Assembly: GCA_023129115.1 (NCBI GenBank)
Contig: JAGMCR010000003.1
Location: 96,001-160,000 of the forward strand
From: Candidatus Iainarchaeum sp.
Lineage (GTDB): Archaea; B1Sed10-29; WALL01
Length of the DNA: 64,000 bases
Direction of reading: 5' to 3'
Shown here: one piece after another, positions 1 through 64,000 of the stretch
Layout: each line of letters opens with the position of its first letter
How positions within the stretch are numbered: position 1 is the first letter of the stretch
Notes under the pieces: model-generated
Database searches by the model: none
Seen by the model: the letters and a program-made list of their open reading frames with translations, nothing else
Told to the model about the DNA's origin: nothing
Program-made: the position numbers and the translations under genes

Positions 1-278
1 TTGTCGCCGCCATCGCGGCTGCGAACCTGATTGGCGCGTACGCGGGCTCGTGGCTGGGAAACCTAAGGGAAAGGGACGCGCTGCTCGTGGGCGTCGGGAT
101 GCTGCCGCGGGGCGGCATTGACCTCGTTATAATCACTGCCGCGAAAACTCTTGGGCTGCTCGAGGGGCCGACTGGTGACTTCGTGTTCTCGGCGGTCGTG
201 ATGGTTGTCTTGATAAGCATGGTCGTCACGCCAATCCTTCTGCACGTACTTTTCAGCCCGAAAAGGCAATACGCTTAA
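1..278 (+). CDS. Cation:proton antiporter (Kef/CPA2-type), C-terminal part, 5' truncated by window
   Basis: Frame open from window start; hydrophobic with GVGMLPRGG motif typical of CPA2 C-termini. Confidence 0.75.
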   Translation, partial: VAAIAAANLIGAYAGSWLGNLRERDALLVGVGMLPRGGIDLVIITAAKTLGLLEGPTGDFVFSAVVMVVLISMVVTPILLHVLFSPKRQYA

Positions 279-309
279 AAAGGGCTCCCAATAGAAAAGA
301 AGGCGCAAA

Positions 310-384
310 AGCGGGGTGGAGTAGTTAGGAGTGCTCGTCGGGCTCATAACCCGAAGGTCATCAGTTCAAATCTGGTCCCCGCTA
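310..384 (+). tRNA. tRNA-Met(CAT), initiator type
   Basis: AGCGGGG...CCCCGCT acceptor stem with A1-U72; anticodon arm TCGGG-CTCATAA-CCCGA with three G-C pairs; T-loop GTTCAAATC. Confidence 0.95.
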
Positions 385-1117
385 CTTTCTTTTTATTTCT
401 CTCAAAAGCCAGCTTGGCTTTTGCCAAGTGTTTCTGGTTTCTAAAACCAATCTTCTCTAACCAGAGGCCGAGGTTTCTTAAGCCATAAACGCAGAGGTGA
501 TGGGATATTACTTCTTTTTCTATTCTTTTATCATAAAACGATAAATCTAAACACAAGGAATAAGTGAAACCCTCTTCATGCAGTGCCTCTGCCACTTCTT
601 GTATTATGTGTTTAGATGCTGTGTTTAGTTCAATTACTGGGTAATACTGAATATTCTTTCCTCTCCTTTTCAGTGCAACACAAAAGTCTGTGTCGGCGAG
701 CCCCGCTATGAAGGCAGGTAGGAGGGGCCGTTCTTCCTTGATTGCTTGGGGGATTCGTAGTTTCTCGTATTTCCTACCACATGGCAGCCCAACCCCAACC
801 AAAAATTGGACTAAGGACTTGGACCAAATTCGGAACCCGTACGTTGTGCCCCCATCAACAAGGTGGGGGAGGATATCCAAATTAAAGAGTTTTTTTATGA
901 GAGGTATAAGCACTTCGTTGTAAAATGGCTTTTCGTCTTTTGGGTTGCCAACACACTTTACTTCGTAATCGGTCCCGTTTTTCTTCCTCCTTGAGACGAG
1001 AGCCCCGTCCCCTGCAAGAACACCAATAAAATAAGCGAGGTCCCTGTCGAGGGTTGTTGGGAATCTAAGCCCGCGCTTTTCATCGAATTTGCTTAATGTG
1101 GGGGAGGGCAACATCAA
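344..1117 (-). CDS. Free-standing LAGLIDADG homing endonuclease (two-motif)
   Basis: Motifs LAYFIGVLAGDG and FIAGLADTDF; AT-richer than flanks; ORF end runs antisense into the tRNA. Confidence 0.85.
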   Translation of the reverse strand: MMLPSPTLSKFDEKRGLRFPTTLDRDLAYFIGVLAGDGALVSRRKKNGTDYEVKCVGNPKDEKPFYNEVLIPLIKKLFNLDILPHLVDGGTTYGFRIWSKSLVQFLVGVGLPCGRKYEKLRIPQAIKEERPLLPAFIAGLADTDFCVALKRRGKNIQYYPVIELNTASKHIIQEVAEALHEEGFTYSLCLDLSFYDKRIEKEVISHHLCVYGLRNLGLWLEKIGFRNQKHLAKAKLAFERNKKKVAGTRFELMTFGL

Positions 1118-1211
1118 ACAAAAGACCGATTTTCTAAATAAATGGCTTGTGGTTAGGGGTTGCCGAGAACCTCTACTAACTTTTTATGCCCAAAAGTCCA
1201 ATAACTATGTG

Positions 1212-1442
1212 ATGGGCAAGCCAGTCAGAATCAAATACCATTTGGGCGAGAAGAACCCTTTGGCCGGGCGCTTCAGCAAGGAAGCAGAGGACGCTGTACT
1301 CAAAAAGTATGGGAATCTCCCCATGGCCTATATTGTTAAGGACTGCCGGCGGAAACGCAAAAGAGTTGACGAAAAAATCAAAGAACTCGGGGGACGCGCC
1401 GAGCGGCTGGTGGGGGTTGATGCGCTCGTCGCAGAGTTCTAG
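1212..1442 (+). CDS. Small basic hypothetical protein
   Basis: ORF from ATG 1212 (MGKPVRIKY) downstream of TTTTTAT TATA-like box. Confidence 0.5.
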   Translation: MGKPVRIKYHLGEKNPLAGRFSKEAEDAVLKKYGNLPMAYIVKDCRRKRKRVDEKIKELGGRAERLVGVDALVAEF

Positions 1443-1554
1443 AAGCGAACCGCGTGGTTTTTGCTGTTGGGACTGCGGTTCCCTTTTACCGGCACCCCCC
1501 ATTCTTCCAGTAATGTGGGTGTCGGGGCCCATCACGCGCGAAAAAACGTCAAAT

Positions 1555-1579
1555 TTACGTAAATATTACGTAATATTAC
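1555..1579. repeat. Tandem TTACGTAA palindromes
   Basis: TTACGTAA at 1555 and 1566, partial TTAC at 1576. Confidence 0.7.
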
Positions 1580-1794
1580 TTGGGAAACACCAGTGTGAGC
1601 GAGGAATTGCCAAGTTTCTTTAGCTTTACGTACTTTTTCAGCACGGGCTTCACAAAGTTGCCTGCGCGGTCGTGGTAGCCATAAAGGTAGTTGCAGACAG
1701 TTGCCGGGCTGACTTTTGACTTTCGGGCTAACTCGCGGATCCAGATGCCTCTGGGGTGTCTGCGGATTTCTGTGAGGACTGTCTCGGAATGCAT
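1576..1794 (-). CDS. Small HTH DNA-binding protein
   Basis: IWIRELARKSKVSPATVCNYL helix-turn-helix signature. Confidence 0.75.
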   Translation of the reverse strand: MHSETVLTEIRRHPRGIWIRELARKSKVSPATVCNYLYGYHDRAGNFVKPVLKKYVKLKKLGNSSLTLVFPK

Positions 1795-1814
1795 GGAATC
1801 ACTGTTGGGGAATC

Positions 1815-1898
1815 AAAAATTAATTGTTAATTATTAATTAATTATTGAACACTGTTCAATTATTACTTATTACTTACTTAATCACTTATTAAACTTTT
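1815..1898. promoter_or_regulatory. Very AT-rich upstream region with ATTGAACA-C-TGTTCAAT palindrome (putative operator)
   Basis: Inverted repeat 1844-1860 within TTAATTA/TTACTTA repeats upstream of the HTH gene. Confidence 0.5.
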
Positions 1899-1907
1899 GG
1901 TTTTGCT

Positions 1908-2555
1908 TCACTCACTACCTTTCCCAACAGCTAATTCGCTGAGGAATCCCTTTGCCTCGTCAACGCTTGGCCGGAAGGGGAACTTAATTTCCCTAAACTC
2001 ATAGCCGAAGTCAAGCACGTGCTCCAAAAACTCAATTTCCCTGTAGTCAAAGGGGAGTACGTACAGGTGGAGGCGGAGGTCATCCTTTTGCTTGGCGTCT
2101 GAGGCAGCCATCAGCAGGTTCAGCATTTCCCAAGTATAATTCGCGGGCTTTGGGAAATGGTATAAGAGCGCATTCGCCTCAAAGTTCATTTCGCCGCCAG
2201 GAACCGGCAAGCTAATGATTGGGGGGTGGGAGTCGTACGAATAGAGGAAGTTTGTCTGGTAGAGCTCGCCCACCTTGCGGGGCACCGGATTTCCTGCGGC
2301 GCGGTTGCCCTTTGTAGTCATCTCCCTAGCGCGTTCCCAACAGCTGTTTTGCGGCGTATACTTAATTAAAAGCCCTGCAGACAGCAGTGGCGCCACGAGT
2401 GAGCGCACCGGCTTCCCTAGCTTTTCGCCGGGGGTCTTTGGGTAGAAGCCCGGGAGGGTCTTCAGGTGCCTCGCAATGCCTGCCACGGTCCTTGGGACTT
2501 GCCCGGAGCAATACACCAGCACTTCCCTCCGGGCTATCCCCCCATCAAAGCCCAC
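1908..2555 (-). CDS. Hypothetical protein with N-terminal winged-helix-like region
   Basis: RTVAGIARHL...LLSAGLLIK pattern; 215-aa ORF with upstream TATA-like box. Confidence 0.55.
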   Translation of the reverse strand: MGFDGGIARREVLVYCSGQVPRTVAGIARHLKTLPGFYPKTPGEKLGKPVRSLVAPLLSAGLLIKYTPQNSCWERAREMTTKGNRAAGNPVPRKVGELYQTNFLYSYDSHPPIISLPVPGGEMNFEANALLYHFPKPANYTWEMLNLLMAASDAKQKDDLRLHLYVLPFDYREIEFLEHVLDFGYEFREIKFPFRPSVDEAKGFLSELAVGKGSE

Positions 2556-2652
2556 GCACAGCCCCCATCAAAACCATTGGACTATTGTAGTTTAAGCACT
2601 AATATAAACTTTTATGTAAACAGAACGGTGACTTAAAACCATTTTTTTTGGT

Positions 2653-3825
2653 TTAGAGTTTTTGGGCGGATTCCTCAATTCTGTCAAAGGCTTGCTTGAT
2701 TAGTGAGTATTCTGTGGCATAGCTCAGGCGTATGAATCCTTCACCGTAGCGGCCGAATTCTGTGCCTGGGACAGCCAGGACCTTAGCGTCTTTGAGCAGG
2801 AACTCGCAGAATTGGCCGGAAGTAAGCTTTTTGCCACGTTTCTTGAAGTGTATGCTTGGGAAGGCATAAAACGCGCCGTCTGGCTCGACTAGCTCAAACC
2901 CCGGGATAGCGCCTAGGCGCTTCACCACGAGCTTTCTGCGGCGGTCGTACTCCCTCCGCATGCGCTCTACGCAGCCCTGCGAGCCCGTGAGCGCGTGGTA
3001 GCCTGCGATTTGGCTCATTGTGGGGGCAGTAAGCGTGGTGTAAGTGTGCAGCCGTGTCATTGCCTTGATGAGCTCCTCTGGCCCAACTGCGTAGCCGAGG
3101 CGGTAGCCAGGCATGGCATAGCTCTTGGAAAAGGTCTGGAAGGTGACGCAGTGGTTTTCCATGCCGTTCAGTGAAGCCATTGAGTGGTATTTGCCCTCGT
3201 AGACCAGCTTTTCGTACGCCTCGTCCATGAAAACAAGGAAGTCGTGCTCGATTGCGATGTCGGCAAGCTCCTCAAGGCGTTTTTTCTTGAGCACTGTGCC
3301 GGTGGGGTTACTCGGCGACGACAGCACTATTGCCCGGACGCGCTTCGGGTCCTTGATGGCGGCTTCAATCGCGTCTGTGTAGAGCTGGAACCCGTCCTCT
3401 TCCTTCAGCGGGATAGAGATAGGGTATGCGTTGAACGCCTCAACCGTCGGGATGTAGCTCAGGAAGCAGGGGTCCGGGACAAGCACTTCTTCGCCGGGGT
3501 CGAGAATGCTCATGAGCCCGAGGAAGATGGCCTCGTTCGAGCCGCACGTGACAATGATGTTTTTGTCGGGGTCGATGCCCACGCGGCGGTCTTTCCTAAA
3601 CTTTTTGGCTATTGCCTCACGCAGCTCGGGCCTGCCGGCCATTGAGGAGTAATGGGTTTTTCCCGCGTCAAGCGCGTTTTTCGTGGCCTGGCGGATGAAC
3701 TTGGGCGTGTCGAAGTCTGGCTCCCCCGGCCCGAGGGAAATCAGGCCCTTGGCTTCGGCGGCCAGCCGCAGGATTCGCACGAAGTTGCTGTCCCGCAGCA
3801 GCAGTTGCCTTTCAGCGATTTGCAC
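2653..3825 (-). CDS. PLP-dependent aminotransferase class I/II
   Basis: GEPDF, NPTG, DEAY, SKSYAMPGYRLG motifs; likely GTG start at 3825. Confidence 0.92.
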   Translation of the reverse strand: MQIAERQLLLRDSNFVRILRLAAEAKGLISLGPGEPDFDTPKFIRQATKNALDAGKTHYSSMAGRPELREAIAKKFRKDRRVGIDPDKNIIVTCGSNEAIFLGLMSILDPGEEVLVPDPCFLSYIPTVEAFNAYPISIPLKEEDGFQLYTDAIEAAIKDPKRVRAIVLSSPSNPTGTVLKKKRLEELADIAIEHDFLVFMDEAYEKLVYEGKYHSMASLNGMENHCVTFQTFSKSYAMPGYRLGYAVGPEELIKAMTRLHTYTTLTAPTMSQIAGYHALTGSQGCVERMRREYDRRRKLVVKRLGAIPGFELVEPDGAFYAFPSIHFKKRGKKLTSGQFCEFLLKDAKVLAVPGTEFGRYGEGFIRLSYATEYSLIKQAFDRIEESAQKL

Positions 3826-3862
3826 GCACAAATAAATACATGGGGTGTTAATAAAGGTTATT

Positions 3863-4606
3863 ATGAGGGCTGCACTGCTTTCGACCCCAAAGTTCAAGAA
3901 CCTCGCCGAGGTAAAGCGAATACTGGAACTAAGGGGGTGGTCCCTTGTCAAAGCCAACCCCGATTACGTAATCACAGTCGGCGGGGATGGCTCCATCCTA
4001 TACGCAGAGTCAAAATACCCCGGCGTCCCCATAATCTCACTGAATGCGGGCGAGCTCGGTTTCCTGGCCTGCAACGAGATAGATATGCTTGAAGAAGTAC
4101 TCAGCGCCGTGGAGAAGGGCAAAATGCTTGTGGATAAGCGGGAGAAGCTAGAATTCACAGTAAAAGGCAAAAAGCGGCGCGCTTTGAACGAGGTTCTTGT
4201 GACGAGCTCCACCGCGGGCAAGGCCCTCAGGCTGAACATTGAGATAGACGGCGAGCCCCTGGGCTTCTTTGTGTGCGACGGCGTGCTTGTATCGACGCCA
4301 ACTGGCTCCACAGGCTATAACCTGAGCTGCGGTGGGCCAGTGCTCGAGCCAGGGAGCGGGGCAGTGGCGATTACGCTCATCAGCCCCCACCTGTCAAGGG
4401 TGAACAGCGTTGTGGTGTCAAGCAGCAGGAAAATCACTGTCTCGTTCGCCAGGGAAAACCCGGGCATAACCGTGGTTGCTGATGGCCTGGAGTCAGTCAA
4501 AATAAGCCACAGCGAAAAAGTGCTGATTACACGGGCTAAAGGCAAGGCTAAGCTGGTAAAGCTTTCCCGCAACTACTTCTCTCGCCTCGAAAAGCTGTTC
4601 ACTTAG
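3863..4606 (+). CDS. nadK: NAD(+)/NADH kinase
   Basis: GGDGS, GELGFL, ALNE, DGVLVSTPTGSTGY motifs. Confidence 0.93.
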   Translation: MRAALLSTPKFKNLAEVKRILELRGWSLVKANPDYVITVGGDGSILYAESKYPGVPIISLNAGELGFLACNEIDMLEEVLSAVEKGKMLVDKREKLEFTVKGKKRRALNEVLVTSSTAGKALRLNIEIDGEPLGFFVCDGVLVSTPTGSTGYNLSCGGPVLEPGSGAVAITLISPHLSRVNSVVVSSSRKITVSFARENPGITVVADGLESVKISHSEKVLITRAKGKAKLVKLSRNYFSRLEKLFT

Positions 4607-4910
4607 TCCTTCCGAGAAGGCTCCTTCGTGGGGTGTAGCTGGGCTTGGCCTCAGCCCCTCCTTCTTCAACGACCCCACTGCTCGCGCCGAGTATTACGAT
4701 GTCCCCGACCGCAGAAACGTTCTTGTAAAGGACGCTCTTTTCCTTGAGCACTTCCTTTGCCTTTTCCTTCGAGACAGAACGGAGTGGCTCAGTGGTGAGC
4801 CGGACAATCTTCCCGGTCTCGAGGTTAAGTATGATGTCGTTTACCTTGCCCACGTACTTCGCGCCCTCGGAGTAAATGTCAATGCCGTATAGCTCTGAAA
4901 TGTGCATCAT
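4599..4910 (-). CDS. PRC-barrel domain protein (CdpB-like)
   Basis: LYGIDIYSEGAKYVGKVNDIILN...AVGDIVIL PRC-barrel pattern. Confidence 0.8.
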   Translation of the reverse strand: MMHISELYGIDIYSEGAKYVGKVNDIILNLETGKIVRLTTEPLRSVSKEKAKEVLKEKSVLYKNVSAVGDIVILGASSGVVEEGGAEAKPSYTPRRSLLGRTK

Positions 4911-4985
4911 TCCCATGCGCCTCCAATGCAAAACAATATAATGCCTGCCCCATTAAATAAGCGAAGGGGGTTTATAAAGGTTATC

Positions 4986-5621
4986 ATGGCGAAAATCGAG
5001 CGCTTCAAGACAAAAGACAAGGCAATTTCAATAGTGGGCACGGGCCATGTCCTCCGAAAGTCGCTCCAGGCGGTCAAATCCGAGATACAGGACTTCGCGC
5101 CGGACGCGGTCGCCCTCGAGCTGGACCTGGGGCGCTTCCTCGCCCTGACCCAGCGCACGAGGCCGCGGCCCAAGGGCTTTGTAGAGGTGCTGCTGTTCGA
5201 GCTGCAGAAGCAGGCGGGCAAGACCACCGGCGTTAAGCCGGGGGCAGAGATGGTCGCGGCTGCGCGCGAGGCCAGAAAACATGGCATCCCAGTCGTCCTC
5301 GTGGACCGCGACATCCGCGTCACGCTCAAGCGCGCTTTACGTAATATGACGCTTTCAGAAAAGGTGAAGCTCTTGACCGGAATCATCGGCGGCTTCTTTG
5401 AGGTGAGGGACAAGGCCAGGCTCAACACCCTGATTGACCAAAAGGACGAGCTCATGGTCGAGTTCAAGCGCGAGCTCCCGTCTGTCTACAAGGCGTTGGT
5501 CACCGAGCGCGACGCCTATATGGCAAAAGCAATTTCTTCGCTTCCCTACAGCAAAGTCTTGGCAGTTGTCGGCGCCGGGCACATCGCAGGAATAAGGAAG
5601 CGGCTCGAATACCGGAAGTAA
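4986..5621 (+). CDS. TraB/PrgY/GumN family protein
   Basis: GTGHV, VALELD, PGAEM, ERDAYMA, VVGAGHIAGI motifs. Confidence 0.88.
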   Translation: MAKIERFKTKDKAISIVGTGHVLRKSLQAVKSEIQDFAPDAVALELDLGRFLALTQRTRPRPKGFVEVLLFELQKQAGKTTGVKPGAEMVAAAREARKHGIPVVLVDRDIRVTLKRALRNMTLSEKVKLLTGIIGGFFEVRDKARLNTLIDQKDELMVEFKRELPSVYKALVTERDAYMAKAISSLPYSKVLAVVGAGHIAGIRKRLEYRK

Positions 5622-5633
5622 GGGGGTAAGGGT

Positions 5634-5718
5634 TTATGTAATATTACGTAATATTGCGCAACTTTACGTAATATTACGTAATGTGGCTTAGTTGACGCGT
5701 AAAGTTTACGTAAACTTT
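5634..5718. repeat. 10-bp-periodic array of TTACGTAA-type palindromes
   Basis: Units at 5634 (TTATGTAA), 5644, 5654 (TTGCGCAA), 5664, 5674; 18-bp palindrome AAAGTTTACGTAAACTTT 5701-5718. Confidence 0.85.
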
Positions 5719-5728
5719 ACCAATGCCA

Positions 5729-6412
5729 TCACAGCTCTTTCAGGAGCCGGTATTTGGTTTTTCTCCCGCTTTTCACGGATTCCACGTAACCCGCCGCCTG
5801 GAGTGCCTTTAGGCGGCCCCAGATGTACTGCCGCGTCAGCCCTATCTCCTCTGCGAGGCCGATGGTGCTCAGCTCACTCTCCCCCAGCGCGTTAATTATC
5901 TTCTCGTCGCACTCCAGGAGATCGATTTTTTCATCTATCTCGTCAAGTGCTTTCACCTGACGCGTCAACTCATGCCTTGACGTGTCAACTTGACGCGTCA
6001 ACTCACCCCTCGTTGCCCGTAAATCTTCGAGTTTGTCGCCCAGGCCGTCAATCCCTACCAAAACGCGGTCTCCCTTGGAAATGTCTTCGTGGACCATGGC
6101 CTTCAGGTCGTCTATATCCTGTTTCGTGGCTACTTTGCCGTCTATCACTATAACGCGGTCGTTCATGGACTTATAAATCTCTTCGAGCTTGGATATCCGG
6201 TCCTGAATCGTCAAAAGGGGGTGCTCGACAGCCGGGCTGTATACCCTGGGGGCCTGCACCTCCATACTCTCCATTAGCATAGTGGCTTCTGGCGTGTTTT
6301 TTTGCTCGTGCCTCTTGGAAAGCGTCTTCTTCAGCTCAGACTCTTCCAGCGTTGGCTTTGCCTTTGTCTTTTTGCTCTTCTTGCGTAAGAAGTCGAACAT
6401 GCCCATGCCCAC
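5729..6412 (-). CDS. Coiled-coil protein with C-terminal winged HTH
   Basis: Heptad-rich centre; LSTIGLAEEIGLTRQYIWGRLKALQAAGYV-SGRKTKY wHTH. Confidence 0.75.
   Translation of the reverse strand: MGMGMFDFLRKKSKKTKAKPTLEESELKKTLSKRHEQKNTPEATMLMESMEVQAPRVYSPAVEHPLLTIQDRISKLEEIYKSMNDRVIVIDGKVATKQDIDDLKAMVHEDISKGDRVLVGIDGLGDKLEDLRATRGELTRQVDTSRHELTRQVKALDEIDEKIDLLECDEKIINALGESELSTIGLAEEIGLTRQYIWGRLKALQAAGYVESVKSGRKTKYRLLKEL
5958..6002. repeat. Three intragenic TGACG(C/T)GTCAAC palindromic repeats
   Basis: Copies at 5958, 5978 and 5991 inside the wHTH CDS. Confidence 0.75.
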
Positions 6413-6621
6413 TTCTTATAAATGTTCTCAAATAAATACGTTATGTTACGTAATGTGACGCGTTGTTTACCAGCCACTTGACGCAAATCAGCCCCTTTTT
6501 TGGTGAGAGCGGGAAAACCCTACAGGATTTCCCAGCACCGGCTCTCACAACACAAACCCTCACTTTTTCACTATTTTGATTAAAACTATAACACCCACTC
6601 ACTTTTTGTTTTTCAGCTTAT

Positions 6622-6647
6622 GGGGGGCCGCCAATTGGCGGCCCCCC
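6622..6647. repeat. 26-bp perfect palindrome (family copy 1)
   Basis: GGGGGGCCGCCAATTGGCGGCCCCCC. Confidence 0.85.
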
Positions 6648-6904
6648 GTTGGCGGCCTCTCACGTTTGCCCTTCCGCCAGTAACCACTCCCTTTTTTGGT
6701 TTTCTCAAGTCACCAGCCGGCCCAAATCCGCTGCCTCTCACTTTTCAGCTGTTGGGAGTTGCATTGGGTACAGCCCCCACAACTGCCTGGCCCGCCAATG
6801 GTCCAACCCTCACTTTTGCTTTTTTGGCCTTTGTGGAAGCCAGCCCCCCGTGCGGCCAGGCGCAGGCCCACTCCCAACACGCACTTTCGTGTTTTCAGCA
6901 CTAA

Positions 6905-6930
6905 GGGGGGTCGCCAATCGGCGGCCCCCC
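6905..6930. repeat. Imperfect copy of the GC palindrome (copy 2)
   Basis: GGGGGGTCGCCAATCGGCGGCCCCCC. Confidence 0.8.
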
Positions 6931-7297
6931 AAGTTTCTTTTGCTGGCCCCGCCTGGGACCCACTTTTTGGCCTTATTTACCCACTCTAACTCACTCCCAA
7001 CACCCATTTTGCCCCCAACCCCCTTATTCTCACTTTCTGGCTTCAAAACCCTTTTTTGATGTTTGGTTTCCCGGTTTTTTGCCTGGGGAGGGGGGTTTTT
7101 TCGCTGGCCCACACTTTTCCCGGTTTTTTGATTCCACGAGCCCGAACTCTCACTTTTCCTTAATCCTCAATTCAACTCCAAAATATATTTTATAAAATAT
7201 AAAATACGTAATATGTTACTCCAATATTATTGCACATCTTCGAAACACCGAAATAGAAAAGGTTAAATAGCTGTTCCAACACATATTTTCCAGTGAA

Positions 7298-7570
7298 GTG
7301 ATGCACATGGAGCCGAGTTTGTTCTTGCACGAAAAGCCCGTCAGGGCCATTGTAGCGCTGTCTGACACGAAGAGGACGTGGTACGCCCATTTGCTTTCCA
7401 AGGAGATTGACTGCAGCTATGCCCATCTGGCGAAGGTGCTGGACCAGTTCGAGGAGAATGGGCTGGTCGAGTTCCACAAGGAGGGGCGCGTGAAGCTCTT
7501 GAGCATGACCAAAAAGGGCGAGGAGCTGGCGCACGACCTCGAGACCGTGCTGATGCGGCTGTCAAAGTGA
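7298..7570 (+). CDS. Winged-helix (MarR-like) DNA-binding protein
   Basis: LSKEIDCSYAHLAKVLDQFEENGLV..EGRVK..MTKKG. Confidence 0.85.
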   Translation: MMHMEPSLFLHEKPVRAIVALSDTKRTWYAHLLSKEIDCSYAHLAKVLDQFEENGLVEFHKEGRVKLLSMTKKGEELAHDLETVLMRLSK

Positions 7571-7623
7571 CCGGAAAAGAGTTTGGTCTTCCCCCAAAGA
7601 ATTTGTCAGAAGATTGCTGCAAT

Positions 7624-8094
7624 TTATACGCCTAGTGCGAGCACTGCCATGAGCAGCATTTCCTCGTCGTCCTTGGTTATGCCGGTGTATTCGCCTTCTA
7701 TGCCCTTCCCGAGGTTGGAGAGGATGGGGATATAGACGCCTTCAGGCCTTATGACGCCGACCTGCTTGCCGTCCTTGACTATCTCAAAGTGCTGCTTGAA
7801 GAGGGTCTCGCGCTCCTTGATTTCGAAGGATTTCTTGGCCTTGTGGTAGACGTCGAAGTGCGTCATGAAGCCAATTTTTTCCTCTACTTTGCCAATGTAC
7901 TCGTTTTCGCGGTAGACTTTGGCGCCGCGGATTACGAGGCCAGAGCGGACTATGGTGTAGTGGGTGGGCCCCCAGTCGACGTCGAGCACGTCCTTGTAGA
8001 AGGGCCTGATTGCGTGTATGGTTTCGTCGCCGGTCTTCCTCCTTACCTTCAGCCGCGCCTTGCGCAGCTCCGAGAATAGGCTAAAGCTTGCCAT
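7624..8094 (-). CDS. Hypothetical protein (possible LURP-one/Tubby-C-like fold)
   Basis: Repeated beta hairpins (IGKVEEK, VGVIR) with terminal hydrophobic helix. Confidence 0.5.
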   Translation of the reverse strand: MASFSLFSELRKARLKVRRKTGDETIHAIRPFYKDVLDVDWGPTHYTIVRSGLVIRGAKVYRENEYIGKVEEKIGFMTHFDVYHKAKKSFEIKERETLFKQHFEIVKDGKQVGVIRPEGVYIPILSNLGKGIEGEYTGITKDDEEMLLMAVLALGV

Positions 8095-8095
8095 G

Positions 8096-8443
8096 TTAAC
8101 TCCTCCACCTGTTGACGAATGCCTGCCAGATGTCCGCCATTTCTTGGCAGCGGTTGCCGAACTGCTCGCTCATTATCCAGTCGCCGCTCCTCTTGGTGAT
8201 GAGGCCGGCGTCCCTGAGCTTGGACAGCATGGTGTAGTACTCCTGGTGCGTGGAGCCGAGTTGTTTCTGCATCTCGGCCCATTCTGCGTCCGGAATGCGC
8301 TTCCTCTCGATGAGCGCGTAGACGAGCTTCTCCGCTTTTTTGGACAATTCGGGCTTGCGGTAGAACAGGTTCTCGAGGATTGTCCGCAGGTCCGGCACGC
8401 GCTCCCGCGCCTTGATTTTGATGGTTGTCTCGTACTTCACCAT
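8096..8443 (-). CDS. Hypothetical winged-helix-like protein
   Basis: YYTMLSKLRDAGLITKRSGDW pattern; start probably ATG 8443 or 8479. Confidence 0.6.
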   Translation of the reverse strand: MVKYETTIKIKARERVPDLRTILENLFYRKPELSKKAEKLVYALIERKRIPDAEWAEMQKQLGSTHQEYYTMLSKLRDAGLITKRSGDWIMSEQFGNRCQEMADIWQAFVNRWRS

Positions 8444-8709
8444 TTGCCTAGCCCTTAATGCGCCAGTATATTTATCCATTTCGGTATCACCCCGGAACAG
8501 TCCTCGCACCCGCCAGCGAGCACGCTTTCCCCGGTCTAGCTCTTGCCGTAATACACCGGTTCCGGGCTCGGCTAAGCCTGGTTGCCGGCGAAAACACCAC
8601 GGAAAAGCACAACCACGCATTCCAGTCCGGCATCATGCCGTAATCCCATCCCGCAGGAAGAAAGCTTTTTTATTCTCGCCCGCCACAACTTATTCACTTG
8701 GTGATATTC

Positions 8710-9483
8710 ATGGCAGGCAAGAAAGGCTCTGGCAAAAAAGGCTCTGGCAAAAGGAGGGTAAGGGATCCGATCACCTTCTACGTTGATTTGGTGGGCCGCA
8801 AGACCGCGAAGAGGGCAACAACCAATCTCCATAAGGACCTGAAGAAAATCAGGGGGCGGGTCAAGAAAATAGTCCGCGAGCATAACAAAGAGAGGAAGAA
8901 GCTCGCGAAAAACGACTTGAAGGGCCACATAGACCTGGTCCAAAACACCCTGCTCTACCTCTACGTCGCCAAGGCGTTCCAGGAGGGCCTGGTGGGGGAT
9001 GCCCAGATCCACGTAAAGCAACAGAAGGAGCGTGACGAAGGATTTGAAATGCCCAAGCCATTCACAACCAACCTCAATCTGCTTTCTGTGAAGCTCGGGA
9101 ACCACATCATGGAGTTCGAGACGCACAAAGAAACACTCAACCAGAAGGCTGAAGAGCTTGAGCAGATGCTCGCGGAGCTGAATGCGTCTGCCGAAGAGAT
9201 CGCAGAGATGCAGGAAGCAAAAGAGGAGTACGAGCCGCACCCCCGGGGCAAACTCGGCGGCCTCCCTGTTAGCCCAAGCGACATCCGCAAGACGATGGTC
9301 GAAGAAGCGCTCAGGTCTGGCAAGTCACCCGAAGAAATCAAAAAGATTACCGCCCAAACCGGATATTCAGGCATAAAGCTCCCAAGAAGGTATTCGGACA
9401 CGAACTTCAAGAAGATTGCGTCACGCGTTAGGAAAATGGTTAAAGACGAGCAAGAGAAAAAATTGTATAAAAACAAGAGATAA
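8710..9483 (+). CDS. Lys-rich coiled-coil hypothetical protein
   Basis: GGTGA RBS before ATG 8710; N-terminal GKKGS repeat. Confidence 0.7.
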   Translation: MAGKKGSGKKGSGKRRVRDPITFYVDLVGRKTAKRATTNLHKDLKKIRGRVKKIVREHNKERKKLAKNDLKGHIDLVQNTLLYLYVAKAFQEGLVGDAQIHVKQQKERDEGFEMPKPFTTNLNLLSVKLGNHIMEFETHKETLNQKAEELEQMLAELNASAEEIAEMQEAKEEYEPHPRGKLGGLPVSPSDIRKTMVEEALRSGKSPEEIKKITAQTGYSGIKLPRRYSDTNFKKIASRVRKMVKDEQEKKLYKNKR

Positions 9484-9486
9484 GGT

Positions 9487-9888
9487 TCACTCGACCCGCA
9501 GCCTCGCGGGGAAGTGCTGCTGGTCAGTGATTTTGTCGAACCTTTCGTCGTGCTCGCGCACGATTACGTCGAAGTCGTAGAACCCCGGCGTTATGTTGAA
9601 CTTGCCGTAGATGCTGAACTTCGCCTCTTTTTTCTTTGTGGGGTCCACGTTCTTGATGCGTATGCGGTGCTCGCGCATCAATCCACTGCGGTCGAACCCA
9701 AACGCGAACGGCACCTTGACGCTGACGCTGTAGCTCTTGGTCTGCCTCCCACGGTTCCTTACCTCCACGCCCAGCGACACCGGCTCCTTCTGCCCCACAA
9801 TCATCCTGATTGGGAGAAAGGAGGTCCGCACGTACATCCCGTTGTCTTTTTGCTCTTCCACATAAACACCGTACATTAATATACTCAC
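9487..9888 (-). CDS. Hypothetical beta-sandwich (Ig-like) protein
   Basis: Alternating beta pattern, VEVRNRG and PGFYDFDV motifs. Confidence 0.55.
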   Translation of the reverse strand: MSILMYGVYVEEQKDNGMYVRTSFLPIRMIVGQKEPVSLGVEVRNRGRQTKSYSVSVKVPFAFGFDRSGLMREHRIRIKNVDPTKKKEAKFSIYGKFNITPGFYDFDVIVREHDERFDKITDQQHFPARLRVE

Positions 9889-9907
9889 TGCGAGAATAAA
9901 TACTTAC

Positions 9908-10354
9908 ATGGTGCCTGAAAAAGAGCTAATCAAGCGGGAATACACGGTGCGGGGCATGCGCCTCCCGAACGAGACCAAGCTCACGCGCCAGTCCCTATTG
10001 CGCTGGCTCTGCCTCTCGCTCGGCCTCTTGTCGCCGGACGAGTCACGCCAGAGCGTGCTCCCAATCATGGACTCTTTCCTCGAGCTCCAGTTCTCCGGGC
10101 AAAAGCCAACGGTCGCTGAACTGTCAGAGAAAAGCGGCCAGCCAGAAAAAGCAGTGCGCTACCACATGCACCGGCTCATGGCGATGGGCCTGGCCCAGGA
10201 AGAGAAGCGCCACTATTCTTTCGTGCTCGACTCGTCGTCCGACTCACTCTCGCTGCCAAAGACATTCCGCGAGCATTACGCGGAATCCCTCTTGGCAAGC
10301 CTGTTTTCAATCGAGGGCGCGCTCAAGGAATTGCAGCGCTCGTACGAGGGCTAG
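9908..10354 (+). CDS. ArsR-like HTH protein
   Basis: TVAELSEKSGQPEKAVRYHMHRLMAMGLA. Confidence 0.8.
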   Translation: MVPEKELIKREYTVRGMRLPNETKLTRQSLLRWLCLSLGLLSPDESRQSVLPIMDSFLELQFSGQKPTVAELSEKSGQPEKAVRYHMHRLMAMGLAQEEKRHYSFVLDSSSDSLSLPKTFREHYAESLLASLFSIEGALKELQRSYEG

Positions 10355-10450
10355 GTTAACCAGCGGGTTTCCCCCCACGAAACCACACAAAATTCAAAGC
10401 CATTCCCAACAGTTATTCCGCAAAACAAGCCCGATTTAACCTTGTTTCCC

Positions 10451-10480
10451 TGTTGGGAGTTGCATACCTCACTCCCAACA
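10451..10480. promoter_or_regulatory. Inverted repeat TGTTGGGAGT-N10-ACTCCCAACA in non-coding block 10355-10785
   Basis: Perfect 10-bp arms; same half-site recurs at 6750, 6870, 6993. Confidence 0.65.
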
Positions 10481-10785
10481 CCAAAAACCACTTTCTCGTG
10501 CCCCTTCTCCTATCTCCTTCCCTCTCCGACCATAACTCGCTTTTCTCGGCAAGAAATAGCCACTGGAAACTATACTCTAAAACCATTATTATCAACAATA
10601 CACTCCAAAAACTATAAGTAACAAACTATCAATCACAAACTATATTTTATTGTTTATACTTCTTGCCGTGGCCACTCACTTTGCCCCCCACACATAAACA
10701 CCTCAACCGCCACAACACCGCAAAACCGCGTGCCACAGCGCTTTCCAGCCCCCCCTCCACCCAAAAACAAACATTAATCGAAAAG

Positions 10786-11376
10786 TTATTGCGAAGGGGC
10801 GGTTTTTGATTTGATTTCGTCCATCAACTTATCATCCAAAAAGGTAAGAACATTGAGTGGGTATTTTTCCAGGTAGTCAAGGGTGTTGTCCCAAACATCA
10901 TGTTTGGCCCGTATGCTCTCTATCAGTTCTTTTTGGTGTTGCCTGAATTCTTCTAGTTCGATTAGTTTCATTCTCCGTCTTTCTTCAGCTGTTGGCTCGG
11001 GTTCTGGCCCGTACTCCTCAAGGTCAACGCTTTTGGCTTCCACTACGTTGTTGCGGATGCCGTTTAATGTTTTTTCTGCTGTTTTTTTTAATTCCACCAA
11101 GGTAGCATGGACTTCCTTCCATTCTTCGGTTGTGCCCCCTGTTCCCCCCATTTTTTCGAACTGGCCACTCAATTCGGCTTCGGCGTACTTCAATTTGTTT
11201 TGCAGGCGCTCGTGATGGCGGAGCAGTTGTGCGTAGGGGTCGATCCCACGGTTTTTAAATATCCACCCCCCCAGCTCTGGCTTAAACGGCTGGAATAACT
11301 CCATGACGTGGCTTTTTATTTTACGCATTTCGCCTATCTTGTTTTGGCTGTGGGCTTCGGAGGGCTTCAGCTCCAT
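10786..11376 (-). CDS. Charged coiled-coil hypothetical protein
   Basis: 196-aa E/K-rich ORF, lower GC. Confidence 0.6.
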   Translation of the reverse strand: MELKPSEAHSQNKIGEMRKIKSHVMELFQPFKPELGGWIFKNRGIDPYAQLLRHHERLQNKLKYAEAELSGQFEKMGGTGGTTEEWKEVHATLVELKKTAEKTLNGIRNNVVEAKSVDLEEYGPEPEPTAEERRRMKLIELEEFRQHQKELIESIRAKHDVWDNTLDYLEKYPLNVLTFLDDKLMDEIKSKTAPSQ

Positions 11377-11574
11377 ACACCCATTTACACGCCACGCCTA
11401 TAAAAACATCAGCACTCCCAACCCCCCAGTGGTGTTCAAGGCCCCCCACCCCCGGGTAAACGCCCTTTCTGGAGAGCGTTTCGAGGCAGCCACCACTGTC
11501 CAGGAAAAGGCCTTCGCCCGCACCAAAAGGTACTGGGCTTAGTTTTTTAAACCCTCTTTCCGTTACCAACCAGC

Positions 11575-11730
11575 ATGCCCGACTTTATCGGCTACCACAT
11601 GGACCTGAAGCAGTTCACGACTCCAGAGCTAAAGAAAGTCCTCCGCGAGAAGAAGTACTTGAACGTGTGGTCTTATTCCAGAATCCAGGACGAGCTCCTC
11701 CGCCGCGGCGAGGGGTATTACCGGGACTAG
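11575..11730 (+). CDS. Small hypothetical protein (51 aa), not in ORF track
   Basis: ATG..TAG (MPDFIGYHMDLKQFTTPELKKVLREKKYLNVWSYSRIQDELLRRGEGYYRD); TTTTTAAA ~25 nt upstream; stop abuts aCPSF1 stop. Confidence 0.6.
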   Translation: MPDFIGYHMDLKQFTTPELKKVLREKKYLNVWSYSRIQDELLRRGEGYYRD

Positions 11731-13641
11731 CTACTTCAGCCTAATCGAGTCCAAATTCCTGGGCGTGTTCGTCTCGACCCTGCTGGAGTACCCCAGCGTC
11801 TTCGCGAGCGCGGTGCAGCTCTTTTCGTCGCCGTGCACTGTAATCACCCTCTCTGGCCTGGGCGCCAGTTTCTTGAAGAAATTAACTAGTTGGTTCCTGT
11901 CGCTGTGGCCCGAAAAGCCCTCAATCGTCTCAATCTGCATCTTGACCTCGACGGCTTTGGTCCTGCCGCCGATGTTCAGCGGAATGGTCTTGCTGCCCCC
12001 CATCCTCCGCATTCCAATAGTCTGTATCTTCCTGCCGAGCGAGCCCTCGCCCTGGTAGCCGACAAAAATTATCTTGTTCTGGGTGTTCTCGCAAAGGTTC
12101 TTGAAGTACTCGACCGACGGCCCGCCGCTCATCATTCCCGAGGGCGAGAGGAACACGCTGCTCTTCTCGTCCGCGAGGCCCTCGCGCTTCGTCTTGTCGA
12201 CCTCAATGAAAATATCAGAGTCGAACGGCGAGTTGTTGTGCAGAATCCTCTTCTTGACATTGCGCCGCATGAACTCCGGGTAAGCAGTGTGTATCGCGCT
12301 CGCCTCGCGTGTCATGCCGTCGATGTAAATAGGTATGTCCCAGCTGTTGCGCTTCGCGTACTCCTCGAGCACCAGCATTATTTCCTGCGCCCTCCCAATC
12401 GCGAACACTGGAATAAGCACTGACCCGCCGCGCTCGCACGTCTGCTTGATGCTCTGGATGAGCCGCTTGTCCGACACGTACCTCGGCGGCATTATGTCCC
12501 TCGGCCCGCCGTACGTCGACTCAATAATAAGCGTCTCCAGCCGCGGGTACCGGGTGTGCACATTGTCGAACAATTTCGTGTACCCGAACTTGAAGTCCCC
12601 GGTGTACAATAAGTTGTGCACGCCCTGGCCGATGTGCAGGTGCGCGCTCGCCGAGCCCATGATGTGCCCGGCGTTGTGGAGGGTGAGCCGCATGTCTGGC
12701 GAGATGTCCGTGACCTCGCCGTAGTCCCTCGTAATCACGTACTTCATGGTTTTCTTGACGTCCTTGTCCTTGTAGGGCGGGTCAATCCCCTCCTTCTTCA
12801 GCACGCTGATGTAGTCGAGCTGCAGCAGCGCCATCAGGTCCCGGGTCGGCGCAGTGCAATAAGTCGGCCCGCTGAACCCGTACTGGTAGAGGTACGGGAC
12901 AAAGCCCGAGTGGTCGAGGTGCGCGTGCGAGACAATCACAGCGTCCAGCTCGTCAATCGCGAAGTTAATCGACCCCAGGTGCGGATACGCGCGGTCCCTT
13001 GACGCAACATTAATCCCGCAGTCCAGCAGTATCTTTGACTCGGGCGTCTCCAGCAGGAAGCAGCTCCTGCCGACTTCCCTCGCGCCGCCGAGGGGCGTGA
13101 GCCTGACCCAGTCAGTGCCCTTGGTGTCGTTGCGGTAGATGCGCGACGCGGTCTCCTTGAGGAACTTGGCCCGCTCCTTGTTCTCCTTGAGCAGTGTGTA
13201 CCTGATTCCCTTGATTACGGGGGAGGGCTGCGTCGGCACCCGCAGTATCCTTGGGTACCACCCAGTCTCAATCGTTATCGCCTTCAATGTAGACCCATGC
13301 TTCCCAATTACGAGCCCGGGCTTCTTGGCCTCAATCACGACTTCGTTGAACTCGCTGTCGAACCCGAGGTCATCAATCCCCGCCTCGCGTGGGACCAGCT
13401 CCTGCATCCTTTTCTTGGCTGCCTCTGGGTCCATGAGCATGGAGTTGTCCGAGCGGATGTGTACCCGCTTCTTGAGCTGCCCCGCGAGTGACTTCACGAG
13501 CCCCTCTGTCTCCAGGAACAGCCTCATGTTCCGTGTGTACACGACGACCTCTGACGCAAGCATGGCTACCTTTGTGACCATGGCGTCCGCTGGCACTATT
13601 TCCTGGACTTTTTTCTCCATTTGCTTGGCGATTTCTGACAT
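11731..13641 (-). CDS. fttA: Beta-CASP ribonuclease aCPSF1 (FttA) with KH domains
   Basis: KH GLVIGKHG; SHAHLDHSG metallo-beta-lactamase motif; FSGHSD; next to psmB. Confidence 0.95.
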   Translation of the reverse strand: MSEIAKQMEKKVQEIVPADAMVTKVAMLASEVVVYTRNMRLFLETEGLVKSLAGQLKKRVHIRSDNSMLMDPEAAKKRMQELVPREAGIDDLGFDSEFNEVVIEAKKPGLVIGKHGSTLKAITIETGWYPRILRVPTQPSPVIKGIRYTLLKENKERAKFLKETASRIYRNDTKGTDWVRLTPLGGAREVGRSCFLLETPESKILLDCGINVASRDRAYPHLGSINFAIDELDAVIVSHAHLDHSGFVPYLYQYGFSGPTYCTAPTRDLMALLQLDYISVLKKEGIDPPYKDKDVKKTMKYVITRDYGEVTDISPDMRLTLHNAGHIMGSASAHLHIGQGVHNLLYTGDFKFGYTKLFDNVHTRYPRLETLIIESTYGGPRDIMPPRYVSDKRLIQSIKQTCERGGSVLIPVFAIGRAQEIMLVLEEYAKRNSWDIPIYIDGMTREASAIHTAYPEFMRRNVKKRILHNNSPFDSDIFIEVDKTKREGLADEKSSVFLSPSGMMSGGPSVEYFKNLCENTQNKIIFVGYQGEGSLGRKIQTIGMRRMGGSKTIPLNIGGRTKAVEVKMQIETIEGFSGHSDRNQLVNFFKKLAPRPERVITVHGDEKSCTALAKTLGYSSRVETNTPRNLDSIRLK

Positions 13642-13684
13642 AAGCTAGCCTCTACTAACCCTTGTCCGTGGGTTGGCTGGAGCC

Positions 13685-14293
13685 TTATTTTAGGTATGGC
13701 GCTGGGTCGATTTTCTTGTAGCCGCTCTTGGTAATTGCCACTAGCTTGATGTTGTTGCCGGAGAAGGCGTCCCTCTCCAGAGCAGACTTTATCGCCTTAA
13801 CGGCGACTGGAACATTTTCGTCCACGGTCCCGCCCTCGCTGTACTGTGCCTCAAGCAATCCATAGGCAAACGGCGAGCCGCTGCCCGTCGCAACGACTTT
13901 TTCCTCGAGCGCGCTCCCCACTGCGTCGAGCGAGTACAGCCTCGGCCCGGTATCGTAGCCGCCGATTAGGAGCTGCACCCAGTACGGGAACCACTTGTTG
14001 CCGTGGAGTATGTTGGACAGCAGCGACACTGCCGCGTCCACTTTCATGGGGTGGTCCCTCTCAATCTGGTAGAGGTTGGTCTCCACCTGCATGATGCGCA
14101 CCAGCTTCTGGGCGTCGGCCACGCTCCCCGCGGTCGTCATCCAGATGTGGTCCTGTAGCCGGAATATCTTGGGCGTATCCTTGTTGGCAATGAGGTTGCC
14201 CATGGTCGCCCGGCTCTCGGACGCGAGAATAACCCCGTCCTTGCACTTGAGGCCCAGGGTCGTGGTGCCATGCTTCGTGTTTTCTTTGTCCAC
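13685..14293 (-). CDS. psmB: Proteasome subunit beta
   Basis: Propeptide HG/TTT catalytic Thr; GSVADAQ; ATGSGS. Confidence 0.95.
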   Translation of the reverse strand: MDKENTKHGTTTLGLKCKDGVILASESRATMGNLIANKDTPKIFRLQDHIWMTTAGSVADAQKLVRIMQVETNLYQIERDHPMKVDAAVSLLSNILHGNKWFPYWVQLLIGGYDTGPRLYSLDAVGSALEEKVVATGSGSPFAYGLLEAQYSEGGTVDENVPVAVKAIKSALERDAFSGNNIKLVAITKSGYKKIDPAPYLK

Positions 14294-14360
14294 TAACTAC
14301 TCACCTTTAATGACTAAAAGAACAAGACCAGCCTATTGTTGGTCTCACCATATAAAAACA

Positions 14361-15029
14361 TTATGCCTTTTTGTACTCTTCTACGAATTCCACGCTCATT
14401 TCGGGCAACCTGCTGGTCACCTGCGTGATGAAGTACGCCTTTGCCTGGCCATACCTCTTGGTGGCCAGCAGCTCGGTTTTGGGCGTTGCGATGACTTTTT
14501 TGCCCTTCAGCTCGAGCTTGAGGTCTTTCTCCCCGAAGAACTGGCTGGCGAGGGCCCGGACCTTTTCCTCTGTCTTGGCGAGCACGTCAACAAGCTTTAT
14601 CTCGAAGTCAAGCGTCCTGCCGGCGAGCTCGTGGTTGAAGTCCACCCTCACCCTCCCGCCGGAAACGCTCTGCACCCTCGCGGTCATATTATCTAATTGA
14701 ACCGGCATGCCCGGGAACGGGTTCAGCTTATTGTCGGTGAAGATTTTGAGGGGCACAATCTTGATGAGCTTTGGGTCCCTCGGGCCGTACGCCTCCTCTG
14801 GCGGAATCGTGAGCTTCTTCTCCCCGCCCTTTTCCATGCCAATCAATGCATTGTCCAGCCCGGGGATGAGGTCCCCCTTTCCGGCGACTATGACGAGTGG
14901 CTTGTACACTTGCTCCTTGATGTAGATGCTGTTCTTCTTCGCAGCGCCTTCCACGGTGGTGTCGAAGACTTTGCCGTCCGTGCTTCCGGTGTAGTCCAGG
15001 AGAACAAAGTCGCCTTCTTTTACGCCCAT
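14361..15029 (-). CDS. FKBP-type peptidyl-prolyl isomerase (SlyD-like)
   Basis: VFDTT, IPPEEAYG, VDFNHELAG motifs. Confidence 0.92.
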   Translation of the reverse strand: MGVKEGDFVLLDYTGSTDGKVFDTTVEGAAKKNSIYIKEQVYKPLVIVAGKGDLIPGLDNALIGMEKGGEKKLTIPPEEAYGPRDPKLIKIVPLKIFTDNKLNPFPGMPVQLDNMTARVQSVSGGRVRVDFNHELAGRTLDFEIKLVDVLAKTEEKVRALASQFFGEKDLKLELKGKKVIATPKTELLATKRYGQAKAYFITQVTSRLPEMSVEFVEEYKKA

Positions 15030-15085
15030 GCGGCTCCTATTCTGCATGATAACCTATTTAAACGTTAGCCCCCACAATCCAGCGC

Positions 15086-15685
15086 ATGGTTTCGCGGGCG
15101 CAGCTAATTGTCGTAACAGCCATAGTGGCCATCGGCCTAATGGGCCCAATGGCTTTCATCGCGCAGGAGGCCGCGAAGAACCCGGCGGAAGAGGCGGCAG
15201 AGGCCACGAAGCCGGTGCAGCAGACAGTCCAGCTGTCCCAGGTCATAGAGCTTGAGGCAATCGTGACCGCAGAAATCACCCGAGTCGACCCCATACTGGT
15301 CGCGGTCGTGGCATCGGATTTTGGGGACAACGAGACCGTCGCCATTCTCTCCAACCTCTCAAGCGCCGGGCTCGACTCAATTGATGGCGAGGGCCATGTC
15401 TTCCGCGCGGTTTTCATGCTCGCCGACCCCACAGAATACTCCATTGTCCTCGGCGAGCTCGCCGGCCTGAACATGACTGTGGTGGACCAGGGCATGACCG
15501 CACAAATCATTCTCCCCAAGACCTATACCGCGTACCGCGGCGGCCATGAGTACACTCTTTCCACGCTCCCGTCTGACGAGGTCACTGCAATCATTTCGGG
15601 CGAGGCACAGTCCGGCCCCGCAGAGTTCAGCCTCAAGATAACCAAATCGGGCGAACAGAAAAAGATTGTGGCTGTCGAGAACTAG
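15086..15685 (+). CDS. Membrane-anchored hypothetical protein
   Basis: N-terminal hydrophobic helix, acidic soluble domain. Confidence 0.65.
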   Translation: MVSRAQLIVVTAIVAIGLMGPMAFIAQEAAKNPAEEAAEATKPVQQTVQLSQVIELEAIVTAEITRVDPILVAVVASDFGDNETVAILSNLSSAGLDSIDGEGHVFRAVFMLADPTEYSIVLGELAGLNMTVVDQGMTAQIILPKTYTAYRGGHEYTLSTLPSDEVTAIISGEAQSGPAEFSLKITKSGEQKKIVAVEN

Positions 15686-16008
15686 CCCTTCAGCGCCATT
15701 ATCGCTTCGGCGATGTCTCCACTGCTTTTTTCCAGCGCGGCCCTGGCCTTCTCCTCGTCGGCCCCGGCCTGCTCCATCACCATCTTGACGTCTTCTTCTG
15801 ACGGGCCAATCCCCCTTTCACTAATGTCGCCCATCACCTGAAACGTCTTGGTGCCCTGCATATCGATTTCGATGACCTTGGGGTTCGAGACAACGATTTC
15901 CCTGCCCTCGGCCTTTATCACCACTTCGTCTGCGTTGATTTCCTTCTGCTTTATGCCCATTGCCTTCATGGCCTGGGCCATTTTCCTTGGGTCCATTCCT
16001 GGCATCAT
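15682..16008 (-). CDS. nac: Nascent polypeptide-associated complex protein
   Basis: MDPRKMAQAMKAMGI NAC domain plus C-terminal UBA (GDIAEAIM). Confidence 0.93.
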   Translation of the reverse strand: MMPGMDPRKMAQAMKAMGIKQKEINADEVVIKAEGREIVVSNPKVIEIDMQGTKTFQVMGDISERGIGPSEEDVKMVMEQAGADEEKARAALEKSSGDIAEAIMALKG

Positions 16009-16062
16009 GGTCTATCCTTTTACACAAAAGCTATTAAATACCTTCCGCGTTAGTTTCCCACA

Positions 16063-16707
16063 ATGGCCATTACCATCGGCAGCTTCGCCGAGTTCAAAAA
16101 GCTCGTCCCCAAGGACATGGCTGACTCCCACTCATCGCGCCAGGCGGCGGTCGAGACCTACCTCGCCATGGGCGGAGTCACCAAGTTCAAGAAGACGGGT
16201 GGCTTCCCGGTCCTCGTCTACCCAACGCCGAAGCGGCTCGGGGACCAAATCCGCGAGGCAGAAAAGAAAATCGCGGGCTGGGACAAGTCCCTCGGCGACT
16301 GGCACCGCAGGCACAAGCACCTGAAGACAGATAAAATCACTGACGTGGCCAAGCGCGCCGCCGACCCCCTGTACTGGGAGCACCGCGCCAAGCTCCTGAC
16401 CGACCCGGCGTACCGCGCGACGCACGACCTGGTCCGCCCGCCGATGCACCTGCTGCACCGCGAGAAGTGGCGCAAGCGCCTAAAGCTATTCATCCGCTCC
16501 AAGGAATACCGCCTCCGCCTCCACGAGGCACGTGTCTCTTCCATCGGAAAGAAGCGCGCCCCCATGACAGAAGAAGTCGAGGCGCGGCTGGACTTCAACC
16601 GGCAGATGGCCCAGAACGAGCTAAAGAAAATTGAGGAAAAGCGCAACAAGCTAAAGAAAAAGCTCGGCGCGATGAAAACGCTGCTCGCCTGGTCAAAATC
16701 GGCTTAA
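16063..16707 (+). CDS. Basic hypothetical protein
   Basis: 214-aa ORF with host-like codon use and upstream TATA. Confidence 0.7.
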   Translation: MAITIGSFAEFKKLVPKDMADSHSSRQAAVETYLAMGGVTKFKKTGGFPVLVYPTPKRLGDQIREAEKKIAGWDKSLGDWHRRHKHLKTDKITDVAKRAADPLYWEHRAKLLTDPAYRATHDLVRPPMHLLHREKWRKRLKLFIRSKEYRLRLHEARVSSIGKKRAPMTEEVEARLDFNRQMAQNELKKIEEKRNKLKKKLGAMKTLLAWSKSA

Positions 16708-16708
16708 A

Positions 16709-16931
16709 CTAAGCCGGCACGTTGGACTAAAGCGGAGGCAAGCCTCCGCAAATAGGCAGGCTACAACAAAGCGGAAAAGCTCGGCCAAATCAGCGCCAAA
16801 AATGGCTTGAGCTAAGCCGGCACGTTAGACTTGGGGGGCGCCAATTGGCGCCCCCCAGAGGCAGGTCCCCGCCAATAGGCTGGTCATAACAAAGCGGCGA
16901 AGCCCGGCCAAATCAACGCCAAAAACGGCTT
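16709..16931. repeat. Diverged tandem duplication (16709-16808 vs 16812-16931) including a gene 3' end; copy 2 holds GC palindrome copy 3 (16832-16857)
   Basis: CTAAGCCGGCACGTT(G/A)GACT...ACAAAGCGG...GGCCAAATCA(G/A)CGCCAAAAA(T/C)GGCTT in both copies. Confidence 0.85.
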
Positions 16932-17105
16932 CTGCTCGAACGTGTATGCAAGCACTTCCAGCAGCGTCGGTATCCCAATCGCGAGCAGGAAGGGCACCAT
17001 GGGCATCTTTTCCAGGCCATAGCCCTTGCCCTCGTCAATTATCGCGAGCACCACCCCCCACACCAGCACGTTCAAAAGCCACGAAAGCACGTAAGTAAAT
17101 GCCAT
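16884..17105 (-). CDS. Small membrane protein
   Basis: 73 aa with 2-3 hydrophobic segments. Confidence 0.65.
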   Translation of the reverse strand: MAFTYVLSWLLNVLVWGVVLAIIDEGKGYGLEKMPMVPFLLAIGIPTLLEVLAYTFEQKPFLALIWPGFAALL

Positions 17106-17192
17106 GAGCCAACTATACGCCCAAGCTTAATATTCTTTCTCGGCAACCCGTAACGCCCCTCCTTTTAAAGCCCCCGAACCCCAACTTTTGCC

Positions 17193-20100
17193 GTGCTCAA
17201 GCAGTTGGGAATCGACAAGCTCAACCCCGTGCAGGAAGAGGCGCTAGCCACGCGGTTCATCGAGAACCGCACCAACCTCGTCGTTTCCTCACCAACCGGC
17301 TCGGGCAAAACCCTAATTTCTTTGCTTGCGGCTTTGGAAGTAATCAAACAAGGCAAGAAAGTATTGTACCTATGCCCCCTACGCGCGCTCGCCTCAGAGC
17401 ACTACGACACATTCAAAAAAGTTCCAGGCCTGAGGGTTGCCTTATCAACCGGCGATTTGGACTCTCGTGACCACCACTTACAAAACTATGACCTAATCAT
17501 CACTACAACAGAGAAAGCCGACTCCCTCATGCGCCACAAGTCCAAGTTCGTGCCAGGCGTCGGCCTCCTGGTCGCGGACGAAATACACCTGCTCGACACC
17601 AACCGCGGCGCTACGCTCGAGACCATCATCACGCGCTTCCGACAGCTCCTCCCCAAATGTCAAATCATCGCCCTCTCTGCCACGGTCCCGAACGCAAAAG
17701 AAATAGCGGACTGGCTCGGCGCAGAGCTCGTCGAGAGCGACTGGCGCCCCACCCGGCTTACCAAAGGGGTCTACTACGAAAACATTATCGAGACCGACGC
17801 CGGAACAATCGAGGTATCCTCGACAGCAAAAACGCCCGTCCTCCAATTGGTCGAGGACACCGTCGCCCGCGGCGGCCAATCGCTCGTGTTCGTGAACACG
17901 CGCCGCTCCGCAGTCGCCGAGGCCCGCCGCATCGCGTCAACACTCAACCTCAACAACGAAGACCTCGCCGACAAAATCCTTTCCGCGCTGGAGTCCCCCA
18001 CCCGCCAGTGCAAAGAACTGGCAGACATAGTCCGAAAGGGCGCCGCGTTCCACACCGCCGCCCTCGTCGCCGAACAAAGAAAGCTAATCGAGAGCGCCTT
18101 CCGCGAAGGAAAAATCAAGGCCATCGCCGCCACGCCCACTTTATGTTTACCTCCCGACACCAGAATTTTGCTGTCGGATGGTAGCTACACACCAATAAAA
18201 AAAGTTGGAGTTGGAATGTCAGTTAAATCCCTAGACCCCAAGACTCTTAAACTGGTTGACAATAAAGTTGTTTCAACAGGCAAACGAAAAACAAGTGGGT
18301 TGGTTAAACTAGTAACTCGAACAGGAAAAAAGATTGAGTTGACTAGTAATCACCCTATTTTGGTCAATGAGTTTGGAGAGCTCAAATGGATTCAAGCAGG
18401 TAAACTAACCAAAGACATGTGGGTGGCGACTCCTCGTCTAGTAGAAAAAGATCCTGTTGACGTGTTTACTTTGGATGTTCTTCCGCATGATAAATTAAAA
18501 GTAATTGGTTCTGAGAGAGTGTTTGGACGGGTGGTTGATTCTCTTTTACCTACATATAAAACAAAGAAAACGATGTATGAGCGTTACGGTATAAATGAGA
18601 ATAGTTTTTTCAATTACTTGCGGGGGAAGACATCCATTCCTTTAGATCTGTTATTGGGCATGGCTGAGGATGCGGGTCTTAAACAAGAGGGAGTGTACAA
18701 GGGAATAAAGAGGGTGCTTTATTCTAGGTCGCCACATCTGAAAGACGCTTTAAGGCTACCTCTCTATATCAATAAAGACTTGGTCAAATTCATAGCTTAT
18801 ATGCTTGCTGATGGTTCTGTTTCGAGAAAACTGTCGTGGTGGGTGGGTCATTCTTATGTTATTTCTTTTACTTCATCAGATAAAGCAAAAATAAAGGAAT
18901 TTCAAGCGGTTGTCCGCAGAGTGTTTGGCTTGAACAGTAAAGTGGTAGAAAGTTATTTTGATGATGGGGTCTCACACGTGAGGATTACATCAAAAACTCT
19001 TGGTTTGTTGCTTGAATGTTTTGGGGTCACCCCGGGAAGAAAAGCACACATCATAAGGATTTGCCCGTTTTTTTTCTCTTTGTCAAACGAGTTGATTTTA
19101 GAATTCATCTTTTCTTTGATTGAATGTGATGGTTGTTTCAGGGTTCAGGATAATGCCATAGAATATTATACCTCAAGCAAAGATTTTGCCACAGACCTAC
19201 AATCATTATTACTGAGCCAGGGGGTCATCTCTTCCATTTATCTGAAGAAAAATGATGGGGTCCGAGAGTTCCATAACCAGTTTATTGTTGCCAAGCACCC
19301 GCATTACCGTTTAGTGATAACTGGCAAGTCCGCAAAAAGATTGTTTAATCGTTTTGGAATTAAGACCAATCAAACAAAGACAACTTATGAAAAAGACCAG
19401 ATTCCCCTGTCCATGAAGCTGCTTGAATTAAGAAAGAAACTTGGTATCTCAACATATGAAGCAAGGCAGTTGTCTGGTGTAGATTTTTGGGTTGCTGAGA
19501 ACACACATAGAGTACTGACAAGAAAGACGGTGAAGAAAATTTGTTCAGTTCCCGCGTTAAGTTCGCCACCATTAGACGACATAAAAAGATTGGCGTTCTC
19601 CGATATTTACTGGGAAGAAATAAAAGATATCACTAAACAAAAAAAGAAAACAGATGTTTTTGATTTAAGTGTTGAATCAACCCATAGTTTCGTAGCTAAT
19701 AACATTATTGTTCATAACTCAATGGGCGTTAATTTACCAGCGGACACTGTAATCGTCCGCGACCTCTCCCGCTACACCGAGAACGGCCTCTCCCCAATCA
19801 GCGTGCGCGAGTACCTCCAGATGTGCGGCCGCGCGGGCCGCCCCAACTACAGCAAGGACGGACTCTCGGTCTGCGTCGCCAAGGACCTCGCCGACAAGGA
19901 CACATTCTTTTCCGACTATGTCATGGGCAAGCCCGAAAAAGTGTATTCCCAATTGGGGTTCGAGCCCGTGCTCCGCACCCAGCTCCTCGCGAGCATCGCG
20001 GTCGGCTTCACGCCGACGCGCAAGAAGCTCGACGAATTCCTCCTCAATTCCTTTTACGCCTTCCAGTACGGCGAAATCGACTCCATCCGCCGCAAGGCAG

Positions 20101-20849
20101 ACGGCATCCTCCGCGAGCTCGAGGACTGGGGCTTCGTCACAACTGGCAACCACCTCCTGCCAACCCCGCTCGGCCGCCGCGTCTCCGAGCTCTACCTAGA
20201 CCCCTTCTCTGCCTACACAATCCTGAAGGCGCTCCGCGAGCGCTCGATGGGCGAGCTCGGGCTCTTGTACATGCTCACGGCGACGGACGAGCTCCGCCCC
20301 TACCTGCGCGCCCGGTCTGGCGAGGAGTCCACCCTGTGGGCCAATGCCTATTCCCACGAAAAGGAACTGGGGATTGACTGTGTGAACGTGGGGTTCGAGG
20401 ACTACAACTTCCTTGACAAGTACAAGACCACCTTACTCCTCCGCGACTGGCTCGAGGAATTGCACGAGGACTCCTTGCTGGAAAAGTACGGCGTGGCGCC
20501 GGGCATCCTCCGCGCCAAATTGTCGAACTGGAACTGGGTTTCCTATGCAGCCATCGAGCTGGCCAAGCTCGAGCACCTCCCACTAAAGGAGCTCCGGCGC
20601 GTGGAGCGCCGCATCAAGTACGGCGTGCGCGGCGAATTACTCCCGCTGGTAGAGCTAAAGAACATCGGTCGCGTGCGCGCACGCAAATTGTTCAGTGCTT
20701 CCATAAAGTCTATCCCGGACCTGGAAAAGATGCCTGCGCAGGACTTGGCGCGCGTCCTTGGCCCGCGCGTCGCCGTGTCAGTAAAGAAGCAGCTGGGCGA
20801 GGAGGTCTCGCTGTCCACGCCCAGGTCCGCCCAGTCAAAACTGGAATAA
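17193..20849 (+). CDS. hel308: Ski2-like DNA helicase Hel308/Hjm containing an intein
   Basis: PTGSGKT, DEIH, SAT, QMCGRAGRP; C-terminal IGRVRARKL HhH; motif V split by intein. Confidence 0.93.
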   Translation: MLKQLGIDKLNPVQEEALATRFIENRTNLVVSSPTGSGKTLISLLAALEVIKQGKKVLYLCPLRALASEHYDTFKKVPGLRVALSTGDLDSRDHHLQNYDLIITTTEKADSLMRHKSKFVPGVGLLVADEIHLLDTNRGATLETIITRFRQLLPKCQIIALSATVPNAKEIADWLGAELVESDWRPTRLTKGVYYENIIETDAGTIEVSSTAKTPVLQLVEDTVARGGQSLVFVNTRRSAVAEARRIASTLNLNNEDLADKILSALESPTRQCKELADIVRKGAAFHTAALVAEQRKLIESAFREGKIKAIAATPTLCLPPDTRILLSDGSYTPIKKVGVGMSVKSLDPKTLKLVDNKVVSTGKRKTSGLVKLVTRTGKKIELTSNHPILVNEFGELKWIQAGKLTKDMWVATPRLVEKDPVDVFTLDVLPHDKLKVIGSERVFGRVVDSLLPTYKTKKTMYERYGINENSFFNYLRGKTSIPLDLLLGMAEDAGLKQEGVYKGIKRVLYSRSPHLKDALRLPLYINKDLVKFIAYMLADGSVSRKLSWWVGHSYVISFTSSDKAKIKEFQAVVRRVFGLNSKVVESYFDDGVSHVRITSKTLGLLLECFGVTPGRKAHIIRICPFFFSLSNELILEFIFSLIECDGCFRVQDNAIEYYTSSKDFATDLQSLLLSQGVISSIYLKKNDGVREFHNQFIVAKHPHYRLVITGKSAKRLFNRFGIKTNQTKTTYEKDQIPLSMKLLELRKKLGISTYEARQLSGVDFWVAENTHRVLTRKTVKKICSVPALSSPPLDDIKRLAFSDIYWEEIKDITKQKKKTDVFDLSVESTHSFVANNIIVHNSMGVNLPADTVIVRDLSRYTENGLSPISVREYLQMCGRAGRPNYSKDGLSVCVAKDLADKDTFFSDYVMGKPEKVYSQLGFEPVLRTQLLASIAVGFTPTRKKLDEFLLNSFYAFQYGEIDSIRRKADGILRELEDWGFVTTGNHLLPTPLGRRVSELYLDPFSAYTILKALRERSMGELGLLYMLTATDELRPYLRARSGEESTLWANAYSHEKELGIDCVNVGFEDYNFLDKYKTTLLLRDWLEELHEDSLLEKYGVAPGILRAKLSNWNWVSYAAIELAKLEHLPLKELRRVERRIKYGVRGELLPLVELKNIGRVRARKLFSASIKSIPDLEKMPAQDLARVLGPRVAVSVKKQLGEEVSLSTPRSAQSKLE
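18144..19718 (+). mobile_element. Intein (525 aa) with LAGLIDADG endonuclease in Hel308
   Basis: TPTL/CLPPDT ... IIVHN/SMGVNLP junctions; block B TSNHP; AYMLADGS and SLIECDG; sharp drop in GC. Confidence 0.93.
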
Positions 20850-20879
20850 TTATATACTCCAGCATTCCCTATTAGTGCG

Positions 20880-21227
20880 ATGTTCCAGTGGATTACTTTT
20901 GGGAAGGTCAAGTACGACAACAGCGTGTTCAGCCAGGACATCGTGATTTCGACTGACGGCGACGTCTACCAGCGCCAGGCGGGCGACCCGCTGAGGGTGA
21001 CTGCCGAGGAGCTTGACGCGAGCATCGACAGCAACACCAAGACAGTTGTCGTCGGCACGGGCCATTACGACATAGTCAAGCTAACCCCCGAGGCCATGAG
21101 CTACCTGAAGGACATGAAGATTGACCTCGTGGAAAAGCACACCCCTGAAGCGATTGACTACTACAACAAGCGCATGAAGGTCAAGGGCCGCAAGCCCGCC
21201 ATAACCGCGATTATCCACGTGAAGTAA
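20880..21227 (+). CDS. Mth938-like (DUF498) protein
   Basis: FG...VVVGTG...TPEAIDYYN...AIIH. Confidence 0.82.
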   Translation: MFQWITFGKVKYDNSVFSQDIVISTDGDVYQRQAGDPLRVTAEELDASIDSNTKTVVVGTGHYDIVKLTPEAMSYLKDMKIDLVEKHTPEAIDYYNKRMKVKGRKPAITAIIHVK

Positions 21228-21228
21228 A

Positions 21229-21567
21229 ATGTTCGACTCTTTTTCCTTTGGCTGTATTACCTGGGACGGCGAGGCCTGCCACTACGACGTCGTGGTCGCC
21301 AACTCCCAACTCCGCGAGCGCGGCCCCCGGCCAGAAAACCACTTGCTCGAGGCAGCCGAACTCCAGAACTACCTCACCCCAAACACAAAAAAAGTGATTG
21401 TCGGCACCGGCGCGTCTGGAGTCCTGCAGGTAGCCGACGATGCGAAGCAGTTGATGAAAGAAAAAGAAATAGAATTACTTGCGTTTCCGAGCGCCGAGGC
21501 AATCCAGCTCTACAACAAAGAAGCAGACAAAGCCACCGTGGTCGCGGTCATCCACTCTACTTGCTAG
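21229..21567 (+). CDS. Mth938-like (DUF498) protein, tandem paralog
   Basis: FDSFSFG...IVGTGASG...EAIQLYN...IHSTC. Confidence 0.85.
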   Translation: MFDSFSFGCITWDGEACHYDVVVANSQLRERGPRPENHLLEAAELQNYLTPNTKKVIVGTGASGVLQVADDAKQLMKEKEIELLAFPSAEAIQLYNKEADKATVVAVIHSTC

Positions 21568-21603
21568 GCAGCACAAACTTGAGCGTGGCTTGACGAAGTA
21601 AAC

Positions 21604-23385
21604 CTATTCTTCAGGGGAAGGACGCTGTTCCAGAAATTCCTTGAATGGCCCCTTCTTTTTTGAGAGCTCGTTGAATTTGCCTTCTTGGACAATCCTGCCT
21701 TTGTCAAAAACAACGACCCTGTCGCAGTTCTTTAGGGTTGTCAAGCGGTGGGCAATGGTTATCATAGTCTTGTCTGAAAATATTTTTTCGAGGTTTCTTT
21801 GGATTATCACTTCGTTTGTATTGTCCAATGCAGAAGTCGCCTCGTCAAAGATTAGGACATCAGGTGACTGAAGAATAAGCCGTGCCAATGCAAGCCGTTG
21901 TTTTTGGCCGCCACTTAGGTTGTTTCCGTTTTCTGCGACTCTTCCACCAAACCCGCCAAGTTTGTTTTTAATTTCATTATAAATATTGGCTTTTTTAGCA
22001 GCGTTAACCAAGTCTTCCTGATTTACTCTTCTTGAGCATCCGTACGTAATATTTTCTTTTATTGTTCCAGAAAATACGTAAGTCTTTTGTGGGATGTAGG
22101 CAATCCGCTCCGCGATTTCTTTCCTGGTCAATGACTTCAGGTCTTTCCCAAGGAGGGATATCCACCCACTATAACTATGAATTAACCTAAGCAGAATCTT
22201 GACAAACGTTGTCTTGCCACAGCCGGATGCACCCACGACCCCAATTTTTTCCCCCCGCTTTATCTTGATGTTCACGTTGTTTAAGACATTATCAGACTTG
22301 TTGGAATAAGCAAATGAAACGTTTTTCAGCTCCAGAACATCAGCGGATTCTTTTGATTGCTGGGGGATTGCCTTGAACGATTCGTCCAGTGGCTGTGTTA
22401 TTAAGCCGTGCAAGTCCATTACTTTGATGGAGCTTTCGTGGGCCTCATCCAGTATCCTATGAACCTCCCTCAGCGGCCGGATAACACTTACAAACAGGAT
22501 GGAGTAAGTGAGTATGTCACCCTTTGTGATGATTCCGTTCACAGCAAAATAAATTGAAATGCTGACAACCAGCACGTAGAAAAAGGCTTCATTCAAATAT
22601 TTGGCGGCGTCGTACAGCGCCATCCAGATGTGGTGCCCTATCTCTATTTTTCTTAGTTTTTCGGCGATGTTTTCCACTTTTTTGACTTCTAACTCACCAG
22701 TGTTCGCTACCCGGATTGTTTCCAATCCCCCCATCATTTCGACGACTTTCCCATCAATCTGTTCTTTGCCCCGCAATAAAGCCACTCTAATGCCTTTTTG
22801 GGAAGAGATTTGCTTGATTACGATGAATAAACCCATGGGCACCACTAGAATCATGAAAGAGGCAAGCAACGGTTTTTGGTAGAAAGCTATTCCAAGAGCC
22901 GCCAGGGCAGAAAAAAAGACGGGGAAAAAGTCCAGAAACCCGAGCTTAAGCAGTTTGATGAGGCCTTGTATTGAACGGAATATCTTGCCGTGCAATGCCC
23001 CAATTTGATATTTGTTGATGAATTCGTTAATGTCTGTTTTTAGCAGCCGGCTAATCACCCTCACAGTCAGTTTCTTTTCAGTTTGTGTTGCTACGTTCTC
23101 CACCAAATATTTTCGGATGACCGTTAAAACTGCGTGGAAAAATATTATCGCAATAACCATCACTAAGAATGGAACCGCCATTTCAAAAGATGGGGCTTCC
23201 AACACAATCATCTCGTCAACAAATTTGCCGAGGATTACAGCCGGGAGGTTTGTCAAGAAACCAGTGACGAGCATTATTGCTGTGGCAAGAAACAAGGACC
23301 GTTTTTCTTTTTTGTCCATCAATTGAGATACTGTGCTAAAGCCCCGCCGTATCTCCCGGAATTCTTTGAACAATCCCGCCATCAC
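21604..23385 (-). CDS. ABC transporter, fused permease/ATPase (exporter type)
   Basis: TM domain plus GASGCGKT, LSGGQKQR, DEATSALD, IAHRL; low GC. Confidence 0.92.
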   Translation of the reverse strand: MMAGLFKEFREIRRGFSTVSQLMDKKEKRSLFLATAIMLVTGFLTNLPAVILGKFVDEMIVLEAPSFEMAVPFLVMVIAIIFFHAVLTVIRKYLVENVATQTEKKLTVRVISRLLKTDINEFINKYQIGALHGKIFRSIQGLIKLLKLGFLDFFPVFFSALAALGIAFYQKPLLASFMILVVPMGLFIVIKQISSQKGIRVALLRGKEQIDGKVVEMMGGLETIRVANTGELEVKKVENIAEKLRKIEIGHHIWMALYDAAKYLNEAFFYVLVVSISIYFAVNGIITKGDILTYSILFVSVIRPLREVHRILDEAHESSIKVMDLHGLITQPLDESFKAIPQQSKESADVLELKNVSFAYSNKSDNVLNNVNIKIKRGEKIGVVGASGCGKTTFVKILLRLIHSYSGWISLLGKDLKSLTRKEIAERIAYIPQKTYVFSGTIKENITYGCSRRVNQEDLVNAAKKANIYNEIKNKLGGFGGRVAENGNNLSGGQKQRLALARLILQSPDVLIFDEATSALDNTNEVIIQRNLEKIFSDKTMITIAHRLTTLKNCDRVVVFDKGRIVQEGKFNELSKKKGPFKEFLEQRPSPEE

Positions 23386-24572
23386 GCAAACCTCTTCTCG
23401 ACCGCTGCCTTGACTTTTCCGGGCGGGAAGGACAATTTAATCAGCCTCGTGTTCCCCCGTATCCCTGGCCCGCTCATGGTCATCGTAATCAATCCCATCA
23501 TGTCGAGCTCGTTGAGGTATTCCCTGAACCACCTCGCGCTCCTCGCCATGGTCTTCCACTTCTTGCACAGGCTTTCGTAGCCCTCATACGCTTCTCCGGA
23601 AAACAGCAGCCGCTCCCCGTTGTCGGTCAGCCTCCGGTACTTGCTCCCCTCCGCAGTAAGGTTGGCAATCGCGTAGAGCACGATGCTCTGGTGCTCGGGC
23701 AGCGTGTTAATCAGCTCAATGACAATGTCTTCCTCGACCGCGCTCCTCGCCTTCTTCACGTACTCTTCAGTCGCTTTCGTGTCCTGTGCGTCAGCGAACT
23801 CGCCCGCCTTCAGCAGGAGCCGCAGCGCGTACCTCGCGTCGCCGCTTTCCTGCGCGGCGAACGCGGCGGCCAAGCCAATCGCGCCGTCTGTGATGTAGCC
23901 TTTCCTGAACCCTTCTTTCGCGCGGTCGGCGAGTATGGCGCTCAATTGCTCCGCGTTGTACGGCGCGAAGACCATTTCGTCCTGGCACAGCGTCGACTTG
24001 CTCCTCGGGTCAAGCTTTTCCTTGAAGTTAATCTTGTTGCTTATCCCGACCAGCGCGATGTGCCCCTTCTTCAAATCATCATTCGCACGCGTCAGCGCGT
24101 ACACCAGGTCGTCCAGATCTTTTACCTTGTCGATTTCGTCCAGCACCACGATGAAGACAAGCCCCTTGTCGACGTATTCCACGAACTTTTCGTAGAGGTG
24201 CGTGGACGACAGCCCGAGGAAGCTCTCGTTCGGCTCGGCGCGCTGCGCGAGCTTCAGCAGGACCTGGTACTTCGTGTTGTGCGTCCTGCAGTTCAGGTAA
24301 ATCGAGTCGACCTGTGCCTCGTACTTTTTCTTGGTCTCGTCGAGCTTTTCCATAACGTGCTTCACGACCGCCGTTTTTCCAACCCCGGTCTTCCCGTACA
24401 GGAAAAGGTTCGACGGCCTCTTCTGCGAGAGCGCTGGGGCGATGACCTTCATCACCTTGGTTATCTCTTCCTCCCGGTACGGCAGCTGGTCCGGCAGGTA
24501 GTGCGGGCTGAGAACGTTCCTGTCCTCAAAAATAGTTGAGCGGTTGATCTCTTTCTCGAACAGGTTTTCCAT
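23382..24572 (-). CDS. cdc6: Orc1/Cdc6 replication initiator
   Basis: GKTGVGKT, VLDEID, GDARYAL, C-terminal wHTH. Confidence 0.95.
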   Translation of the reverse strand: MENLFEKEINRSTIFEDRNVLSPHYLPDQLPYREEEITKVMKVIAPALSQKRPSNLFLYGKTGVGKTAVVKHVMEKLDETKKKYEAQVDSIYLNCRTHNTKYQVLLKLAQRAEPNESFLGLSSTHLYEKFVEYVDKGLVFIVVLDEIDKVKDLDDLVYALTRANDDLKKGHIALVGISNKINFKEKLDPRSKSTLCQDEMVFAPYNAEQLSAILADRAKEGFRKGYITDGAIGLAAAFAAQESGDARYALRLLLKAGEFADAQDTKATEEYVKKARSAVEEDIVIELINTLPEHQSIVLYAIANLTAEGSKYRRLTDNGERLLFSGEAYEGYESLCKKWKTMARSARWFREYLNELDMMGLITMTMSGPGIRGNTRLIKLSFPPGKVKAAVEKRFA

Positions 24573-24714
24573 CCCGGCACCTCGCGGCTGACGATTATGG
24601 GAAGTGCCCTTTATAATGTTTTCTTCCGGTATTTTTTTGCATTAAACAGAGGCTTTTTATTACCCAAAAATTATAATCGGTCTTGCTTTTCAAGCTGTTA
24701 ATGGAGGCTTACGA

Positions 24715-25074
24715 ATGGTGGGATTTCTTAAAAAACTAACTGGCACGCCTGGTGCCGAGGAAACGGAAGTCGAGGAGTATTTGGACACACTCGGCCTAGA
24801 GAACGAGGACTTCATGGAAGAAGAGGCGGACGTGTGGATCAAGCCATTCATCCTTGAGGACGTTGGCGATGCCACTGTTGTTCAGGACGAGCTGAGCAAC
24901 GGGAACATTGTGCTGCTTAACATCGAGCCCCTCATGAAGAGGAATGCCATCAAGCTGAAGCAGACAGTCAACAAAATAAAGAACGCGGCTAAGTCGCTTG
25001 ATGGGGACATCGCGAGGCTCAGCGAGTACAAGCTCCTCGTGACGCCCAAGGGCATCAAGGTTTCGCGGAAGTAG
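24715..25074 (+). CDS. sepF: Cell division protein SepF
   Basis: GNIVLLNI...GDIARL...LLVTPKGIKV. Confidence 0.85.
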   Translation: MVGFLKKLTGTPGAEETEVEEYLDTLGLENEDFMEEEADVWIKPFILEDVGDATVVQDELSNGNIVLLNIEPLMKRNAIKLKQTVNKIKNAAKSLDGDIARLSEYKLLVTPKGIKVSRK

Positions 25075-25080
25075 AGGCCA

Positions 25081-25842
25081 ATGCTTCTGGACGCGCCCGC
25101 GCTTCAGGTGCGATACACCCTTAAGGACATTCTTGGCATCGTGGAGAGCGTTCTCAAGAGCCGCCACTGGCGCAAGTTCGACATCGAGAGCACTAGCCTT
25201 GTCTATGTCCCTCACTGGTTCTTCAACTTCGACGTCTACCAGGAGGCCGAGGGCAAGTCCCAAACTTACGCCTCCCAGATGGCAATCGACGCGGTCACGG
25301 GCAAGCTTAACCCGCTTATCGTCCAGATAATGCAGAGCGTGCCGACGAAGCGCGAGCGCGAGACCACGCACGGCATCGAGTGCGAGGCCCGGATCCCATC
25401 GGTCCAGAATAAAGAGGTCAAGGACATAGCGGCCATAAAGGTCGCGGGCGAGATGAACCTGTCCAAGGAAGTCGTTACCGTCACGGGGGTGAACCTGCTT
25501 TACATCCCGTACTGGCAGGTGTGGATCCGCCTGCCGAGCGGCACGAAGCGCATTGACCTCGACGCAATCTCTGGCTCCCCGGTGTTCATTTCCGACGTGC
25601 CGGAGCGGGAGCGCGGCTCAATCGAGGTCACGATGGACATGCTGGAGGACCTCAAGACCCCCGCGGGCTGGGTCGACTACTCCAAGAAGGCCTTCGACTG
25701 GGGCTTTGGCGCTGCGGCGACCGCGGGCCAGGGCATCATGGGCAGTATTGCGCCCTGGATGCTCGGCACCCGCGTCGGCCAGTACACGCTCCTGGGCCTC
25801 GTAATACTGTTTCTCGTCATCTATTACTTCTACCTAGGCTAA
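25081..25842 (+). CDS. Hypothetical protein with C-terminal TM helix
   Basis: Internally duplicated LxYxP(H/Y)W...DAxxG motif; co-oriented with sepF. Confidence 0.7.
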   Translation: MLLDAPALQVRYTLKDILGIVESVLKSRHWRKFDIESTSLVYVPHWFFNFDVYQEAEGKSQTYASQMAIDAVTGKLNPLIVQIMQSVPTKRERETTHGIECEARIPSVQNKEVKDIAAIKVAGEMNLSKEVVTVTGVNLLYIPYWQVWIRLPSGTKRIDLDAISGSPVFISDVPERERGSIEVTMDMLEDLKTPAGWVDYSKKAFDWGFGAAATAGQGIMGSIAPWMLGTRVGQYTLLGLVILFLVIYYFYLG

Positions 25843-25881
25843 GGCGTAACTATTTTATAGTCCCCCTGTGTTGCCCCACCT

Positions 25882-26355
25882 ATGGGCAAATGTGTGTTCT
25901 GTGACCTCAAGAAGGACGACGTAATCTACGCAAATGATGCCTTCCGCTCAACGTTCGACGCATTCCCGGTCTCCCCGGGCCACTCCCTCGTCATTCCGAA
26001 CCGGCACGTCACAACCATCGCCGAGCTGAAGGACGGCGAGTGGGCGCTGCTGAAGCCCGCAATCCTGAAGACCATCATGGTAATCGAGTCAACGGACTTC
26101 AGCGAGTTCTACAGCGGGTTCATCCACACGCCCGACGAGAAGACAGCTGTCTTTTCCGGCAAGATGCTTGAGCACACCGGCATAAGCAAGAAGCCGGACG
26201 GCTACAACATTGGCGTGAACCTTGGGCCTGCCGCGGGCCAGACAATCGAGCACCTGCATCTGCACATAATCCCGCGCTACCTCGGCGACACCGAGGCGCC
26301 AGCCGGGGGCATCCGGCAGATAGTGCCCGAGCTTGGGGACTACACAAAGCTCTAG
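25882..26355 (+). CDS. HIT family hydrolase
   Basis: CVFC, PVSPGHSLVIP, AGQTIEHLHLHIIPR. Confidence 0.92.
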   Translation: MGKCVFCDLKKDDVIYANDAFRSTFDAFPVSPGHSLVIPNRHVTTIAELKDGEWALLKPAILKTIMVIESTDFSEFYSGFIHTPDEKTAVFSGKMLEHTGISKKPDGYNIGVNLGPAAGQTIEHLHLHIIPRYLGDTEAPAGGIRQIVPELGDYTKL

Positions 26356-29300
26356 AAAAAGTCGGCAAGGTTGTACTGCTTGCTTTTGTCGTTGATGAAA
26401 ACAGAGTCAATGTTGCTCTCGACGAGCTTCAGCCTCTGCGCCATGTACTCCGGCAGCCCATATTTCTCGACAATCCCCTTGCTTATCTCGACGTACTTCC
26501 TCACCGAGCCCTCGGCAATCGTGAGAATGACTTTCCCGCCGCACTTCGTGCACTTCCCGACCAGCGGCACTCGCCTATACTTCGCGTTGCAGTCGACGCA
26601 CCTGAACTTCTGCTCGCCAAAAGCCCTGAGGTTCCCATAAATGTCCCTGAAGAAGTGTGAGTTGAGCAGCCTCTCGGCCTCGTCCTTCTCGTCCACCGCG
26701 CGGATTATTCTCCCGAGCTCGAGCTGGGCCTTCACCTTCTCCGGCATTGAGCCGAGCTTCGTGTACATGGACTGGATGACTCCATTGTCGAGGCGGCCCG
26801 TACCGTGCGTGTAGCCAAACCCAGAGTACTGGCCCTCTTCCCCAAGCCGCTCGCCCACCAGCTCTATCCTGTACGCCCCCGGCTTCCGCAGCTCGTGCGA
26901 AGTCCGGTAGAACTCCAGCGGGTACTCCCACGCCACGTCCATCTCGTGCACCTGGTCGTCGACCTGCGATGGGTCCAGCGCAAGGGTAAGCACCAGCGGC
27001 GCGTCCATCGACCCACCCCTCGTCGAGGGCAGGTACCACTTCGAAAAGTTAATCAGCGCGTCCACCAATAGCATGACCGCGTCCTCGTCGCCGTCGCATT
27101 GTTTTGCAGTAACACCAGAAACCACTGCGTTATGTGTTTTTTCCACTGTGAAATTGTACAGGGACTGGGGCTTTTTTTCAGTCACTCTCTTCCTAACAGC
27201 AACAATTGCAGAGCCTTCTTTGAGCTTCACGCGCTTCGCCTTAAATGAATGCCCCCGCATTATACGCCTGGCTTTTTCTTTCTTTCCCGGCCACCAGAAG
27301 CCTATTTTCTCGCAGAAATCCTTTGTAGTCGCCCCGTGCATGCGCAACTTGTAGCACGTCCAATTGAATGTTTTTCCTTTCTTTTTATAGAACTCGGCAA
27401 CTTTCCCCACACTAATCTTTCTTTCGTCTTTCTGCCACGAGCACAGCAGCCCAAACCGAGTCAACAAGAATTCTATGTCGCGGAGAAGCAGTTTACTGGC
27501 GGAAGTGCAACTGACCTCAGGGCTTGAGCCCCCACGGCTTGGCTTGCTTATGCCGCCATCCCCCTCAAAGTATCCTTGCAGGAACCACGCCACTTTTTTC
27601 ATGGGCAGCGAAAACACAACTGGTGGAACCCTCTTGTTTTTTGCGTGTGTGCCCGCTTCCAAACCGATAAATAAGTTGTATGCCAACCGCGAGCAAATTG
27701 TGACTCGTTGCTTGCCTTCTGAAGCGCCAACCCCAAACACTCGATTGATAGCACCCTTCACCAACGGTTTTTCTTTGGTTACAGCGAAATCAACTTGGTA
27801 GCAAGAGCCCTCTCTTTTCCTGGAATGCCCTTCTGCGACATAAAGCCCAAGAAGCCTCATAAAGTCTTTCCCAACCCTTATTTTCCTTGGCAGAACAGCT
27901 GTGTCCCACTTCTCCTTGAGGCGAACATTTTTTGGAATGCGAATGCCAAGCTTGTGTGCCAGCCAAACCGGAACAGAATCGCGCATAACATAGTTATACA
28001 ACGTGCTTTTGTTCATTCCAATCTCGTCAGCGGTTTTTCTCACACCCCCCTCTTCTAGACAATCCTTTAGCTTCTTCCCAATTCCCACAACCATGGTGTT
28101 TTCATCAGCATAGTCCAGCAAGTCCAAGCATTCAACATCCTTTTCAGCTATATTAAAGCGCGTTGGGATAAGTGCTTCCGTTGTCTGGAACGCCCGCGTT
28201 TTCGTACTTTTAGAGTCAATAAACGGGTGCATGCCGCTAGTGGTTATTTTGCGCCCAGTCTCCAGTTCAAGGGTAACGACATGGTCTTGCATCGGGTGCT
28301 TTGAAAACGCTGTAATTGGCATTAATTCATATTCACCGTTTCCATTAAGGGACAAGGTGCTATACCCCCTAGTCTCTACTACCTGGTCACCCATCTCAGT
28401 GGCGTGGAATTCTTTCTCCTTCAGCAAGCTTTCCACGAGTTCCCCAATCCGCACTATCCTCCACTCACGGCCGTTGAACACTGGAAGCGTTTCGCCAAAA
28501 GCAAAGCAGTCCCTCCTACACGCCGCGTGGAAATACGGGTGCGCGTAGCACCCCCGCGCCTTCGAGAACCCGATTATCCTCCCCAGCACTCCCGCGCTGG
28601 TGTGCGGCGCCAGCCCGACCACAAGCTGCCCAACCAAGTCCTTTGGCGTCCGGCAGTTGTAGTACGCCTCCTGCCCGTACAGGCCCTGCAGCAGCTCGTC
28701 AACGAACCGCGACACCCTGAACAGGTACTCGCCACCGCGCTCCGCGGGCACCACGTCCTGCGGGAACAGCTCGATGACCTGGTCGTCCCTGAGCAGCTCC
28801 CCGCCTTTCGCGTCTCTGCTGTAGCCCATTTCCTTAAGCTTCTCGACCGAGGTCCCTATCTCCTTCGGCGTGAAGTGCGTGAGCGGCAGGTTTGTCGAGT
28901 CAAACCTGATTGTCCCGTCCTTGAAGAGGTAGACCTCATGCCTCGACCTCAAAATGCCCTTCTCGAGCGGCTCTGCAATGCGGTGCGCGCTCATCAATCC
29001 CTTGACGCCCTTGAGCTTGGGGTCTGGCTTGCCGACTTTCTTGATGGCCTGTTCCATGGCCTCCTTGAGGTTCACGACCCTGCTGTCGTGCGCGACGCCT
29101 TCTGTGCCACACGCATGGCACTTCCTGCCCTTCCTCCCGCAGCGGGGGCAGACGTAGTCGAGCTCACCCCTCCCACCGCACTCGCACATCCTGCTCATCG
29201 AGAGCCGCCCGCACTTAGTGCATCGGTAGCGCGTTATGGTGACAGTGATGCTCCCCTGCGCGCTCGCCTTCAGCACCGAGCGGGTTGCCCCGCCGTAGTT

Positions 29301-31028
29301 GCCGACCGGGAAAAGCACGTGGGGCGCCGGGGTCATCAGCCTCTCCCTCGCCTTTTCTGGCCTGCCCATCCTCGCGCCGACATAAATCGGCGCCTTCGGC
29401 ATTATCTTGACGGGCGACAGCGCGTTGACGAACTCCATTGTGTCCTCGGTCTCAACCCCACTGCCGCCGAGCGTGGTCGCCAGCACTTTTTTGACCTCTG
29501 GCTCGATGTAGACGTAGTCGCCCTTCAGCCTGTGCGGCACCAGCAGCTTTTCAAGCGTCCGCTTCTCCGGGCCGTTCTCCATCCCGGTGTCCAGCCACTT
29601 GATGAGCTTCTTCATTTCTTCGACAGTGGCGTCGTGATAGTTATATGTGTACTTCGGGTGCAGGGGCACTCCGTGCCTCTCGCTGATTTCCAGCGCCTCC
29701 TCGAAGCTCTCTGCCTTTGCCTCAACCCCTTTTTCCTTGAGCTCCAGCCCCCACCACTCCTCGACCCAGGGCGAGGCAATAATCGGGTGGTTGCTGTGCA
29801 GAAAGTCACCAAAAGAGACGAGCAAATCCCCGGTGAACAGTATCTCCGCAATATCGCTATCCAGGTCCGTGGCCTGCTCGGCGCTCTCCACCTCCAGGAC
29901 CTCGCCGCTCTTGAGCCGAACGACCGGGCCGCCAATGGTGTCCACGGGCACGACCGTCATTCCCTTGCCCGGCCTCTCGACCTTGAGCTGCGTGCCAATC
30001 GCCGGGAAGCCCCCGAGCACGGTCATGGTCGCGGGGTGCAGTCCCTTGCTCATCAGCCCGGTGTTCCTCGCCTTGCCGTACCTCAGCCTGAACCCCCCAA
30101 CCCGTGAGGGGTACGCAAATATCGGCCTCCCCGCAACAACGTCCTTTATGTAGGTGTCTATCGGCTTCAGCTCCCTGACGCCCTCGGTGTCGCCGCCCTT
30201 GATTATTGACTTCAGCCACCCCCAGTCCAGCCCGAACTTCTCGGCGTACGCGACAACTTTCCTCGCCTTCTGGGCGATGCCCTCGCTTATTACGAGGCAC
30301 ATGCCGCCGCGCACCCGGTTCGTGGGTATCCGCTTCAGGTCCTTGTAGACGTCGACCTCGACTTCCGCGGTAGGGTCACCGTTTACGCACACCGGGCAGT
30401 TCCGCACAATCAGCCGCACTTCATCGTCCGTGGCCCGGTACTGCAGCCTGCTCACGGCGTTGTGGTAGAGCGCCACTTCCTCGACATACCTCTCGACCTC
30501 GCTGTCCGTCGGCCTGTAGCCGCTCAGCCCAAGCAGGTTGCTCGTGTAGTGCGCAATCAATACCGCGAGCGCCTGCGCGGTCCCGCCCGCGCTCCGTATT
30601 GGCCCCGCAAAAGAAACACTAAGATAATCACTGCCGTCCGGGTTCTCCTCGATGCTCGCCGCAGCGACGCCGTCGATTGGCGCTGCCACCACGCCCTCTG
30701 TCAGCAGCGCGAGCGCCGTGCGTATGCACTGCTCCGCCCGCTCGTTCCGGTCCTTGCAGCCGAACTTCCCTCCAATTATCCAGTCGCATACCTTTAGTGC
30801 GGTCTCTTCGCGGTCGTGGCCCTTCATGTATTCCCGCATCGCCTCGGCGATGCCTTCCGGCCCGACCAGCCCCTCCACCCGGTCGCAGATGTCGGCGGCC
30901 AGCGCGATTTCGACTTTGGTTTCGGGGTCGTACCCCTTCTCCCGCGCAGCGGCGGCAACCCCGTACGCCCGCGTGGTCTCCTCCTCCAGCAGGGAGTAGT
31001 ACGCCTTGATGCCTTCGCAGGCAATCAT
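26352..31028 (-). CDS. polC: DNA polymerase D large subunit (DP2) containing an intein
   Basis: FAGPIRSAGGTAQA, GGFRLRYG, catalytic CDGDED, Zn fingers. Confidence 0.96.
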   Translation of the reverse strand: MIACEGIKAYYSLLEEETTRAYGVAAAAREKGYDPETKVEIALAADICDRVEGLVGPEGIAEAMREYMKGHDREETALKVCDWIIGGKFGCKDRNERAEQCIRTALALLTEGVVAAPIDGVAAASIEENPDGSDYLSVSFAGPIRSAGGTAQALAVLIAHYTSNLLGLSGYRPTDSEVERYVEEVALYHNAVSRLQYRATDDEVRLIVRNCPVCVNGDPTAEVEVDVYKDLKRIPTNRVRGGMCLVISEGIAQKARKVVAYAEKFGLDWGWLKSIIKGGDTEGVRELKPIDTYIKDVVAGRPIFAYPSRVGGFRLRYGKARNTGLMSKGLHPATMTVLGGFPAIGTQLKVERPGKGMTVVPVDTIGGPVVRLKSGEVLEVESAEQATDLDSDIAEILFTGDLLVSFGDFLHSNHPIIASPWVEEWWGLELKEKGVEAKAESFEEALEISERHGVPLHPKYTYNYHDATVEEMKKLIKWLDTGMENGPEKRTLEKLLVPHRLKGDYVYIEPEVKKVLATTLGGSGVETEDTMEFVNALSPVKIMPKAPIYVGARMGRPEKARERLMTPAPHVLFPVGNYGGATRSVLKASAQGSITVTITRYRCTKCGRLSMSRMCECGGRGELDYVCPRCGRKGRKCHACGTEGVAHDSRVVNLKEAMEQAIKKVGKPDPKLKGVKGLMSAHRIAEPLEKGILRSRHEVYLFKDGTIRFDSTNLPLTHFTPKEIGTSVEKLKEMGYSRDAKGGELLRDDQVIELFPQDVVPAERGGEYLFRVSRFVDELLQGLYGQEAYYNCRTPKDLVGQLVVGLAPHTSAGVLGRIIGFSKARGCYAHPYFHAACRRDCFAFGETLPVFNGREWRIVRIGELVESLLKEKEFHATEMGDQVVETRGYSTLSLNGNGEYELMPITAFSKHPMQDHVVTLELETGRKITTSGMHPFIDSKSTKTRAFQTTEALIPTRFNIAEKDVECLDLLDYADENTMVVGIGKKLKDCLEEGGVRKTADEIGMNKSTLYNYVMRDSVPVWLAHKLGIRIPKNVRLKEKWDTAVLPRKIRVGKDFMRLLGLYVAEGHSRKREGSCYQVDFAVTKEKPLVKGAINRVFGVGASEGKQRVTICSRLAYNLFIGLEAGTHAKNKRVPPVVFSLPMKKVAWFLQGYFEGDGGISKPSRGGSSPEVSCTSASKLLLRDIEFLLTRFGLLCSWQKDERKISVGKVAEFYKKKGKTFNWTCYKLRMHGATTKDFCEKIGFWWPGKKEKARRIMRGHSFKAKRVKLKEGSAIVAVRKRVTEKKPQSLYNFTVEKTHNAVVSGVTAKQCDGDEDAVMLLVDALINFSKWYLPSTRGGSMDAPLVLTLALDPSQVDDQVHEMDVAWEYPLEFYRTSHELRKPGAYRIELVGERLGEEGQYSGFGYTHGTGRLDNGVIQSMYTKLGSMPEKVKAQLELGRIIRAVDEKDEAERLLNSHFFRDIYGNLRAFGEQKFRCVDCNAKYRRVPLVGKCTKCGGKVILTIAEGSVRKYVEISKGIVEKYGLPEYMAQRLKLVESNIDSVFINDKSKQYNLADFF
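27099..28508 (-). mobile_element. Intein (470 aa) with LAGLIDADG endonuclease in DP2, ending in Gln
   Basis: RRD/CFAFGE ... VTAKQ/CDGDED; TSGMHP block B; GLYVAEG and GYFEGDG; low GC. Confidence 0.92.
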
Positions 31029-32482
31029 TTTATCTCCTCCCCGAACTTGAGTATGGTTATCTTCCCGGACCTCAGGCTCACGAGCGGTAGCACGCCCGGC
31101 GTCGGGTGGTGGCCCAGCTTAATCTGGTACGGCGTCACGCTCTGCCAGCACCCGCTGTTTATCCCGATGGCCCCACGGTAAGTGACGTAGCCGTTCCTGT
31201 GCACGTCGCCGACGTGCAGCAGGTCTGGCACCTTCCGCATCACGAGGTAGTCCCTCTTTTCCGGCACTATCGGCGGCTTTTCGCCGTACACCGGGTGCAA
31301 GTGCCTCCTCTTCAGCCACTCGGTTATAACCGTTTCAGGGTGCTCATAATTCACGTTGTTCGTGTGCGGCACAATGCCGTGTATCGAGGCGCCGTGGTAG
31401 AGCATCACCTCGAACCCGTGCAGCGAGACGTATCCCGGCGAGCCCATGCACCTGAAGTTGTCGAGCGACCCGAGCGGGCCAAGGACTTCCTTGGGCAGCG
31501 CGGGCTGGGGCTCGGCAATCCTCACTGCGTCGTGGTTGCCCGGGATTGCAATCATTTCTATGTAGTCCGGCACCTGCTGCAGGTAGAAATGCAGCTGCTC
31601 GTACTGCTTGAAAATATCGTCCGTTGCCAGCTCTTCTTCCTGGCCGGGGTATACCCCAACCCCGTCCACCAGGTCCCCCGCAATCGTGATGTACTTGACT
31701 TTCCCGGCCAGCTCACGTTCCTTGCCCTCGCCGTTGAGCCACTCAATGAACTTATGGAACCGCTTTTCGAGGAACAGCTTGGAGCCGACGTGCATGTCGG
31801 AAATCAGGGCGACGTAGATGTCTTCCTCTGCGCGGTTGGGCTCGCGCATGGCGACGTCGGGCCGGTATATCTGCTTCGCGATGAACAGCTCTTTCGACAT
31901 CCTTCCCTCGACCGCAATCACTTCGTCGGGGATGATGTTCTGCGAAACGTCAATCATTGTCTTGTCGCTCTTCGGGAACAGCACCTTGAGCGACCCCGTG
32001 AGGTCTTCCATCTCCATGAGCCGGTGGCTGTTTTTGGTGGTGTGAATGGAGTTGACCATGCCGATGACGCGGGTGTTGTCCTGCAGCCGCTTCTTTTTCA
32101 CGGTGTCGATGTCCCGCGCCATGTTGCCGCGCACGCGGAGCATCTTGGAGAGGGCCTCGTACCTGTCCCGGAACAATGCGATGAAGTCCCCTACTTTTCC
32201 TTCGCTCGTGCTCTTCCCGGTCACGTCCTGCTCCTCGAACACCTTGACCCTGGCCTCCATCTCTTTCGCCGCGGGCCTGAACGGCTTCCGCAGGTTCAGC
32301 TCGAGCTTGGGCGCCTCCTTCTTCTCCTCGAGGTCTTCTTTCCTCACCCACGGGCCCTTGACCCGCTCCATCACTTCAACGGCAAACGCCATGGGCTCTT
32401 CCTTGCCCATGATTATCTCTAGCGCTTCCGGAGTGACGAAAAGTCCCTTTTCCCTAAAAGCAGTGAGCAATTCTTCTTTCAT
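31025..32482 (-). CDS. polB: DNA polymerase D small subunit (DP1)
   Basis: OB fold plus SDMHVGS, GDLVDG, PGNHD, HG phosphoesterase motifs. Confidence 0.95.
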   Translation of the reverse strand: MKEELLTAFREKGLFVTPEALEIIMGKEEPMAFAVEVMERVKGPWVRKEDLEEKKEAPKLELNLRKPFRPAAKEMEARVKVFEEQDVTGKSTSEGKVGDFIALFRDRYEALSKMLRVRGNMARDIDTVKKKRLQDNTRVIGMVNSIHTTKNSHRLMEMEDLTGSLKVLFPKSDKTMIDVSQNIIPDEVIAVEGRMSKELFIAKQIYRPDVAMREPNRAEEDIYVALISDMHVGSKLFLEKRFHKFIEWLNGEGKERELAGKVKYITIAGDLVDGVGVYPGQEEELATDDIFKQYEQLHFYLQQVPDYIEMIAIPGNHDAVRIAEPQPALPKEVLGPLGSLDNFRCMGSPGYVSLHGFEVMLYHGASIHGIVPHTNNVNYEHPETVITEWLKRRHLHPVYGEKPPIVPEKRDYLVMRKVPDLLHVGDVHRNGYVTYRGAIGINSGCWQSVTPYQIKLGHHPTPGVLPLVSLRSGKITILKFGEEIK

Positions 32483-32564
32483 GCAAGCACCCCTGCGCTG
32501 TCAGCGACCGGGCTTGCATTATCTTACGCAGCCGAACTTTAACTACTTTTCCTTTTGCAAAAAA

Positions 32565-33572
32565 TCAGTAAGCGGCCTTGAGCAGCTTCTCTTTCTTGGC
32601 GAGCCTTTTCCTGCACGGCTCAAGAATATCCGCAATCGCTTTCCCCATCGCATTCTTCAAGTCCATCGGGTGCAATCCATCCACGAACGCCTTCTCCAGT
32701 TCCCCATAACTCTTGAACGCAACATTCCCGCCGAACTTCTCGGGCCGCTCGACAACCAATTCGCCCCTCACCGGGAAGACAATGTGCTCCGCCAGCGCCA
32801 GGACCCCGTTGCCCTCGACTTTGCCGGCCTCGCACCACGCGCCGCCCGTCTTCTTGATTATTGATTCTTCGCTCTCGTGCAGCCCGATCTTGCCCTTGTC
32901 CTCGGACGCGCCCATCTTTCCGCCCATTTTCCCGCCGTGCAGCGCAGGCAGCAGGGGCGTAAAAACACAGACTGGCTTATTGTCCGGCATCAGCTCGCGG
33001 CCGAGCATGTAAATCCCGCGCTGGTCCACCCCAGCAAAGCAGACGTCTACCCCAAGCGCCTTGAAGTCCTCGTTCTGCATCAATGGATAAATAAACCCAC
33101 TAAGCTTCGGCTCGTCGCCGAACCGCACGACTTCCGATGCCGCCCTCTTCGTCCTCGCGAGAGTGACGTCTCCGGCCATCTTGAGGATGTTCCTGAAGTA
33201 GTCTCCGTTCAGCTCGAGCTTCGAGCCGCGCACGAACTCAATGTCCTTCGGGTCAGCGCCGAGTGCTTCCATCGCGCCCTTGACAGATTCCTCGTAGTAC
33301 TCGCTCCGGGAGTCAAGCTTTTCCCAGGTCGTCTTCTTGTCGTCCAAATAAGCGTGCAGGTCAGCGACCAAGAACTTGACCTTGAACCCCGCGTTCAAAA
33401 AATCAGCTGTCTTCAGCAACGGCACCAAATGCCCGACGTGCAGCATGCCCGTGGGCGCGTAGCCGATGTAGGCCGACGGCTTCTTGGCCGCGCACGCCTC
33501 CTTCAGCTCTTCTTCCGTGATTATCTCTTCAGTGTTCCTCGAGACGAGCGCATACCTCTCTTCGGGGGTCAT
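32565..33572 (-). CDS. tyrS: Tyrosine--tRNA ligase
   Basis: YIGYAPTG, HVGH, ADLHAYL, YPLMQ, GVDQR, KMGAS. Confidence 0.93.
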   Translation of the reverse strand: MTPEERYALVSRNTEEIITEEELKEACAAKKPSAYIGYAPTGMLHVGHLVPLLKTADFLNAGFKVKFLVADLHAYLDDKKTTWEKLDSRSEYYEESVKGAMEALGADPKDIEFVRGSKLELNGDYFRNILKMAGDVTLARTKRAASEVVRFGDEPKLSGFIYPLMQNEDFKALGVDVCFAGVDQRGIYMLGRELMPDNKPVCVFTPLLPALHGGKMGGKMGASEDKGKIGLHESEESIIKKTGGAWCEAGKVEGNGVLALAEHIVFPVRGELVVERPEKFGGNVAFKSYGELEKAFVDGLHPMDLKNAMGKAIADILEPCRKRLAKKEKLLKAAY

Positions 33573-33832
33573 TTCATTTCTTCCTTCAGCCGCTCGAGCT
33601 CGGAAATAATCTCCATTATTTCGGGCCTCGTGTGCATCGGCATGTTGATGTCATTGAGGCACTCGTCCAATAAATAGGTGGCGCTGGTCAGGTTGACTTC
33701 GTTGCCCTCCTTGGAGACCACTTCCTTGGCGTCTGAAACGCTTTTCCTGATGTTCCTCGGGACACCGTTGTCGTTGATGACGTTGTCCATGAGGTAAATC
33801 ACGCCGTCCATATCCTGTTTGCTGATAACCAT
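33569..33832 (-). CDS. UPF0147 family protein
   Basis: D..VPRNIR...LD....D.NMPMHTR..I..IISELE. Confidence 0.88.
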   Translation of the reverse strand: MVISKQDMDGVIYLMDNVINDNGVPRNIRKSVSDAKEVVSKEGNEVNLTSATYLLDECLNDINMPMHTRPEIMEIISELERLKEEMK

Positions 33833-33880
33833 CTTTAATCCCTCCAGAAACAGCGGGATAGATTATTTGTGGGTTTGTTT

Positions 33881-34852
33881 TTAAGTGTTATGCCCGAACC
33901 AAGCCACGATGCGCCCCTTCAATTCCTTGATGGACTCCTTGTCCTGCACGCTCACACTCAACCCGCGTGGCCGGGGCGCCGGCTTGCCGCCAACGCCGGT
34001 AGCCGGCTGCAAGTCCGCCTTGCTATAGACGACAAGCACGTCCGCCCCCAACTCTTTCTCGAGCTTTTTCTTCAGTGCCTCCTGCTCTGCCACAGAATAC
34101 CCGCACGTCTCACTCGGGTCGACAACAAAAATAATTTTTTCGCTCAAGTGCTTCAGCGCAGCCACGGCCTGCTTCTCAATCTCGTTCCGCGCCGGCCTGT
34201 CCAATACCCCTGGCGTGTCCACCAGCTGGAACCGCCTGTACCCCTCCCTCATGTACCCGACCAGAATGCTTTTCGTGGTGAACGGGTACGGCTGCACGTC
34301 CACCTTGGAGTCGCTCAGCTCGTTCAAAAGCGAGCTCTTCCCGACGTTGGGGTATCCAGCAATCAGCACGGTCTTCATCTTCCGTATCGACGGCAGTTTT
34401 TTCAGCGCGCGCTCCGCCCTCTTGATTATCTTGACGTCGCCCTCGACGCCGTCCAGTATGTCTTCCGCGCGCTTCTCGAACTGCTTCCGCAGCCGCGTAA
34501 TCTCCTTCAAGTCACTCTTGCCCCGCATCTTCCTGCGGTAGTCCTTGCCGAGCTGGAGTATTTTCTTGCCTGCCCAGCCGAGGCTGTGCAGGGCCCGCCT
34601 CAATTCATCAAGGTTCACCAGCGACCCGGCCAATTCCCTCTGGAACGGGGGCAGCTCGTTGAAATTGACGGTCTTCTTCACGACTGCATCAGTCTTGCCA
34701 AAGACGGACTCGCTCAGGTACTCGACCCTCGCGAGCTCGCGCACCTTGATGGCGACCTTCTTTTCCCTTGCGCGGATTTGCCGGGCGCGCTTGTGCGCCT
34801 CTGTCATCGAGGCGTGGAATATCCTGCCCGGCACTGGGTGTATCAGTGCCAT
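33881..34852 (-). CDS. NOG1-like GTPase
   Basis: GYPNVGKSS, YPFTTK, DTPGVLDRP, SKAD. Confidence 0.9.
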   Translation of the reverse strand: MALIHPVPGRIFHASMTEAHKRARQIRAREKKVAIKVRELARVEYLSESVFGKTDAVVKKTVNFNELPPFQRELAGSLVNLDELRRALHSLGWAGKKILQLGKDYRRKMRGKSDLKEITRLRKQFEKRAEDILDGVEGDVKIIKRAERALKKLPSIRKMKTVLIAGYPNVGKSSLLNELSDSKVDVQPYPFTTKSILVGYMREGYRRFQLVDTPGVLDRPARNEIEKQAVAALKHLSEKIIFVVDPSETCGYSVAEQEALKKKLEKELGADVLVVYSKADLQPATGVGGKPAPRPRGLSVSVQDKESIKELKGRIVAWFGHNT

Positions 34853-34905
34853 GCGTGCCTTGTGCCGACAAATCTATATATATCTACTACTGTATAATTC
34901 AAGCG

Positions 34906-35499
34906 ATGAGGCGCCTGCTTCTGTTGCTGCTGGTCAGCTCGATTGCGATGGCCCAGTGTGCCGAGCTGGCGGCAGACGTCGAGTCCGGCATGGAGCAATA
35001 CCTGGGCATAGACTCTGTCGACTGCCGCACCCAGCAGACAGAAAACATTTATGACGGCCTCGCCCAGCTGGCCGAGGGATATTCCCAGGTGGCGCAGTGC
35101 TACAAGGAGCAGGAGGACGCGTCCCGTGCCTCTGCCTTCTACTTCCTGGCGGCGAAGAAGTACCGCGTCGCGGCGGACGCGCTCTGCGAGAGGGACTACT
35201 CATTGAAGATGCAGCTATACCTCTCTTCGGGGGACATGTACTTCGCGACCGGTGATATTGACTCAGCCAGCGAGCTCTACGGCGAGGCGGAGGAAATCTA
35301 CAGCCTCCACTCGCCTGTAATTGACGACTCAATCAACGCCCAGCTGCAGAGGCGCCTGTACGAGATGGAGTATTCGGCGCCGCCGGCAATGTTTGACCCA
35401 AGGGTCACGGGGGAAGTGGACTGGGCCCCGATTGCTGCGGTAGTGGTCCTCATCGTCGGCCTCGCCCTCGTCGTCATAACCATCGTGCGCAAGAGGTGA
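34906..35499 (+). CDS. Secreted, C-terminally anchored helical-repeat protein
   Basis: Signal peptide MRRLLLLLLVSSIAMA; TPR-like helices; TM plus RKR tail. Confidence 0.7.
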   Translation: MRRLLLLLLVSSIAMAQCAELAADVESGMEQYLGIDSVDCRTQQTENIYDGLAQLAEGYSQVAQCYKEQEDASRASAFYFLAAKKYRVAADALCERDYSLKMQLYLSSGDMYFATGDIDSASELYGEAEEIYSLHSPVIDDSINAQLQRRLYEMEYSAPPAMFDPRVTGEVDWAPIAAVVVLIVGLALVVITIVRKR

Positions 35500-35540
35500 C
35501 CCCCTCACCTATATTAACCTCTTTTCCGTTTTCTTGCCTG

Positions 35541-36374
35541 ATGTGGTTCGCGCTCGCGCTCTTTTCCATGCTGGCGTACGGCGTGCTGGACTTCCTGTTC
35601 AAGGTAGCCGAGGCAAGCGAACTCGACTTCTCGAACCTCTTCCTCTACTACTACTGGACCGCATCGCTCGCGGCCTTCGCCTTGTTCGCCCTGTTCCCCG
35701 AAAAAATCCTTGACTTCAGCTTCCTCGCGTTTTTCGCCGTCGCCCAGGTAAGCCTCTACCTGCTCGCGAATGTCCTGAAGCTCGAGTCCCTCAAGCACGT
35801 CAAGTCCATCCTGGCGTACCCATTGTTCGCGCTCCACGGCGTCATCGCCGCCGTGCTCGCGTTCTTTTTCCTGGGCGAGTCGCTGCAGCCCCTCCAGTAC
35901 TTTGGCATCGCCTTGAGCGTCGCCGCCATCCTCCTCCTGGTCGAGAAGCGCCACCACTTCACTTTGTCGAGGGGCGCGCTTTTCGCGCTCGGCGCGGCGG
36001 TCTTCTTCGCAGCTTCCGAGCTCATCGTCGCCGCCGTGATTGACAACCTTGTAATCCTGCCGTTCATCGCCCTGTCGTACTTCTTCGCGATTGGCCCCAC
36101 GTTCGTCCTCGAGAAGAACCTGCACAAGCGCGGCGGCAAGAAAAAGGGCTCGCTGAAAATCGGCGCGGCGATGGGGTTGACTAACTTGGCCGCGTTTTCG
36201 TCGATGCTGCTGGCGCTCCAGTCTGGCCCCGCGTCGGTCATCTTCCCGGTAATCGCCCTCTCGCTGCTCGTGTCCGTCGTCCTGTCGATGGCGGCCTACC
36301 ACGAGAAAATCAATTTCATGAAAAAGCTCGCCATCGCCCTCGCGCTAATAGCCATAATCGTGATGCATATATGA
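35541..36374 (+). CDS. EamA/DMT family transporter
   Basis: ~10 TM helices, LGE and GPASVIFP motifs. Confidence 0.85.
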   Translation: MWFALALFSMLAYGVLDFLFKVAEASELDFSNLFLYYYWTASLAAFALFALFPEKILDFSFLAFFAVAQVSLYLLANVLKLESLKHVKSILAYPLFALHGVIAAVLAFFFLGESLQPLQYFGIALSVAAILLLVEKRHHFTLSRGALFALGAAVFFAASELIVAAVIDNLVILPFIALSYFFAIGPTFVLEKNLHKRGGKKKGSLKIGAAMGLTNLAAFSSMLLALQSGPASVIFPVIALSLLVSVVLSMAAYHEKINFMKKLAIALALIAIIVMHI

Positions 36375-36841
36375 AATTCATTGCAGACACAGCAAAAATA
36401 ATCGGGGACGTCGGGCTCGGCGACGGCGTCGCAGTCCTCTACGGCGCAGTGCTCCGCGCCGACACCGGCCCCATCCGCATCGGGAACAACAGCAACGTCC
36501 AGGACAACTGCGTCGTCCACACCTCACCAAACGAGGGCTGCACCATCGGCGAGTTCGTCACTGTCGGCCACTGCGCGATGGTCCACTCTTCGGTTGTCGG
36601 GGACCGCGTCGTCATCGGCATAAACGCGACCGTGCTGCACAGCTGTGAAATCGGCGACGACTGCATAATCGCTGCCGGCGCCGTCCTCCGCCCGGGCACC
36701 AAAGTGCCCGCGGGCACTTTGTGGGGCGGGGTGCCGGCGAAGCAGCTGCGCGAGCTCACTGAGGAAGACAAGAAAAACATTCTCCTTTACGCAAAGGAAT
36801 ACGAGGAGCTGGTGAAAAATGAAGGGAAAGAACGTTATTAA
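36371..36841 (+). CDS. Gamma carbonic anhydrase family protein
   Basis: Hexapeptide repeats; LRAD, SNVQDNCVVH, VGH..VH. Confidence 0.92.
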   Translation: MKFIADTAKIIGDVGLGDGVAVLYGAVLRADTGPIRIGNNSNVQDNCVVHTSPNEGCTIGEFVTVGHCAMVHSSVVGDRVVIGINATVLHSCEIGDDCIIAAGAVLRPGTKVPAGTLWGGVPAKQLRELTEEDKKNILLYAKEYEELVKNEGKERY

Positions 36842-36926
36842 GAAGAAGCACCAGGGCCAGGGCGCCAACCCCAAGGGAAAGCACGAGTGGGTCCAGCCCA
36901 AGGGGAAGAGGCAGAGGAAGAGATGA
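36819..36926 (+). CDS. 35-aa highly basic peptide, not in ORF track
   Basis: GGTGA RBS at 36811; MKGKNVIKKKHQGQGANPKGKHEWVQPKGKRQRKR; stop overlaps next ATG (ATGA). Confidence 0.55.
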   Translation: MKGKNVIKKKHQGQGANPKGKHEWVQPKGKRQRKR

Positions 36927-37363
36927 GCTACCCGGAGCCGTGCGTCGGTGCCCTCATCGTGAACACCGACGGAAAAGTCCTCCTCGCCTCGAGCCCGAAG
37001 TGGCACGGCGAGTGGATAGTCCCGGGCGGGCACGTCGAGCTCGGCGAGACGCTCGAGCACGCCCTGAAGCGCGAGATAATGGAAGAGGTAGGCATCGAAA
37101 TAGAGGTCGTAAGGCTCCTGAAGGTCCAGGACTTCATCAACGACCCGTCGTTCCACAAGAAAAAGCACTTCGTCTTCCTGGACTTCCTGTGCCGCTTTGT
37201 CTCGGGCGAGCCAAAAGTCGATGGCATTGAATTGACAGAGTACAAGTGGCTCACGCCCGAGGAAGCGCTTGAGACGAACATCGACGGCTACAGCCGCAAA
37301 CTGGTCGAGGCCTACCTAACTGAACTTCCTTGCTACGACAACGAACCCCGGGAACCCAAATAG
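36923..37363 (+). CDS. NUDIX hydrolase
   Basis: PGGHVELGETLEHALKREIMEEVG Nudix box. Confidence 0.93.
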   Translation: MSYPEPCVGALIVNTDGKVLLASSPKWHGEWIVPGGHVELGETLEHALKREIMEEVGIEIEVVRLLKVQDFINDPSFHKKKHFVFLDFLCRFVSGEPKVDGIELTEYKWLTPEEALETNIDGYSRKLVEAYLTELPCYDNEPREPK

Positions 37364-38026
37364 CCCCTTGACGCGCGCGTACTTCTTCACTTCTAATTCT
37401 TTCATGTCAAGCTCTATAATCCGCGTCTCGATAAACCCGAGCTCTTCCAGCTTGTTCGCGATGGGCTTCAGGTCGTCAATAATCGGCGTGAACACCGCAA
37501 GGAACCTTCCCTGCTTCAAATGCGGCGCCGCCTTCTCAATCCCTGCCGTGGGGCCCCTCATGTCCAAAAACACGGCGTCGTACTCCCCCAGCTTCGCCTC
37601 AAGCAAGTCTGTGTTGTGCAGTTCCACGTTCTTGAAGCCAGCTTTCTCGACGTTTGCCTTCGCGATTTTGTGAAAGCGTTCTTCCTTCTCGAACGTTTCC
37701 ACTTTCTTGGCGATGTTGGCGAGCACCAGGGTCATGCAACCGCTCCCGGCCCCCGCCTCGAGCACCACGCTCTCCCCATCAATCCCAAGCATCGCCGCTA
37801 TCAGCCCGGCGTCATACTCATAAATCGGCCGCGCCCCCTTTTTCATGTTCTGTATCCTGTCCCGCAGCGTCGGCTCGACCACGAGATAGTCCTCACCCTT
37901 GGCGGTCTTCACAAGCCCGCCTTTCTTCACATCAGCCGCCTTAATCATCCCGTCTTTCGTGTGCACGTCTCCGCCTGGCCAGTCCTTCATGAACCCCCCG
38001 CGCCTGTGCAAAAACATTAAGTCCAT
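37316..38026 (-). CDS. trmI: tRNA (adenine-N1)-methyltransferase
   Basis: PIYEYDAG, VLEAGAGSG, DAVFLD. Confidence 0.85.
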   Translation of the reverse strand: MDLMFLHRRGGFMKDWPGGDVHTKDGMIKAADVKKGGLVKTAKGEDYLVVEPTLRDRIQNMKKGARPIYEYDAGLIAAMLGIDGESVVLEAGAGSGCMTLVLANIAKKVETFEKEERFHKIAKANVEKAGFKNVELHNTDLLEAKLGEYDAVFLDMRGPTAGIEKAAPHLKQGRFLAVFTPIIDDLKPIANKLEELGFIETRIIELDMKELEVKKYARVKGLFGFPGFVVVARKFS

Positions 38027-38092
38027 GCATTCACCATCAATTGCAATTAAATCTCTATTAACCACTCAGGTTTTAAAACTATTTGTGGTAGT

Positions 38093-39270
38093 GTCAACTG
38101 TCCATTAATAAATGGGCTTGTAACTCTCTTATGAGGTTACGATTGGCTGGTTGACAAGCAGCCTACCAACTTCAGTCTTGCCGAGGCTGGCGATATTTTG
38201 GGAAGCGTTCAAGTCACTGTGCAACTCGAAGCCGCAGGACTTGCAGCTGAAGACAGCGCCGTTTCGATTGGATTTTGTTTTGTGGCTACACTTGCTACAT
38301 GTTTGGCTTGTGTAAGCCGCTCCCACGAACACGACAGTTTTGCCTGTTTCTTCTGCCTTGTAGCTAGTGAATGCTTGGAGTTGTGCGTAGCTCCATCCAC
38401 CCAGTTTTTTGTTGAAACGCTTTCCATTACGCTTCTTCTTTTTGATGTGGAGTTTTTCGAAGGCAATGCAATCAAAAGGCAGGGAAACCAATTCTTTGCT
38501 GATACAGTGGTTGAGGTCAGTCACGAACAGTCTTTCTCGCCCGCTAATATTCTTGAGCTTGCGTTTGGCAGAGCGAGTGCCAATAGACTGAAGCTTTCTG
38601 CGTAGGTATTGATATCTTCCCTTGACCTTTTTGAGGTGCTTGGAATTAAAGAACGTGTTATTAGAACAAACTGCAATATTGTTCACGCCGAGGTCAACTC
38701 CCAACACCAATTTTGGCTTTTTGGGTTTTGGAGCCTCCTTCTCAGCAATGAGAACGAAAAACAATTGGCTGTTTTTGTACTTGAGAGTCGCAGCCTTAAT
38801 TCGCCAATCCTTGTATTTGTTAAAGTGATTCGGGATTTTAATCGGAATTTTCTTTCTTCCACGAACCGTGCTGACAGAAACAAAGCCGCTTTCGAGGAAT
38901 GGGGTAAATGTCCGAAGATTTAACCTAACACTCCCAAGCAAGTGTTTCTTTGGCTTCTTGGTGAATTTAGTCCTCTTAAGCATATCACAGGCAACGTCTC
39001 TCGCGGATTGGACCAAGTTACTCTGGAGCAAGGGAAAGTCCCTGCGAATAGCGCGGTAAGTAAGCTTATGAAGTTTTATCTTGTTATGTTCCTTGATTTC
39101 CCAACCAACATTAATCACTTCTTGACAGGCTTGGTTGAATAGTTCCATCGTCTTAATTAAGTCTGGGTCGTCCTCACAAGGAGCCGTTATCGCCCTTTGC
39201 ATGCCCATATATCCTATGAAAGGTATTTAAACACCATTCTACTACAACTTGCCGAGGACATAATCCGGGG
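38093..39270 (-). mobile_element. IS200/IS605-family (IS1341-type) element, tnpB only
   Basis: Right end CAAGCCCATTTATTAATGGACAGTTGAC (minus strand) after tnpB stop; no tnpA; left end approximate. Confidence 0.75.
38129..39208 (-). CDS. tnpB: RNA-guided endonuclease TnpB
   Basis: RuvC I GVDLG, RuvC II FEKL, TSQTCSKC/CKSCG Zn ribbon, RuvC III SDLNASQNI. Confidence 0.92.
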   Translation of the reverse strand: MGMQRAITAPCEDDPDLIKTMELFNQACQEVINVGWEIKEHNKIKLHKLTYRAIRRDFPLLQSNLVQSARDVACDMLKRTKFTKKPKKHLLGSVRLNLRTFTPFLESGFVSVSTVRGRKKIPIKIPNHFNKYKDWRIKAATLKYKNSQLFFVLIAEKEAPKPKKPKLVLGVDLGVNNIAVCSNNTFFNSKHLKKVKGRYQYLRRKLQSIGTRSAKRKLKNISGRERLFVTDLNHCISKELVSLPFDCIAFEKLHIKKKKRNGKRFNKKLGGWSYAQLQAFTSYKAEETGKTVVFVGAAYTSQTCSKCSHKTKSNRNGAVFSCKSCGFELHSDLNASQNIASLGKTEVGRLLVNQPIVTS

Positions 39271-39295
39271 TAGACTTAGGTTTCTCCCCAGATAA

Positions 39296-40297
39296 GTGGT
39301 TTCAATGCATCTTCCCAACATCTATGCAACGCCTTACTACAAATTCTATGTCATAATCTCAATAGCCCTGGCAATCGCCGCGTTCCTCGCCCTGCCCGGC
39401 CTGAAGTACGGCATTGACCTCAACGGCGGCACGCAGCTCATGGCAACCATCGACAGCAGCGTCTCCGAGGCCGAGCTCGGAGCCAGCCTCGCGAAGTACA
39501 GCCTGGACGACCTCTCAATCCGCTTCTCCGAAAACCCGCTCACGGGAAGGAAGGGCGTAATCATCGAGTTCGCGGGCACGCCAGACCTCATCGAGGCGGA
39601 CGCAATCACCGAGTCCAACCCAGGCCGCGCCATCGCGCTCGCGCGCCCCTACACCCGGGGCAATGCCAGCGCCGCAATGACCGCCCGCGAGGTCGTCGAG
39701 CTAGCCAAGGCCGACTTCACCAAGGAAGTCCAGAACGGCCTGGCCAGCTTCCTCGGGGTGCCCGAGGAGCAGATTGGCTCGGTCGAAATCGGCGCGTCGC
39801 TCGGCAGGGAGTTCTGGGAGACCTCGCAGCGCGCCCTCTTGGTCGCGTTCTTCCTCATCGCGGCAATCGTGTTCATAATCTTCCGTGAGGTCGTGCCGTC
39901 AATCGCAGTAATCCAGGCGGCGGTGTTCGACGTGTTCATCGCCCTGGGGGGCATGGCGGTCTTCGGCATCCCACTCACCCTCCCAACTATTGCGGCCCTG
40001 CTGATGATGCTGGGCCACTCGGTCGACACTGACATCCTAATCACGGACAGGATTCTGAAGCGCAAGCAAGGCACTCCAGCCGAGCGCGCGTTCGGCGCCA
40101 TGAAGACAGGCGTCACAATGACCGGAACCCTGCTAATCGTGCTCGTGGTCCTCGTGGTATTCTCGCACTTCAACCAGATGACGACCCTTTTCCAAATCGC
40201 GGCGGTGCTCATGTTTGGCATGCTTGCCGACCTGCCGAGCACCTACTTCACTAACTCAGTACTGGTACAGTGGTGGGCGGAACGAAAACAGAAATAA
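39296..40297 (+). CDS. secF: Protein translocase subunit SecF
   Basis: GIDLNGGT; IAALLMMLGHSVDTDILIT. Confidence 0.9.
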   Translation: MVSMHLPNIYATPYYKFYVIISIALAIAAFLALPGLKYGIDLNGGTQLMATIDSSVSEAELGASLAKYSLDDLSIRFSENPLTGRKGVIIEFAGTPDLIEADAITESNPGRAIALARPYTRGNASAAMTAREVVELAKADFTKEVQNGLASFLGVPEEQIGSVEIGASLGREFWETSQRALLVAFFLIAAIVFIIFREVVPSIAVIQAAVFDVFIALGGMAVFGIPLTLPTIAALLMMLGHSVDTDILITDRILKRKQGTPAERAFGAMKTGVTMTGTLLIVLVVLVVFSHFNQMTTLFQIAAVLMFGMLADLPSTYFTNSVLVQWWAERKQK

Positions 40298-41787
40298 CTG
40301 AACTGTGGAAGGACTGGAGAATCAAGGTCTACATAGCAGTGCTCCTGCTCAGCTTCATCCCCCTGCTGTTCTTCGGCCTCGAGTTCGGCATGGACTTCCG
40401 CGGCGGAACCATCATCCAGCTCCGCCTGGAAGAGCCCGTCGACCCGGTGACAATGGGCACCATGATCACTGTCCTGTCCGAGCGCCTGAATGGCTTTGGC
40501 CTGAAGGACATCAGCGTACGCCCCTTTGGCACAGAGTACATAACCGTAGAGGTCTCCGCAAGCGACTCCGCTACTGTCGGGCAGCTGAAGAACCTCTTGT
40601 CGCAGCAGGGCAGCTTCGAGGCAATCGTTGACGGCCAGGTCGTGCTTTATTCAGAGGACATCATTGGCGTCGTGACCAACCCCCAGAAGGGATACGGCTA
40701 CATCTCGTCGACGCAGAAGTGGCAGGTGCCGTTCGAGCTGTCCAAGGAGGGCAGCGACCGCTTCGCCGCACAGGCAGAGGGCAAGTGCACCGAAGAAGAC
40801 TGCGAAAGAATCTTCATGTTCATCGACCGGCCCCAGAACGCGGCCATCGTTGTCCCCCAGGCGTTCTACAGCGACGAGTCCGAGATGAGGATTGACCCAA
40901 CGAATCCCGGCTCTTACCCAATCCTGATTGAAGAGTTCGAGAAGAACACGCTCATCCCGATTCTCGTGGCCGACGAGCTGACGCCCGAGCTCGTCGCCGG
41001 GCTTGACAACTACAGCAAGATTATTGTCCCCGAGGGCGTCTACTCCCTCCCAGCCGACGAGCGGTTTGTCGAGAGGGGCAACTCCTCGACCTACTGGCTC
41101 TGGGGCGCGACCAACCTGAAGAGTGTATTGTTCCTGACGCCCGGCGTCACGAGCGGCGAGCCGGTGCGCGAGGCCATAATCACCGGCGGCGCCCCGGACA
41201 TAGAGACCGCGCTTTCCGACATGACCGAGATAGTGGTCGTCCTCCGCAGCGGCCGGCTGCCGGTAAGCCTGTCAATCGCGAGCACGAGCTCTGTGTCACC
41301 GACACTTGGCTCGACGTTCCTGTCGGACGCTCTGCTGATGGGGCTGCTGGCGTGGCTCGCCGTGGGCGCGCTTGTGTTCATTCGCTACAGGAAGCCACGC
41401 GTCACCGGCCTGATGATGATGGGCAACGCGTCCGAGATACTGATTATCCTAGGCATCACCGCGCTCATCCACCACCAGCTCGACATGGCCTCGATTGCGG
41501 GCATAATGGCGGCGGTGGGCACTGGCGTGGACCAGTTCATAATCATCACTGACGAGATTACGCGCGGCGAGCGCGGGGACTACCAGGAAAGCGTGGTCGC
41601 CCGCATCAAGCGCGCGTTCCGCATAATCGTCGCCTCTGCCATGACCACTGGGGCGGCGATGATTCCGCTGATGACCCTGGGCCTCGGGCTGCTGAAGGGC
41701 TTCGCCATCACGACCCTGATTGGCATCATCATCGGCGTGCTCGTCGTGAGGCCCGCGTTCGGAAAGGCGATAGAAAAATTCATGTGA
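40270..41787 (+). CDS. secD: Protein translocase subunit SecD
   Basis: GMDFRGGT; SGRLPV; VSPTLG; GTGVDQFIIITDE; GFAITT. Confidence 0.9.
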   Translation: MVGGTKTEITELWKDWRIKVYIAVLLLSFIPLLFFGLEFGMDFRGGTIIQLRLEEPVDPVTMGTMITVLSERLNGFGLKDISVRPFGTEYITVEVSASDSATVGQLKNLLSQQGSFEAIVDGQVVLYSEDIIGVVTNPQKGYGYISSTQKWQVPFELSKEGSDRFAAQAEGKCTEEDCERIFMFIDRPQNAAIVVPQAFYSDESEMRIDPTNPGSYPILIEEFEKNTLIPILVADELTPELVAGLDNYSKIIVPEGVYSLPADERFVERGNSSTYWLWGATNLKSVLFLTPGVTSGEPVREAIITGGAPDIETALSDMTEIVVVLRSGRLPVSLSIASTSSVSPTLGSTFLSDALLMGLLAWLAVGALVFIRYRKPRVTGLMMMGNASEILIILGITALIHHQLDMASIAGIMAAVGTGVDQFIIITDEITRGERGDYQESVVARIKRAFRIIVASAMTTGAAMIPLMTLGLGLLKGFAITTLIGIIIGVLVVRPAFGKAIEKFM

Positions 41788-41797
41788 AGGTGTAATA

Positions 41798-43651
41798 ATG
41801 CGCAAGTTTGCTATTTTGCTGTTGTGTGCCCTCTTGGTGGGATGCGTTGGGACGCAGCCGGCTGAGCAGGAGAACAACATTACTGTCACGGAGGACACCG
41901 AGCTCCTGGCGCCTGAGCTGACCCCTGCCGGCTTCGTGAAGTCCGGCGACGTCACGGTAAAGGCTTTGTTCGACGAGCCCGTGGTGCTCACGGAGTTCAA
42001 GATTGACGGCCTGAGCCAGAACGTGACGCGGAAGGACGAGAAGACGTACGAGGTAGAGAAGTCCTTCAGCGACGGGACCCACAACATCTCGGTCTCGGCC
42101 GAGGACACGGCCGGCAACTCGGTCTCGAAGAAAGTCGAGCTGACGGTCGACACCGCCGCCCCCACGGTGACGGTGGACCCCGAGGACAACGAGCAGACCA
42201 GCGACTCGGAGGTCGAGATAACCGTGACCTTCAGCGAGGAGGTCACTATTGCCGAGGCCAAGCTCAACTCGGACGCCATCACGCTCTCTTCCTCTGACGG
42301 CAAGGTGTTCACGCTCACGAAGAGCCTGGACGATGCAGAGCACTCGCTCTACATCAAGGCGAGGGACAAGGCGGGCAACGAGGTAGTGTCCGACACAAAG
42401 TTCACTGTGTCCTCGGCCTCTCCTGACACCACTGCGCCGCCGCAGGTTGGCAATGTCAAGGCCACTGACACGGGAGCGGGCGGCGAAGTAAAGCTCACGT
42501 GGAGCACGGTGGACGTCAATGACTTCAAGGAGTACCACGTCTTCAAGTTCACCGAAGAAATCACCAATGTCTTCGGAAAAACAGTGGCCTACTACATCAA
42601 GGCCAAGTCGACTGCGAGCTGGACAATCGGCGGCCTCGACAACGACAAGCGGTACTGCTTTGCGGTTACGGCGATGGACAACTCTGGCAACGAGGACTAC
42701 GATGTCCTCCCGTCGTGCGTGAAGCCGACCGAGAGCGACAAGACGCCGCCGTCCATCACTGACGAGTCGCCCGACGACACTGTCTACGGCACCAACAAGC
42801 CGGTGATAAAGGTGGTGACCAACGAGGCGGCCGCGTGCAGGTACTCGCTCTCCAGCGACTCGGACAAGGAATTCGACGAGTACGGCGACCTCGCGTACTC
42901 CATGGACCGGAACGCGGACAAGACCATCCACACGCGGAAGCATTCCGCGCTCGACAACGGGACATGGTACGTCTACGCCATGTGCAAGGACCTCGAGGAC
43001 AACGTTATGGGCTCTACTCACGAGTGGGACTTCGACGTCGAGTACGCGCCCGAGCCAAACACCGCGCCTTCAGTTACAGATGTTGCGATAGACCCGGACC
43101 TGGCATACAACCTAACTGACCTGACGTGTGACGGGACTTTCTCTGACGCTGACAGCGACTCTGAGTTAGACAGTGAGTTCCGCTGGTGGAACAACGACGC
43201 ACTCATTGCTGGCGAGACATCCGAAACACTCGACAGCTCAAACTTCGTGAAGGACGACGAGATAAGGTGCGAGTACACGCCGTGCGACGGGACGGACTGC
43301 GGGACACCAAAGAACTCAAGCAAGCTGGTGATTAGCAACTCTGATCCGGAGCTGTCCAGCGATGACGTGGACCCAACGACGGGCAGCACCACCACAACAT
43401 TCAACTTCACTGTGGTCTACACCGACGACGACAACGACGCGCCGGGCACAATCAAGCTCTACTTGAACTCGACTGCGGGCGAAAACAATTATCCTTTGGC
43501 TGCAGCCGATTCCGCGGCTTATTCCGATGGGCGCACTTATTTCAAGGCGCTTACCCTCGCGGCCGGCAACTACACGTATTGGTTCACGTGCTCTGACGGC
43601 GACGGCGGGACCGACGAGACCACCCAGACCGGTGGCCCCACGGTGACGTGA
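41798..43651 (+). CDS. Acidic surface lipoprotein with Ig-like and FN3 domains
   Basis: Lipobox LLVGC; D.AGN and DT.AP Ig-repeat motifs; FN3-like LTW...YCFAVTAMD. Confidence 0.8.
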   Translation: MRKFAILLLCALLVGCVGTQPAEQENNITVTEDTELLAPELTPAGFVKSGDVTVKALFDEPVVLTEFKIDGLSQNVTRKDEKTYEVEKSFSDGTHNISVSAEDTAGNSVSKKVELTVDTAAPTVTVDPEDNEQTSDSEVEITVTFSEEVTIAEAKLNSDAITLSSSDGKVFTLTKSLDDAEHSLYIKARDKAGNEVVSDTKFTVSSASPDTTAPPQVGNVKATDTGAGGEVKLTWSTVDVNDFKEYHVFKFTEEITNVFGKTVAYYIKAKSTASWTIGGLDNDKRYCFAVTAMDNSGNEDYDVLPSCVKPTESDKTPPSITDESPDDTVYGTNKPVIKVVTNEAAACRYSLSSDSDKEFDEYGDLAYSMDRNADKTIHTRKHSALDNGTWYVYAMCKDLEDNVMGSTHEWDFDVEYAPEPNTAPSVTDVAIDPDLAYNLTDLTCDGTFSDADSDSELDSEFRWWNNDALIAGETSETLDSSNFVKDDEIRCEYTPCDGTDCGTPKNSSKLVISNSDPELSSDDVDPTTGSTTTTFNFTVVYTDDDNDAPGTIKLYLNSTAGENNYPLAAADSAAYSDGRTYFKALTLAAGNYTYWFTCSDGDGGTDETTQTGGPTVT

Positions 43652-44403
43652 TGGACCTCACCGAGGCACAAGCCATTGTTGACGAAGCGCTTTCCGCTAG
43701 GAAAATGGCCATCATCGTGGGCGAGTGCAGCGTAAAGTACCACGGCCGCGCCGCCTCGAAGCTCTCGTCCGGCGAGCGCGTGGTGCTCATCAAGGGCGAC
43801 GGCTCTTTCCTGGTGCACCAGAACTCCGGCCTTGCGGCAATCAACTACCAGCCGCCGAAGGGCACCATCACAACCAAGCTCGGCGAGGACACCCTCGTAA
43901 TCCGCGCCACGCGCAAGAAGCCGGCCGAACTGTTAGAGGCGATTTTTTCCAAGGTCTTTTCAGCCAGCTCTTTTTCCTTAAGGGACGACTCGTCGCTCCG
44001 CGTGTTCGGCACAGAGAAAAACCTTTCCGACTTGATTATGCAGAAGCCCGACCTCGTTGAAGAAGGCCTCACCGTGTTGAACCAGGAGTCCCCACTCTCA
44101 AAAGGCAAAATCGACATCTTCGCCCGCGACAAGAAAGGCAACTCTGTCGTCATCGAGGTCAAGCGCCGCACCGCTGGACTGAAGGAAGTGACGCAGCTCC
44201 AGCGCTACGTCGACGAAGTCGGCAAGCGCCTCGACACGAAGACGCGCGGAATCCTGTGCGCGCCAAAAATAACTCCCTCCGCCCTGCACATGCTCGAGGA
44301 AAAAAACCTTGAGTTCTGCACACTCGACTATGAAATACACAACCCGTCCGCGAAAATCCGCAGCATCAAGAAAAAGCAAAAGGGGCTTGGTGACTACCTG
44401 TGA
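43648..44403 (+). CDS. nucS: Endonuclease NucS/EndoMS
   Basis: CSVKYHGRA, KGDGSFLVH, IDI...VIEVKR, QLQRY. Confidence 0.93.
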   Translation: MMDLTEAQAIVDEALSARKMAIIVGECSVKYHGRAASKLSSGERVVLIKGDGSFLVHQNSGLAAINYQPPKGTITTKLGEDTLVIRATRKKPAELLEAIFSKVFSASSFSLRDDSSLRVFGTEKNLSDLIMQKPDLVEEGLTVLNQESPLSKGKIDIFARDKKGNSVVIEVKRRTAGLKEVTQLQRYVDEVGKRLDTKTRGILCAPKITPSALHMLEEKNLEFCTLDYEIHNPSAKIRSIKKKQKGLGDYL

Positions 44404-44926
44404 AAATCGCTGTCGGCTCGGAAAGAAAAGCAAAGCACGAGGGCGTGCGAAAGGCGTTTGCCCATTACTACAACGACTTCGAAATCGTTCCGGTGAAGTG
44501 CGTCTCGGGAGTCGCGGCGCAGCCAATGAGCGACGACGAGACCATCGACGGCGCGGTCAACCGCGCCCATGCCGCGCTCGGGCACGGCGACCTCGGCGTG
44601 GGAATCGAGGCCGGGATAAAACCTGTGAAGCACTCAATCAACGGCTACCTCAATACCACGTGGTGCGCCATAATAGACAAGAACGGTTTCCTCACGGTGG
44701 GCTCTTCGCCTGACTTTGAGTACCCCAAGAAGATAGTTGAGGCCGCGCTTGCCGGGATTGAGGCCAGTGCCTCGGCTGCAGAGCTTTTTAAGGTGGATGA
44801 GGCGGATTTAAGGGAAAAAGGGGTGATTGGGGAACTAACTAAAGGCGTCTGCCCCCCCGGCACCAATACGTCTACTTGGCTGTCCTGATGGCCCTCGCTC
44901 CCAGGCTGCACCCAGGCCTTTTCTAG
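44400..44926 (+). CDS. yjjX: Inosine/xanthosine triphosphatase (YjjX), frameshifted at C7 tract 44852-44858
   Basis: SGVAAQP, GAVNRA, GIEAGI; family-like C-terminus RHQYVYLAVLMALAP lies in another frame ending at TAG 44926. Confidence 0.8.
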
Positions 44927-45126
44927 GTCCTAGCAGCGAGCTTTATGTCGTCTGCTGTGACCGTCTTGCGCCCTGCGTGCTTGGCGAGCTGGATTGCCTG
45001 GGCACCAAGGTCCAGGGCTACCTCTTCAAGCACCTCTATAAGCTCGTCACACGCGCTCGCGCTGACCCTGGAGGCTCCAGCGTTCCGAATAAGCCGTTCA
45101 ACGGCTGCTCTTGGCAATTCACTCAT
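44923..45126 (-). CDS. Archaeal histone (HMf family)
   Basis: ELPRAAVERLIRNAGASRVS...AKHAGRKTVTADDIKLA; GGAGTGA RBS. Confidence 0.95.
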   Translation of the reverse strand: MSELPRAAVERLIRNAGASRVSASACDELIEVLEEVALDLGAQAIQLAKHAGRKTVTADDIKLAART

Positions 45127-45329
45127 AATTATCACTCCTTTCGGCGCTAACTCGTGCCAACGCCCAGTATTCCTTAACCTAACCACGAATAAATACTTTT
45201 CCCCGCGAATAACGCAAAAATACTGCTTTTTGCAGGAATTAAGGCTTATTTCACCGTGACCGACTTGGCCAAATTCCATACGTGCGGGGTCTCGGGAGGA
45301 AGATTACCGTACGGCTCTAGAGCCCCATT

Positions 45330-46736
45330 CTACTTCTTTGCTTTCTTGACGACCTCTACGTCGAAATGGCGTATCATGCCCCCTATGTTCATTGTCAAGA
45401 ACAGCTTGGGCACAAGCTTGTTTTTTTCCGGCTCCAGCACGACTGTGATGAGGGGCATCTGGGAAAACCACCCATCCATTTTGGAAGGGCGGAACATTTG
45501 CTTACCGCCTATCAAGTACTTGTACTTTGGCTTGATTACCTCTACAACCCCGTATTTCGTCCGCTTGGCCTCGAGTGCTTCCGGCGTGTTTTTCTTAATC
45601 TTTTCAAGCATTTTGGGGAAGCGCAGGGTCCTGGCCAGCTCGTAGGGGTGGACGTGGAACTTGGCGTCTGATTTCGTTTCAAGTAGTGTAGAGTGCTGGG
45701 GTATGCTGACAAAAGGCAGTTGTGTTAGGGTGCTGTAGACTGGCTCCAGCCACAGGTTTCCGTCTTTGCCCAGCCTAGCCTTGGCTCCGCCAGCGTATTC
45801 CAGGCCATGAAGCATGGCTTCATCGCCTAACGCCAGTTTCGACAGCCAGTTCGCGGTCTTGGAGTCAATGCATATCTTTTGCCTCTTCTTTTCGACTGCC
45901 AGTTTCTGTTTCTTGATTTTTTTGTACTCCAGTGTTTTTTGCAGTTCTTCGACTGCGTCGCCGCGTTTTTTTACCAGTTCTTCGTCCCCGTCCATAATGC
46001 GGTTCAGCACCTCAAAGCTCTCGAGCCCTTTTGCCCTCAGCCCGCTTTTAACAATCCACTTAAGTTTACTGTTCAAACTGTAAATCTTGTCCCTCTCCTT
46101 GAAAAAGCGCTGTTTTTGCCACCACTTTGCCTTGTTTTTCTCGTACTTGTCGAACTTTTTTGACCTGAACTTGTTCTGGTAGTGGCTTAGCATATCGACG
46201 TGCGGGTACCAATCGTCTTCTTTCTCCAGCTCGTCCTTCCAGTCAGGGCTTTTTTCTGCCAGCTGCTTTAGGTATGCTGTATTGGTTGTGTGTATTTGCC
46301 CCATGAAATTCTCGAGTGCCGACAAGCTTTCGTTTAGCCTGAGAGAGTTCATCACCCCTCTTTTTTTGAGGCATATCTCAAGATGGCCCTCCACGTTTTT
46401 GTGGAACACGGCCGCCTGTTTTGCCGCGTAGTCCAGCCATCGCTTGTGGTACTTGTTGGGCGTTTTCTTTGCCAGCGCCTCCATCCTCGCAACAAAGGCG
46501 TCCTTGTCCTTGGCAACCCCGCCCCGGAGCGTCCTCAGGACAAGCTTTTGGCTGTACCTCTTGGACTTCGCAAGATTGTCCATAACCCGAGGCAGGGACC
46601 ACCACCAGTCCGGCCCCTCGTCCCAGACAATCCCCAGGATTTTTTCGAGCTCTTGTTTTTTTGTCTTGCCGCGTATCCCACGGCGCATTATCCGGTCAAT
46701 TCTCTTTTCGGTTCTTGACCTTTCCCTTTGTGGCAT
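45330..46736 (-). CDS. Lys-rich orphan protein with C-terminal JAB/JAMM-like motifs
   Basis: Start MPQRERS (ATG 46736); LEYAG...FHVHP...PSKMD. Confidence 0.6.
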   Translation of the reverse strand: MPQRERSRTEKRIDRIMRRGIRGKTKKQELEKILGIVWDEGPDWWWSLPRVMDNLAKSKRYSQKLVLRTLRGGVAKDKDAFVARMEALAKKTPNKYHKRWLDYAAKQAAVFHKNVEGHLEICLKKRGVMNSLRLNESLSALENFMGQIHTTNTAYLKQLAEKSPDWKDELEKEDDWYPHVDMLSHYQNKFRSKKFDKYEKNKAKWWQKQRFFKERDKIYSLNSKLKWIVKSGLRAKGLESFEVLNRIMDGDEELVKKRGDAVEELQKTLEYKKIKKQKLAVEKKRQKICIDSKTANWLSKLALGDEAMLHGLEYAGGAKARLGKDGNLWLEPVYSTLTQLPFVSIPQHSTLLETKSDAKFHVHPYELARTLRFPKMLEKIKKNTPEALEAKRTKYGVVEVIKPKYKYLIGGKQMFRPSKMDGWFSQMPLITVVLEPEKNKLVPKLFLTMNIGGMIRHFDVEVVKKAKK

Positions 46737-46841
46737 CAACAAGATTATGCAAGAAACAGTATAAAAGAGCCTCGGGAGGGAAGCAAGTCCCATACCCAAA
46801 GCACCAAAACACTTAAATATATCAATTGATATAACCAAGGT

Positions 46842-47135
46842 ATGCAGTCGCAAGTAGCAATTAGTGGGTTCAAGCCAGAAAAAGTCCTGCGTTATCCGCG
46901 CCTGGACACTATCTTGATGGTGGAAGAGTTCATACAAAAGCATAGTGGTGACTATTCAAAAAAGCAGGTGTGGGAGAGGCTGCCCCGCAAGACAATGTAC
47001 CAGACCTTCTGTACTATCATTGATTACCTTGAGTACTCCAACAAGATAATTTTTGACAGAGAAAAAAAGCTGGTGTGGATATGGGACCCGGAGGGAGTGA
47101 GGAAGCTCTTGAGCAAGGGACTGATTGTGAAATGA
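46842..47135 (+). CDS. Putative antitoxin / wHTH protein
   Basis: 97 aa, stop overlaps ATG of the RelE-like gene. Confidence 0.6.
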   Translation: MQSQVAISGFKPEKVLRYPRLDTILMVEEFIQKHSGDYSKKQVWERLPRKTMYQTFCTIIDYLEYSNKIIFDREKKLVWIWDPEGVRKLLSKGLIVK

Positions 47136-47476
47136 CTAGAGATATCCACGTTGGTTTCATTGACGAGAGATTGAAGAAGGCGTTTGACAAGCTCGAGAAA
47201 GGCAAGTTCGAGGACAAGGAGTTATACCAGTTTATCGACAGGGCAATGGACGACCTCAAGGCAAATCCTGCTTGCGGAATACAGATTCCAAGCAAGCTCA
47301 TCCCAAAGGAATACATCAAGAAATACAAAATCAATAACCTGTGGAAGTATGACTTGCCGAACGCGTGGCGCCTCCTCTACTCAATAAAAGCGAACGAAGT
47401 GCTCATAGTCAGTGTTGTCATAGAATGGCTCCGCCACAAAGACTACGAAAAAAGGTTCAAATACAAGAAAAAGTAG
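47132..47476 (+). CDS. RelE/YoeB-like toxin
   Basis: LWKYDLPNAWRLLYSI...HKDYE pattern. Confidence 0.75.
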   Translation: MTRDIHVGFIDERLKKAFDKLEKGKFEDKELYQFIDRAMDDLKANPACGIQIPSKLIPKEYIKKYKINNLWKYDLPNAWRLLYSIKANEVLIVSVVIEWLRHKDYEKRFKYKKK

Positions 47477-47676
47477 CAACTCATTTGTTTTCCGCAGAAA
47501 TTTCCTAGGAAATCCACGGTGATTCCGCGGAATTTGGGGCGCGACGAGAGTGCTCTTCGTTCATCACCAAAGTTTCGATGGTGCAGGCTCTACTACCGTA
47601 GGGCCAGAGCCCCGGGAGGGAATCAAACCCAATCAATTTTTACTCGTTTCTTCCGCCTTTCTCGTTCTTATGGAAT

Positions 47677-49434
47677 TCAGCGGACAGTCACTGCCTTTGC
47701 CAAGTGCTTTGGTTTGTCCGGGTCGCATCCCCTGAGCTTTGCCAGGTAATACGAAAAGAGCTGGACTGGGATTATGTCGACAATCGCGTTGCCGTCGCCG
47801 ACGTCCGGCACCTTGATGTGGCAGTCAAAGGTCTCGTTGTTTTCTGGTGAGACCCCAATTATGTACGCACCGCGTGCCTTGAGCTCCATCGCGTTGCTCA
47901 ATATATCCGCCTTTGTTTCATCGCTTGGAGAAAAAACAAGGCAAGGCATCCCGTCATAAACAAGGGCTATGCTCCCGTGCTTCGCTTCCCCGCCACAGAA
48001 CCCGAGGCAGTTCACGTAAGCGACTTCCTTTACCTTCAGCGCCGCCTCCAACGCAGTGGGGTAGCTCACCCCCCGGCCAATGGAAAACATGTGCTCTTCC
48101 TTGTGAAGCTTTGATGCCAGCTCAACAATCTTTATCCTCGACTCCGCCGAAGTCAATTCCTCGGCAGCCTCCGCCGCTTTTCTGACAAGCTCTTTTCCTT
48201 CCTTGAGCTTGCCAACGCAGGCATAGGCAAGCATCGTCAGCAATGCGACCTGGGAGGTATATGTTTTCGTGGAAAGCACTCCAATCTCGGGGCCCGAGTT
48301 CATGAGTAGGCAAGAGTGTGATGCACGCATCAGCGAAGAGCCCATCACGTTCACGATTGAAAGAATCTTTGTCCCCTTTTTCTTCGCAGTCTTTACAGCC
48401 GCCATCACGTCCGCTGTCTCGCCGCTCTGGCTGATTGGAATCATCAAAGTCCTTTCAGTCAAAAAGTCTTCGTAGTAAGGGAATTCACTGGCGTAAACAA
48501 CGTTGATGTGCTTCTTTGTAATCTTCGAAAAGATGTACGACGCAGTCAGCGCTGCATGATACGAGGAGCCGCACGCCACAAAAAACACTCCAAACGCATT
48601 ATTTATCTGGTCCGCGATATCCATCAATGTTTTGTCTTCATGGGCCACAGCCCGCAATAGGGAATCTTTTTGTTCACTAATCTCCTTGATCATATAGTGC
48701 TCAAACTCTCCCTTGCTGGCCTGCTCCGCGTCCCACTCGACTTCAGTGGCTTCCTTCTCAATTTCCTTCCCGGTCACCACGTCATAGAACTCGGCGCCAT
48801 TGTTCAGCACAGCCATTTCTTCGTCGCCAAGAAAAACAACTTTTTTGGTGTGGTCTATGAACGCGGGGACGTCGCTGGCGAGGAAGCACTCCCCGTCGCC
48901 GATTCCAACAACGAGCGGCGAGTCCTTCCTCGCGCCTATGACCTCGTCTTCGTCTGCTTTTATCGCCACAATGGCGTACGAACCCCTCAGGTGCTCAATT
49001 GCCTTGAGGACGGATTCCCTGAACGGGTGTGCCTTTGCGTAGTCTTCGATGAGGTGAGCAATAACTTCCGTATCTGTATCAGAACTAAACAAGTGCCCCT
49101 TGGACATCAAGTACTTCCGCAGCTCCTGGTAATTCTCAATAATCCCATTGTGCACCACTGCAATGTTCCCGTCACAAGAAAGGTGCGGGTGCGCGTTGCG
49201 CTCGCTTACTCCGCCGTGCGTGGCCCAGCGCGAGTGGCCGATTGCAGTGTGCGTCTCCGGGAGCTTTCCCTCGAACTCCCCGAGCTTCTCGGCCCTCTTC
49301 AAGCTGAAGAGCCCTCTGTCTTTTTTCGCGGCGATTCCCCACGAGTCGTAGCCCCTGTACTCGAGCCGCTTGAGCCCAGTAAAGATTATTTCAGAAGCAT
49401 TCTCTGGGCCCTTGTAGCCGATGATTCCGCACAT
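47677..49434 (-). CDS. glmS: Glutamine--fructose-6-phosphate transaminase
   Basis: MCGIIG, LEYRGYDSWG, HSRWATHG, SQSGETAD, PKHLAKAVTV. Confidence 0.96.
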   Translation of the reverse strand: MCGIIGYKGPENASEIIFTGLKRLEYRGYDSWGIAAKKDRGLFSLKRAEKLGEFEGKLPETHTAIGHSRWATHGGVSERNAHPHLSCDGNIAVVHNGIIENYQELRKYLMSKGHLFSSDTDTEVIAHLIEDYAKAHPFRESVLKAIEHLRGSYAIVAIKADEDEVIGARKDSPLVVGIGDGECFLASDVPAFIDHTKKVVFLGDEEMAVLNNGAEFYDVVTGKEIEKEATEVEWDAEQASKGEFEHYMIKEISEQKDSLLRAVAHEDKTLMDIADQINNAFGVFFVACGSSYHAALTASYIFSKITKKHINVVYASEFPYYEDFLTERTLMIPISQSGETADVMAAVKTAKKKGTKILSIVNVMGSSLMRASHSCLLMNSGPEIGVLSTKTYTSQVALLTMLAYACVGKLKEGKELVRKAAEAAEELTSAESRIKIVELASKLHKEEHMFSIGRGVSYPTALEAALKVKEVAYVNCLGFCGGEAKHGSIALVYDGMPCLVFSPSDETKADILSNAMELKARGAYIIGVSPENNETFDCHIKVPDVGDGNAIVDIIPVQLFSYYLAKLRGCDPDKPKHLAKAVTVR

Positions 49435-49575
49435 AGGGGAACTCTTTTGCCCAGATCCATTTATAAATGACCATTAAAACCCCCGTTTTAGCCAACGGCT
49501 TTTTTACCATGAATAACCTAAAAACCGCCCAATAAACCCAAATATTTATATTTAACCATTATAACAACTATTTTA

Positions 49576-50433
49576 ATGGTCTTGCTGAGCAAGAAGGCGG
49601 GTGGGATGCAGGCGCGGCTTGTATCCCCGACAGAGCTGAAGCTCCTCCTCGAGCCGACGCGCTGGCGAATCCTGAAGCTCCTCACCGCCGGCCCGAACTA
49701 CGCGAGCGCGGTGGCCCGCGAGCTCGGCCTGAACGAGCAATTGGTCCACTACCACTTCAACCAGCTCAAGAAATCGGGCGTAATCTCTGTCGTCCGGACC
49801 GAGGAAAAGCGCGGCGCCTTGACGCGCTTCTTCGGCGTGAAGGACCACGCGTTCGCCGTGCTGCTGCGCGAGGAGTGGGAGGAGGCCCCTGTACCCAAAG
49901 TCCTAAAGGGCTTTTACACCAAGGGCGCTTTCGACGGCAAAATCGTTGTTGGCTCACCTGACCCGCACGGCCCATTCCAGGCGCGGGCCAGGGACGGCTT
50001 CTACGCGGCCGACCTCGCGCTTTACCTTGGCTCCTTGTCCTCGTCCGCAAAGCCGTGTGTGCGGTTGGACACAGAAGTGCGCGACGACGAATTAAAGGGC
50101 AACGTCGTGCTTGTCGGCGGCCCCATAGTCAACTTAATCACGGCCAGAATCAACGACTCCCTGCCCATCCGCATCGCGACTGGCGAGCGGCACAGCGTCT
50201 ATTCCGAAAAGACTGGCAAGCACTATTACGAGAGCTCCGGCTTTGTCCTCCGCACAAAGAGCCCGTGGGGCAAAGGGGAATTGCTGGTCGTCGCGGGCAA
50301 GAGCATTGCCGGCACAAAGGCCGCCATTTTGTCAATCGTCCAGTCGGCCGAACTCCTCACTGGCAGCAATGTGGTTAAGGGCGTTGACTTGGACGGCGAC
50401 GGCGTGGTCGACGCCGCCGAGATTCTGGAGTGA
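49576..50433 (+). CDS. ArsR-type HTH fused to S-layer-like C-terminal domain
   Basis: ASAVARELGLNEQLVHYHF; IVVGSPDPHGP; NVVLVGGPIVN; DLDGDG tail. Confidence 0.75.
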   Translation: MVLLSKKAGGMQARLVSPTELKLLLEPTRWRILKLLTAGPNYASAVARELGLNEQLVHYHFNQLKKSGVISVVRTEEKRGALTRFFGVKDHAFAVLLREEWEEAPVPKVLKGFYTKGAFDGKIVVGSPDPHGPFQARARDGFYAADLALYLGSLSSSAKPCVRLDTEVRDDELKGNVVLVGGPIVNLITARINDSLPIRIATGERHSVYSEKTGKHYYESSGFVLRTKSPWGKGELLVVAGKSIAGTKAAILSIVQSAELLTGSNVVKGVDLDGDGVVDAAEILE

Positions 50434-50434
50434 A

Positions 50435-50827
50435 CTATTCGCGCTTCAGCCCAAGCCTTTCTATAAGGCCGGGGTGGAGTACGAGGAATCTGGTGACTGG
50501 CTGGCTGTAGTGCTTGAGCATTGTCTCGCCTTCTTTCCACATGGCTACTTCTTTGCTGATTAGAAATTCGTGGCAGGCTTTTCCGATGCTTGGCCGCACG
50601 GCGCCCCCTTGGCTGAGTGTTCGCGAGACGTCGGCTATTGCGGCGCGGACACTCCCCAGCTCTTTTGCCTTAAGCTCTTCTGGCTGGCCCTCGTATTTTT
50701 GGTTCACGTAGTCCTCGGCGTCCCGCCCCTTGAGTCTGCTGAAAAAAGCAGCCAATTTTTTCTTGCTCTCTGGGGCAAATTCAATGGCTGGCTTTTCAAT
50801 GGGGTGGGGGCTCTTTTCCCTTGGCAC
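50435..50827 (-). CDS. Hypothetical protein
   Basis: 130-aa ORF starting MPREKS, GGAG RBS. Confidence 0.55.
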   Translation of the reverse strand: MPREKSPHPIEKPAIEFAPESKKKLAAFFSRLKGRDAEDYVNQKYEGQPEELKAKELGSVRAAIADVSRTLSQGGAVRPSIGKACHEFLISKEVAMWKEGETMLKHYSQPVTRFLVLHPGLIERLGLKRE

Positions 50828-50831
50828 TCCA

Positions 50832-51056
50832 TCACTCCTTTGGCTTCAGCGCCCTTACCATCAGGTCCTTGAGGAGCTTCAGCACGAGCAGGAGCACGAA
50901 CAAGTACAGCGGGTACCACAAGTGCGGCTGGCTGTGGTACTGCGCCCCGTACCATACGCCAATAGTAAAGATTGCAAGCATTATCCCAATAACTGTGGTC
51001 GCTATGTCTTCAATGGAGTCCATGATGTCGTTCACAATGGTTTTGACTATTGCCAT
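50832..51056 (-). CDS. Small membrane protein
   Basis: Two TM helices; GGTGAGG RBS. Confidence 0.65.
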   Translation of the reverse strand: MAIVKTIVNDIMDSIEDIATTVIGIMLAIFTIGVWYGAQYHSQPHLWYPLYLFVLLLVLKLLKDLMVRALKPKE

Positions 51057-51139
51057 TTCCTCACCATAGTATTATTGCATTATGGGGTTTAAATCAGTTT
51101 CCAAAACCCTTATATACAAACCTAGCCTACTATTGGCTT

Positions 51140-51403
51140 ATGGACGGCTTGGCGGCAAGCGTTTTCGCCATAACCAGCGCTGGCCTGATGGGCTACTCAT
51201 TCGCGCTGCTGCTGGTTGTGAGGAAAAAGCAGGAGGGCAAGAAGAGGAAAACCATAGCGAACATGCTCCCGCTTTTCTCGATGCTCTTCATGCTCTACTT
51301 CGCGCTCGAGAGCTTTGCCTACGCCAAGGAAATCCTCGGCACCATTGGCATGATGCTCATGTTCTACATGGGGTACAAAGAGCTCGCGGAGGCGAGGAAG
51401 TGA
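51140..51403 (+). CDS. Small membrane protein
   Basis: Three hydrophobic segments from ATG 51140. Confidence 0.6.
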   Translation: MDGLAASVFAITSAGLMGYSFALLLVVRKKQEGKKRKTIANMLPLFSMLFMLYFALESFAYAKEILGTIGMMLMFYMGYKELAEARK

Positions 51404-51669
51404 TTCTGTTCCTCCTCGTGCTCGAGTTCTGCCTCGCGATGGCGGTGGTCATACTCTTCCTATACATTTCGTCGCTCGAGGGCAAGGAGTTCCTGGACTG
51501 GCTCATCATAGTGATGGTGTTCTTCGCCATAATAAAGCTGGCCAGCGTCTTTATGGTAATCCACGGCATGGGCGGGTCCGGCGACGTAATTGCCACGCTC
51601 GACCTTGGCTTCGCCACGGCGTTTACTGCCTTCGTCTTCCTTAGGTCAAGGGAAGTCGGTCTGGTATGA
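51400..51669 (+). CDS. Small membrane protein
   Basis: GTG start overlapping prior stop; three TM helices; stop overlaps next ATG. Confidence 0.6.
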   Translation: MILFLLVLEFCLAMAVVILFLYISSLEGKEFLDWLIIVMVFFAIIKLASVFMVIHGMGGSGDVIATLDLGFATAFTAFVFLRSREVGLV

Positions 51670-52160
51670 TTGTCGTCACCGGCGTCCCGGGCACAGGCAA
51701 GACCGCTGTCGCCCGCCTTTTGTCGAAGCGCCTTTCCCTTGCCTTAATCGAGGTCAACTCACTGGTCCGCAAGAAAAAGCTTCACACCGGCAGGGAAAAT
51801 GGCTCGCTCGTCGTGGACATGAAAAAGCTTGCCACAGAACTCCGCGGCTTCGACGGCATCGTGGAAGGCCACGTCCTCTGCGAACTAAAACTCCCAGCGA
51901 CCGCCGTGGTCCTCCGCACCTCCCCCCGCGCCCTGAAGCGCCGCCTCGCCCCCCGCCGCTATTCCAGGCAAAAGCTGTCCGACAATGTCGAGGCCGAGGC
52001 CCTGGACTACTGCGCCATCAACGCGAAACAGAACTACAAGAAAATGATACAGGTAAACACAACTGGCTTGACCGCCCGGCAGTCAACAGCAAAAGTAATC
52101 CATTACTTGAAAACACGCCAGTCGGATTCAGTGGACTGGAGCAGCTATTTCTTGGAGTAG
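51666..52160 (+). CDS. Adenylate kinase, AK6/Fap7 type
   Basis: TGVPGTGKT, IVEGH, RL..RRYS..K..DNVEAE. Confidence 0.87.
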   Translation: MIVVTGVPGTGKTAVARLLSKRLSLALIEVNSLVRKKKLHTGRENGSLVVDMKKLATELRGFDGIVEGHVLCELKLPATAVVLRTSPRALKRRLAPRRYSRQKLSDNVEAEALDYCAINAKQNYKKMIQVNTTGLTARQSTAKVIHYLKTRQSDSVDWSSYFLE

Positions 52161-52865
52161 CTATTTCTTCTTCTTTTTTCTTTTGCTCAGTGTTCCCACT
52201 TTTATAATGCCCATTTCCTTTCCCGCCCGCAGGAACCGCTGGGACATTGTCATCTTGATTTTCGCTTTCTTTCCACCGGCGCCCGTCTCCAAAATGCTCT
52301 TCTCCTTCGCCATAGCCGCCTGGTCTTTCTCCATAATCGTCTTCCTCGCCTGCGCCCACGCCTGCTTGACAACTTCCCACCGCTGGTTCTTGTCGAGGAG
52401 GTGCACGAATTCGCTCGGCTTCTCCACAAGCTTTTTCTTTTTGCCTTTCACGTCGGGGTGGCCCTCCAGCTCCTCCACAACCAGGTCTGAAAACGCCTTT
52501 GCCACCACTATGTGGGCAATGTCATGGGCGATGGCGGCGTCTATCATGTAGCGGAGCTCGTCCTCGCCGCTGGCGCTTTCCCTCAGCCGCTCCACGACTT
52601 GCATGTAGAGCTTCATCTGCTCTTCTGGCGTTAGCAGGTGCGTGAACCGGTGGGCCTCTTTGTCAAGCTTTTCCTGTGTCACTCCGGCTTCCTCAAGCTT
52701 TGGGTGGCCCCCCAGCTCTTCTTTGGCCACCTCGGCAGTAACTTTCGGCACGAGAGCGTTCCACTTCATGACCCCCAGTAGGTCAAACGTCTTGCCCCCC
52801 ATGTCAGCCGGCTTTGGCAACTCCCTCCGCTTGGGCTCTTCTTTTTTAGCTTTCTTTCCAGCCAT
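52161..52865 (-). CDS. Lys-rich hypothetical protein
   Basis: 234-aa helical ORF with basic termini. Confidence 0.65.
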   Translation of the reverse strand: MAGKKAKKEEPKRRELPKPADMGGKTFDLLGVMKWNALVPKVTAEVAKEELGGHPKLEEAGVTQEKLDKEAHRFTHLLTPEEQMKLYMQVVERLRESASGEDELRYMIDAAIAHDIAHIVVAKAFSDLVVEELEGHPDVKGKKKKLVEKPSEFVHLLDKNQRWEVVKQAWAQARKTIMEKDQAAMAKEKSILETGAGGKKAKIKMTMSQRFLRAGKEMGIIKVGTLSKRKKKKK

Positions 52866-52899
52866 GGCGCACTAATTTTGCACTCCGGCAAATAAAAGC

Positions 52900-55800
52900 C
52901 TACCGCGCCAGCCGAATCGCCCTCTGCACCTTGGTCTCCATCTTCTTCTTTTTCCTTAGCTGCCACACCAGGGCAACAACCGCGACTGGCGCCAGAAAGA
53001 GCACGGAGTTCTCCATGGTGACAAGCCCAGTCGCCGGGCCCTTTCCCTCGTGCTCCAGTGCATGTGTCGCGTACGCGTACGCCTGGTTTACATATCCCGC
53101 CTCAAGGCTCTGCCTCGCCAGCCCCGCATAGTGCCCGTCACCGCCCTCAAGCGCGGCCTCGACCAGCACTTCTGCCGCAGCCCTCGCCGAAGCAATTTCT
53201 TCCCGCACCGACTCAGCCAGCGCATTATAGCTCTCGTTCACTTCCGCGGGGTAGATGCCTTCCCTGTCAAGTGCCCCCAAGCCCTTCATCCCGCCGAGCT
53301 TCTTCACGCCCCTCGCCCGCTCGGCCAGAACATTCTTGAGCCCGTCCGCGACTTCTTCCAAGTAGTCCCCCCCAATCACGAACACCGGGTCGTCAAGCTC
53401 CACGCTGGTGTCACCTGCCCGCTCAAGCTCGGCCACGAACTTCGGCTCACTTGGTATCTCCGGGAACACAACAGTCGCGGCGAGCGAGTCTGCTTCTCTC
53501 TCTGCCTCCTCCACCATTTCCAGCAGCATCTGCTCTGAGTTCGCGAACATCAGGTAGTCGTCTTCCACCCCAGGAAACCTCTCCTCCAGCGCCGTGACGG
53601 CAGGCGACCCCAGCCCGAACTTTGCCAAGAGCTTGGCCGTGTTCTTCAGCCCAGTGACTTTTTCACTCATCTCGCCATACCGGGTGGCCAGCGCGTTGGC
53701 GGCGTCGGCCTTCGCCTTTTCCAGCTCCACTATCGCACCCATGGTGTCGCTGGGGAGCCACGGCAGCCCAAACCCCCTCTCCAGGAGCCAGGCCTCAAGC
53801 GCATTCTTCTGGTGCTCGAGCGCGAGCCGCCCGAGCCGCTCCTGCTTTTCCTTTTCCTGCTGCAGGAGCGCGGCCTCCACGTCGCCGAGCAGCTTGCCGC
53901 CGCGGCTTAGCACTTCGGAAGCGCTCTTTTCCAGCAGGGACTCATACCTCTTCACCAAGCCATCTTTGACAATCCCGCCATCGAGCCTGTCCAGCCCGCC
54001 CTTGATTTTCCTCAGCAGCTCTTCGCTGTCCTCGCCAAGGTCCAAATAACTGATGTCGACTGTGGAATACCCCGGGCAGCCGGCGCCGGTTATCAGCACG
54101 CCTACAACCCCGGCGTTTTCCGCGTGGCCGTTGCTCGCCGAAACCGTGTCTCCCTGCGACATCGGCCGCGGGAGCACGATGTTGATGTCCTGCCTGCTCC
54201 TGCAGTTGAGCGTAAGCACGTACCTGCACGTGACTTTGGTGCCGTCGCCCTCGCACGCGGGCCCTGCCACCTCCATGGAGGGCACGGCATCGAACTCTAC
54301 TTCGAAGCTATGGTTTCCGGGGCTGTCGACCGCCAGCTCAATCCCGCCGGGCACAAGCCCCGCCCCCGGGGTGAAGACCTCAAGGGCGCCTTCCACGTCG
54401 AACTCCACGACCGCCATTCCGACGCCAACTGACTCTATTTCCCGTGAGGCAACACGCGTCTCCCTGTCCGGGTAAATCCACCCTATCAGTTCCTCGGTCC
54501 CGCCGCACCGCATGGGCGTCTCCACCCTGGTGAAGGAGTCCACGCGCTCTTCGTGGGGCGCGAGCACTGCGCCGTTCCACTCTATCTCGAACCCATACGG
54601 GTTCACCACGGTTTGCCGGTAGTGGACTGTCGCCGCCTGGTTGCACCTGGCCTCCGGCGCCTCCCTTTCTGTCAGCACAACGACTAGCTGCTCCGGGGAA
54701 AGCGCTTCCAGCGCTTTCTCCCCGACATCGCGGTAAAGCTCCGAGGCCTCGGCCAAGTGCCCTAAGGCCTCGAGGCCAATTGTCCCGGAGTAATACCCCT
54801 CCATGCGCCCCATCCTGCCGGCTAGCCCCCCGGCCCCACCGACTTCCTCGAGCATTGCCATAAGCCTCTTTGCCTCCACGCGCTCGTCGGCGAGCGCCGG
54901 GAAGAACTTCTTGGCCTTTGCCCAGATGCTCTCCTGCGCGTGGACTGCTGTCCAGTACGCTTTTTCGAGGAGCACGGCCTTGCTCTCGAGCAGCCAGTCG
55001 CCGCCTGCATAGCCCCTGGCCTTTTTGAGCTCGATTTTTTCTTCTTCCACGCTGAAGTCGGCGGCGGCCTTCTGTATCATAATTTCGAGCCTCTCGATTT
55101 CCGCGAGGGCGAGCTCCGGCCTTTCGTTGTCGCTTGCCTTGATGAACCGCAGCTCCCGTATTGCTTCAACATATTGCCCTATGTCGCCGTCGGCCGACTG
55201 GCACTTCTTCAATGCCTCTTCCACCTTGGCGGCTGAGAACAGCCCGTCCTCGAGCGACTTCTGCCGGGCCTGCTCTGCCTCGCTATCGCACAGCCTCTCT
55301 AGGTCGCGCGCCATCTCCCCAAGCACTTCGGTGCCGTGCCCGGCAAGGCCTGCGCCGTGTGTTGCCTCGGCTGCGGCCTGCCTCTTCCGTATTGTGGAGA
55401 GCGCGAGGTAGTTGTCCTGCTTCATCATGTTGATGGAGCTTGCCTCGGCCGTGAGCGCGTCGACGATTGCCTTGCTCTCCTTTGCGGCGGCCAACAGGTC
55501 GCTCGGCTTCTGCGGGATTTTCCCGAGCACTTCCTCGACCGCGGCGTAGTTGACTTCGCCGGCCCTGGCCTTTTCCAGCTTTTCTATTTCTTCCTCGAGC
55601 CGCTTGGCGCTGTCGGCGCGCTTCTTTTCTGCGTCTGCGTGCTCGTTGTTCATGAGCGCCGTGGCCTCCCTAATCCGCTTGTTGGCCTTCAGCACCTCGC
55701 GTATCCCGGAATTCCAGTCGCCCGCGCCGATTAAGTTGTTGTATGGCTTGTGGTATTGTGTGGCCAGGGCGGACGGCGTGATTTCGAGGCAGTCCATGAG

Positions 55801-56562
55801 CCCGCCAACCATCATTACGGGCAACAGCACGAGCCCCCTGCCCATGACTGTGGCAGTGAGATAGTCGTCCAGCCCGGGGAGCTGGCTGGTGTCGCACTTC
55901 GTTACGGTCTTTCCGTCCACTTTTATGGACGCGTAGCCATCGAGCCCGCTCTTGAATTTGCTGTAGCGGCCGCCCGGCTTCTCGTACTCGGAAACGAATT
56001 CGGTGTACGCGTCGAACGGCTCGCCGCCGTATTCGGACAAGTCCCCGCCAAGCCTCCCGAGCTCCCGCAGGCTTGCCTCGGCCTCCTTCAGCGCAGCGAT
56101 TCCCGCCTGGCTTGCCTTGGCATTGCCTTTCGCGAGCTCGCCGGTCAGCTGCCCGACGAGCGACACGCATTTTGCAGGGTCCCAGGGGCAGGCGGCCTGT
56201 GCCTCGGCGTAGTGCGCCTTCGCGTCATTGATTGTGGTCCATGCGTCTTCTGTGTACTCCTCCGGCTTCTTGCCCCCGGTCTCTATCCCGCTGAAGTAGT
56301 TGTGCCTGCTTGCCCCCGGCACTATCGCGGAGTCGTAGAGCGCGGTGGTGTGGAACTGGTTGATGTTAATCACCCCGTCCACTGCCTGGATTGTGTCGCC
56401 CAGCATGGAAAAGGCGTCGCCGATGAATCCCCCGATTTCCCTCAAGAGGTATGCGCTGCCGACGGCTTTTTCAAGAGTTTCCCCGAACTCTGCCTCGGCA
56501 CAAAAAACGCCGGGCAGGAGCACGGCTAGTATCACTATTGCGTATAGCTTCCTTCTCCCCAT
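52900..56562 (-). CDS. Large (1220 aa) secreted coiled-coil protein with C-terminal membrane anchor
   Basis: Signal peptide; long helical regions flanking a beta-rich Cys-containing centre; TM then RKKKK. Confidence 0.75.
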   Translation of the reverse strand: MGRRKLYAIVILAVLLPGVFCAEAEFGETLEKAVGSAYLLREIGGFIGDAFSMLGDTIQAVDGVININQFHTTALYDSAIVPGASRHNYFSGIETGGKKPEEYTEDAWTTINDAKAHYAEAQAACPWDPAKCVSLVGQLTGELAKGNAKASQAGIAALKEAEASLRELGRLGGDLSEYGGEPFDAYTEFVSEYEKPGGRYSKFKSGLDGYASIKVDGKTVTKCDTSQLPGLDDYLTATVMGRGLVLLPVMMVGGLMDCLEITPSALATQYHKPYNNLIGAGDWNSGIREVLKANKRIREATALMNNEHADAEKKRADSAKRLEEEIEKLEKARAGEVNYAAVEEVLGKIPQKPSDLLAAAKESKAIVDALTAEASSINMMKQDNYLALSTIRKRQAAAEATHGAGLAGHGTEVLGEMARDLERLCDSEAEQARQKSLEDGLFSAAKVEEALKKCQSADGDIGQYVEAIRELRFIKASDNERPELALAEIERLEIMIQKAAADFSVEEEKIELKKARGYAGGDWLLESKAVLLEKAYWTAVHAQESIWAKAKKFFPALADERVEAKRLMAMLEEVGGAGGLAGRMGRMEGYYSGTIGLEALGHLAEASELYRDVGEKALEALSPEQLVVVLTEREAPEARCNQAATVHYRQTVVNPYGFEIEWNGAVLAPHEERVDSFTRVETPMRCGGTEELIGWIYPDRETRVASREIESVGVGMAVVEFDVEGALEVFTPGAGLVPGGIELAVDSPGNHSFEVEFDAVPSMEVAGPACEGDGTKVTCRYVLTLNCRSRQDINIVLPRPMSQGDTVSASNGHAENAGVVGVLITGAGCPGYSTVDISYLDLGEDSEELLRKIKGGLDRLDGGIVKDGLVKRYESLLEKSASEVLSRGGKLLGDVEAALLQQEKEKQERLGRLALEHQKNALEAWLLERGFGLPWLPSDTMGAIVELEKAKADAANALATRYGEMSEKVTGLKNTAKLLAKFGLGSPAVTALEERFPGVEDDYLMFANSEQMLLEMVEEAEREADSLAATVVFPEIPSEPKFVAELERAGDTSVELDDPVFVIGGDYLEEVADGLKNVLAERARGVKKLGGMKGLGALDREGIYPAEVNESYNALAESVREEIASARAAAEVLVEAALEGGDGHYAGLARQSLEAGYVNQAYAYATHALEHEGKGPATGLVTMENSVLFLAPVAVVALVWQLRKKKKMETKVQRAIRLAR

Positions 56563-56644
56563 AGTACTCTCCCCGCACTAGTTATGTCCCTTGTCCCATA
56601 AAAGCCTTGCGATTATTTATACCCGGCGAACAGAACGTTATGCA

Positions 56645-57442
56645 ATGCCAAAAAAGCCCGAGAAAAAGCACACGTGGGCAAGGACCGAGCTGAGCGAGGA
56701 CTATTTCATACCCCACGGGCCTCTTTTGCCTGATGTTGCTAATGCCCCGCGGGTTACACGGGTCGACGAGGACGGGTCAAAAATCCATTACCGGCTGAAG
56801 CGCTCCGCGGAGTCTGAAGAAGCGGCGCTTGGAGAGATTGCCGTCGGGAAAGAGTTGAACAGCATCGGCGTAATCGCTCCGTTCCCGGAAAAAGTTGAGG
56901 GCCCTGCCGGAAAGGGCGGCAAAAAGGGGTCTTTGCTCCTTTATCCCGAGATTGAGGGCGAGGTATTGGCCGATAAGCTTGTGGAGGGCGTTGAAAACAA
57001 CGACTTGTCTTTCACGGAATTATTTTCATTGATTGGAGAAGAGGACGGGAGGATAGTCAAGCACGCCCTCAAGACCGGCAAAAGCGAGCTGCTCTCTTTT
57101 GAGCACGTCGACCACCATGTATTGGTTACCCCCGAGGGCGGCATTGCACGGATAGACGTGGCGCCATTTCCCAAGGCCATGAAACGGCTGGCAAACGAAA
57201 AGCTCACAAAAGAGACCGCGCTCCTCGAGCTCCTGCGGCCGTTCTTCATAGGCACAAGCAATTCAATCGCTTTCCAGGCAGAGGGCCCCCGCTCAGTAAA
57301 AACAAGGGCAATCAAGGGGGTCATTGACAACTACTTCAAGGGCGTAGAAAAAGTGTTGGGGACTGGCACGGCAAAAAGCGCAAAGAAAAAGATTCTGAAG
57401 AAGCTCAGATCCCAGGGCTACGCCGACTACCTGCCAGACTAG
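56645..57442 (+). CDS. Orphan protein with protein-kinase-like fold features
   Basis: YRLKR, E.A....L..IGVIAP, YPEIEG..L, HVLV...IARIDV; catalytic loop degenerate. Confidence 0.5.
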   Translation: MPKKPEKKHTWARTELSEDYFIPHGPLLPDVANAPRVTRVDEDGSKIHYRLKRSAESEEAALGEIAVGKELNSIGVIAPFPEKVEGPAGKGGKKGSLLLYPEIEGEVLADKLVEGVENNDLSFTELFSLIGEEDGRIVKHALKTGKSELLSFEHVDHHVLVTPEGGIARIDVAPFPKAMKRLANEKLTKETALLELLRPFFIGTSNSIAFQAEGPRSVKTRAIKGVIDNYFKGVEKVLGTGTAKSAKKKILKKLRSQGYADYLPD

Positions 57443-57487
57443 CGGAACCACTTCCAGCAAGCAACCCATTCTTCATCTAGCAACTAC

Positions 57488-57778
57488 TTACAAAGTGTCC
57501 TGCATATAAGAGACCACGATAGCAATCATCTTTTTAACTGTCTCATCACAATTTTTGAACTTTAGCCTATCTAAAACTGCAACTCCCTCTCTCCTTATTA
57601 CTTCACTTATCAACGCATGAATAAATGATTGTGTAGCCGATGTCACACCTTCAAAATCAAGTGCCACTTTTTCATTTTCTTCCAACGCCGGAGTCAATTC
57701 GCTTATTCTAATGGCTTTTGCAACATCTTTATTCTCAGCAAAACTTCCGGTCTTTGGAAATAGCTTTATCTCTTTCAT
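57488..57778 (-). CDS. STAS-like (DUF4325) protein
   Basis: VALDFEGVTSATQSFIHALI. Confidence 0.8.
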   Translation of the reverse strand: MKEIKLFPKTGSFAENKDVAKAIRISELTPALEENEKVALDFEGVTSATQSFIHALISEVIRREGVAVLDRLKFKNCDETVKKMIAIVVSYMQDTL

Positions 57779-58740
57779 ATGAATTTCGCCTTCTTAAACC
57801 CGTTCTTTTTTCTTTTTTTGTGGTGTTTTTGGTACGTATCACCGATTAAATCCAATAGGGCAGTAAATGGTTGGTGCTTATCTAGGGAGATGTCCACCCC
57901 CACCAGAGTTCCCTGCCAATAAGGAAAATCATCATGTTTGGAATGCCGGTCTTTGAATGGTCCTAGATACAGCTTCCTTCTTTCTTTCTCCTTACTCTTC
58001 AGTAATTTATACATGCCGCTCCCACTGTAAATAACAAAAAAATCCCCATTAACTTTAGCTATGGATTTTATGAAGAATAATCCTGCGCCGGCGTTGACAG
58101 CATTTCCGCCAAAGCGCTTGGTTGCTCCAGTAATGCCTGGAGTCAAAGCCAAACCTATGGCCTCAGTATCAGTAGAAGCAGGGTGTGACTCATTGATAGT
58201 CCGCTTAATCCCCAAGCCAGTATCAGCAACACCCACTTTGATGCTATTACTCTTTGGATAAAACTGTGCGCAAACAATGGCCCCATATGGGGAATAGGAG
58301 TGTTCAAATACGTTTCTAACCAATTCACTTATAACATATTTGAGGGGGTTTACTCGTTCTGGTTCCGCGTGCAGTAATGGAATCATCTCCGTGATGAAGC
58401 GATTTAAACTCTCTGAATCGCGAATTCTGGTTAGGGGTATAAACCGCCCGGATGGGTCATGTTCAGTTACTGGCTGTTGACCTGTGCTGCCTAAAAACTT
58501 GAATAAACCCATTCTTTCAAAATATGGCCGAGATTTTGCCTGCATTGTCTCTACATTTATCTTTGATTTATCTGCTATCGGAAGACTTAGGGCGGCCACC
58601 ATGGACAAGACCATGGGATGAACATAGACCCATTTTGGGTGTGAACTCAAGGTAAGTGTACTAGGGTCACGCGGGTCAAATTCCCGGAGAAAGGGGTCTA
58701 AATTCCCTAAAAACGCCCCTGGGGGCAGATTTATCCGCAT
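57775..58740 (-). CDS. HATPase_c (RsbW-like) ATP-binding protein
   Basis: SELVRNVFEHS N-box, DTGLGI G1, NAGAGL G2, QGT G3; low GC. Confidence 0.82.
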   Translation of the reverse strand: MRINLPPGAFLGNLDPFLREFDPRDPSTLTLSSHPKWVYVHPMVLSMVAALSLPIADKSKINVETMQAKSRPYFERMGLFKFLGSTGQQPVTEHDPSGRFIPLTRIRDSESLNRFITEMIPLLHAEPERVNPLKYVISELVRNVFEHSYSPYGAIVCAQFYPKSNSIKVGVADTGLGIKRTINESHPASTDTEAIGLALTPGITGATKRFGGNAVNAGAGLFFIKSIAKVNGDFFVIYSGSGMYKLLKSKEKERRKLYLGPFKDRHSKHDDFPYWQGTLVGVDISLDKHQPFTALLDLIGDTYQKHHKKRKKNGFKKAKFI

Positions 58741-58779
58741 GAACCTAGTTATAGCCCCCTGTATTTATAAACATTTGCT

Positions 58780-58806
58780 AAATCTTCCAGGAATCCTGGA
58801 AGATTT
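58780..58806. promoter_or_regulatory. Palindrome AAATCTTCCAGGA-A-TCCTGGAAGATTT (operator or terminator)
   Basis: 13-bp arms, between nnrD stop and the TTTATAAA box of the HATPase gene. Confidence 0.5.
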
Positions 58807-58826
58807 GGCTATATTTGGGGTTTTTC

Positions 58827-59582
58827 CTACTCAAGAGCTATCAGCGGAATAACGTCCAGCAAGTCACTCGCCACGAACCCGTAGCCCATTTCTTCCAGCA
58901 GCGCGTCCCCGGCGAGCCCGTTCACCCGCGCCGCTTCCGCAGCCGCCTTGAACAGTGGCATTCCCTGCGCCACGAGCCCAGCCACCAGGCCAGCTAAGCA
59001 GTCTCCTGATCCACCAACTGTCATCCCGTCGTTGCCGGTCCTGTTCTCGACAAGCCTCGACCCGTCAGTTATTATGTCGGTTGGCCCCTTGAGCAACACA
59101 ACACAATCCTTCTTCGCCGCTTTCTTCGCGTTTGCCTTCGTGGCCTTCTTCCCGAACAGCACTTCAAACTCTTTCGCGTGCGGAGTGACTATGCAGTTCC
59201 TCAGCACCGGCCTCGCCTTCAGCGCGTCCGCGTCAAGCACTTTCTTTGCCTTGATTTCGCTGCAGAGCATGCGCACTGCCTCAAGCGTGCCTGGCTTTTC
59301 CCCAAGCCCTGGCCCGATTACAACGCAGTCAAAGCCCTCAGCCATTTTCGCGAGCACGGGCACGTGCGTCGTCGACAGCTCCCGCCCTAGCAGCTTCTTG
59401 GTAATCAAGTCCGGCGACATCGAGTTAATCGCGTACGCCGCTTTTTCCGGCGCAGCGACAACAGCAATATCACAGCCGCTGCGGAGCGCCGCCATCCCGG
59501 CGAGCGCCGGCGCGCCCACATAGTCCTCACCCCCCCCGATTACTAGCACCCTGCCGTTCTCTCCCTTGTGCTGGCCTCGCAT
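58827..59582 (-). CDS. nnrD: ADP-dependent NAD(P)H-hydrate dehydratase
   Basis: HKGENG, GAPALA, IGPGLG, DADAL, TPHAKE, GGSGDCLAG. Confidence 0.92.
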   Translation of the reverse strand: MRGQHKGENGRVLVIGGGEDYVGAPALAGMAALRSGCDIAVVAAPEKAAYAINSMSPDLITKKLLGRELSTTHVPVLAKMAEGFDCVVIGPGLGEKPGTLEAVRMLCSEIKAKKVLDADALKARPVLRNCIVTPHAKEFEVLFGKKATKANAKKAAKKDCVVLLKGPTDIITDGSRLVENRTGNDGMTVGGSGDCLAGLVAGLVAQGMPLFKAAAEAARVNGLAGDALLEEMGYGFVASDLLDVIPLIALE

Positions 59583-59625
59583 GGCTAAGGCTATGCTTTT
59601 GGAAAATAAAAAAGGGTGGGGGGGC

Positions 59626-60252
59626 CTACTCCATGTAGGCCTCTGTGAGCGCAGTGTAGCTCGCGGTGCCCATTATGAAACCGCCGATTGCGGGCCCGAT
59701 GAGGGGTATTATCCCCAAGATTACGCCGACGATGATGCTGAGCACCATCATCACAACCCATGTGATGATGTAGCTCCCCCTGAACGCCTTCTTGAAGATT
59801 GTCTTGAAGTCAAAGAAGGCGTTGACATTACCTGTCTTGGCGTAGCCGATTACCGCGGCCGGCAGCAGAATCATCGCGACCAGCGCGAGCAGAGCCCCAA
59901 TCAGGAAAAAGATTCCTGCGCCTGCAAGCCCCCCAATAAGTGCGCTTGGGTCTGTCATCATTCCCGCGATTCCACCCACTGCAAGCGATCCCGCGCCAAT
60001 GACGACAACGATTATGGCGGGGATTGTGTACACAATCATCATGGCCACCAGGATAAGCCCCTTGACGAACAGGTTGCCCCAGTCGTCCCATTTTGGCATG
60101 CCGTAGTTCTTCTTCAGTGTGGCACCAGCGATGTTGACGAAGTAGCCGAACACCAAGAAGTTCACTATTGGGATAATGGACAGGACAATGCCTATCGCCA
60201 ATGTCCCCATGTCTTCAAAAGGTCTCTTTAATGCTCTCGTATAATCAACCAT
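59626..60252 (-). CDS. DUF4013 membrane protein
   Basis: IIPIVNFLVFGY...MPKWDDWGNLFVKG. Confidence 0.85.
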   Translation of the reverse strand: MVDYTRALKRPFEDMGTLAIGIVLSIIPIVNFLVFGYFVNIAGATLKKNYGMPKWDDWGNLFVKGLILVAMMIVYTIPAIIVVVIGAGSLAVGGIAGMMTDPSALIGGLAGAGIFFLIGALLALVAMILLPAAVIGYAKTGNVNAFFDFKTIFKKAFRGSYIITWVVMMVLSIIVGVILGIIPLIGPAIGGFIMGTASYTALTEAYME

Positions 60253-60333
60253 GTGGTTCACCTGCCCAAAAAAACTCGCGCCGGCTTAATAAAGCTTTAC
60301 CACTTTTAAACTCCGGCGCACTAATTATACACC

Positions 60334-61152
60334 ATGGCCAAACCGCTCCACGAGAACAAGAAATTCCAGAAAACCCTGAAACAAAACGTGAAAAAGCACA
60401 GCCTCCGCGCAGGCATCGAGAAGACTTTCGAGGAATACCCGCAGATGGGCACCACGGACGTCCGTCTCACGCTCAAGGCCCTGCAGAAGGACTCCTCCAT
60501 CTATAGCGCGTTCAACAAGCTGAAGAGCGCGGGCAAGATACGCTCCGTTGGCAAGGGCGTGTACGAGTCGACGAAGCGCGGCAAGACGGGCGAGACCCTC
60601 ATCCAGGCGCGAAGGAACTTCGACGGCATGGCGCTGCACCTCAGCCCGTCCCGGGGGGAACTGGACAAGCTAGTTATCTTCGTGCACACAAAGCTCTCGA
60701 CGACCGGCACGACAACAGGTGACGTTGTTAACTATATCTTCGAGAACATGGGGCACCACGTCGACAAGAAGTACGGTGAAGAGGACAGGGAGTACAAGAG
60801 GACCAAGCTCAGGAACGCGGTGAGCCAGAGGTTCGTCCAGCTGAAGAGGAACAAAGTAACTGGCTCGGTTAGGTTCCCTGCCATCCATTACTATCCCGGT
60901 GTCGAGATTGACACCAGCGGCTTCGAGAAGCCCAAGAAGGAAAGGAAAAAGCACGAGAAAAAAGACACGCGCACTTACCCAATAGCCGGCACTCGCCGGG
61001 AGTGGACTATCGACGAAGTTGTAAAGGTACTCGGCAAGAAAGACAAAAACGCAAGGAAACTAAAAATTTTCCTAAACCTCAACCCAAAATTCCACATGGA
61101 GTTGCTTGACAACGAAAAAATAAGGAAGGCCCTGTGGGGGCTAAATCGCTAG
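60334..61152 (+). CDS. Basic hypothetical protein, possible tandem winged helices
   Basis: SSIYSAFNKLKSAGKIRSVGKGVY wHTH-like segment. Confidence 0.6.
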   Translation: MAKPLHENKKFQKTLKQNVKKHSLRAGIEKTFEEYPQMGTTDVRLTLKALQKDSSIYSAFNKLKSAGKIRSVGKGVYESTKRGKTGETLIQARRNFDGMALHLSPSRGELDKLVIFVHTKLSTTGTTTGDVVNYIFENMGHHVDKKYGEEDREYKRTKLRNAVSQRFVQLKRNKVTGSVRFPAIHYYPGVEIDTSGFEKPKKERKKHEKKDTRTYPIAGTRREWTIDEVVKVLGKKDKNARKLKIFLNLNPKFHMELLDNEKIRKALWGLNR

Positions 61153-61904
61153 CCGAACCACTCTTTTCGGACGGGGTAGATGTCCCTGGCATGGAGCCAT
61201 AGCTCCATTCCTTCCAAGAACCCGAACCAGTACACCACTATGCCCGGGCCCCAGAGCTCGGTGTATGGCTTGAGCTGCACGGTGTAGTCGCGCCGCAGCT
61301 TCTTCATGTCGCCGAACGAGCCCTTGCTCTCTATCCAGTTCACCTGCTTCTTCTCGCCGTCGACATCAATATCAATCGGCTTGTCCAGCAGGAAATCAAC
61401 CGTTTTCCCGCTCCCCTTCAAGTCTTCCTCGGTCTTGTAGACCATCGCGCGGTCGTCGAGCCACTTCGCAATCCGTGCCTCGCCCTCCTCGCCGCGCTGC
61501 TTTTGTATCTCGTAGCCCTTGGTGGAGTAGACGAGGTCGCATTCCTGTGCCCGCTCCAGCTCCTTGCGTATGCGCCTGTCCTTGACCGAGTTGTAGTCGG
61601 CCAGTGCGTTCCGGACCTCTTTCTTGGTCATGCCGTGCTCCCTCAGCACGATGCTCGCCATCAGTACCGGGGAAAACCTGTGCTTGCTCGCGAGGTGGTC
61701 GAACGACCTGCCGCGCCGCCACTCGTCGAGCAGCCTGTCGCTCTTGGCAGTGACCTGGTAGTAGCTCCGCTTGATGTCGCGGACATGCTTCTCAGTATAC
61801 AGGACCAGGAGCAATTCCCGGTCATACCCTTCTCCCGCGAGGCGCTCAATGTCCTCGCCGCCCTTCAGCTGTTTCCACAGCTCGTTGTACTCTGTTATGT
61901 TCAT
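61149..61904 (-). CDS. C15orf41/TPD-domain (CDIN1-like) nuclease family protein
   Basis: KTVDFLL, WIESKGSFGD, QLKPY..LWGPGIVVYWFG; start taken as ATG 61904. Confidence 0.82.
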   Translation of the reverse strand: MNITEYNELWKQLKGGEDIERLAGEGYDRELLLVLYTEKHVRDIKRSYYQVTAKSDRLLDEWRRGRSFDHLASKHRFSPVLMASIVLREHGMTKKEVRNALADYNSVKDRRIRKELERAQECDLVYSTKGYEIQKQRGEEGEARIAKWLDDRAMVYKTEEDLKGSGKTVDFLLDKPIDIDVDGEKKQVNWIESKGSFGDMKKLRRDYTVQLKPYTELWGPGIVVYWFGFLEGMELWLHARDIYPVRKEWFG

Positions 61905-61912
61905 CGAATTTG

Positions 61913-62273
61913 GCTCAAGGAAGCCCACGGTTTTAATCGTGGGAGAAGTTGAGCCTCCCTCCTGTTCTCTCGGCAACCTGTAGCCGAATGGTTTTTAAGC
62001 GCCGATTGGCGTAAATGTTTTATCGCCATGGGAGCGGGCTTAGCCCAGTTTTCCCGTGGGCAGGTCGTCTCTGGAGTTTCCCAGAGCAAGGGTAACCCGA
62101 CCTTTGCGCTTAACAATGACGCCAACGGGCTCAAAAGGCACTGCGTGCCAATGCCCTTGGCTGAGTATGAGCCTTCCGCAAGGCTTTCTTGTGGACGCTT
62201 CCCGCGAGGGAACGTTAGATAACGAATTTCAACCACCTGAAGGCCCACGACTTTAGCCGTGGGAAGAGGTTAC
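61913..62273 (+). mobile_element. Non-autonomous IS200/IS605-derived element enclosing a structured non-coding region
   Basis: Two co-oriented hairpins CCCACG-N8-CGTGGG at 61924 and 62244 (GGCCCACGACTTTAGCCGTGGG..GGTTAC); no protein inside. Confidence 0.75.
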
Positions 62274-62340
62274 CTCTAGCTCCCCTTTACACAAAAGAAG
62301 CAGTAATCTTATTATGCACTACAGTCAATATAAAAACCTT

Positions 62341-62901
62341 ATGGCGAAAATCCCGCAGGCAGAGGGAAAACAGCTCCTCGCGCTGGCAAGGAAAGCGATA
62401 ACCACCTACCTAGAGAAGCGCGAAAGGATTTCCCCGCCGAAAGAGCCATCGGAAAAGCGCGGCGTGTTCTGCACCCTGAGGACCCGCCACGACGTGCTCC
62501 GCGGCTGCATCGGCCTGCCCTACCCAACCAAGCCGCTCGCAGAAGCGATTGTCGAGGCCGCCATCTCCTCCGCGGCAGGCGACCCGCGGTTCAAGCCCGT
62601 CACTGCCGAAGAGCTTGGCGAAATCAGGATAGAGCTGACCGTCCTCACCACTCCCGAAGAGCTGGAATGCCCCAAGGCAGAAATGCCAGGCAAAATCGAA
62701 ATCGGCCGCCACGGCCTAATCGTCAAGGGCCAGTACACCAGCGGCCTCCTCCTCCCCCAGGTGGCCGTCGAGAACGGCCCGTGGTCGCCTGTCGAGTTCC
62801 TCGAGGCGACCTGCTGGAAGGCCGGGCTGCCGCCGCAGGCGTGGAAAGAAGAAGGCGTCAAAATCTCTTTGTTCGAGGGCCAAATCTTCACCGAGGGCTA
62901 G
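62341..62901 (+). CDS. AMMECR1 domain protein
   Basis: GVFCTL, LRGCIG, DPRF, GRHGL, GLLLPQV, C.KAGL. Confidence 0.93.
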   Translation: MAKIPQAEGKQLLALARKAITTYLEKRERISPPKEPSEKRGVFCTLRTRHDVLRGCIGLPYPTKPLAEAIVEAAISSAAGDPRFKPVTAEELGEIRIELTVLTTPEELECPKAEMPGKIEIGRHGLIVKGQYTSGLLLPQVAVENGPWSPVEFLEATCWKAGLPPQAWKEEGVKISLFEGQIFTEG

Positions 62902-63155
62902 AGCATTGCCTTGGCCATTTTCCTTGCTTTCCGCAAGCATTTTTTATGAAAATATTGGCCTGCCCACTTCTTGTCAGCGCCTGGCTGGCCGCACACCGAG
63001 CACTCCGGCCCGTCACCGTATTCCTGTGCCGGAGCTTCCTCTTTTTTCGCGCCAGCGGATTGGGGGGTGGCGCCGGTTTGGCGCAACCCCCCGGCTTTCT
63101 CTTCACCGGCTTCCTTGTCTTCCCTGAAAGGGTTAACCTTGTCGAGCAGCCCCAT
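62898..63155 (-). CDS. Small zinc-binding protein
   Basis: CSVC...HKKC. Confidence 0.65.
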   Translation of the reverse strand: MGLLDKVNPFREDKEAGEEKAGGLRQTGATPQSAGAKKEEAPAQEYGDGPECSVCGQPGADKKWAGQYFHKKCLRKARKMAKAML

Positions 63156-64000
63156 CAGAAATCAATCTCCGGGTAGAGCGGGAACTTCCCAGTGAGCGCG
63201 TGCACTTCTTCCTTTAGCGAAGCGAGCTTTGCCTCGTCTCCCTTGTTTGCTATCGCGGTGTCAATCAAGCGCGCAATCTCTTTCATCTCGCTTTCCTTGA
63301 GCCCCCTGGTAGTCATCGCCGGAGTGCCCAGCCTTATGCCGCTCGCGACCCACGGCTTCTGCGGGTCGTTGGGAATCATGTTTCGGTTGACAGAAATGTC
63401 AATCTTTTCGAGCAATTGCTCGGCCTCCCTGCCGGTCACTCCCTTTTCCTGCAGGTCCACGAGCATCAAGTGGTTGTCCGTCCCGCCGCTCACGAGCCTG
63501 TACCCAAGCGCCATCATCTCGCCCGCAAGCACCTTTGCATTGGCGACAACCTGCTTGGCGTAGTCCTTGAACTCCGGCCGCAAGGCCTCGCCGAACGCCA
63601 CGGCTTTTGCGGCAATCATGTTCTCGATTGGCCCGCCCTGCAGCCCGGGGAAGACTGCCTTGTCGACCGCTTTGGCAAGCCCTTCCTTGCACAAAATCAT
63701 CGCGCCCTTTGGGCCGCGCAGCGTCTTGTGCGTCGTTGTCATAACAACGTCCATGTGCGGGAGCGGCTGGGGGTGCGCCCCGCCAGCAATCAGTCCCGCG
63801 ATGTGCGCGACGTCCGCCATCGCGACAGCGCCAACGTCTTTCGCAATCTCACCGAACTCCTTGAAATCAACTATGCGGGGGTAAACAGTGTAGCCGCACA
63901 GCAGCAATTGAGGCTTTTCCTCTTCCGCCCTCTTCCGGACGTGGTCCATGTCAATCTGCTCGGTCTCGGAGTCTAGGTTATAAGAGGCAATCTTGTAGAA
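63155..64000 (-). CDS. glyA: Serine hydroxymethyltransferase, 5' truncated by window
   Basis: DVAHIAGL, TTTHKTLRGP, FPGLQGGP, GGTDNHL, SGIRLGTP. Confidence 0.96.
   Translation of the reverse strand, partial: FYKIASYNLDSETEQIDMDHVRKRAEEEKPQLLLCGYTVYPRIVDFKEFGEIAKDVGAVAMADVAHIAGLIAGGAHPQPLPHMDVVMTTTHKTLRGPKGAMILCKEGLAKAVDKAVFPGLQGGPIENMIAAKAVAFGEALRPEFKDYAKQVVANAKVLAGEMMALGYRLVSGGTDNHLMLVDLQEKGVTGREAEQLLEKIDISVNRNMIPNDPQKPWVASGIRLGTPAMTTRGLKESEMKEIARLIDTAIANKGDEAKLASLKEEVHALTGKFPLYPEIDF

Follow-up and report, generated by a model that had tools for sequence, protein, structure and literature searches.

What role is played by a locus in which winged-helix genes are interleaved with several families of DNA repeats? 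The locus lies in a 64,000-nucleotide stretch (the window, G000:C13:96001-160000) of a 1.25-Mb Diapherotrites/Iainarchaeota-type DPANN MAG, genome G000. A preliminary description had proposed a winged-helix-plus-repeat system for replication initiation, termination, or segregation. That general reading is retained here, with termination favored over initiation, and a classical centromere would lack an NTPase partner in the window. The locus is perhaps best explained, at somewhat less than even confidence, as a chromosomal landmark, conserved among relatives, that marks a replichore boundary; most likely this would be where forks converge (the terminus). Its features are collected in Table 1.

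Table 1. Features of the locus and its surroundings (window coordinates).
Feature	Position	Strand	Remarks
G box, left member of inverted pair	1495..1514	-	Variant of AATACYGGAA-N3-5-GGGGG
Two TTACGTAA palindromes	1555..1573	.	11 bp apart, just beyond HTH72 3' end
HTH72, helix-turn-helix protein, 72 aa	1576..1794	-	Pfam HTH matches weak
AT-rich HTH72 promoter spacer	1815..1898	.	Palindrome TGAACACTGTTCA at 1846-1858
p215	1908..2555	-	N-terminal winged-helix-like unit; helical domain without fold assignment
Aminotransferase	2653-3957	-	Pfam; passenger gene, only in some relatives
NAD kinase	3845-4606	+	Pfam; passenger gene, only in some relatives
Third G box	3919-3937	+	Inside NAD kinase gene
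Cumulative GC-skew maximum of contig C13	4561	.	C13:100561; raw and orientation-corrected alike
PRC-barrel protein	4599..4931	-	Pfam PRC, E 7.2e-9
TraB/PrgY/GumN family protein	4902..5621	+	Pfam E 4.7e-25; convergent with ccWH227
G box, right member of inverted pair	5608..5626	+	G run faces arrays
Palindrome array	5634..5720	.	Between convergent TraB and ccWH227 genes
ccWH227, coiled-coil winged-helix protein, 227 aa	5729..6412	-	
Three TGACGYGTCAAC copies	5958..6002	.	Inside ccWH227 gene; encode repeated peptide ELTRQV
Spacer, 885 bp	6413..7297	-	Between divergent ccWH227 and WH90
TTACGTAA and degenerate neighbor	6435..6459	.	Immediately upstream of ccWH227 TATA-like box
WH90, winged-helix protein, 90 aa	7298..7570	+	
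p156	7624..8094	-	
p174	8096..8620	-	Pfam HTH match very weak, E 0.03-0.04
p261, lysine-rich coiled-coil ORF	8698..9483	+	G000 only
p133, conserved protein	9487..9888	-	
WH148, winged-helix-like protein	9908..10354	+	Pfam wHTH sub-threshold, E 0.0045
Non-coding block, 431 bp	10355..10785	.	Between convergent genes
Hel308-like helicase with intein	17193-20849		cdc6 neighbor
orc1/cdc6	23382..24572	-	Context; 12.6 kb past locus end (10785)
SepF	24715-25074		cdc6 neighbor
PolD DP2 with intein	26352-31118		cdc6 neighbor

Open reading frames are present at all six positions at which (winged) helix-turn-helix genes had been described (1576, 1908, 5729, 7298, 8096, and 9908), and all six genes keep their synteny in relatives. 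The Pfam support, from a scan of 13 window proteins, is uneven. ccWH227 alone exceeds its cut-off (HTH_24, 29.8 versus 21.9 bits, E 4.6e-7), the winged-helix matches of HTH72 (E 0.018) and WH90 (E 1e-4) are sub-threshold, and p215 has no Pfam match. The ccWH227 protein consists of a basic N terminus and a continuous helix of about 80 residues (97-178), which leads into a C-terminal ArsR-like winged helix. The AlphaFold model of p215 (pLDDT 88.7) has an N-terminal helix-strand unit that weakly resembles PadR/forkhead winged helices (Foldseek, E about 1 or worse). Conservation of p174 is confined to its C-terminal 115 residues (8096-8443, mean column identity 78%). As a lead only, p156 is possibly of the Tubby-C/LURP-one type. 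HTH72 homologues, 55-58% identical, are syntenic in five relatives.

The gene order HTH72-p215-PRC barrel-(TraB)-ccWH227, repeat-filled spacer, WH90-p156-p174-p133-WH148 is found order-wide. Across the class, the module consists of p133, p174C, WH90, a long spacer of same-direction AAAAGTGAGAG(TTC) repeats, the PRC-barrel gene, and p215. This core, with its AAAAGTGAGAG-repeat spacer, is shared by two class-level genomes, G015 and G019. G019 carries a p174 homologue and, at the ccWH227 position, a gene for a 442-aa AAA_22 plus wHTH protein, which has arrays of its own.

The phased arrays that had been noted are real. There are nine TTACGTAA matches in the window against 0.31 expected, and none of 100 shuffles reached nine. 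These nine, out of 13 genome-wide, lie at C13:97555-102446 (window 1555-6453), two of them (3964 and 5337) within the NAD kinase and TraB coding DNA. The array between the TraB and ccWH227 genes begins with five 8-bp palindromes, TTATGTAA, TTACGTAA, TTGCGCAA, TTACGTAA, and TTACGTAA, and continues with TTGACGCGTAA and TTACGTAA. The 10-bp phasing of the five (5634-5681) was read directly from the sequence, and equivalent arrays occupy the same place in 10 of 10 relatives. Arrays of TTACGTAA/TGACRYGTCA flank the ccWH227 gene in G000 and in all ten order relatives that carry it, and arrays of this kind were found nowhere else in the genomes. The tandem form TTACGTAA-N2-4-TTACGTAA occurs in 6 of 13 order genomes and in 0 of 18 other class genomes, each of its 11 places being at this module. 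The checks that had been suggested, on genome-wide motif frequency and on homologous genes, thus gave motifs specific to the locus and repeat arrays kept in relatives of 37-56% GC.

The intragenic repeats were likewise recovered. TGACGCGTCAAC has five matches at up to one mismatch against 0.18 expected, three of them intragenic, and L016, L019, and L020 each have one TGACGYGTCAAC copy at the same distance from the end of the gene. Ten of 13 order genomes have one to three G boxes each, and the control gave no matches. Inverted, these rare boxes bracket the PRC-p215-HTH72 cassette and, in G000, also the skew maximum.

The two long blocks (6413-7297 and 10355-10785) are non-coding and have short motifs in common, as described. 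The first contains eight same-direction copies of an AGTGAG core, five of which match AAAGTGAGDG, and two GC-rich 27-nt palindromes (6621-6647 and 6905-6931). A repeat-filled WH90 spacer is also kept in G015 and G019; the ten spacers listed measure 344-895 bp and hold 2-13 cores. Genome-wide, AAAGTGAGDG has 19 copies, nine outside script-called ORFs. When a spurious spacer frame is set aside, six are at the locus and 5 of the 13 others are intergenic. A hairpin (GTTGGGAGT/ACTCCCAAC) lies in the second block, as does an AT-rich core that is closed by CGGCAAGAA/TTCTTGCCG. It is 79-85% identical to G002, which equals the conservation of the flanking genes, and no Rfam match was found for it. Both AT-rich patches (1815-1898 and about 7180-7270) are present. 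They look like promoters rather than unwinding elements, and the first carries a putative, conserved HTH72 operator palindrome. This palindrome, TGAACACTGTTCA, is the sole exact copy in the genome and also lies upstream of HTH72 in L015, L016, L018, and L020.

Such operator-like palindromes, conserved in the ccWH227 and HTH72 promoters, would be expected from a plain conserved cluster of autoregulated winged-helix transcription factors, whose position at a boundary would be an inherited accident. The operators would be TTACGTAA/TGACRYGTCA for ccWH227, TGAACAnTGTTCA for HTH72, and AAAAGTGAGAG for another factor. The DNA-binding domain of ccWH227 is of the ArsR/MarR type, and AAAGTGAGDG also occurs off the locus, often in non-coding DNA, as would fit a regulator's site. 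However, the largest arrays are placed where two genes converge, a site without a promoter, and spacers of 344-895 bp that hold as many as 13 AGTGAG cores are large for a genome with a coding share of about 92%. This explanation is considered unlikely, and the GC skew bears on it as well.

The skew inflection that had been proposed as a check was found exactly at the locus. The plateau of the C13 skew spans window positions 1-5500. In the left arm the skew is +0.138 for plus-strand genes, +0.044 for minus-strand genes, and +0.089 for non-ORF DNA; in the right arm the values are -0.055, -0.122, and -0.130. For the correction, ORFs were called crudely as the longest non-overlapping stop-to-stop frames of at least 120 aa. 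The skew is of the replication type, independent of gene orientation. The C-richness seen by eye on the plus strand is genuine and begins at about 6 kb, not 9 kb. Most other contigs have one skew sign throughout. G001, G004, and G009, which are collinear in gene order, support the assembly join beside the maximum.

Wherever gene-orientation-independent skew is readable, it turns from G-rich to C-rich inside the module, and the maximum lies there in three of three readable genomes (G000:C13:100561, G015:C2:21391, and G019:C1:219913). In G015 and G019, p215 and the PRC-barrel gene are at the maximum. Four order relatives lack supporting skew: orientation-independent skew is absent in G007, a sign change at the module is absent in G009, and the module is at or near a contig end in G006 and G004. 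The module has long been syntenic with its flanks, so the three coincidences are not independent events, which suits a cluster of regulators. Against such a cluster, chance alone would place a unique module at most about 3 kb from the skew maximum with a probability of a few percent per contig. In addition, the position of the module with respect to cdc6 has changed in G007, which shows that the region is not frozen.

The direction of genes was compared with the skew. The rpoB/S12/EF/S10-L2 (RNA-polymerase/ribosomal-protein) supercluster is on the G-rich strand in G000:C4 and is transcribed toward the skew maximum in G015 and G019. In G015, 82% of the coding bases point toward the maximum (over 175 kb), and in G019, 65% do so (over 126 kb); for G000 the shares are 67% on one arm and 61% on the other. 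The short far arms (19-20 kb) of G015 and G019 point away from it (80% and 74%). The skew polarity, the orientation of the supercluster, and most long-arm genes thus favor termination over initiation. Several observations count against a terminus: in G015 and G019 the maximum is not accompanied by a change in gene direction, the G-rich strand carries only 53% of coding bases genome-wide in G000, the L1 operon is on the C-rich strand of C19, and the four relatives named above are unsupportive. The origin-like surroundings (cdc6, PolD DP2, the Hel308-like helicase, and SepF, 13-25 kb from the module in the window) also count against it, as does the skew-predicted origin that PMC5905446 places beside cdc6 in another Diapherotrite.

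These surroundings lead to a non-canonical replication origin with inverted, haloarchaeal-type skew polarity, a doubtful alternative that deserves as much weight as the cluster of regulators. Initiation would occur in the repeat-filled WH90 spacer or the interval bracketed by G boxes, and the G boxes would correspond to diverged ORB elements recognized by Orc1/Cdc6. The role of an accessory or alternative origin-binding protein, similar to that of WhiP at Sulfolobus oriC3, would fall to ccWH227 or, in G019, to the AAA+/wHTH protein. The skew extremum in all three readable genomes is compatible with this, and the 442-aa gene of G019 occupies the same position. Haloarchaeal leading strands are C-rich and archaeal skew polarity is not universal in the account of PMC1868953; a skew of that kind would make the maximum an origin. 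The module's long divergent-gene spacer, with its many repeats and AT-rich end, matches the usual archaeal origin layout as outlined there (PMC1868953). The island of cdc6, PolD DP2, and the Hel308-like helicase is conserved 13-35 kb off (cdc6 at 18-35 kb in G015, G019, and G007), and neither orc1/cdc6 gene adjoins an origin-like spacer. The G box, rare and conserved, shares a short dyad, an A-rich step, and a G run with the ORB consensus quoted in PMC1868953, GTTCCAGTGGAAAC-AAA----GGGGG, and in G000 its core ATACCGGAA precedes cdc6 by about 50 nt.

On the other side, with an origin here, replication would run head-on into the RNA-polymerase/ribosomal supercluster and into 82% of the G015 genes over 175 kb. 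No ORB-consensus cluster was found in the locus at up to two mismatches; the core motif used matches the consensus in PMC1868953. The paired G boxes are separated by 4.1 kb that includes genes, one box is in coding DNA, and the core upstream of cdc6 is missing in G007. The spacer repeats run in one direction, unlike ORBs flanking an unwinding element. Finally, cdc6 does not adjoin the module. It had been described as 13 kb away with no ORB array beside it, and its 140-bp upstream spacer indeed contains no repeat array. No skew switch occurs at cdc6 in G000, G015, or G019.

If the locus is a terminus, ccWH227 may dimerize through its coiled coil, and its two winged helices would read each palindrome. 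With the 10-bp phasing, dimers would line up on the same side of the double helix at either end of the gene, where they could repress their own promoter and form a stable nucleoprotein block. The small neighboring winged-helix proteins would bind the one-directional spacer repeats. Together, the block, the asymmetric G boxes, and the bound spacer repeats would fix or organize the terminus. The block could serve as a fork barrier, as an SMC/segregation boundary, or as a link to the divisome via the PRC-barrel protein. TTACGTAA is symmetric and so cannot alone make a polar barrier, which counts against the terminus.

A similar coating of the phased arrays might instead serve a chromosomal centromere-like or segregation site, in which the coiled coil hands DNA to a partner, in the manner of ParR, TubR, SegB, or AspA on their arrays. 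The 10-bp-phased palindromes adjoin the gene of their presumed binding protein. The PRC-barrel gene adjoins the arrays throughout the order, and PRC-barrel proteins are described as functioning in archaeal cell division. TubR chains are among the Foldseek matches of the ccWH227 winged helix (E 0.004, ranks 42-49), a similarity that is that of a generic winged helix. The scan of 13 window proteins revealed no NTPase of the ParA, ParM, or TubZ type, and both the module and the skew maximum persist in the class-level genomes, which lack ccWH227 and its arrays. This function is very improbable.

The terminus can be compared with known systems. In Tus-Ter of E. coli and RTP-Ter of B. subtilis, the sequence-specific DNA-binding protein is encoded directly next to the sites it recognizes, and these repress its gene; opposed asymmetric sites bracket the zone where forks meet. 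RTP is a winged-helix dimer. Here too, a DNA-binding protein gene adjoins its candidate sites with predicted self-repression, the position is at a skew switch of terminus polarity, and asymmetric, opposed G boxes bracket the zone. No homology is seen, however: neither Tus nor RTP chains were among the Foldseek matches listed for ccWH227. The main sites are perfect palindromes in phased arrays, the ccWH227 helix has about 80 residues, the host is archaeal, and fork arrest is a prediction. We know of no dedicated terminator protein in archaea.

MatP of E. coli is a small coiled-coil protein of the ribbon-helix-helix fold that reads a GTGAC-type palindrome and links the terminus to the divisome. 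Its matS sites are scattered over hundreds of kilobases, and the TGACRYGTCA half-sites presumably resemble matS half-sites. A predicted coiled-coil DNA-binding protein, short palindromes, and a division-type PRC-barrel gene with SepF nearby are the likenesses. In contrast, the sites here are packed in one array and the fold is a winged helix; a divisome interaction is hypothetical.

Among archaea, Xer/dif is placed at the terminus of Thermococcales in PMC2958812. The chromosomal boundary surrounding dif in Thermococcus kodakarensis is attributed in PMC11840125 to the winged-helix filament protein TrmBL2. By these accounts, both cases combine a terminus-region landmark with conserved DNA and winged-helix coating, the latter predicted here. 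ccWH227 has weak TrmB-type matches (E 0.005) and the protein families differ. TrmBL2 is described as abundant and genome-wide, whereas the candidate ccWH227 sites are confined to one locus. Archaeal oriC/ORB regions, as presented in PMC1868953, resemble the locus in the long divergent-gene spacer with repeats and an AT-rich part, the rare conserved G-run boxes, the skew extremum, and the nearby replication genes. They differ in that cdc6 is 13-35 kb off, the boxes mismatch the ORB consensus, and the repeats are one-directional, and by the usual rule the skew polarity and gene direction of the locus correspond to a terminus.

On the + strand of contig C13 of the studied Candidatus Iainarchaeum genome (G000), G is in excess over the first 96 kb, and C is in excess between approximately 101 kb and the contig end. 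This cumulative analysis bears out an impression, formed by eye in the preliminary description, that the strand becomes more C-rich beyond the first part of the window. The switch is not due to gene orientation. In the left arm, the + strand skew is +0.138 for + genes, +0.044 for - genes, and +0.089 for non-ORF DNA, and in the right arm the respective values are -0.055, -0.122, and -0.130. Third codon positions behave in a like manner. Most of the other contigs have a single skew sign throughout. The assembly consists of 1,247,405 bp in 19 contigs, with 56% GC and a completeness of 88.6%. The genome is highly compact, with a coding share of about 92% in a crude count of ORFs. Three runs, all from a single cold-seep metagenome study, contain the DNA of the window, and there is no RNA among the sequencing runs listed for it.

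Misassembly at the switch was considered and rejected. Logan contigs from the likely source run break within the tRNA-Met gene (328-357), where contigs of other organisms map. The gene order over this break is collinear in three relatives (G001, G004, and G009), and thus the switch is not an assembly artefact. Contigs in Logan that derive from many other organisms reach a depth of 280-400 at the tRNA-Met gene, compared with 17-19 alongside. The gene is followed by a LAGLIDADG-type ORF on the opposite strand, the frame of which enters the tRNA. Inteins with LAGLIDADG domains are present in both the Hel308-like helicase and PolD DP2, and that of the helicase coincides with the part of the window, 18-20 kb, in which GC is low.

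The same locus was explored in two class-level genomes of other families, G015 and G019. Both are without ccWH227 and without TTACGTAA, the 8-bp palindrome of the module's arrays. They retain p133, a gene similar to the conserved C-terminal part of p174 (p174C), WH90, a spacer with AAAAWGTGAGAG repeats, the PRC barrel gene, and p215, and the synteny with aCPSF1, proteasome beta, FKBP, NAC, and cdc6 is the same. Skew that is independent of orientation was found in both genomes, and the positions of their cumulative-skew maxima are those obtained from raw as well as corrected values. Together with the G000 maximum, these place a replichore boundary inside the module in all three readable genomes. 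The coincidence holds to approximately 3 kb in three genomes of three families. Thus, a conserved module with unique cis elements is located at a replichore boundary. The distance from the replichore boundary to cdc6 is 18-35 kb (about 19 kb in G000, 28 kb in G015, and 31 kb in G019 when taken from the skew maximum), and there is no skew switch at cdc6.

Four relatives within the order gave no support for the association. There is only coding-strand skew on G007:C1 and no sign change at the module on G009:C36, and on G006:C30 and G004:C32 the module is at, or too near to, the contig end. On G007:C1, the module is inverted relative to G000 and is found on the other side of the gene block that extends from cdc6 to w47677. 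The module and the cdc6 block have therefore been rearranged, yet they are within about 30 kb of each other.

Coordinates of the features discussed (window positions unless a contig or locus is named; single numbers are gene positions, except for the skew maxima).
Feature	Position	Remark
tRNA-Met (CAT)	310-385	
LAGLIDADG-type ORF	344-1117	257 aa
HTH72	1576	
First AT-rich patch	1815-1898	carries the conserved HTH72 operator
p215	1908	
Skew maximum, G000	4561 (C13:100561)	at the PRC gene
Phased palindrome array	5634-5681	TraB gene and ccWH227 converge on it from either side
ccWH227	5729-6412	
TTACGTAA in the ccWH227 promoter	6446-6453	
Spacer palindromes	6621-6647, 6905-6931	
Second AT-rich patch	7180-7270	at the WH90 start
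WH90	7298	
p174	8096	
WH148	9908	
Second non-coding block	10355-10785	
Hel308-like helicase	17193-20849	
cdc6 (orc1/cdc6)	23382-24572	
SepF	24715-25074	
PolD DP2	26352-31118	
G box outside C13	C14:54693-54712	
C7 direct repeats	C7:47787-48259	
Skew maximum, G015	G015:C2:21391	p215/PRC junction
Skew maximum, G019	G019:C1:219913	about 280 bp past p215
AAA_22/wHTH gene, G019	L053:9959-11287 (G019:C1:216959-218287)	ccWH227 slot

The gene order across the order, as determined by tblastn, is HTH72, p215, (aminotransferase, NAD kinase), PRC barrel, (TraB), ccWH227, spacer, WH90, p156, p174, p133, and WH148. Six of these had been put forward as (w)HTH genes. All six ORFs were found, and the Pfam cut-off for a wHTH domain is passed only by ccWH227 (HTH_24, 29.8 bits versus a cut-off of 21.9). 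Pfam matches to wHTH families are below threshold for WH90, HTH72, and WH148, very weak for p174, and absent for p215, and NCBIfam added nothing above its cut-offs. Profiles of p215, p156, p174C, and p133 had no match below E 0.1 among PDB sequences, and p215 had no Foldseek match at E 0.001 or better. The Atlas search yielded a single lead, to Tubby-C/LURP-one, and this was for p156. The first description also holds for both non-coding blocks, for the AT-rich patches, and for the absence of repeats beside cdc6.

Homologues of ccWH227, a coiled-coil winged-helix protein of 227 aa, are present in 10 of the 12 other genomes of the order. Outside the order, there were none in 18 genomes of the class and a weak match in one of 10 more distant archaea. 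When its profile was compared with 1.84 billion representatives, just 17 clusters were found below 1e-30. The AlphaFold model (mean pLDDT 76.9, with residues 120-220 above 90) has a disordered basic N terminus and an unbroken helix, 97-178, that leads into the winged helix. The best Foldseek matches are ArsR/SmtB/CzrA repressors (SmtB/CzrA, E 4e-4 over 72 columns). Copies of TGACGCGTCAAC, reported previously as intragenic repeats, were found and encode the repeated ELTRQV of the coiled coil. In G019, the ccWH227 slot contains a gene for a 442-aa protein with AAA_22, a C-terminal wHTH, and a glutamate-rich coiled coil. At least eight repeats of the GAGTAATA type precede it, as does an AT-rich tandem repeat of 14 bp. 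No relation of this protein to ccWH227 or Cdc6 was detected beyond generic motifs, that of ccWH227 being a generic helix-turn-helix.

The phased array that had been proposed consists of five 8-bp palindromes with 2-bp spacers and a 10-bp period, and there are further sites beyond it. A total of nine TTACGTAA copies were observed in the window versus 0.31 expected. The motif is concentrated rather than spread through the genome, with 9 of the 13 copies in G000 lying within 4.9 kb at the locus. Related genes keep these repeats as well, since TTACGTAA and TGACRYGTCA are found directly at ccWH227 in all 10 relatives carrying the gene. The relatives' arrays are behind the 3' end of ccWH227 and, in several relatives, also in front of its promoter, despite a GC content that ranges from 37% to 56% among these genomes. 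Six of the 13 order genomes have tandem TTACGTAA-N2-4-TTACGTAA, and none of the 18 other genomes of the class do; all 11 places are at the module. ccWH227 also has TTACGTAA in its own promoter, 25-45 nt upstream of a TATA-like box. Equivalent promoter sites are present at four of the relatives' loci (L015, L016, L018, and L024), and those upstream of ccWH227 at L019 are of the TGACRYGTCA type. ccWH227 presumably binds the TTACGTAA/TGACRYGTCA palindromes as a dimer. Autoregulated repressors of the ArsR/MarR type are defined by a wHTH domain and a palindrome in their own promoter, and ccWH227 possesses both.

There are a number of other elements in the module. The spacer between ccWH227 and WH90 measures 344-895 bp in the ten spacers listed, and has 2-13 copies of an AGTGAG core with a consensus of about AAAAGTGAGAGTTC. 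All of the copies are oriented toward ccWH227, and the first is approximately 140-155 nt from WH90 (193 in one locus). The form AAAGTGAGDG occurs 19 times in G000; six are at the locus and 5 of the other 13 are intergenic. The G000 spacer also has two near-identical, perfect, GC-rich palindromes of 27 nt (GGGGGGCCGCCAATTGGCGGCCCCCC type), none of which were seen in the relatives' spacers. HTH72 has a conserved upstream palindrome of its own, TGAACAnTGTTCA. CTGTTGGGA was considered as a mobile repeat and rejected; its 32 copies are mostly Leu-Leu-Gly codons, though six are found in C13:97.4-106.5 kb. The second non-coding block is 79-85% identical to that of G002, a member of the same genus, and is as conserved as the surrounding genes. 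For both of its strands the folding is better than that of shuffled sequences (z -2.9 and -3.7), a result for which inverted DNA repeats alone would suffice. As candidates for RNA genes, the non-coding blocks gave no Rfam match, either at gathering scores or with E relaxed to 5.

The G box, a 20-nt element (AATACYGGAA-N3-5-GGGGG), is present in 10 of 13 order genomes with just 1-3 copies per genome, and there were zero control matches. Most copies belong to the module, where they form an inverted pair on either side of the PRC-p215-HTH72 cassette with their G runs directed outward. The two are 4.1 kb apart with genes inside, and one copy always faces the arrays. The only G000 copy outside C13 is 12 nt from tRNA-Leu(GAG), just upstream of a TATA-like box. 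Some 4 kb further on, close to the end of the contig, the raw skew turns locally from negative to positive.

If the boundary is real, a terminus is the likelier of the two functions it could have. With G-rich leading strands as the usual rule, a maximum has the sign of a terminus. In G000, the G-rich strand carries the rpoB/S12/EF/S10-L2 supercluster, and in both G015 and G019 transcription of this supercluster proceeds toward the maximum. Coding bases directed toward the maximum amount to 82% in G015 (over 175 kb), 65% in G019, and 67% and 61% in the G000 arms. In addition, the skew minimum of G015 is about 190 kb off, near 211 kb of C2, with genes diverging from there. However, in both G015 and G019 the short far arms are directed away from the maximum. 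In G000, the L1 operon is on the C-rich strand, and there is no overall gene-strand bias (53%), which is uninformative as a test of polarity.

The same maximum could, with less probability, indicate a replication origin with inverted skew polarity. Haloarchaea have such polarity, and the maximum there has the sign of an origin. The genes for Cdc6, SepF, PolD DP2, and the Hel308-like helicase are nearby, and the layout of the spacer is origin-like. In layout, the G boxes resemble ORB elements. The core of the box is also found upstream of cdc6 in G000, although it is absent there in G007. In another Diapherotrite, a skew-predicted origin is reported to adjoin cdc6 (PMC5905446), and this was counted in favor of an origin. 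However, a position 18-35 kb from cdc6 is itself contrary to the standard model. The argument from proximity is weak because that model does not predict an origin at such a distance.

No origin-like features were found beside either orc1/cdc6 gene. ORB clusters were sought with the 13-nt core and up to two mismatches, which gave 42 scattered matches in G000 and none at the locus. The G box recalls the ORB consensus in layout only and does not match its sequence (PMC1868953). The C7 repeats were rejected as an ORB cluster, as they appear to be a coding repeat on a contig of lower GC (51.6%). These direct repeats, CAATGTTTCCACC(C/A)GAAAT..GGGTG, are closer to the ORB consensus than anything at the locus. 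SepF is divergent from cdc6 over a 140-bp spacer that holds the G-box core ATACCGGAA. The module has the skew extremum of an Orc1/Cdc6-dependent oriC and neither the ORB sequence nor the adjacency to cdc6, and so it is outside that class.

In the proposed mechanism, ccWH227 dimers would sit on the phased palindromes that flank the ccWH227 gene on either side, which would provide autoregulation as well as a stable nucleoprotein block. WH90, p174C, WH148, HTH72, and p215 may recognise the spacer repeats, which all run one way, along with the G boxes and the operators of their own genes. ccWH227 and the small winged-helix proteins could together fix or organise the zone in which forks meet. Possible outputs are a fork barrier, an SMC boundary, or a tie to the divisome via the PRC-barrel protein. 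It seems rather unlikely, though worth considering, that this is the first sequence-defined archaeal terminus system, an independently evolved fork trap built from lineage-specific winged-helix proteins. In such a trap, inverted asymmetric G boxes and one-directional AAAAGTGAGAG repeats would bracket the fork-meeting point and ccWH227 would coat the phased palindromes around its own gene. It would be similar to Tus or RTP in function, perhaps to MatP, and could possibly be coupled to the FtsZ/SepF/PRC-barrel divisome.

The ending of replication in archaea is poorly known. In Sulfolobus, termination is described as a collision of forks that needs no specific sites. For the Thermococcales, only dif and the TrmBL2 boundary are known as marks of the terminus region (PMC2958812, PMC11840125). 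The module described here is compact and conserved, and it combines repeat arrays that are unique with six small genes for DNA-binding proteins. It is undescribed in the literature found on DPANN replication origins and GC skew, and a search for TTACGTAA in archaea gave only a review on yeast. As a candidate for a dedicated boundary element of DPANN archaea, it is concrete and can be cloned. It would be either a terminus or, failing that, an origin away from cdc6, and each would alter the standard picture. The analysis yields defined motif/protein pairs for binding work (EMSA, DAP-seq), and the module can serve as a practical marker to orient and check MAG assemblies of the class.

Segregation had been suggested in addition to initiation and termination. 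Partition loci (ParR/parC, TubR/tubC, SegAB, AspA-ParBA) have in common with the module a phased array beside the gene of the (here presumed) binding protein. However, Pfam assigned none of the 13 proteins encoded in 344-11376 of the window to a P-loop, actin-like, or tubulin-like family, and the missing NTPase places the module outside of the partition systems. The 11-6-11 imperfect inverted repeat of Xer/dif arises trivially from any three phased palindromes. Tus/Ter, RTP/Ter, and MatP/matS are among the nearest functional parallels, none of them homologous. There is no Tus or RTP chain among the Foldseek matches listed for ccWH227, and Pfam and NCBIfam identify only a generic wHTH. The TrmBL2-coated dif boundary of Thermococcus (PMC11840125) and Xer/dif at the terminus of the Thermococcales (PMC2958812) are likewise parallels to the module in function and not in homology.

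Follow-up and report, generated by a model that had tools for sequence, protein, structure and literature searches.

In the window (the whole stretch of DNA that was analyzed, 64,000 nucleotides long), a minus-strand gene encoding a PF14811 (TPD) protein occupies positions 61152-61904 and an AMMECR1 gene occupies positions 62314-62901. The DNA between them contains a 369-bp protein-less element of the IS200/IS605 type, i.e. a PATE, at positions 61905-62273. An element of this size has no room for a transposase or nuclease gene. A first-pass annotation had described a protein-less IS200/IS605 cassette at this locus, and this description is borne out by paired end hairpins, a second copy of the element, and empty sites in a genome of the same genus. 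The limits given in that annotation (61913-62295) needed a slight adjustment and were corrected to 61905-62273 using the second copy, the breaks in public contigs, and the empty sites. The cassette had also been placed ~10 nt upstream of the start of a 'CDIN1-like' gene; this is the PF14811 gene, and the element directly abuts its start codon. The features of the element, their positions, and the basis for each are included in Table 1.

Table 1. Features of the element and its immediate flanks (window positions)
Feature	Positions	Strand	Basis or remark
Target / transposon-adjacent motif TTCAT	61900..61904	+	Precedes both copies
Whole PATE, 369 bp, non-autonomous	61905..62273	+	Second copy, public contig breaks, empty sites
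Left nested hairpin: outer GGCTCAA/TTGAGCC, inner CCCACG-8 nt-CGTGGG (61924-61943)	61912..61955	+	Sequence inspection
Second left-end hairpin CTCGGC-AACCTGTA-GCCGA	61969..61987	+	Common to resident tnpB elements
TATA-like box TTTTTAAG, inherited tnpB promoter position	61992..61999	+	Alignment; promoter activity inferred
Junction of left-end and omega-RNA homology (putative deletion scar)	62001..62021	+	Left homology stops ~62000; tnpB-3' homology starts 62019-62022
AUCGCC (probable Ile-Ala remnant of RuvC-III 'N-I-A') and stem 1, CCAUGGGA-GC-GGGC-UUA-GCCC-AGUUU-UCCCGUGG	62022..62059	+	Model alignments, folds
Stem 2 region, GCAGGUCG/CGACC enclosing CUCUGG/CCAGAG	62060..62107	+	Model R2, folds; expanded relative to tnpB-linked relatives
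Expansion segment, hairpin GCCAA-GGGC-[GGCAC-UGC-GUGCC]-GCCC-UUGGC	62108..62165	+	Folds
3' scaffold: CUGAGUAUGAG motif, AGCCUU-CCGC-AAGGCU, UGUGGA, UUCCC-GCGA-GGGAA, CGUU-AGAU-AACG, AACCACC	62161..62237	+	
Right-end hairpin CCCACG-ACUUUAGC-CGUGGG and tail AAGAGGUUAC	62244..62273	+	Element ends at 62273
Flank CTCTAGCTCCCCTTTACAC, putative guide if the RNA runs past the right end	62274..62292	+	Position only, and the TnpB omega-RNA rule

The source genome assembly is 1.25 Mb in 19 contigs and is 88.6% complete. The second copy of the element is on a different contig (contig 4, positions 81621-81994, minus strand) and matches over 374 bases with 95% identity by BLAST; in a pairwise alignment 349 of the 369 bases are identical and the length is 369 bp in both copies. 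The first-pass annotation had suggested looking for other copies with different flanks, and the contig-4 copy is such a case, as alignment of the two copies shows TTCAT before each of them and right flanks that are unrelated. In three runs of one cold-seep study, public DNA contigs break off at 62273, connect the interior to these two flanks only, and have an interior depth ~2x that of the flanks. A contig that skips the element was not found among the contigs of the three runs, and the sequencing runs listed for the stretch include no RNA run. In one sequencing run, a 5.9-kb contig contains a near-identical left-end hairpin followed by a different sequence.

In G001, a genome of the same genus, 57 bp separate the divergently oriented PF14811 and AMMECR1 genes and 3 nt separate ndk and adk, the genes at the contig-4 site, and the element is present in neither interval. 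Both sites are empty in this genome and therefore both insertions are real; the empty sites also speak against segmental duplication as the source of the two copies. Two copies at unrelated loci together with two empty sites demonstrate that the element is mobile. Judged from the same empty sites, neither insertion produced a target duplication, and the sequences at the two termini, CGAATTTGG... and ...GAGGTTAC, do not form inverted repeats. Other CCCACG..CGTGGG hairpins in the assembly (contig 5, position 86300, and contig 7, position 30912) lie inside apparent coding regions and were judged to be chance occurrences.

At both copies, the left gene (the PF14811 gene here and adk on contig 4) has its start codon in the CAT of TTCAT, which is ATGAA in reverse. 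When the contig-4 flanks are rejoined they give ..GTGGA/ATGAAG.. (the slash marks the junction), which we read as ndk and adk overlapping in an ATGA stop/start. With the element inserted, ndk would, in the same reading, take its last base and a TAA stop codon from the reverse complement of the right-end tail.

The left end of the element resembles the left ends of tnpB elements that reside in the same genome. Four matches to the TnpB zinc-ribbon family are above the cut-off in the genome; of the four tnpB frames, three (357, 399, and 399 aa) are intact and the fourth carries a frameshift. The left 95 bases of the element resemble the DNA upstream of these genes: element positions 11-96 match the DNA just 5' of resident tnpB with 76-84% identity by BLAST and with E 0.0009-0.03 by nhmmer, the best nhmmer matches (element positions 22-96 and 11-95) having E 0.0009-0.002. 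An alignment of the element with the resident left ends (A5) has a common order of hairpin, CCTCCCTC box, hairpin CTCGGCAA-N4-TAGCCGA, TATA-like box, and tnpB ATG, and the resident elements have a TCAT-type left flank, as the element does. The pattern CTCGGCAASNNNTAGCCGA occurs five times in the source genome, at three tnpB left ends and the two PATE copies, and in none of 400 other archaeal genomes. The arrangement TTCAY, ~11 nt, CAAGGAA, and hairpin is also found at loci L009, L022, and L037 and 5' of the frameshifted tnpB on contig 3, and the left-end hairpins are alike at tnpB-type elements in L009, L022, L037, L090, and L095. A scan of the genome collection with the left-end hairpin mostly recovered the right ends of an unrelated multi-copy Lachnospiraceae element.

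The first-pass annotation had noted a TATA-like sequence at 61992 and proposed an internal promoter. The sequence is present as the box listed in Table 1, and it aligns with T(T/C)TAAATAC boxes located 22-33 nt upstream of four tnpB start codons. Because the left end aligns with the resident tnpB elements in this way, the proposed promoter corresponds in position to the inherited tnpB promoter and may be active as one. The box of the element is a poorer match than the boxes of the resident genes (TTTAAATA).

IS605-type hairpins had been noticed at both ends and are present as CCCACG/CGTGGG hairpins (61924-61943 and 62244-62263) that share one orientation and lie within 22-nt direct repeats that are 82% alike. 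The last 50-80 bases of the element resemble right ends located directly 3' of tnpB in metagenomes. The last 50 nt are 82% identical to the right end of locus L085, which follows a 405-codon stop-to-stop tnpB frame, and element positions 290-363 match L087 by nhmmer (E 0.012). The metagenome loci for this comparison were picked by a pattern taken from 19 bases of this right end, so the comparison is partly circular for those bases. A first metagenome scan with the exact right-end pattern gave no matches; in a second scan ~17 of 54 loci have IS605-type ends and many of the others are apparent uvrA coding sequence or other chance matches; one locus, L078, contains N and could not be matched again. 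Two of the loci found by their right ends (L068 and L073) hold C-terminal parts of tnpB before the right end and two (L050 and L060) are internally deleted derivatives.

The interior of the element was described in the first-pass annotation as a candidate orphan omega-like guide RNA, and the match of both its start and its right end to tnpB 3' ends makes this description largely right. The start was compared with tnpB 3' ends using two models. Model R1 was built from the element (62024-62215) with a hand-drawn structure, and on the source genome it matches the two copies only. When R1 was searched against 25 loci with IS605-type ends, over both strands of 74.5 kb and with filters off, the six best matches (E 0.009-0.12) are all on the sense strand at tnpB 3' ends, two at resident type-2 genes and four in one family represented by a GTDB archaeal genome (L022) and metagenomes. 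The R1 alignment places AUCGCC (62022) on the Ile-Ala codons of N-I-A and stem 1 on the stem that follows those codons, and the resident type-2 omega regions score 12-14 bits. No relative was found with R1 in 149 other archaeal genomes beyond one match at E 0.022, which was dismissed because such a match is expected by chance over that number of genomes.

Model R2 excluded the element and drew on six foreign tnpB 3' regions, each cut before AACCACC, the motif used to find the loci. Its top match in the 64-kb window is 62019-62136 on the plus strand (16.7 bits, E 0.016, both strands, filters off). On a set of 12 loci, R2 matches the 3' ends of the type-2 resident tnpB genes with 24.9 and 24.8 bits and this copy of the element with E 0.0086; the contig-4 copy, which differs at 62022 and 62024, was not reached at E 0.05. 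A filtered whole-genome search with R2 listed one type-2 tnpB 3' end only and did not list the element.

Stem 1 (CCATGGGA/TCCCGTGG around GGGC-TTA-GCCC in the DNA, 62026-62059) is at an equal offset when each tnpB 3' region is folded as a single sequence. The arms of the stem vary by paired changes across lineages (CCAUGGGA/UCCCGUGG, CCGGCAGA/UCUGCUGG, CCCAGAGG/CCUCUGGG, and CCCUCAGG/CCUGGGGG). In an alignment of 10 rows that was fitted to the model and includes one spurious reverse-strand row (A6), 94.1% of the cells pair versus 43.6-49.4% when the 3' partners are slid, and 20 pairs are changed on both sides versus 2-6 when slid. Stems 1-3 covary across L022-like, type-2, and PATE sequences in these 10 model-fitted rows; for the remaining stems, the two copies of the element are too alike to be informative. 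The apical ~30 nt of stem 1 in the tnpB-linked forms is absent from the element, and the stem is still perfectly paired. The alignments support a relationship between the interior and the omega-RNA-bearing 3' part of tnpB elements, with low homology scores for the element (10-17 bits) that come mainly from stem 1 and its position.

These alignments also bear on whether the interior is a decayed tnpB coding sequence that lacks covariation, the finding that the first-pass annotation had named as telling against a guide RNA. The alignment to coding sequence is half borne out, as the first 40 nt align with the last tnpB codons; the lack of covariation is not, since the same 40 nt hold the first stem of the omega RNA, which is kept through paired changes. 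An earlier candidate, a resemblance between LNNDANGLKR and LNASINILKR (E ~1), was dropped once the models put the N-I-A remnant at 62022. Comparison of the element with TnpB proteins by tblastn (three resident queries, one of them a stop-to-stop frame, and three from metagenomes) gave nothing below E 0.5, and the two type-2 resident queries were mis-framed and constitute no test.

The stems and GNRA hairpins listed in the first-pass annotation are present in the sequence. In the second stem the DNA reads GCAGGTCG/CGACC around CTCTGG/CCAGAG, and the counterpart of CAGGUCG..[30 nt]..CGACCU in the R2 alignment is stem 2 of the L022-like family. The GNRA hairpin TTCCC-GCGA-GGGAA is at 62199-62212; GGCTCA/TGAGCC and CC-GCAA-GG are readable without separately assigned coordinates, and a perfect AGCCTT/AAGGCT stem at 62170-62185 is an alternative pairing to the latter. 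Hairpins are dense from 62026 to 62263 and the two GNRA loops are among them. The plus-strand RNA of 62015-62275 folds with -104.2 kcal/mol (z = -3.28, none of 200 shuffles as good) and the minus strand with z = -2.53 (3 of 200 shuffles as good); a comparison of these z values indicates that the excess of structure is real and that its strand-specificity is only modest.

Between stem 2 and the 3' scaffold the element differs from its relatives. The distance from N-I-A to the end is 252 nt in the element versus 164-176 nt in tnpB-linked relatives, and ~100 nt (62060-62165) are expanded or new in comparison with these relatives. Segment 62108-62165 has no nhmmer or BLAST match in any fetched locus or genome, and R1 weakly pairs its inner hairpin with GGUAUCGCAUACC of a type-2 tnpB 3' end. 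In all, ~100 interior bases (this segment and nearby bases) are without any match. Sequence searches with element positions 104-290 (62008-62194) found no relative in its own genome, 60 relatives, 30 other genomes of the phylum, or the fetched loci; the BLAST matches in the 60 relatives and the 30 other phylum genomes were short and at chance level or covered the hairpin only. In the 3' scaffold, UGAxGUAUGAxG, UGUGGA, and AACCACC are in an order that, by eye, is shared with L022-like tnpB 3' ends, and the element has extra hairpins between them.

The two copies differ at 20 of 369 positions, with 18 differences in the 120 positions of 61905-62024 and two in the 249 positions of 62025-62273. 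This spread is uneven by Fisher's test (p = 6.6e-8, with the boundary chosen after looking). The differences in the first part fall in the first 6 nt, in the foot, loop, and 3' flank of the left hairpin, and in the scar; four of the 20 are at 62001-62006, and those at 62022 and 62024 lie just past the junction. A/G exchanges on the plus strand account for 13 of the 20. The skew could result from selection on the RNA part, a mosaic origin, or gene conversion.

We conclude that the element is probably a non-autonomous PATE of the tnpB-only (IS1341) type, in which an internal deletion fused the left end to the omega-RNA part. The deletion would have taken out the tnpB frame and joined the left end, with its transposase hairpin, second hairpin, and tnpB promoter box, straight to the last part of the parent element. 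The retained last part would be the omega-RNA scaffold, from the Ile-Ala remnant at 62022 through the right-end hairpin to 62273. Such an element would move as single-stranded DNA through the action of a Y1 TnpA supplied in trans. The TATA-like box would start an RNA of ~250 nt at roughly 62020-62026: a transcription start is predicted within the junction at 62001-62021, and one located 24-28 nt past the box would fall on the base at which the scaffold begins.

In TnpB omega RNAs, the DNA that flanks the right end is read as the guide. The guide proposed in the first-pass annotation is indeed the DNA just past the right end (62274-62292), and the ~250-nt RNA would be a scaffold that reads into this flank. 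If a compatible TnpB from elsewhere were to load this RNA, it could cleave the site that the element had left, TTCAT plus flank (CTCTAGCTCC...), and such cutting would keep the element in place. No further genomic site with TTCAT beside a match to the guide of either copy was found (≤3 mismatches in 16 nt, or 1 in 12 nt), which fits an ordinary homing role rather than a target in trans.

How far the RNA part is still in use is a separate matter. The element may be an inert relic, a deletion derivative whose RNA serves no TnpB now and whose stems are merely inherited, so that it is a passenger without a partner nuclease or transposase; we regard this as a possibility short of an even chance. 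It is consistent with the failure to find a Y1 transposase (PF01797) in the assembly and with the right end, as all four tnpB elements that reside in the 88.6%-complete assembly lack the CCCACG/CGTGGG right-end hairpin. The presence of two copies only, the low R1 scores of the resident type-2 omega regions (12-14 bits), and the weakened TATA-like box point the same way. The incompleteness of the assembly, however, means that the partner may simply be absent from it, and an inert relic fits less well with the near-identity of the two copies from 62025 to the right end (2 of 249 positions versus 18 of 120 in 61905-62024), with a stem 1 that is perfectly paired despite the missing apex, and with three intact resident tnpB frames whose elements share the TCAT-type flank. 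At the other extreme, the element may be a working stand-alone guide-RNA gene that is loaded across families by one of the three intact resident TnpB proteins, whose own elements have different right ends, the expression of the neighbouring genes may depend on its left end, and a TnpB-RNA complex on the flank may regulate locally. Nuclease-dead relatives of TnpB provide a model for action as a local regulator. Both insertions are on ATGAA start codons and the right end gives ndk its stop codon, so the host may rely on the left end for expression of the neighbours; we nevertheless consider this set of roles improbable.

Two other explanations replace the omega RNA altogether. A 64-codon frame (62028-62222) could encode a functional small protein, with its ATG placed as the tnpB start is relative to the TATA-like box. 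The frame is intact and its product identical in both copies, the sole substitution in it (62135) is synonymous, and the ATG is ~30 nt past the box, as in tnpB genes. A single substitution cannot show selection, however, and the frame is overlapped by ORFs of 66 and 115 aa in other frames. None of the three ORFs (64, 66, and 115 aa) matches a Pfam family, at E values up to 10 for the 64-aa frame, and a phmmer search of 1.84 billion representative proteins with the 64-aa sequence found no protein of similar size, only four matches of 706-2151 aa, each in 3-8 separate stretches. RNA stems with homology to tnpB 3' ends account for the bases of the frame, and we find a small protein very unlikely. 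Another kind of mobile structured RNA carried between IS605 ends (for example a group I intron or IStron, a HEARO RNA of the IscB type, or a ribozyme) is more unlikely still. The dense hairpins, the two GNRA loops, and the ~100 nt without a homolog would suit such an RNA, but the interior aligns with tnpB 3' regions both where it starts and where it ends. At gathering scores Rfam recognizes one tRNA only in the window, and at E values up to 10 its only matches in 61800-62400 are two at chance level, a microRNA and a lncRNA. The new mobile structured RNA or intron-like option raised in the first-pass annotation is thus left with no relevant Rfam family.

The preferred reading, a PATE reduced to tnpB ends and omega-RNA part, leaves current understanding unchanged. 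It is relevant to the view that these transposons draw on interchangeable transposase, nuclease, and guide-RNA modules provided in trans, which here would occur in a 1.25-Mb archaeal genome that carries four tnpB genes. With the tnpB promoter fused to the first base of the scaffold, the guide RNA is predicted to be able to arise without mRNA processing. The expanded scaffold (~100 extra nt) and the trimmed stem 1 show parts of the RNA that tolerate change, which is useful for the design of compact TnpB editors.

Elements of this kind have already been described in archaea and bacteria (PMC3119063, PMC10055086). The novelty implied by the first-pass annotation is not upheld, as PATEs that keep a 3' coding remnant or an omega RNA are in print in the accounts given in these two papers. 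Among the haloarchaeal PATEs described by Dyall-Smith et al. (2011), some derive from tnpB elements through deletion, and in one PATE a non-coding C-terminal remnant persists (PMC3119063). The element is like these PATEs, by description, in having no terminal inverted repeats and no target duplication, end palindromes related to IS605/IS1341-type transposons, and an origin by internal deletion of tnpB (PMC3119063). It differs from them in that the host is a small-genome archaeon from a cold-seep sample and has two copies only; the description in PMC3119063 predates guide-RNA function and makes no claim about RNA.

A preprint by Meers et al. (2023) states that PATEs of Geobacillus stearothermophilus 'often encode omega RNAs' and describes TnpB proteins of other elements using them in trans (PMC10055086). 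Those PATEs, as described there, are likewise minimal, IS605-family, and protein-less, with ends that resemble tnpB or iscB elements of the same genome (PMC10055086). G. stearothermophilus is a bacterium; according to the same account, it has the transposase and the matching nucleases, and expression of its omega RNAs was measured. The element described here is archaeal, and neither a Y1 transposase nor a matching tnpB was found for it.

Sense-overlapping archaeal RNAs have also been published for the 3' ends of IS1341-type genes (PMC4615843). The TnpB omega RNA is at the 3' end of tnpB, overlaps its last codons, and runs to the right end, and its first stem, as in the tnpB elements folded in the present analysis, is right after the RuvC-III N-I-A codons. 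Compared with this arrangement, the element has no tnpB upstream, a stem-1 apex cut to a UUA loop, and ~100 extra nt after stem 2. Its closest counterparts in layout are the deleted tnpB elements L050 and L060 from metagenomes and L009 and L022 from genomes, in which the ends are arranged as in the element and most of tnpB is deleted. L009 and L022 have a TTCAY target, and in all four the hairpin is followed by a tail that ends in ..GTCAC or ..CTGAC. These four keep 200-600 bp fragments of tnpB coding sequence, whereas the element keeps only the Ile-Ala remnant and the RNA part, which makes it a clean, fully bounded archaeal case of an IS605-type element cut down to its RNA part.

The second copy of the protein-less element lies between ndk and adk on contig 4 of the source assembly, and these two genes are now 369 bp apart. 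Read as its reverse complement, the right-end tail of the element (positions 1495-1510 of L002, the locus containing this copy) supplies both the last base of the final ndk codon and the TAA stop. When the flanks are rejoined (..GTGGA|ATGAAG..), the ndk stop and the adk start overlap as ATGA.

The differences between the two copies are strongly uneven, with 18 in the 120 positions of window 61905-62024 vs 2 in the 249 positions of 62025-62273, with A/G exchanges (as read on the + strand) making up 13 of the 20. None of them falls in the stems of the left-end hairpin, in the second hairpin or in the TATA-like box. Both right flanks carry CCTTT at positions 11-15 past the element end (window 62284-62288 here, and correspondingly beside the copy on contig 4); apart from this motif the right flanks are unrelated. 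The shared CCTTT could be due to chance, for which our own estimate is roughly 1-2%, or it could reflect a weak target or termination preference. Further to the right (window 62314-62343), comparison with G001, a genome of the same genus, points to the second ATG (62341, MAKIPQ...) as the start of AMMECR1, in place of 62314. Between the two genomes, the intergenic DNA can be aligned beginning at AAGAAGCAG and as far as the ATG at 62341.

The tnpB-only element within the window has the shared CTCGGCAA-type motif at its left end, and its right end reads ...TTAATGGACAGTTGAC. Contig 3 has two type-2 tnpB copies (399 aa) and one type-1 copy that is frameshifted. Deleted tnpB elements were found at two metagenome loci, L050 and L060, where a middle coding fragment is joined to the terminal ~100 nt together with the right end; full-length copies (L068 and L073) are present in the same assembly. 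In the L060 derivative a hairpin of the left-end type also survives upstream, together with a TATAAAG box; in L050, neither could be made out upstream.

Coordinates of tnpB-related and other features
Feature	Location	Strand	Remarks
Full tnpB-only element	window 38094-39316	minus	TnpB intact, 357 aa, at window 38132-39202
Short tnpB-element derivative	L050:1950-2245		one metagenome assembly
Short tnpB-element derivative	L060:1830-2130		same assembly
tRNA gene	window 310-384		sole above-threshold Rfam match within the window

Similar ends occur elsewhere. Record 2 of the public DNA run X1, a 5888-nt contig from the same samples, contains the left-end hairpin with 4 differences (aligned to window 61914-61952), followed by a different sequence with a TATA-like box of its own; this contig may carry a related full-length element, possibly of the parent type. 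Lachnospiraceae genomes (L017-L036, e.g. L032:800-900) contain a multi-copy bacterial element, often found at contig ends, whose right end reads ...AAGGAATCCCACGGTTTTAACCGTGGGAGTATGTCAA. Its right-end hairpin is near-identical to the left-end hairpin of the archaeal element, and the left end of a Eubacteriaceae locus (L037) has the archaeal layout of TTCAT, 11 nt, CAAGGAA and a hairpin. This end type is therefore common to both domains.
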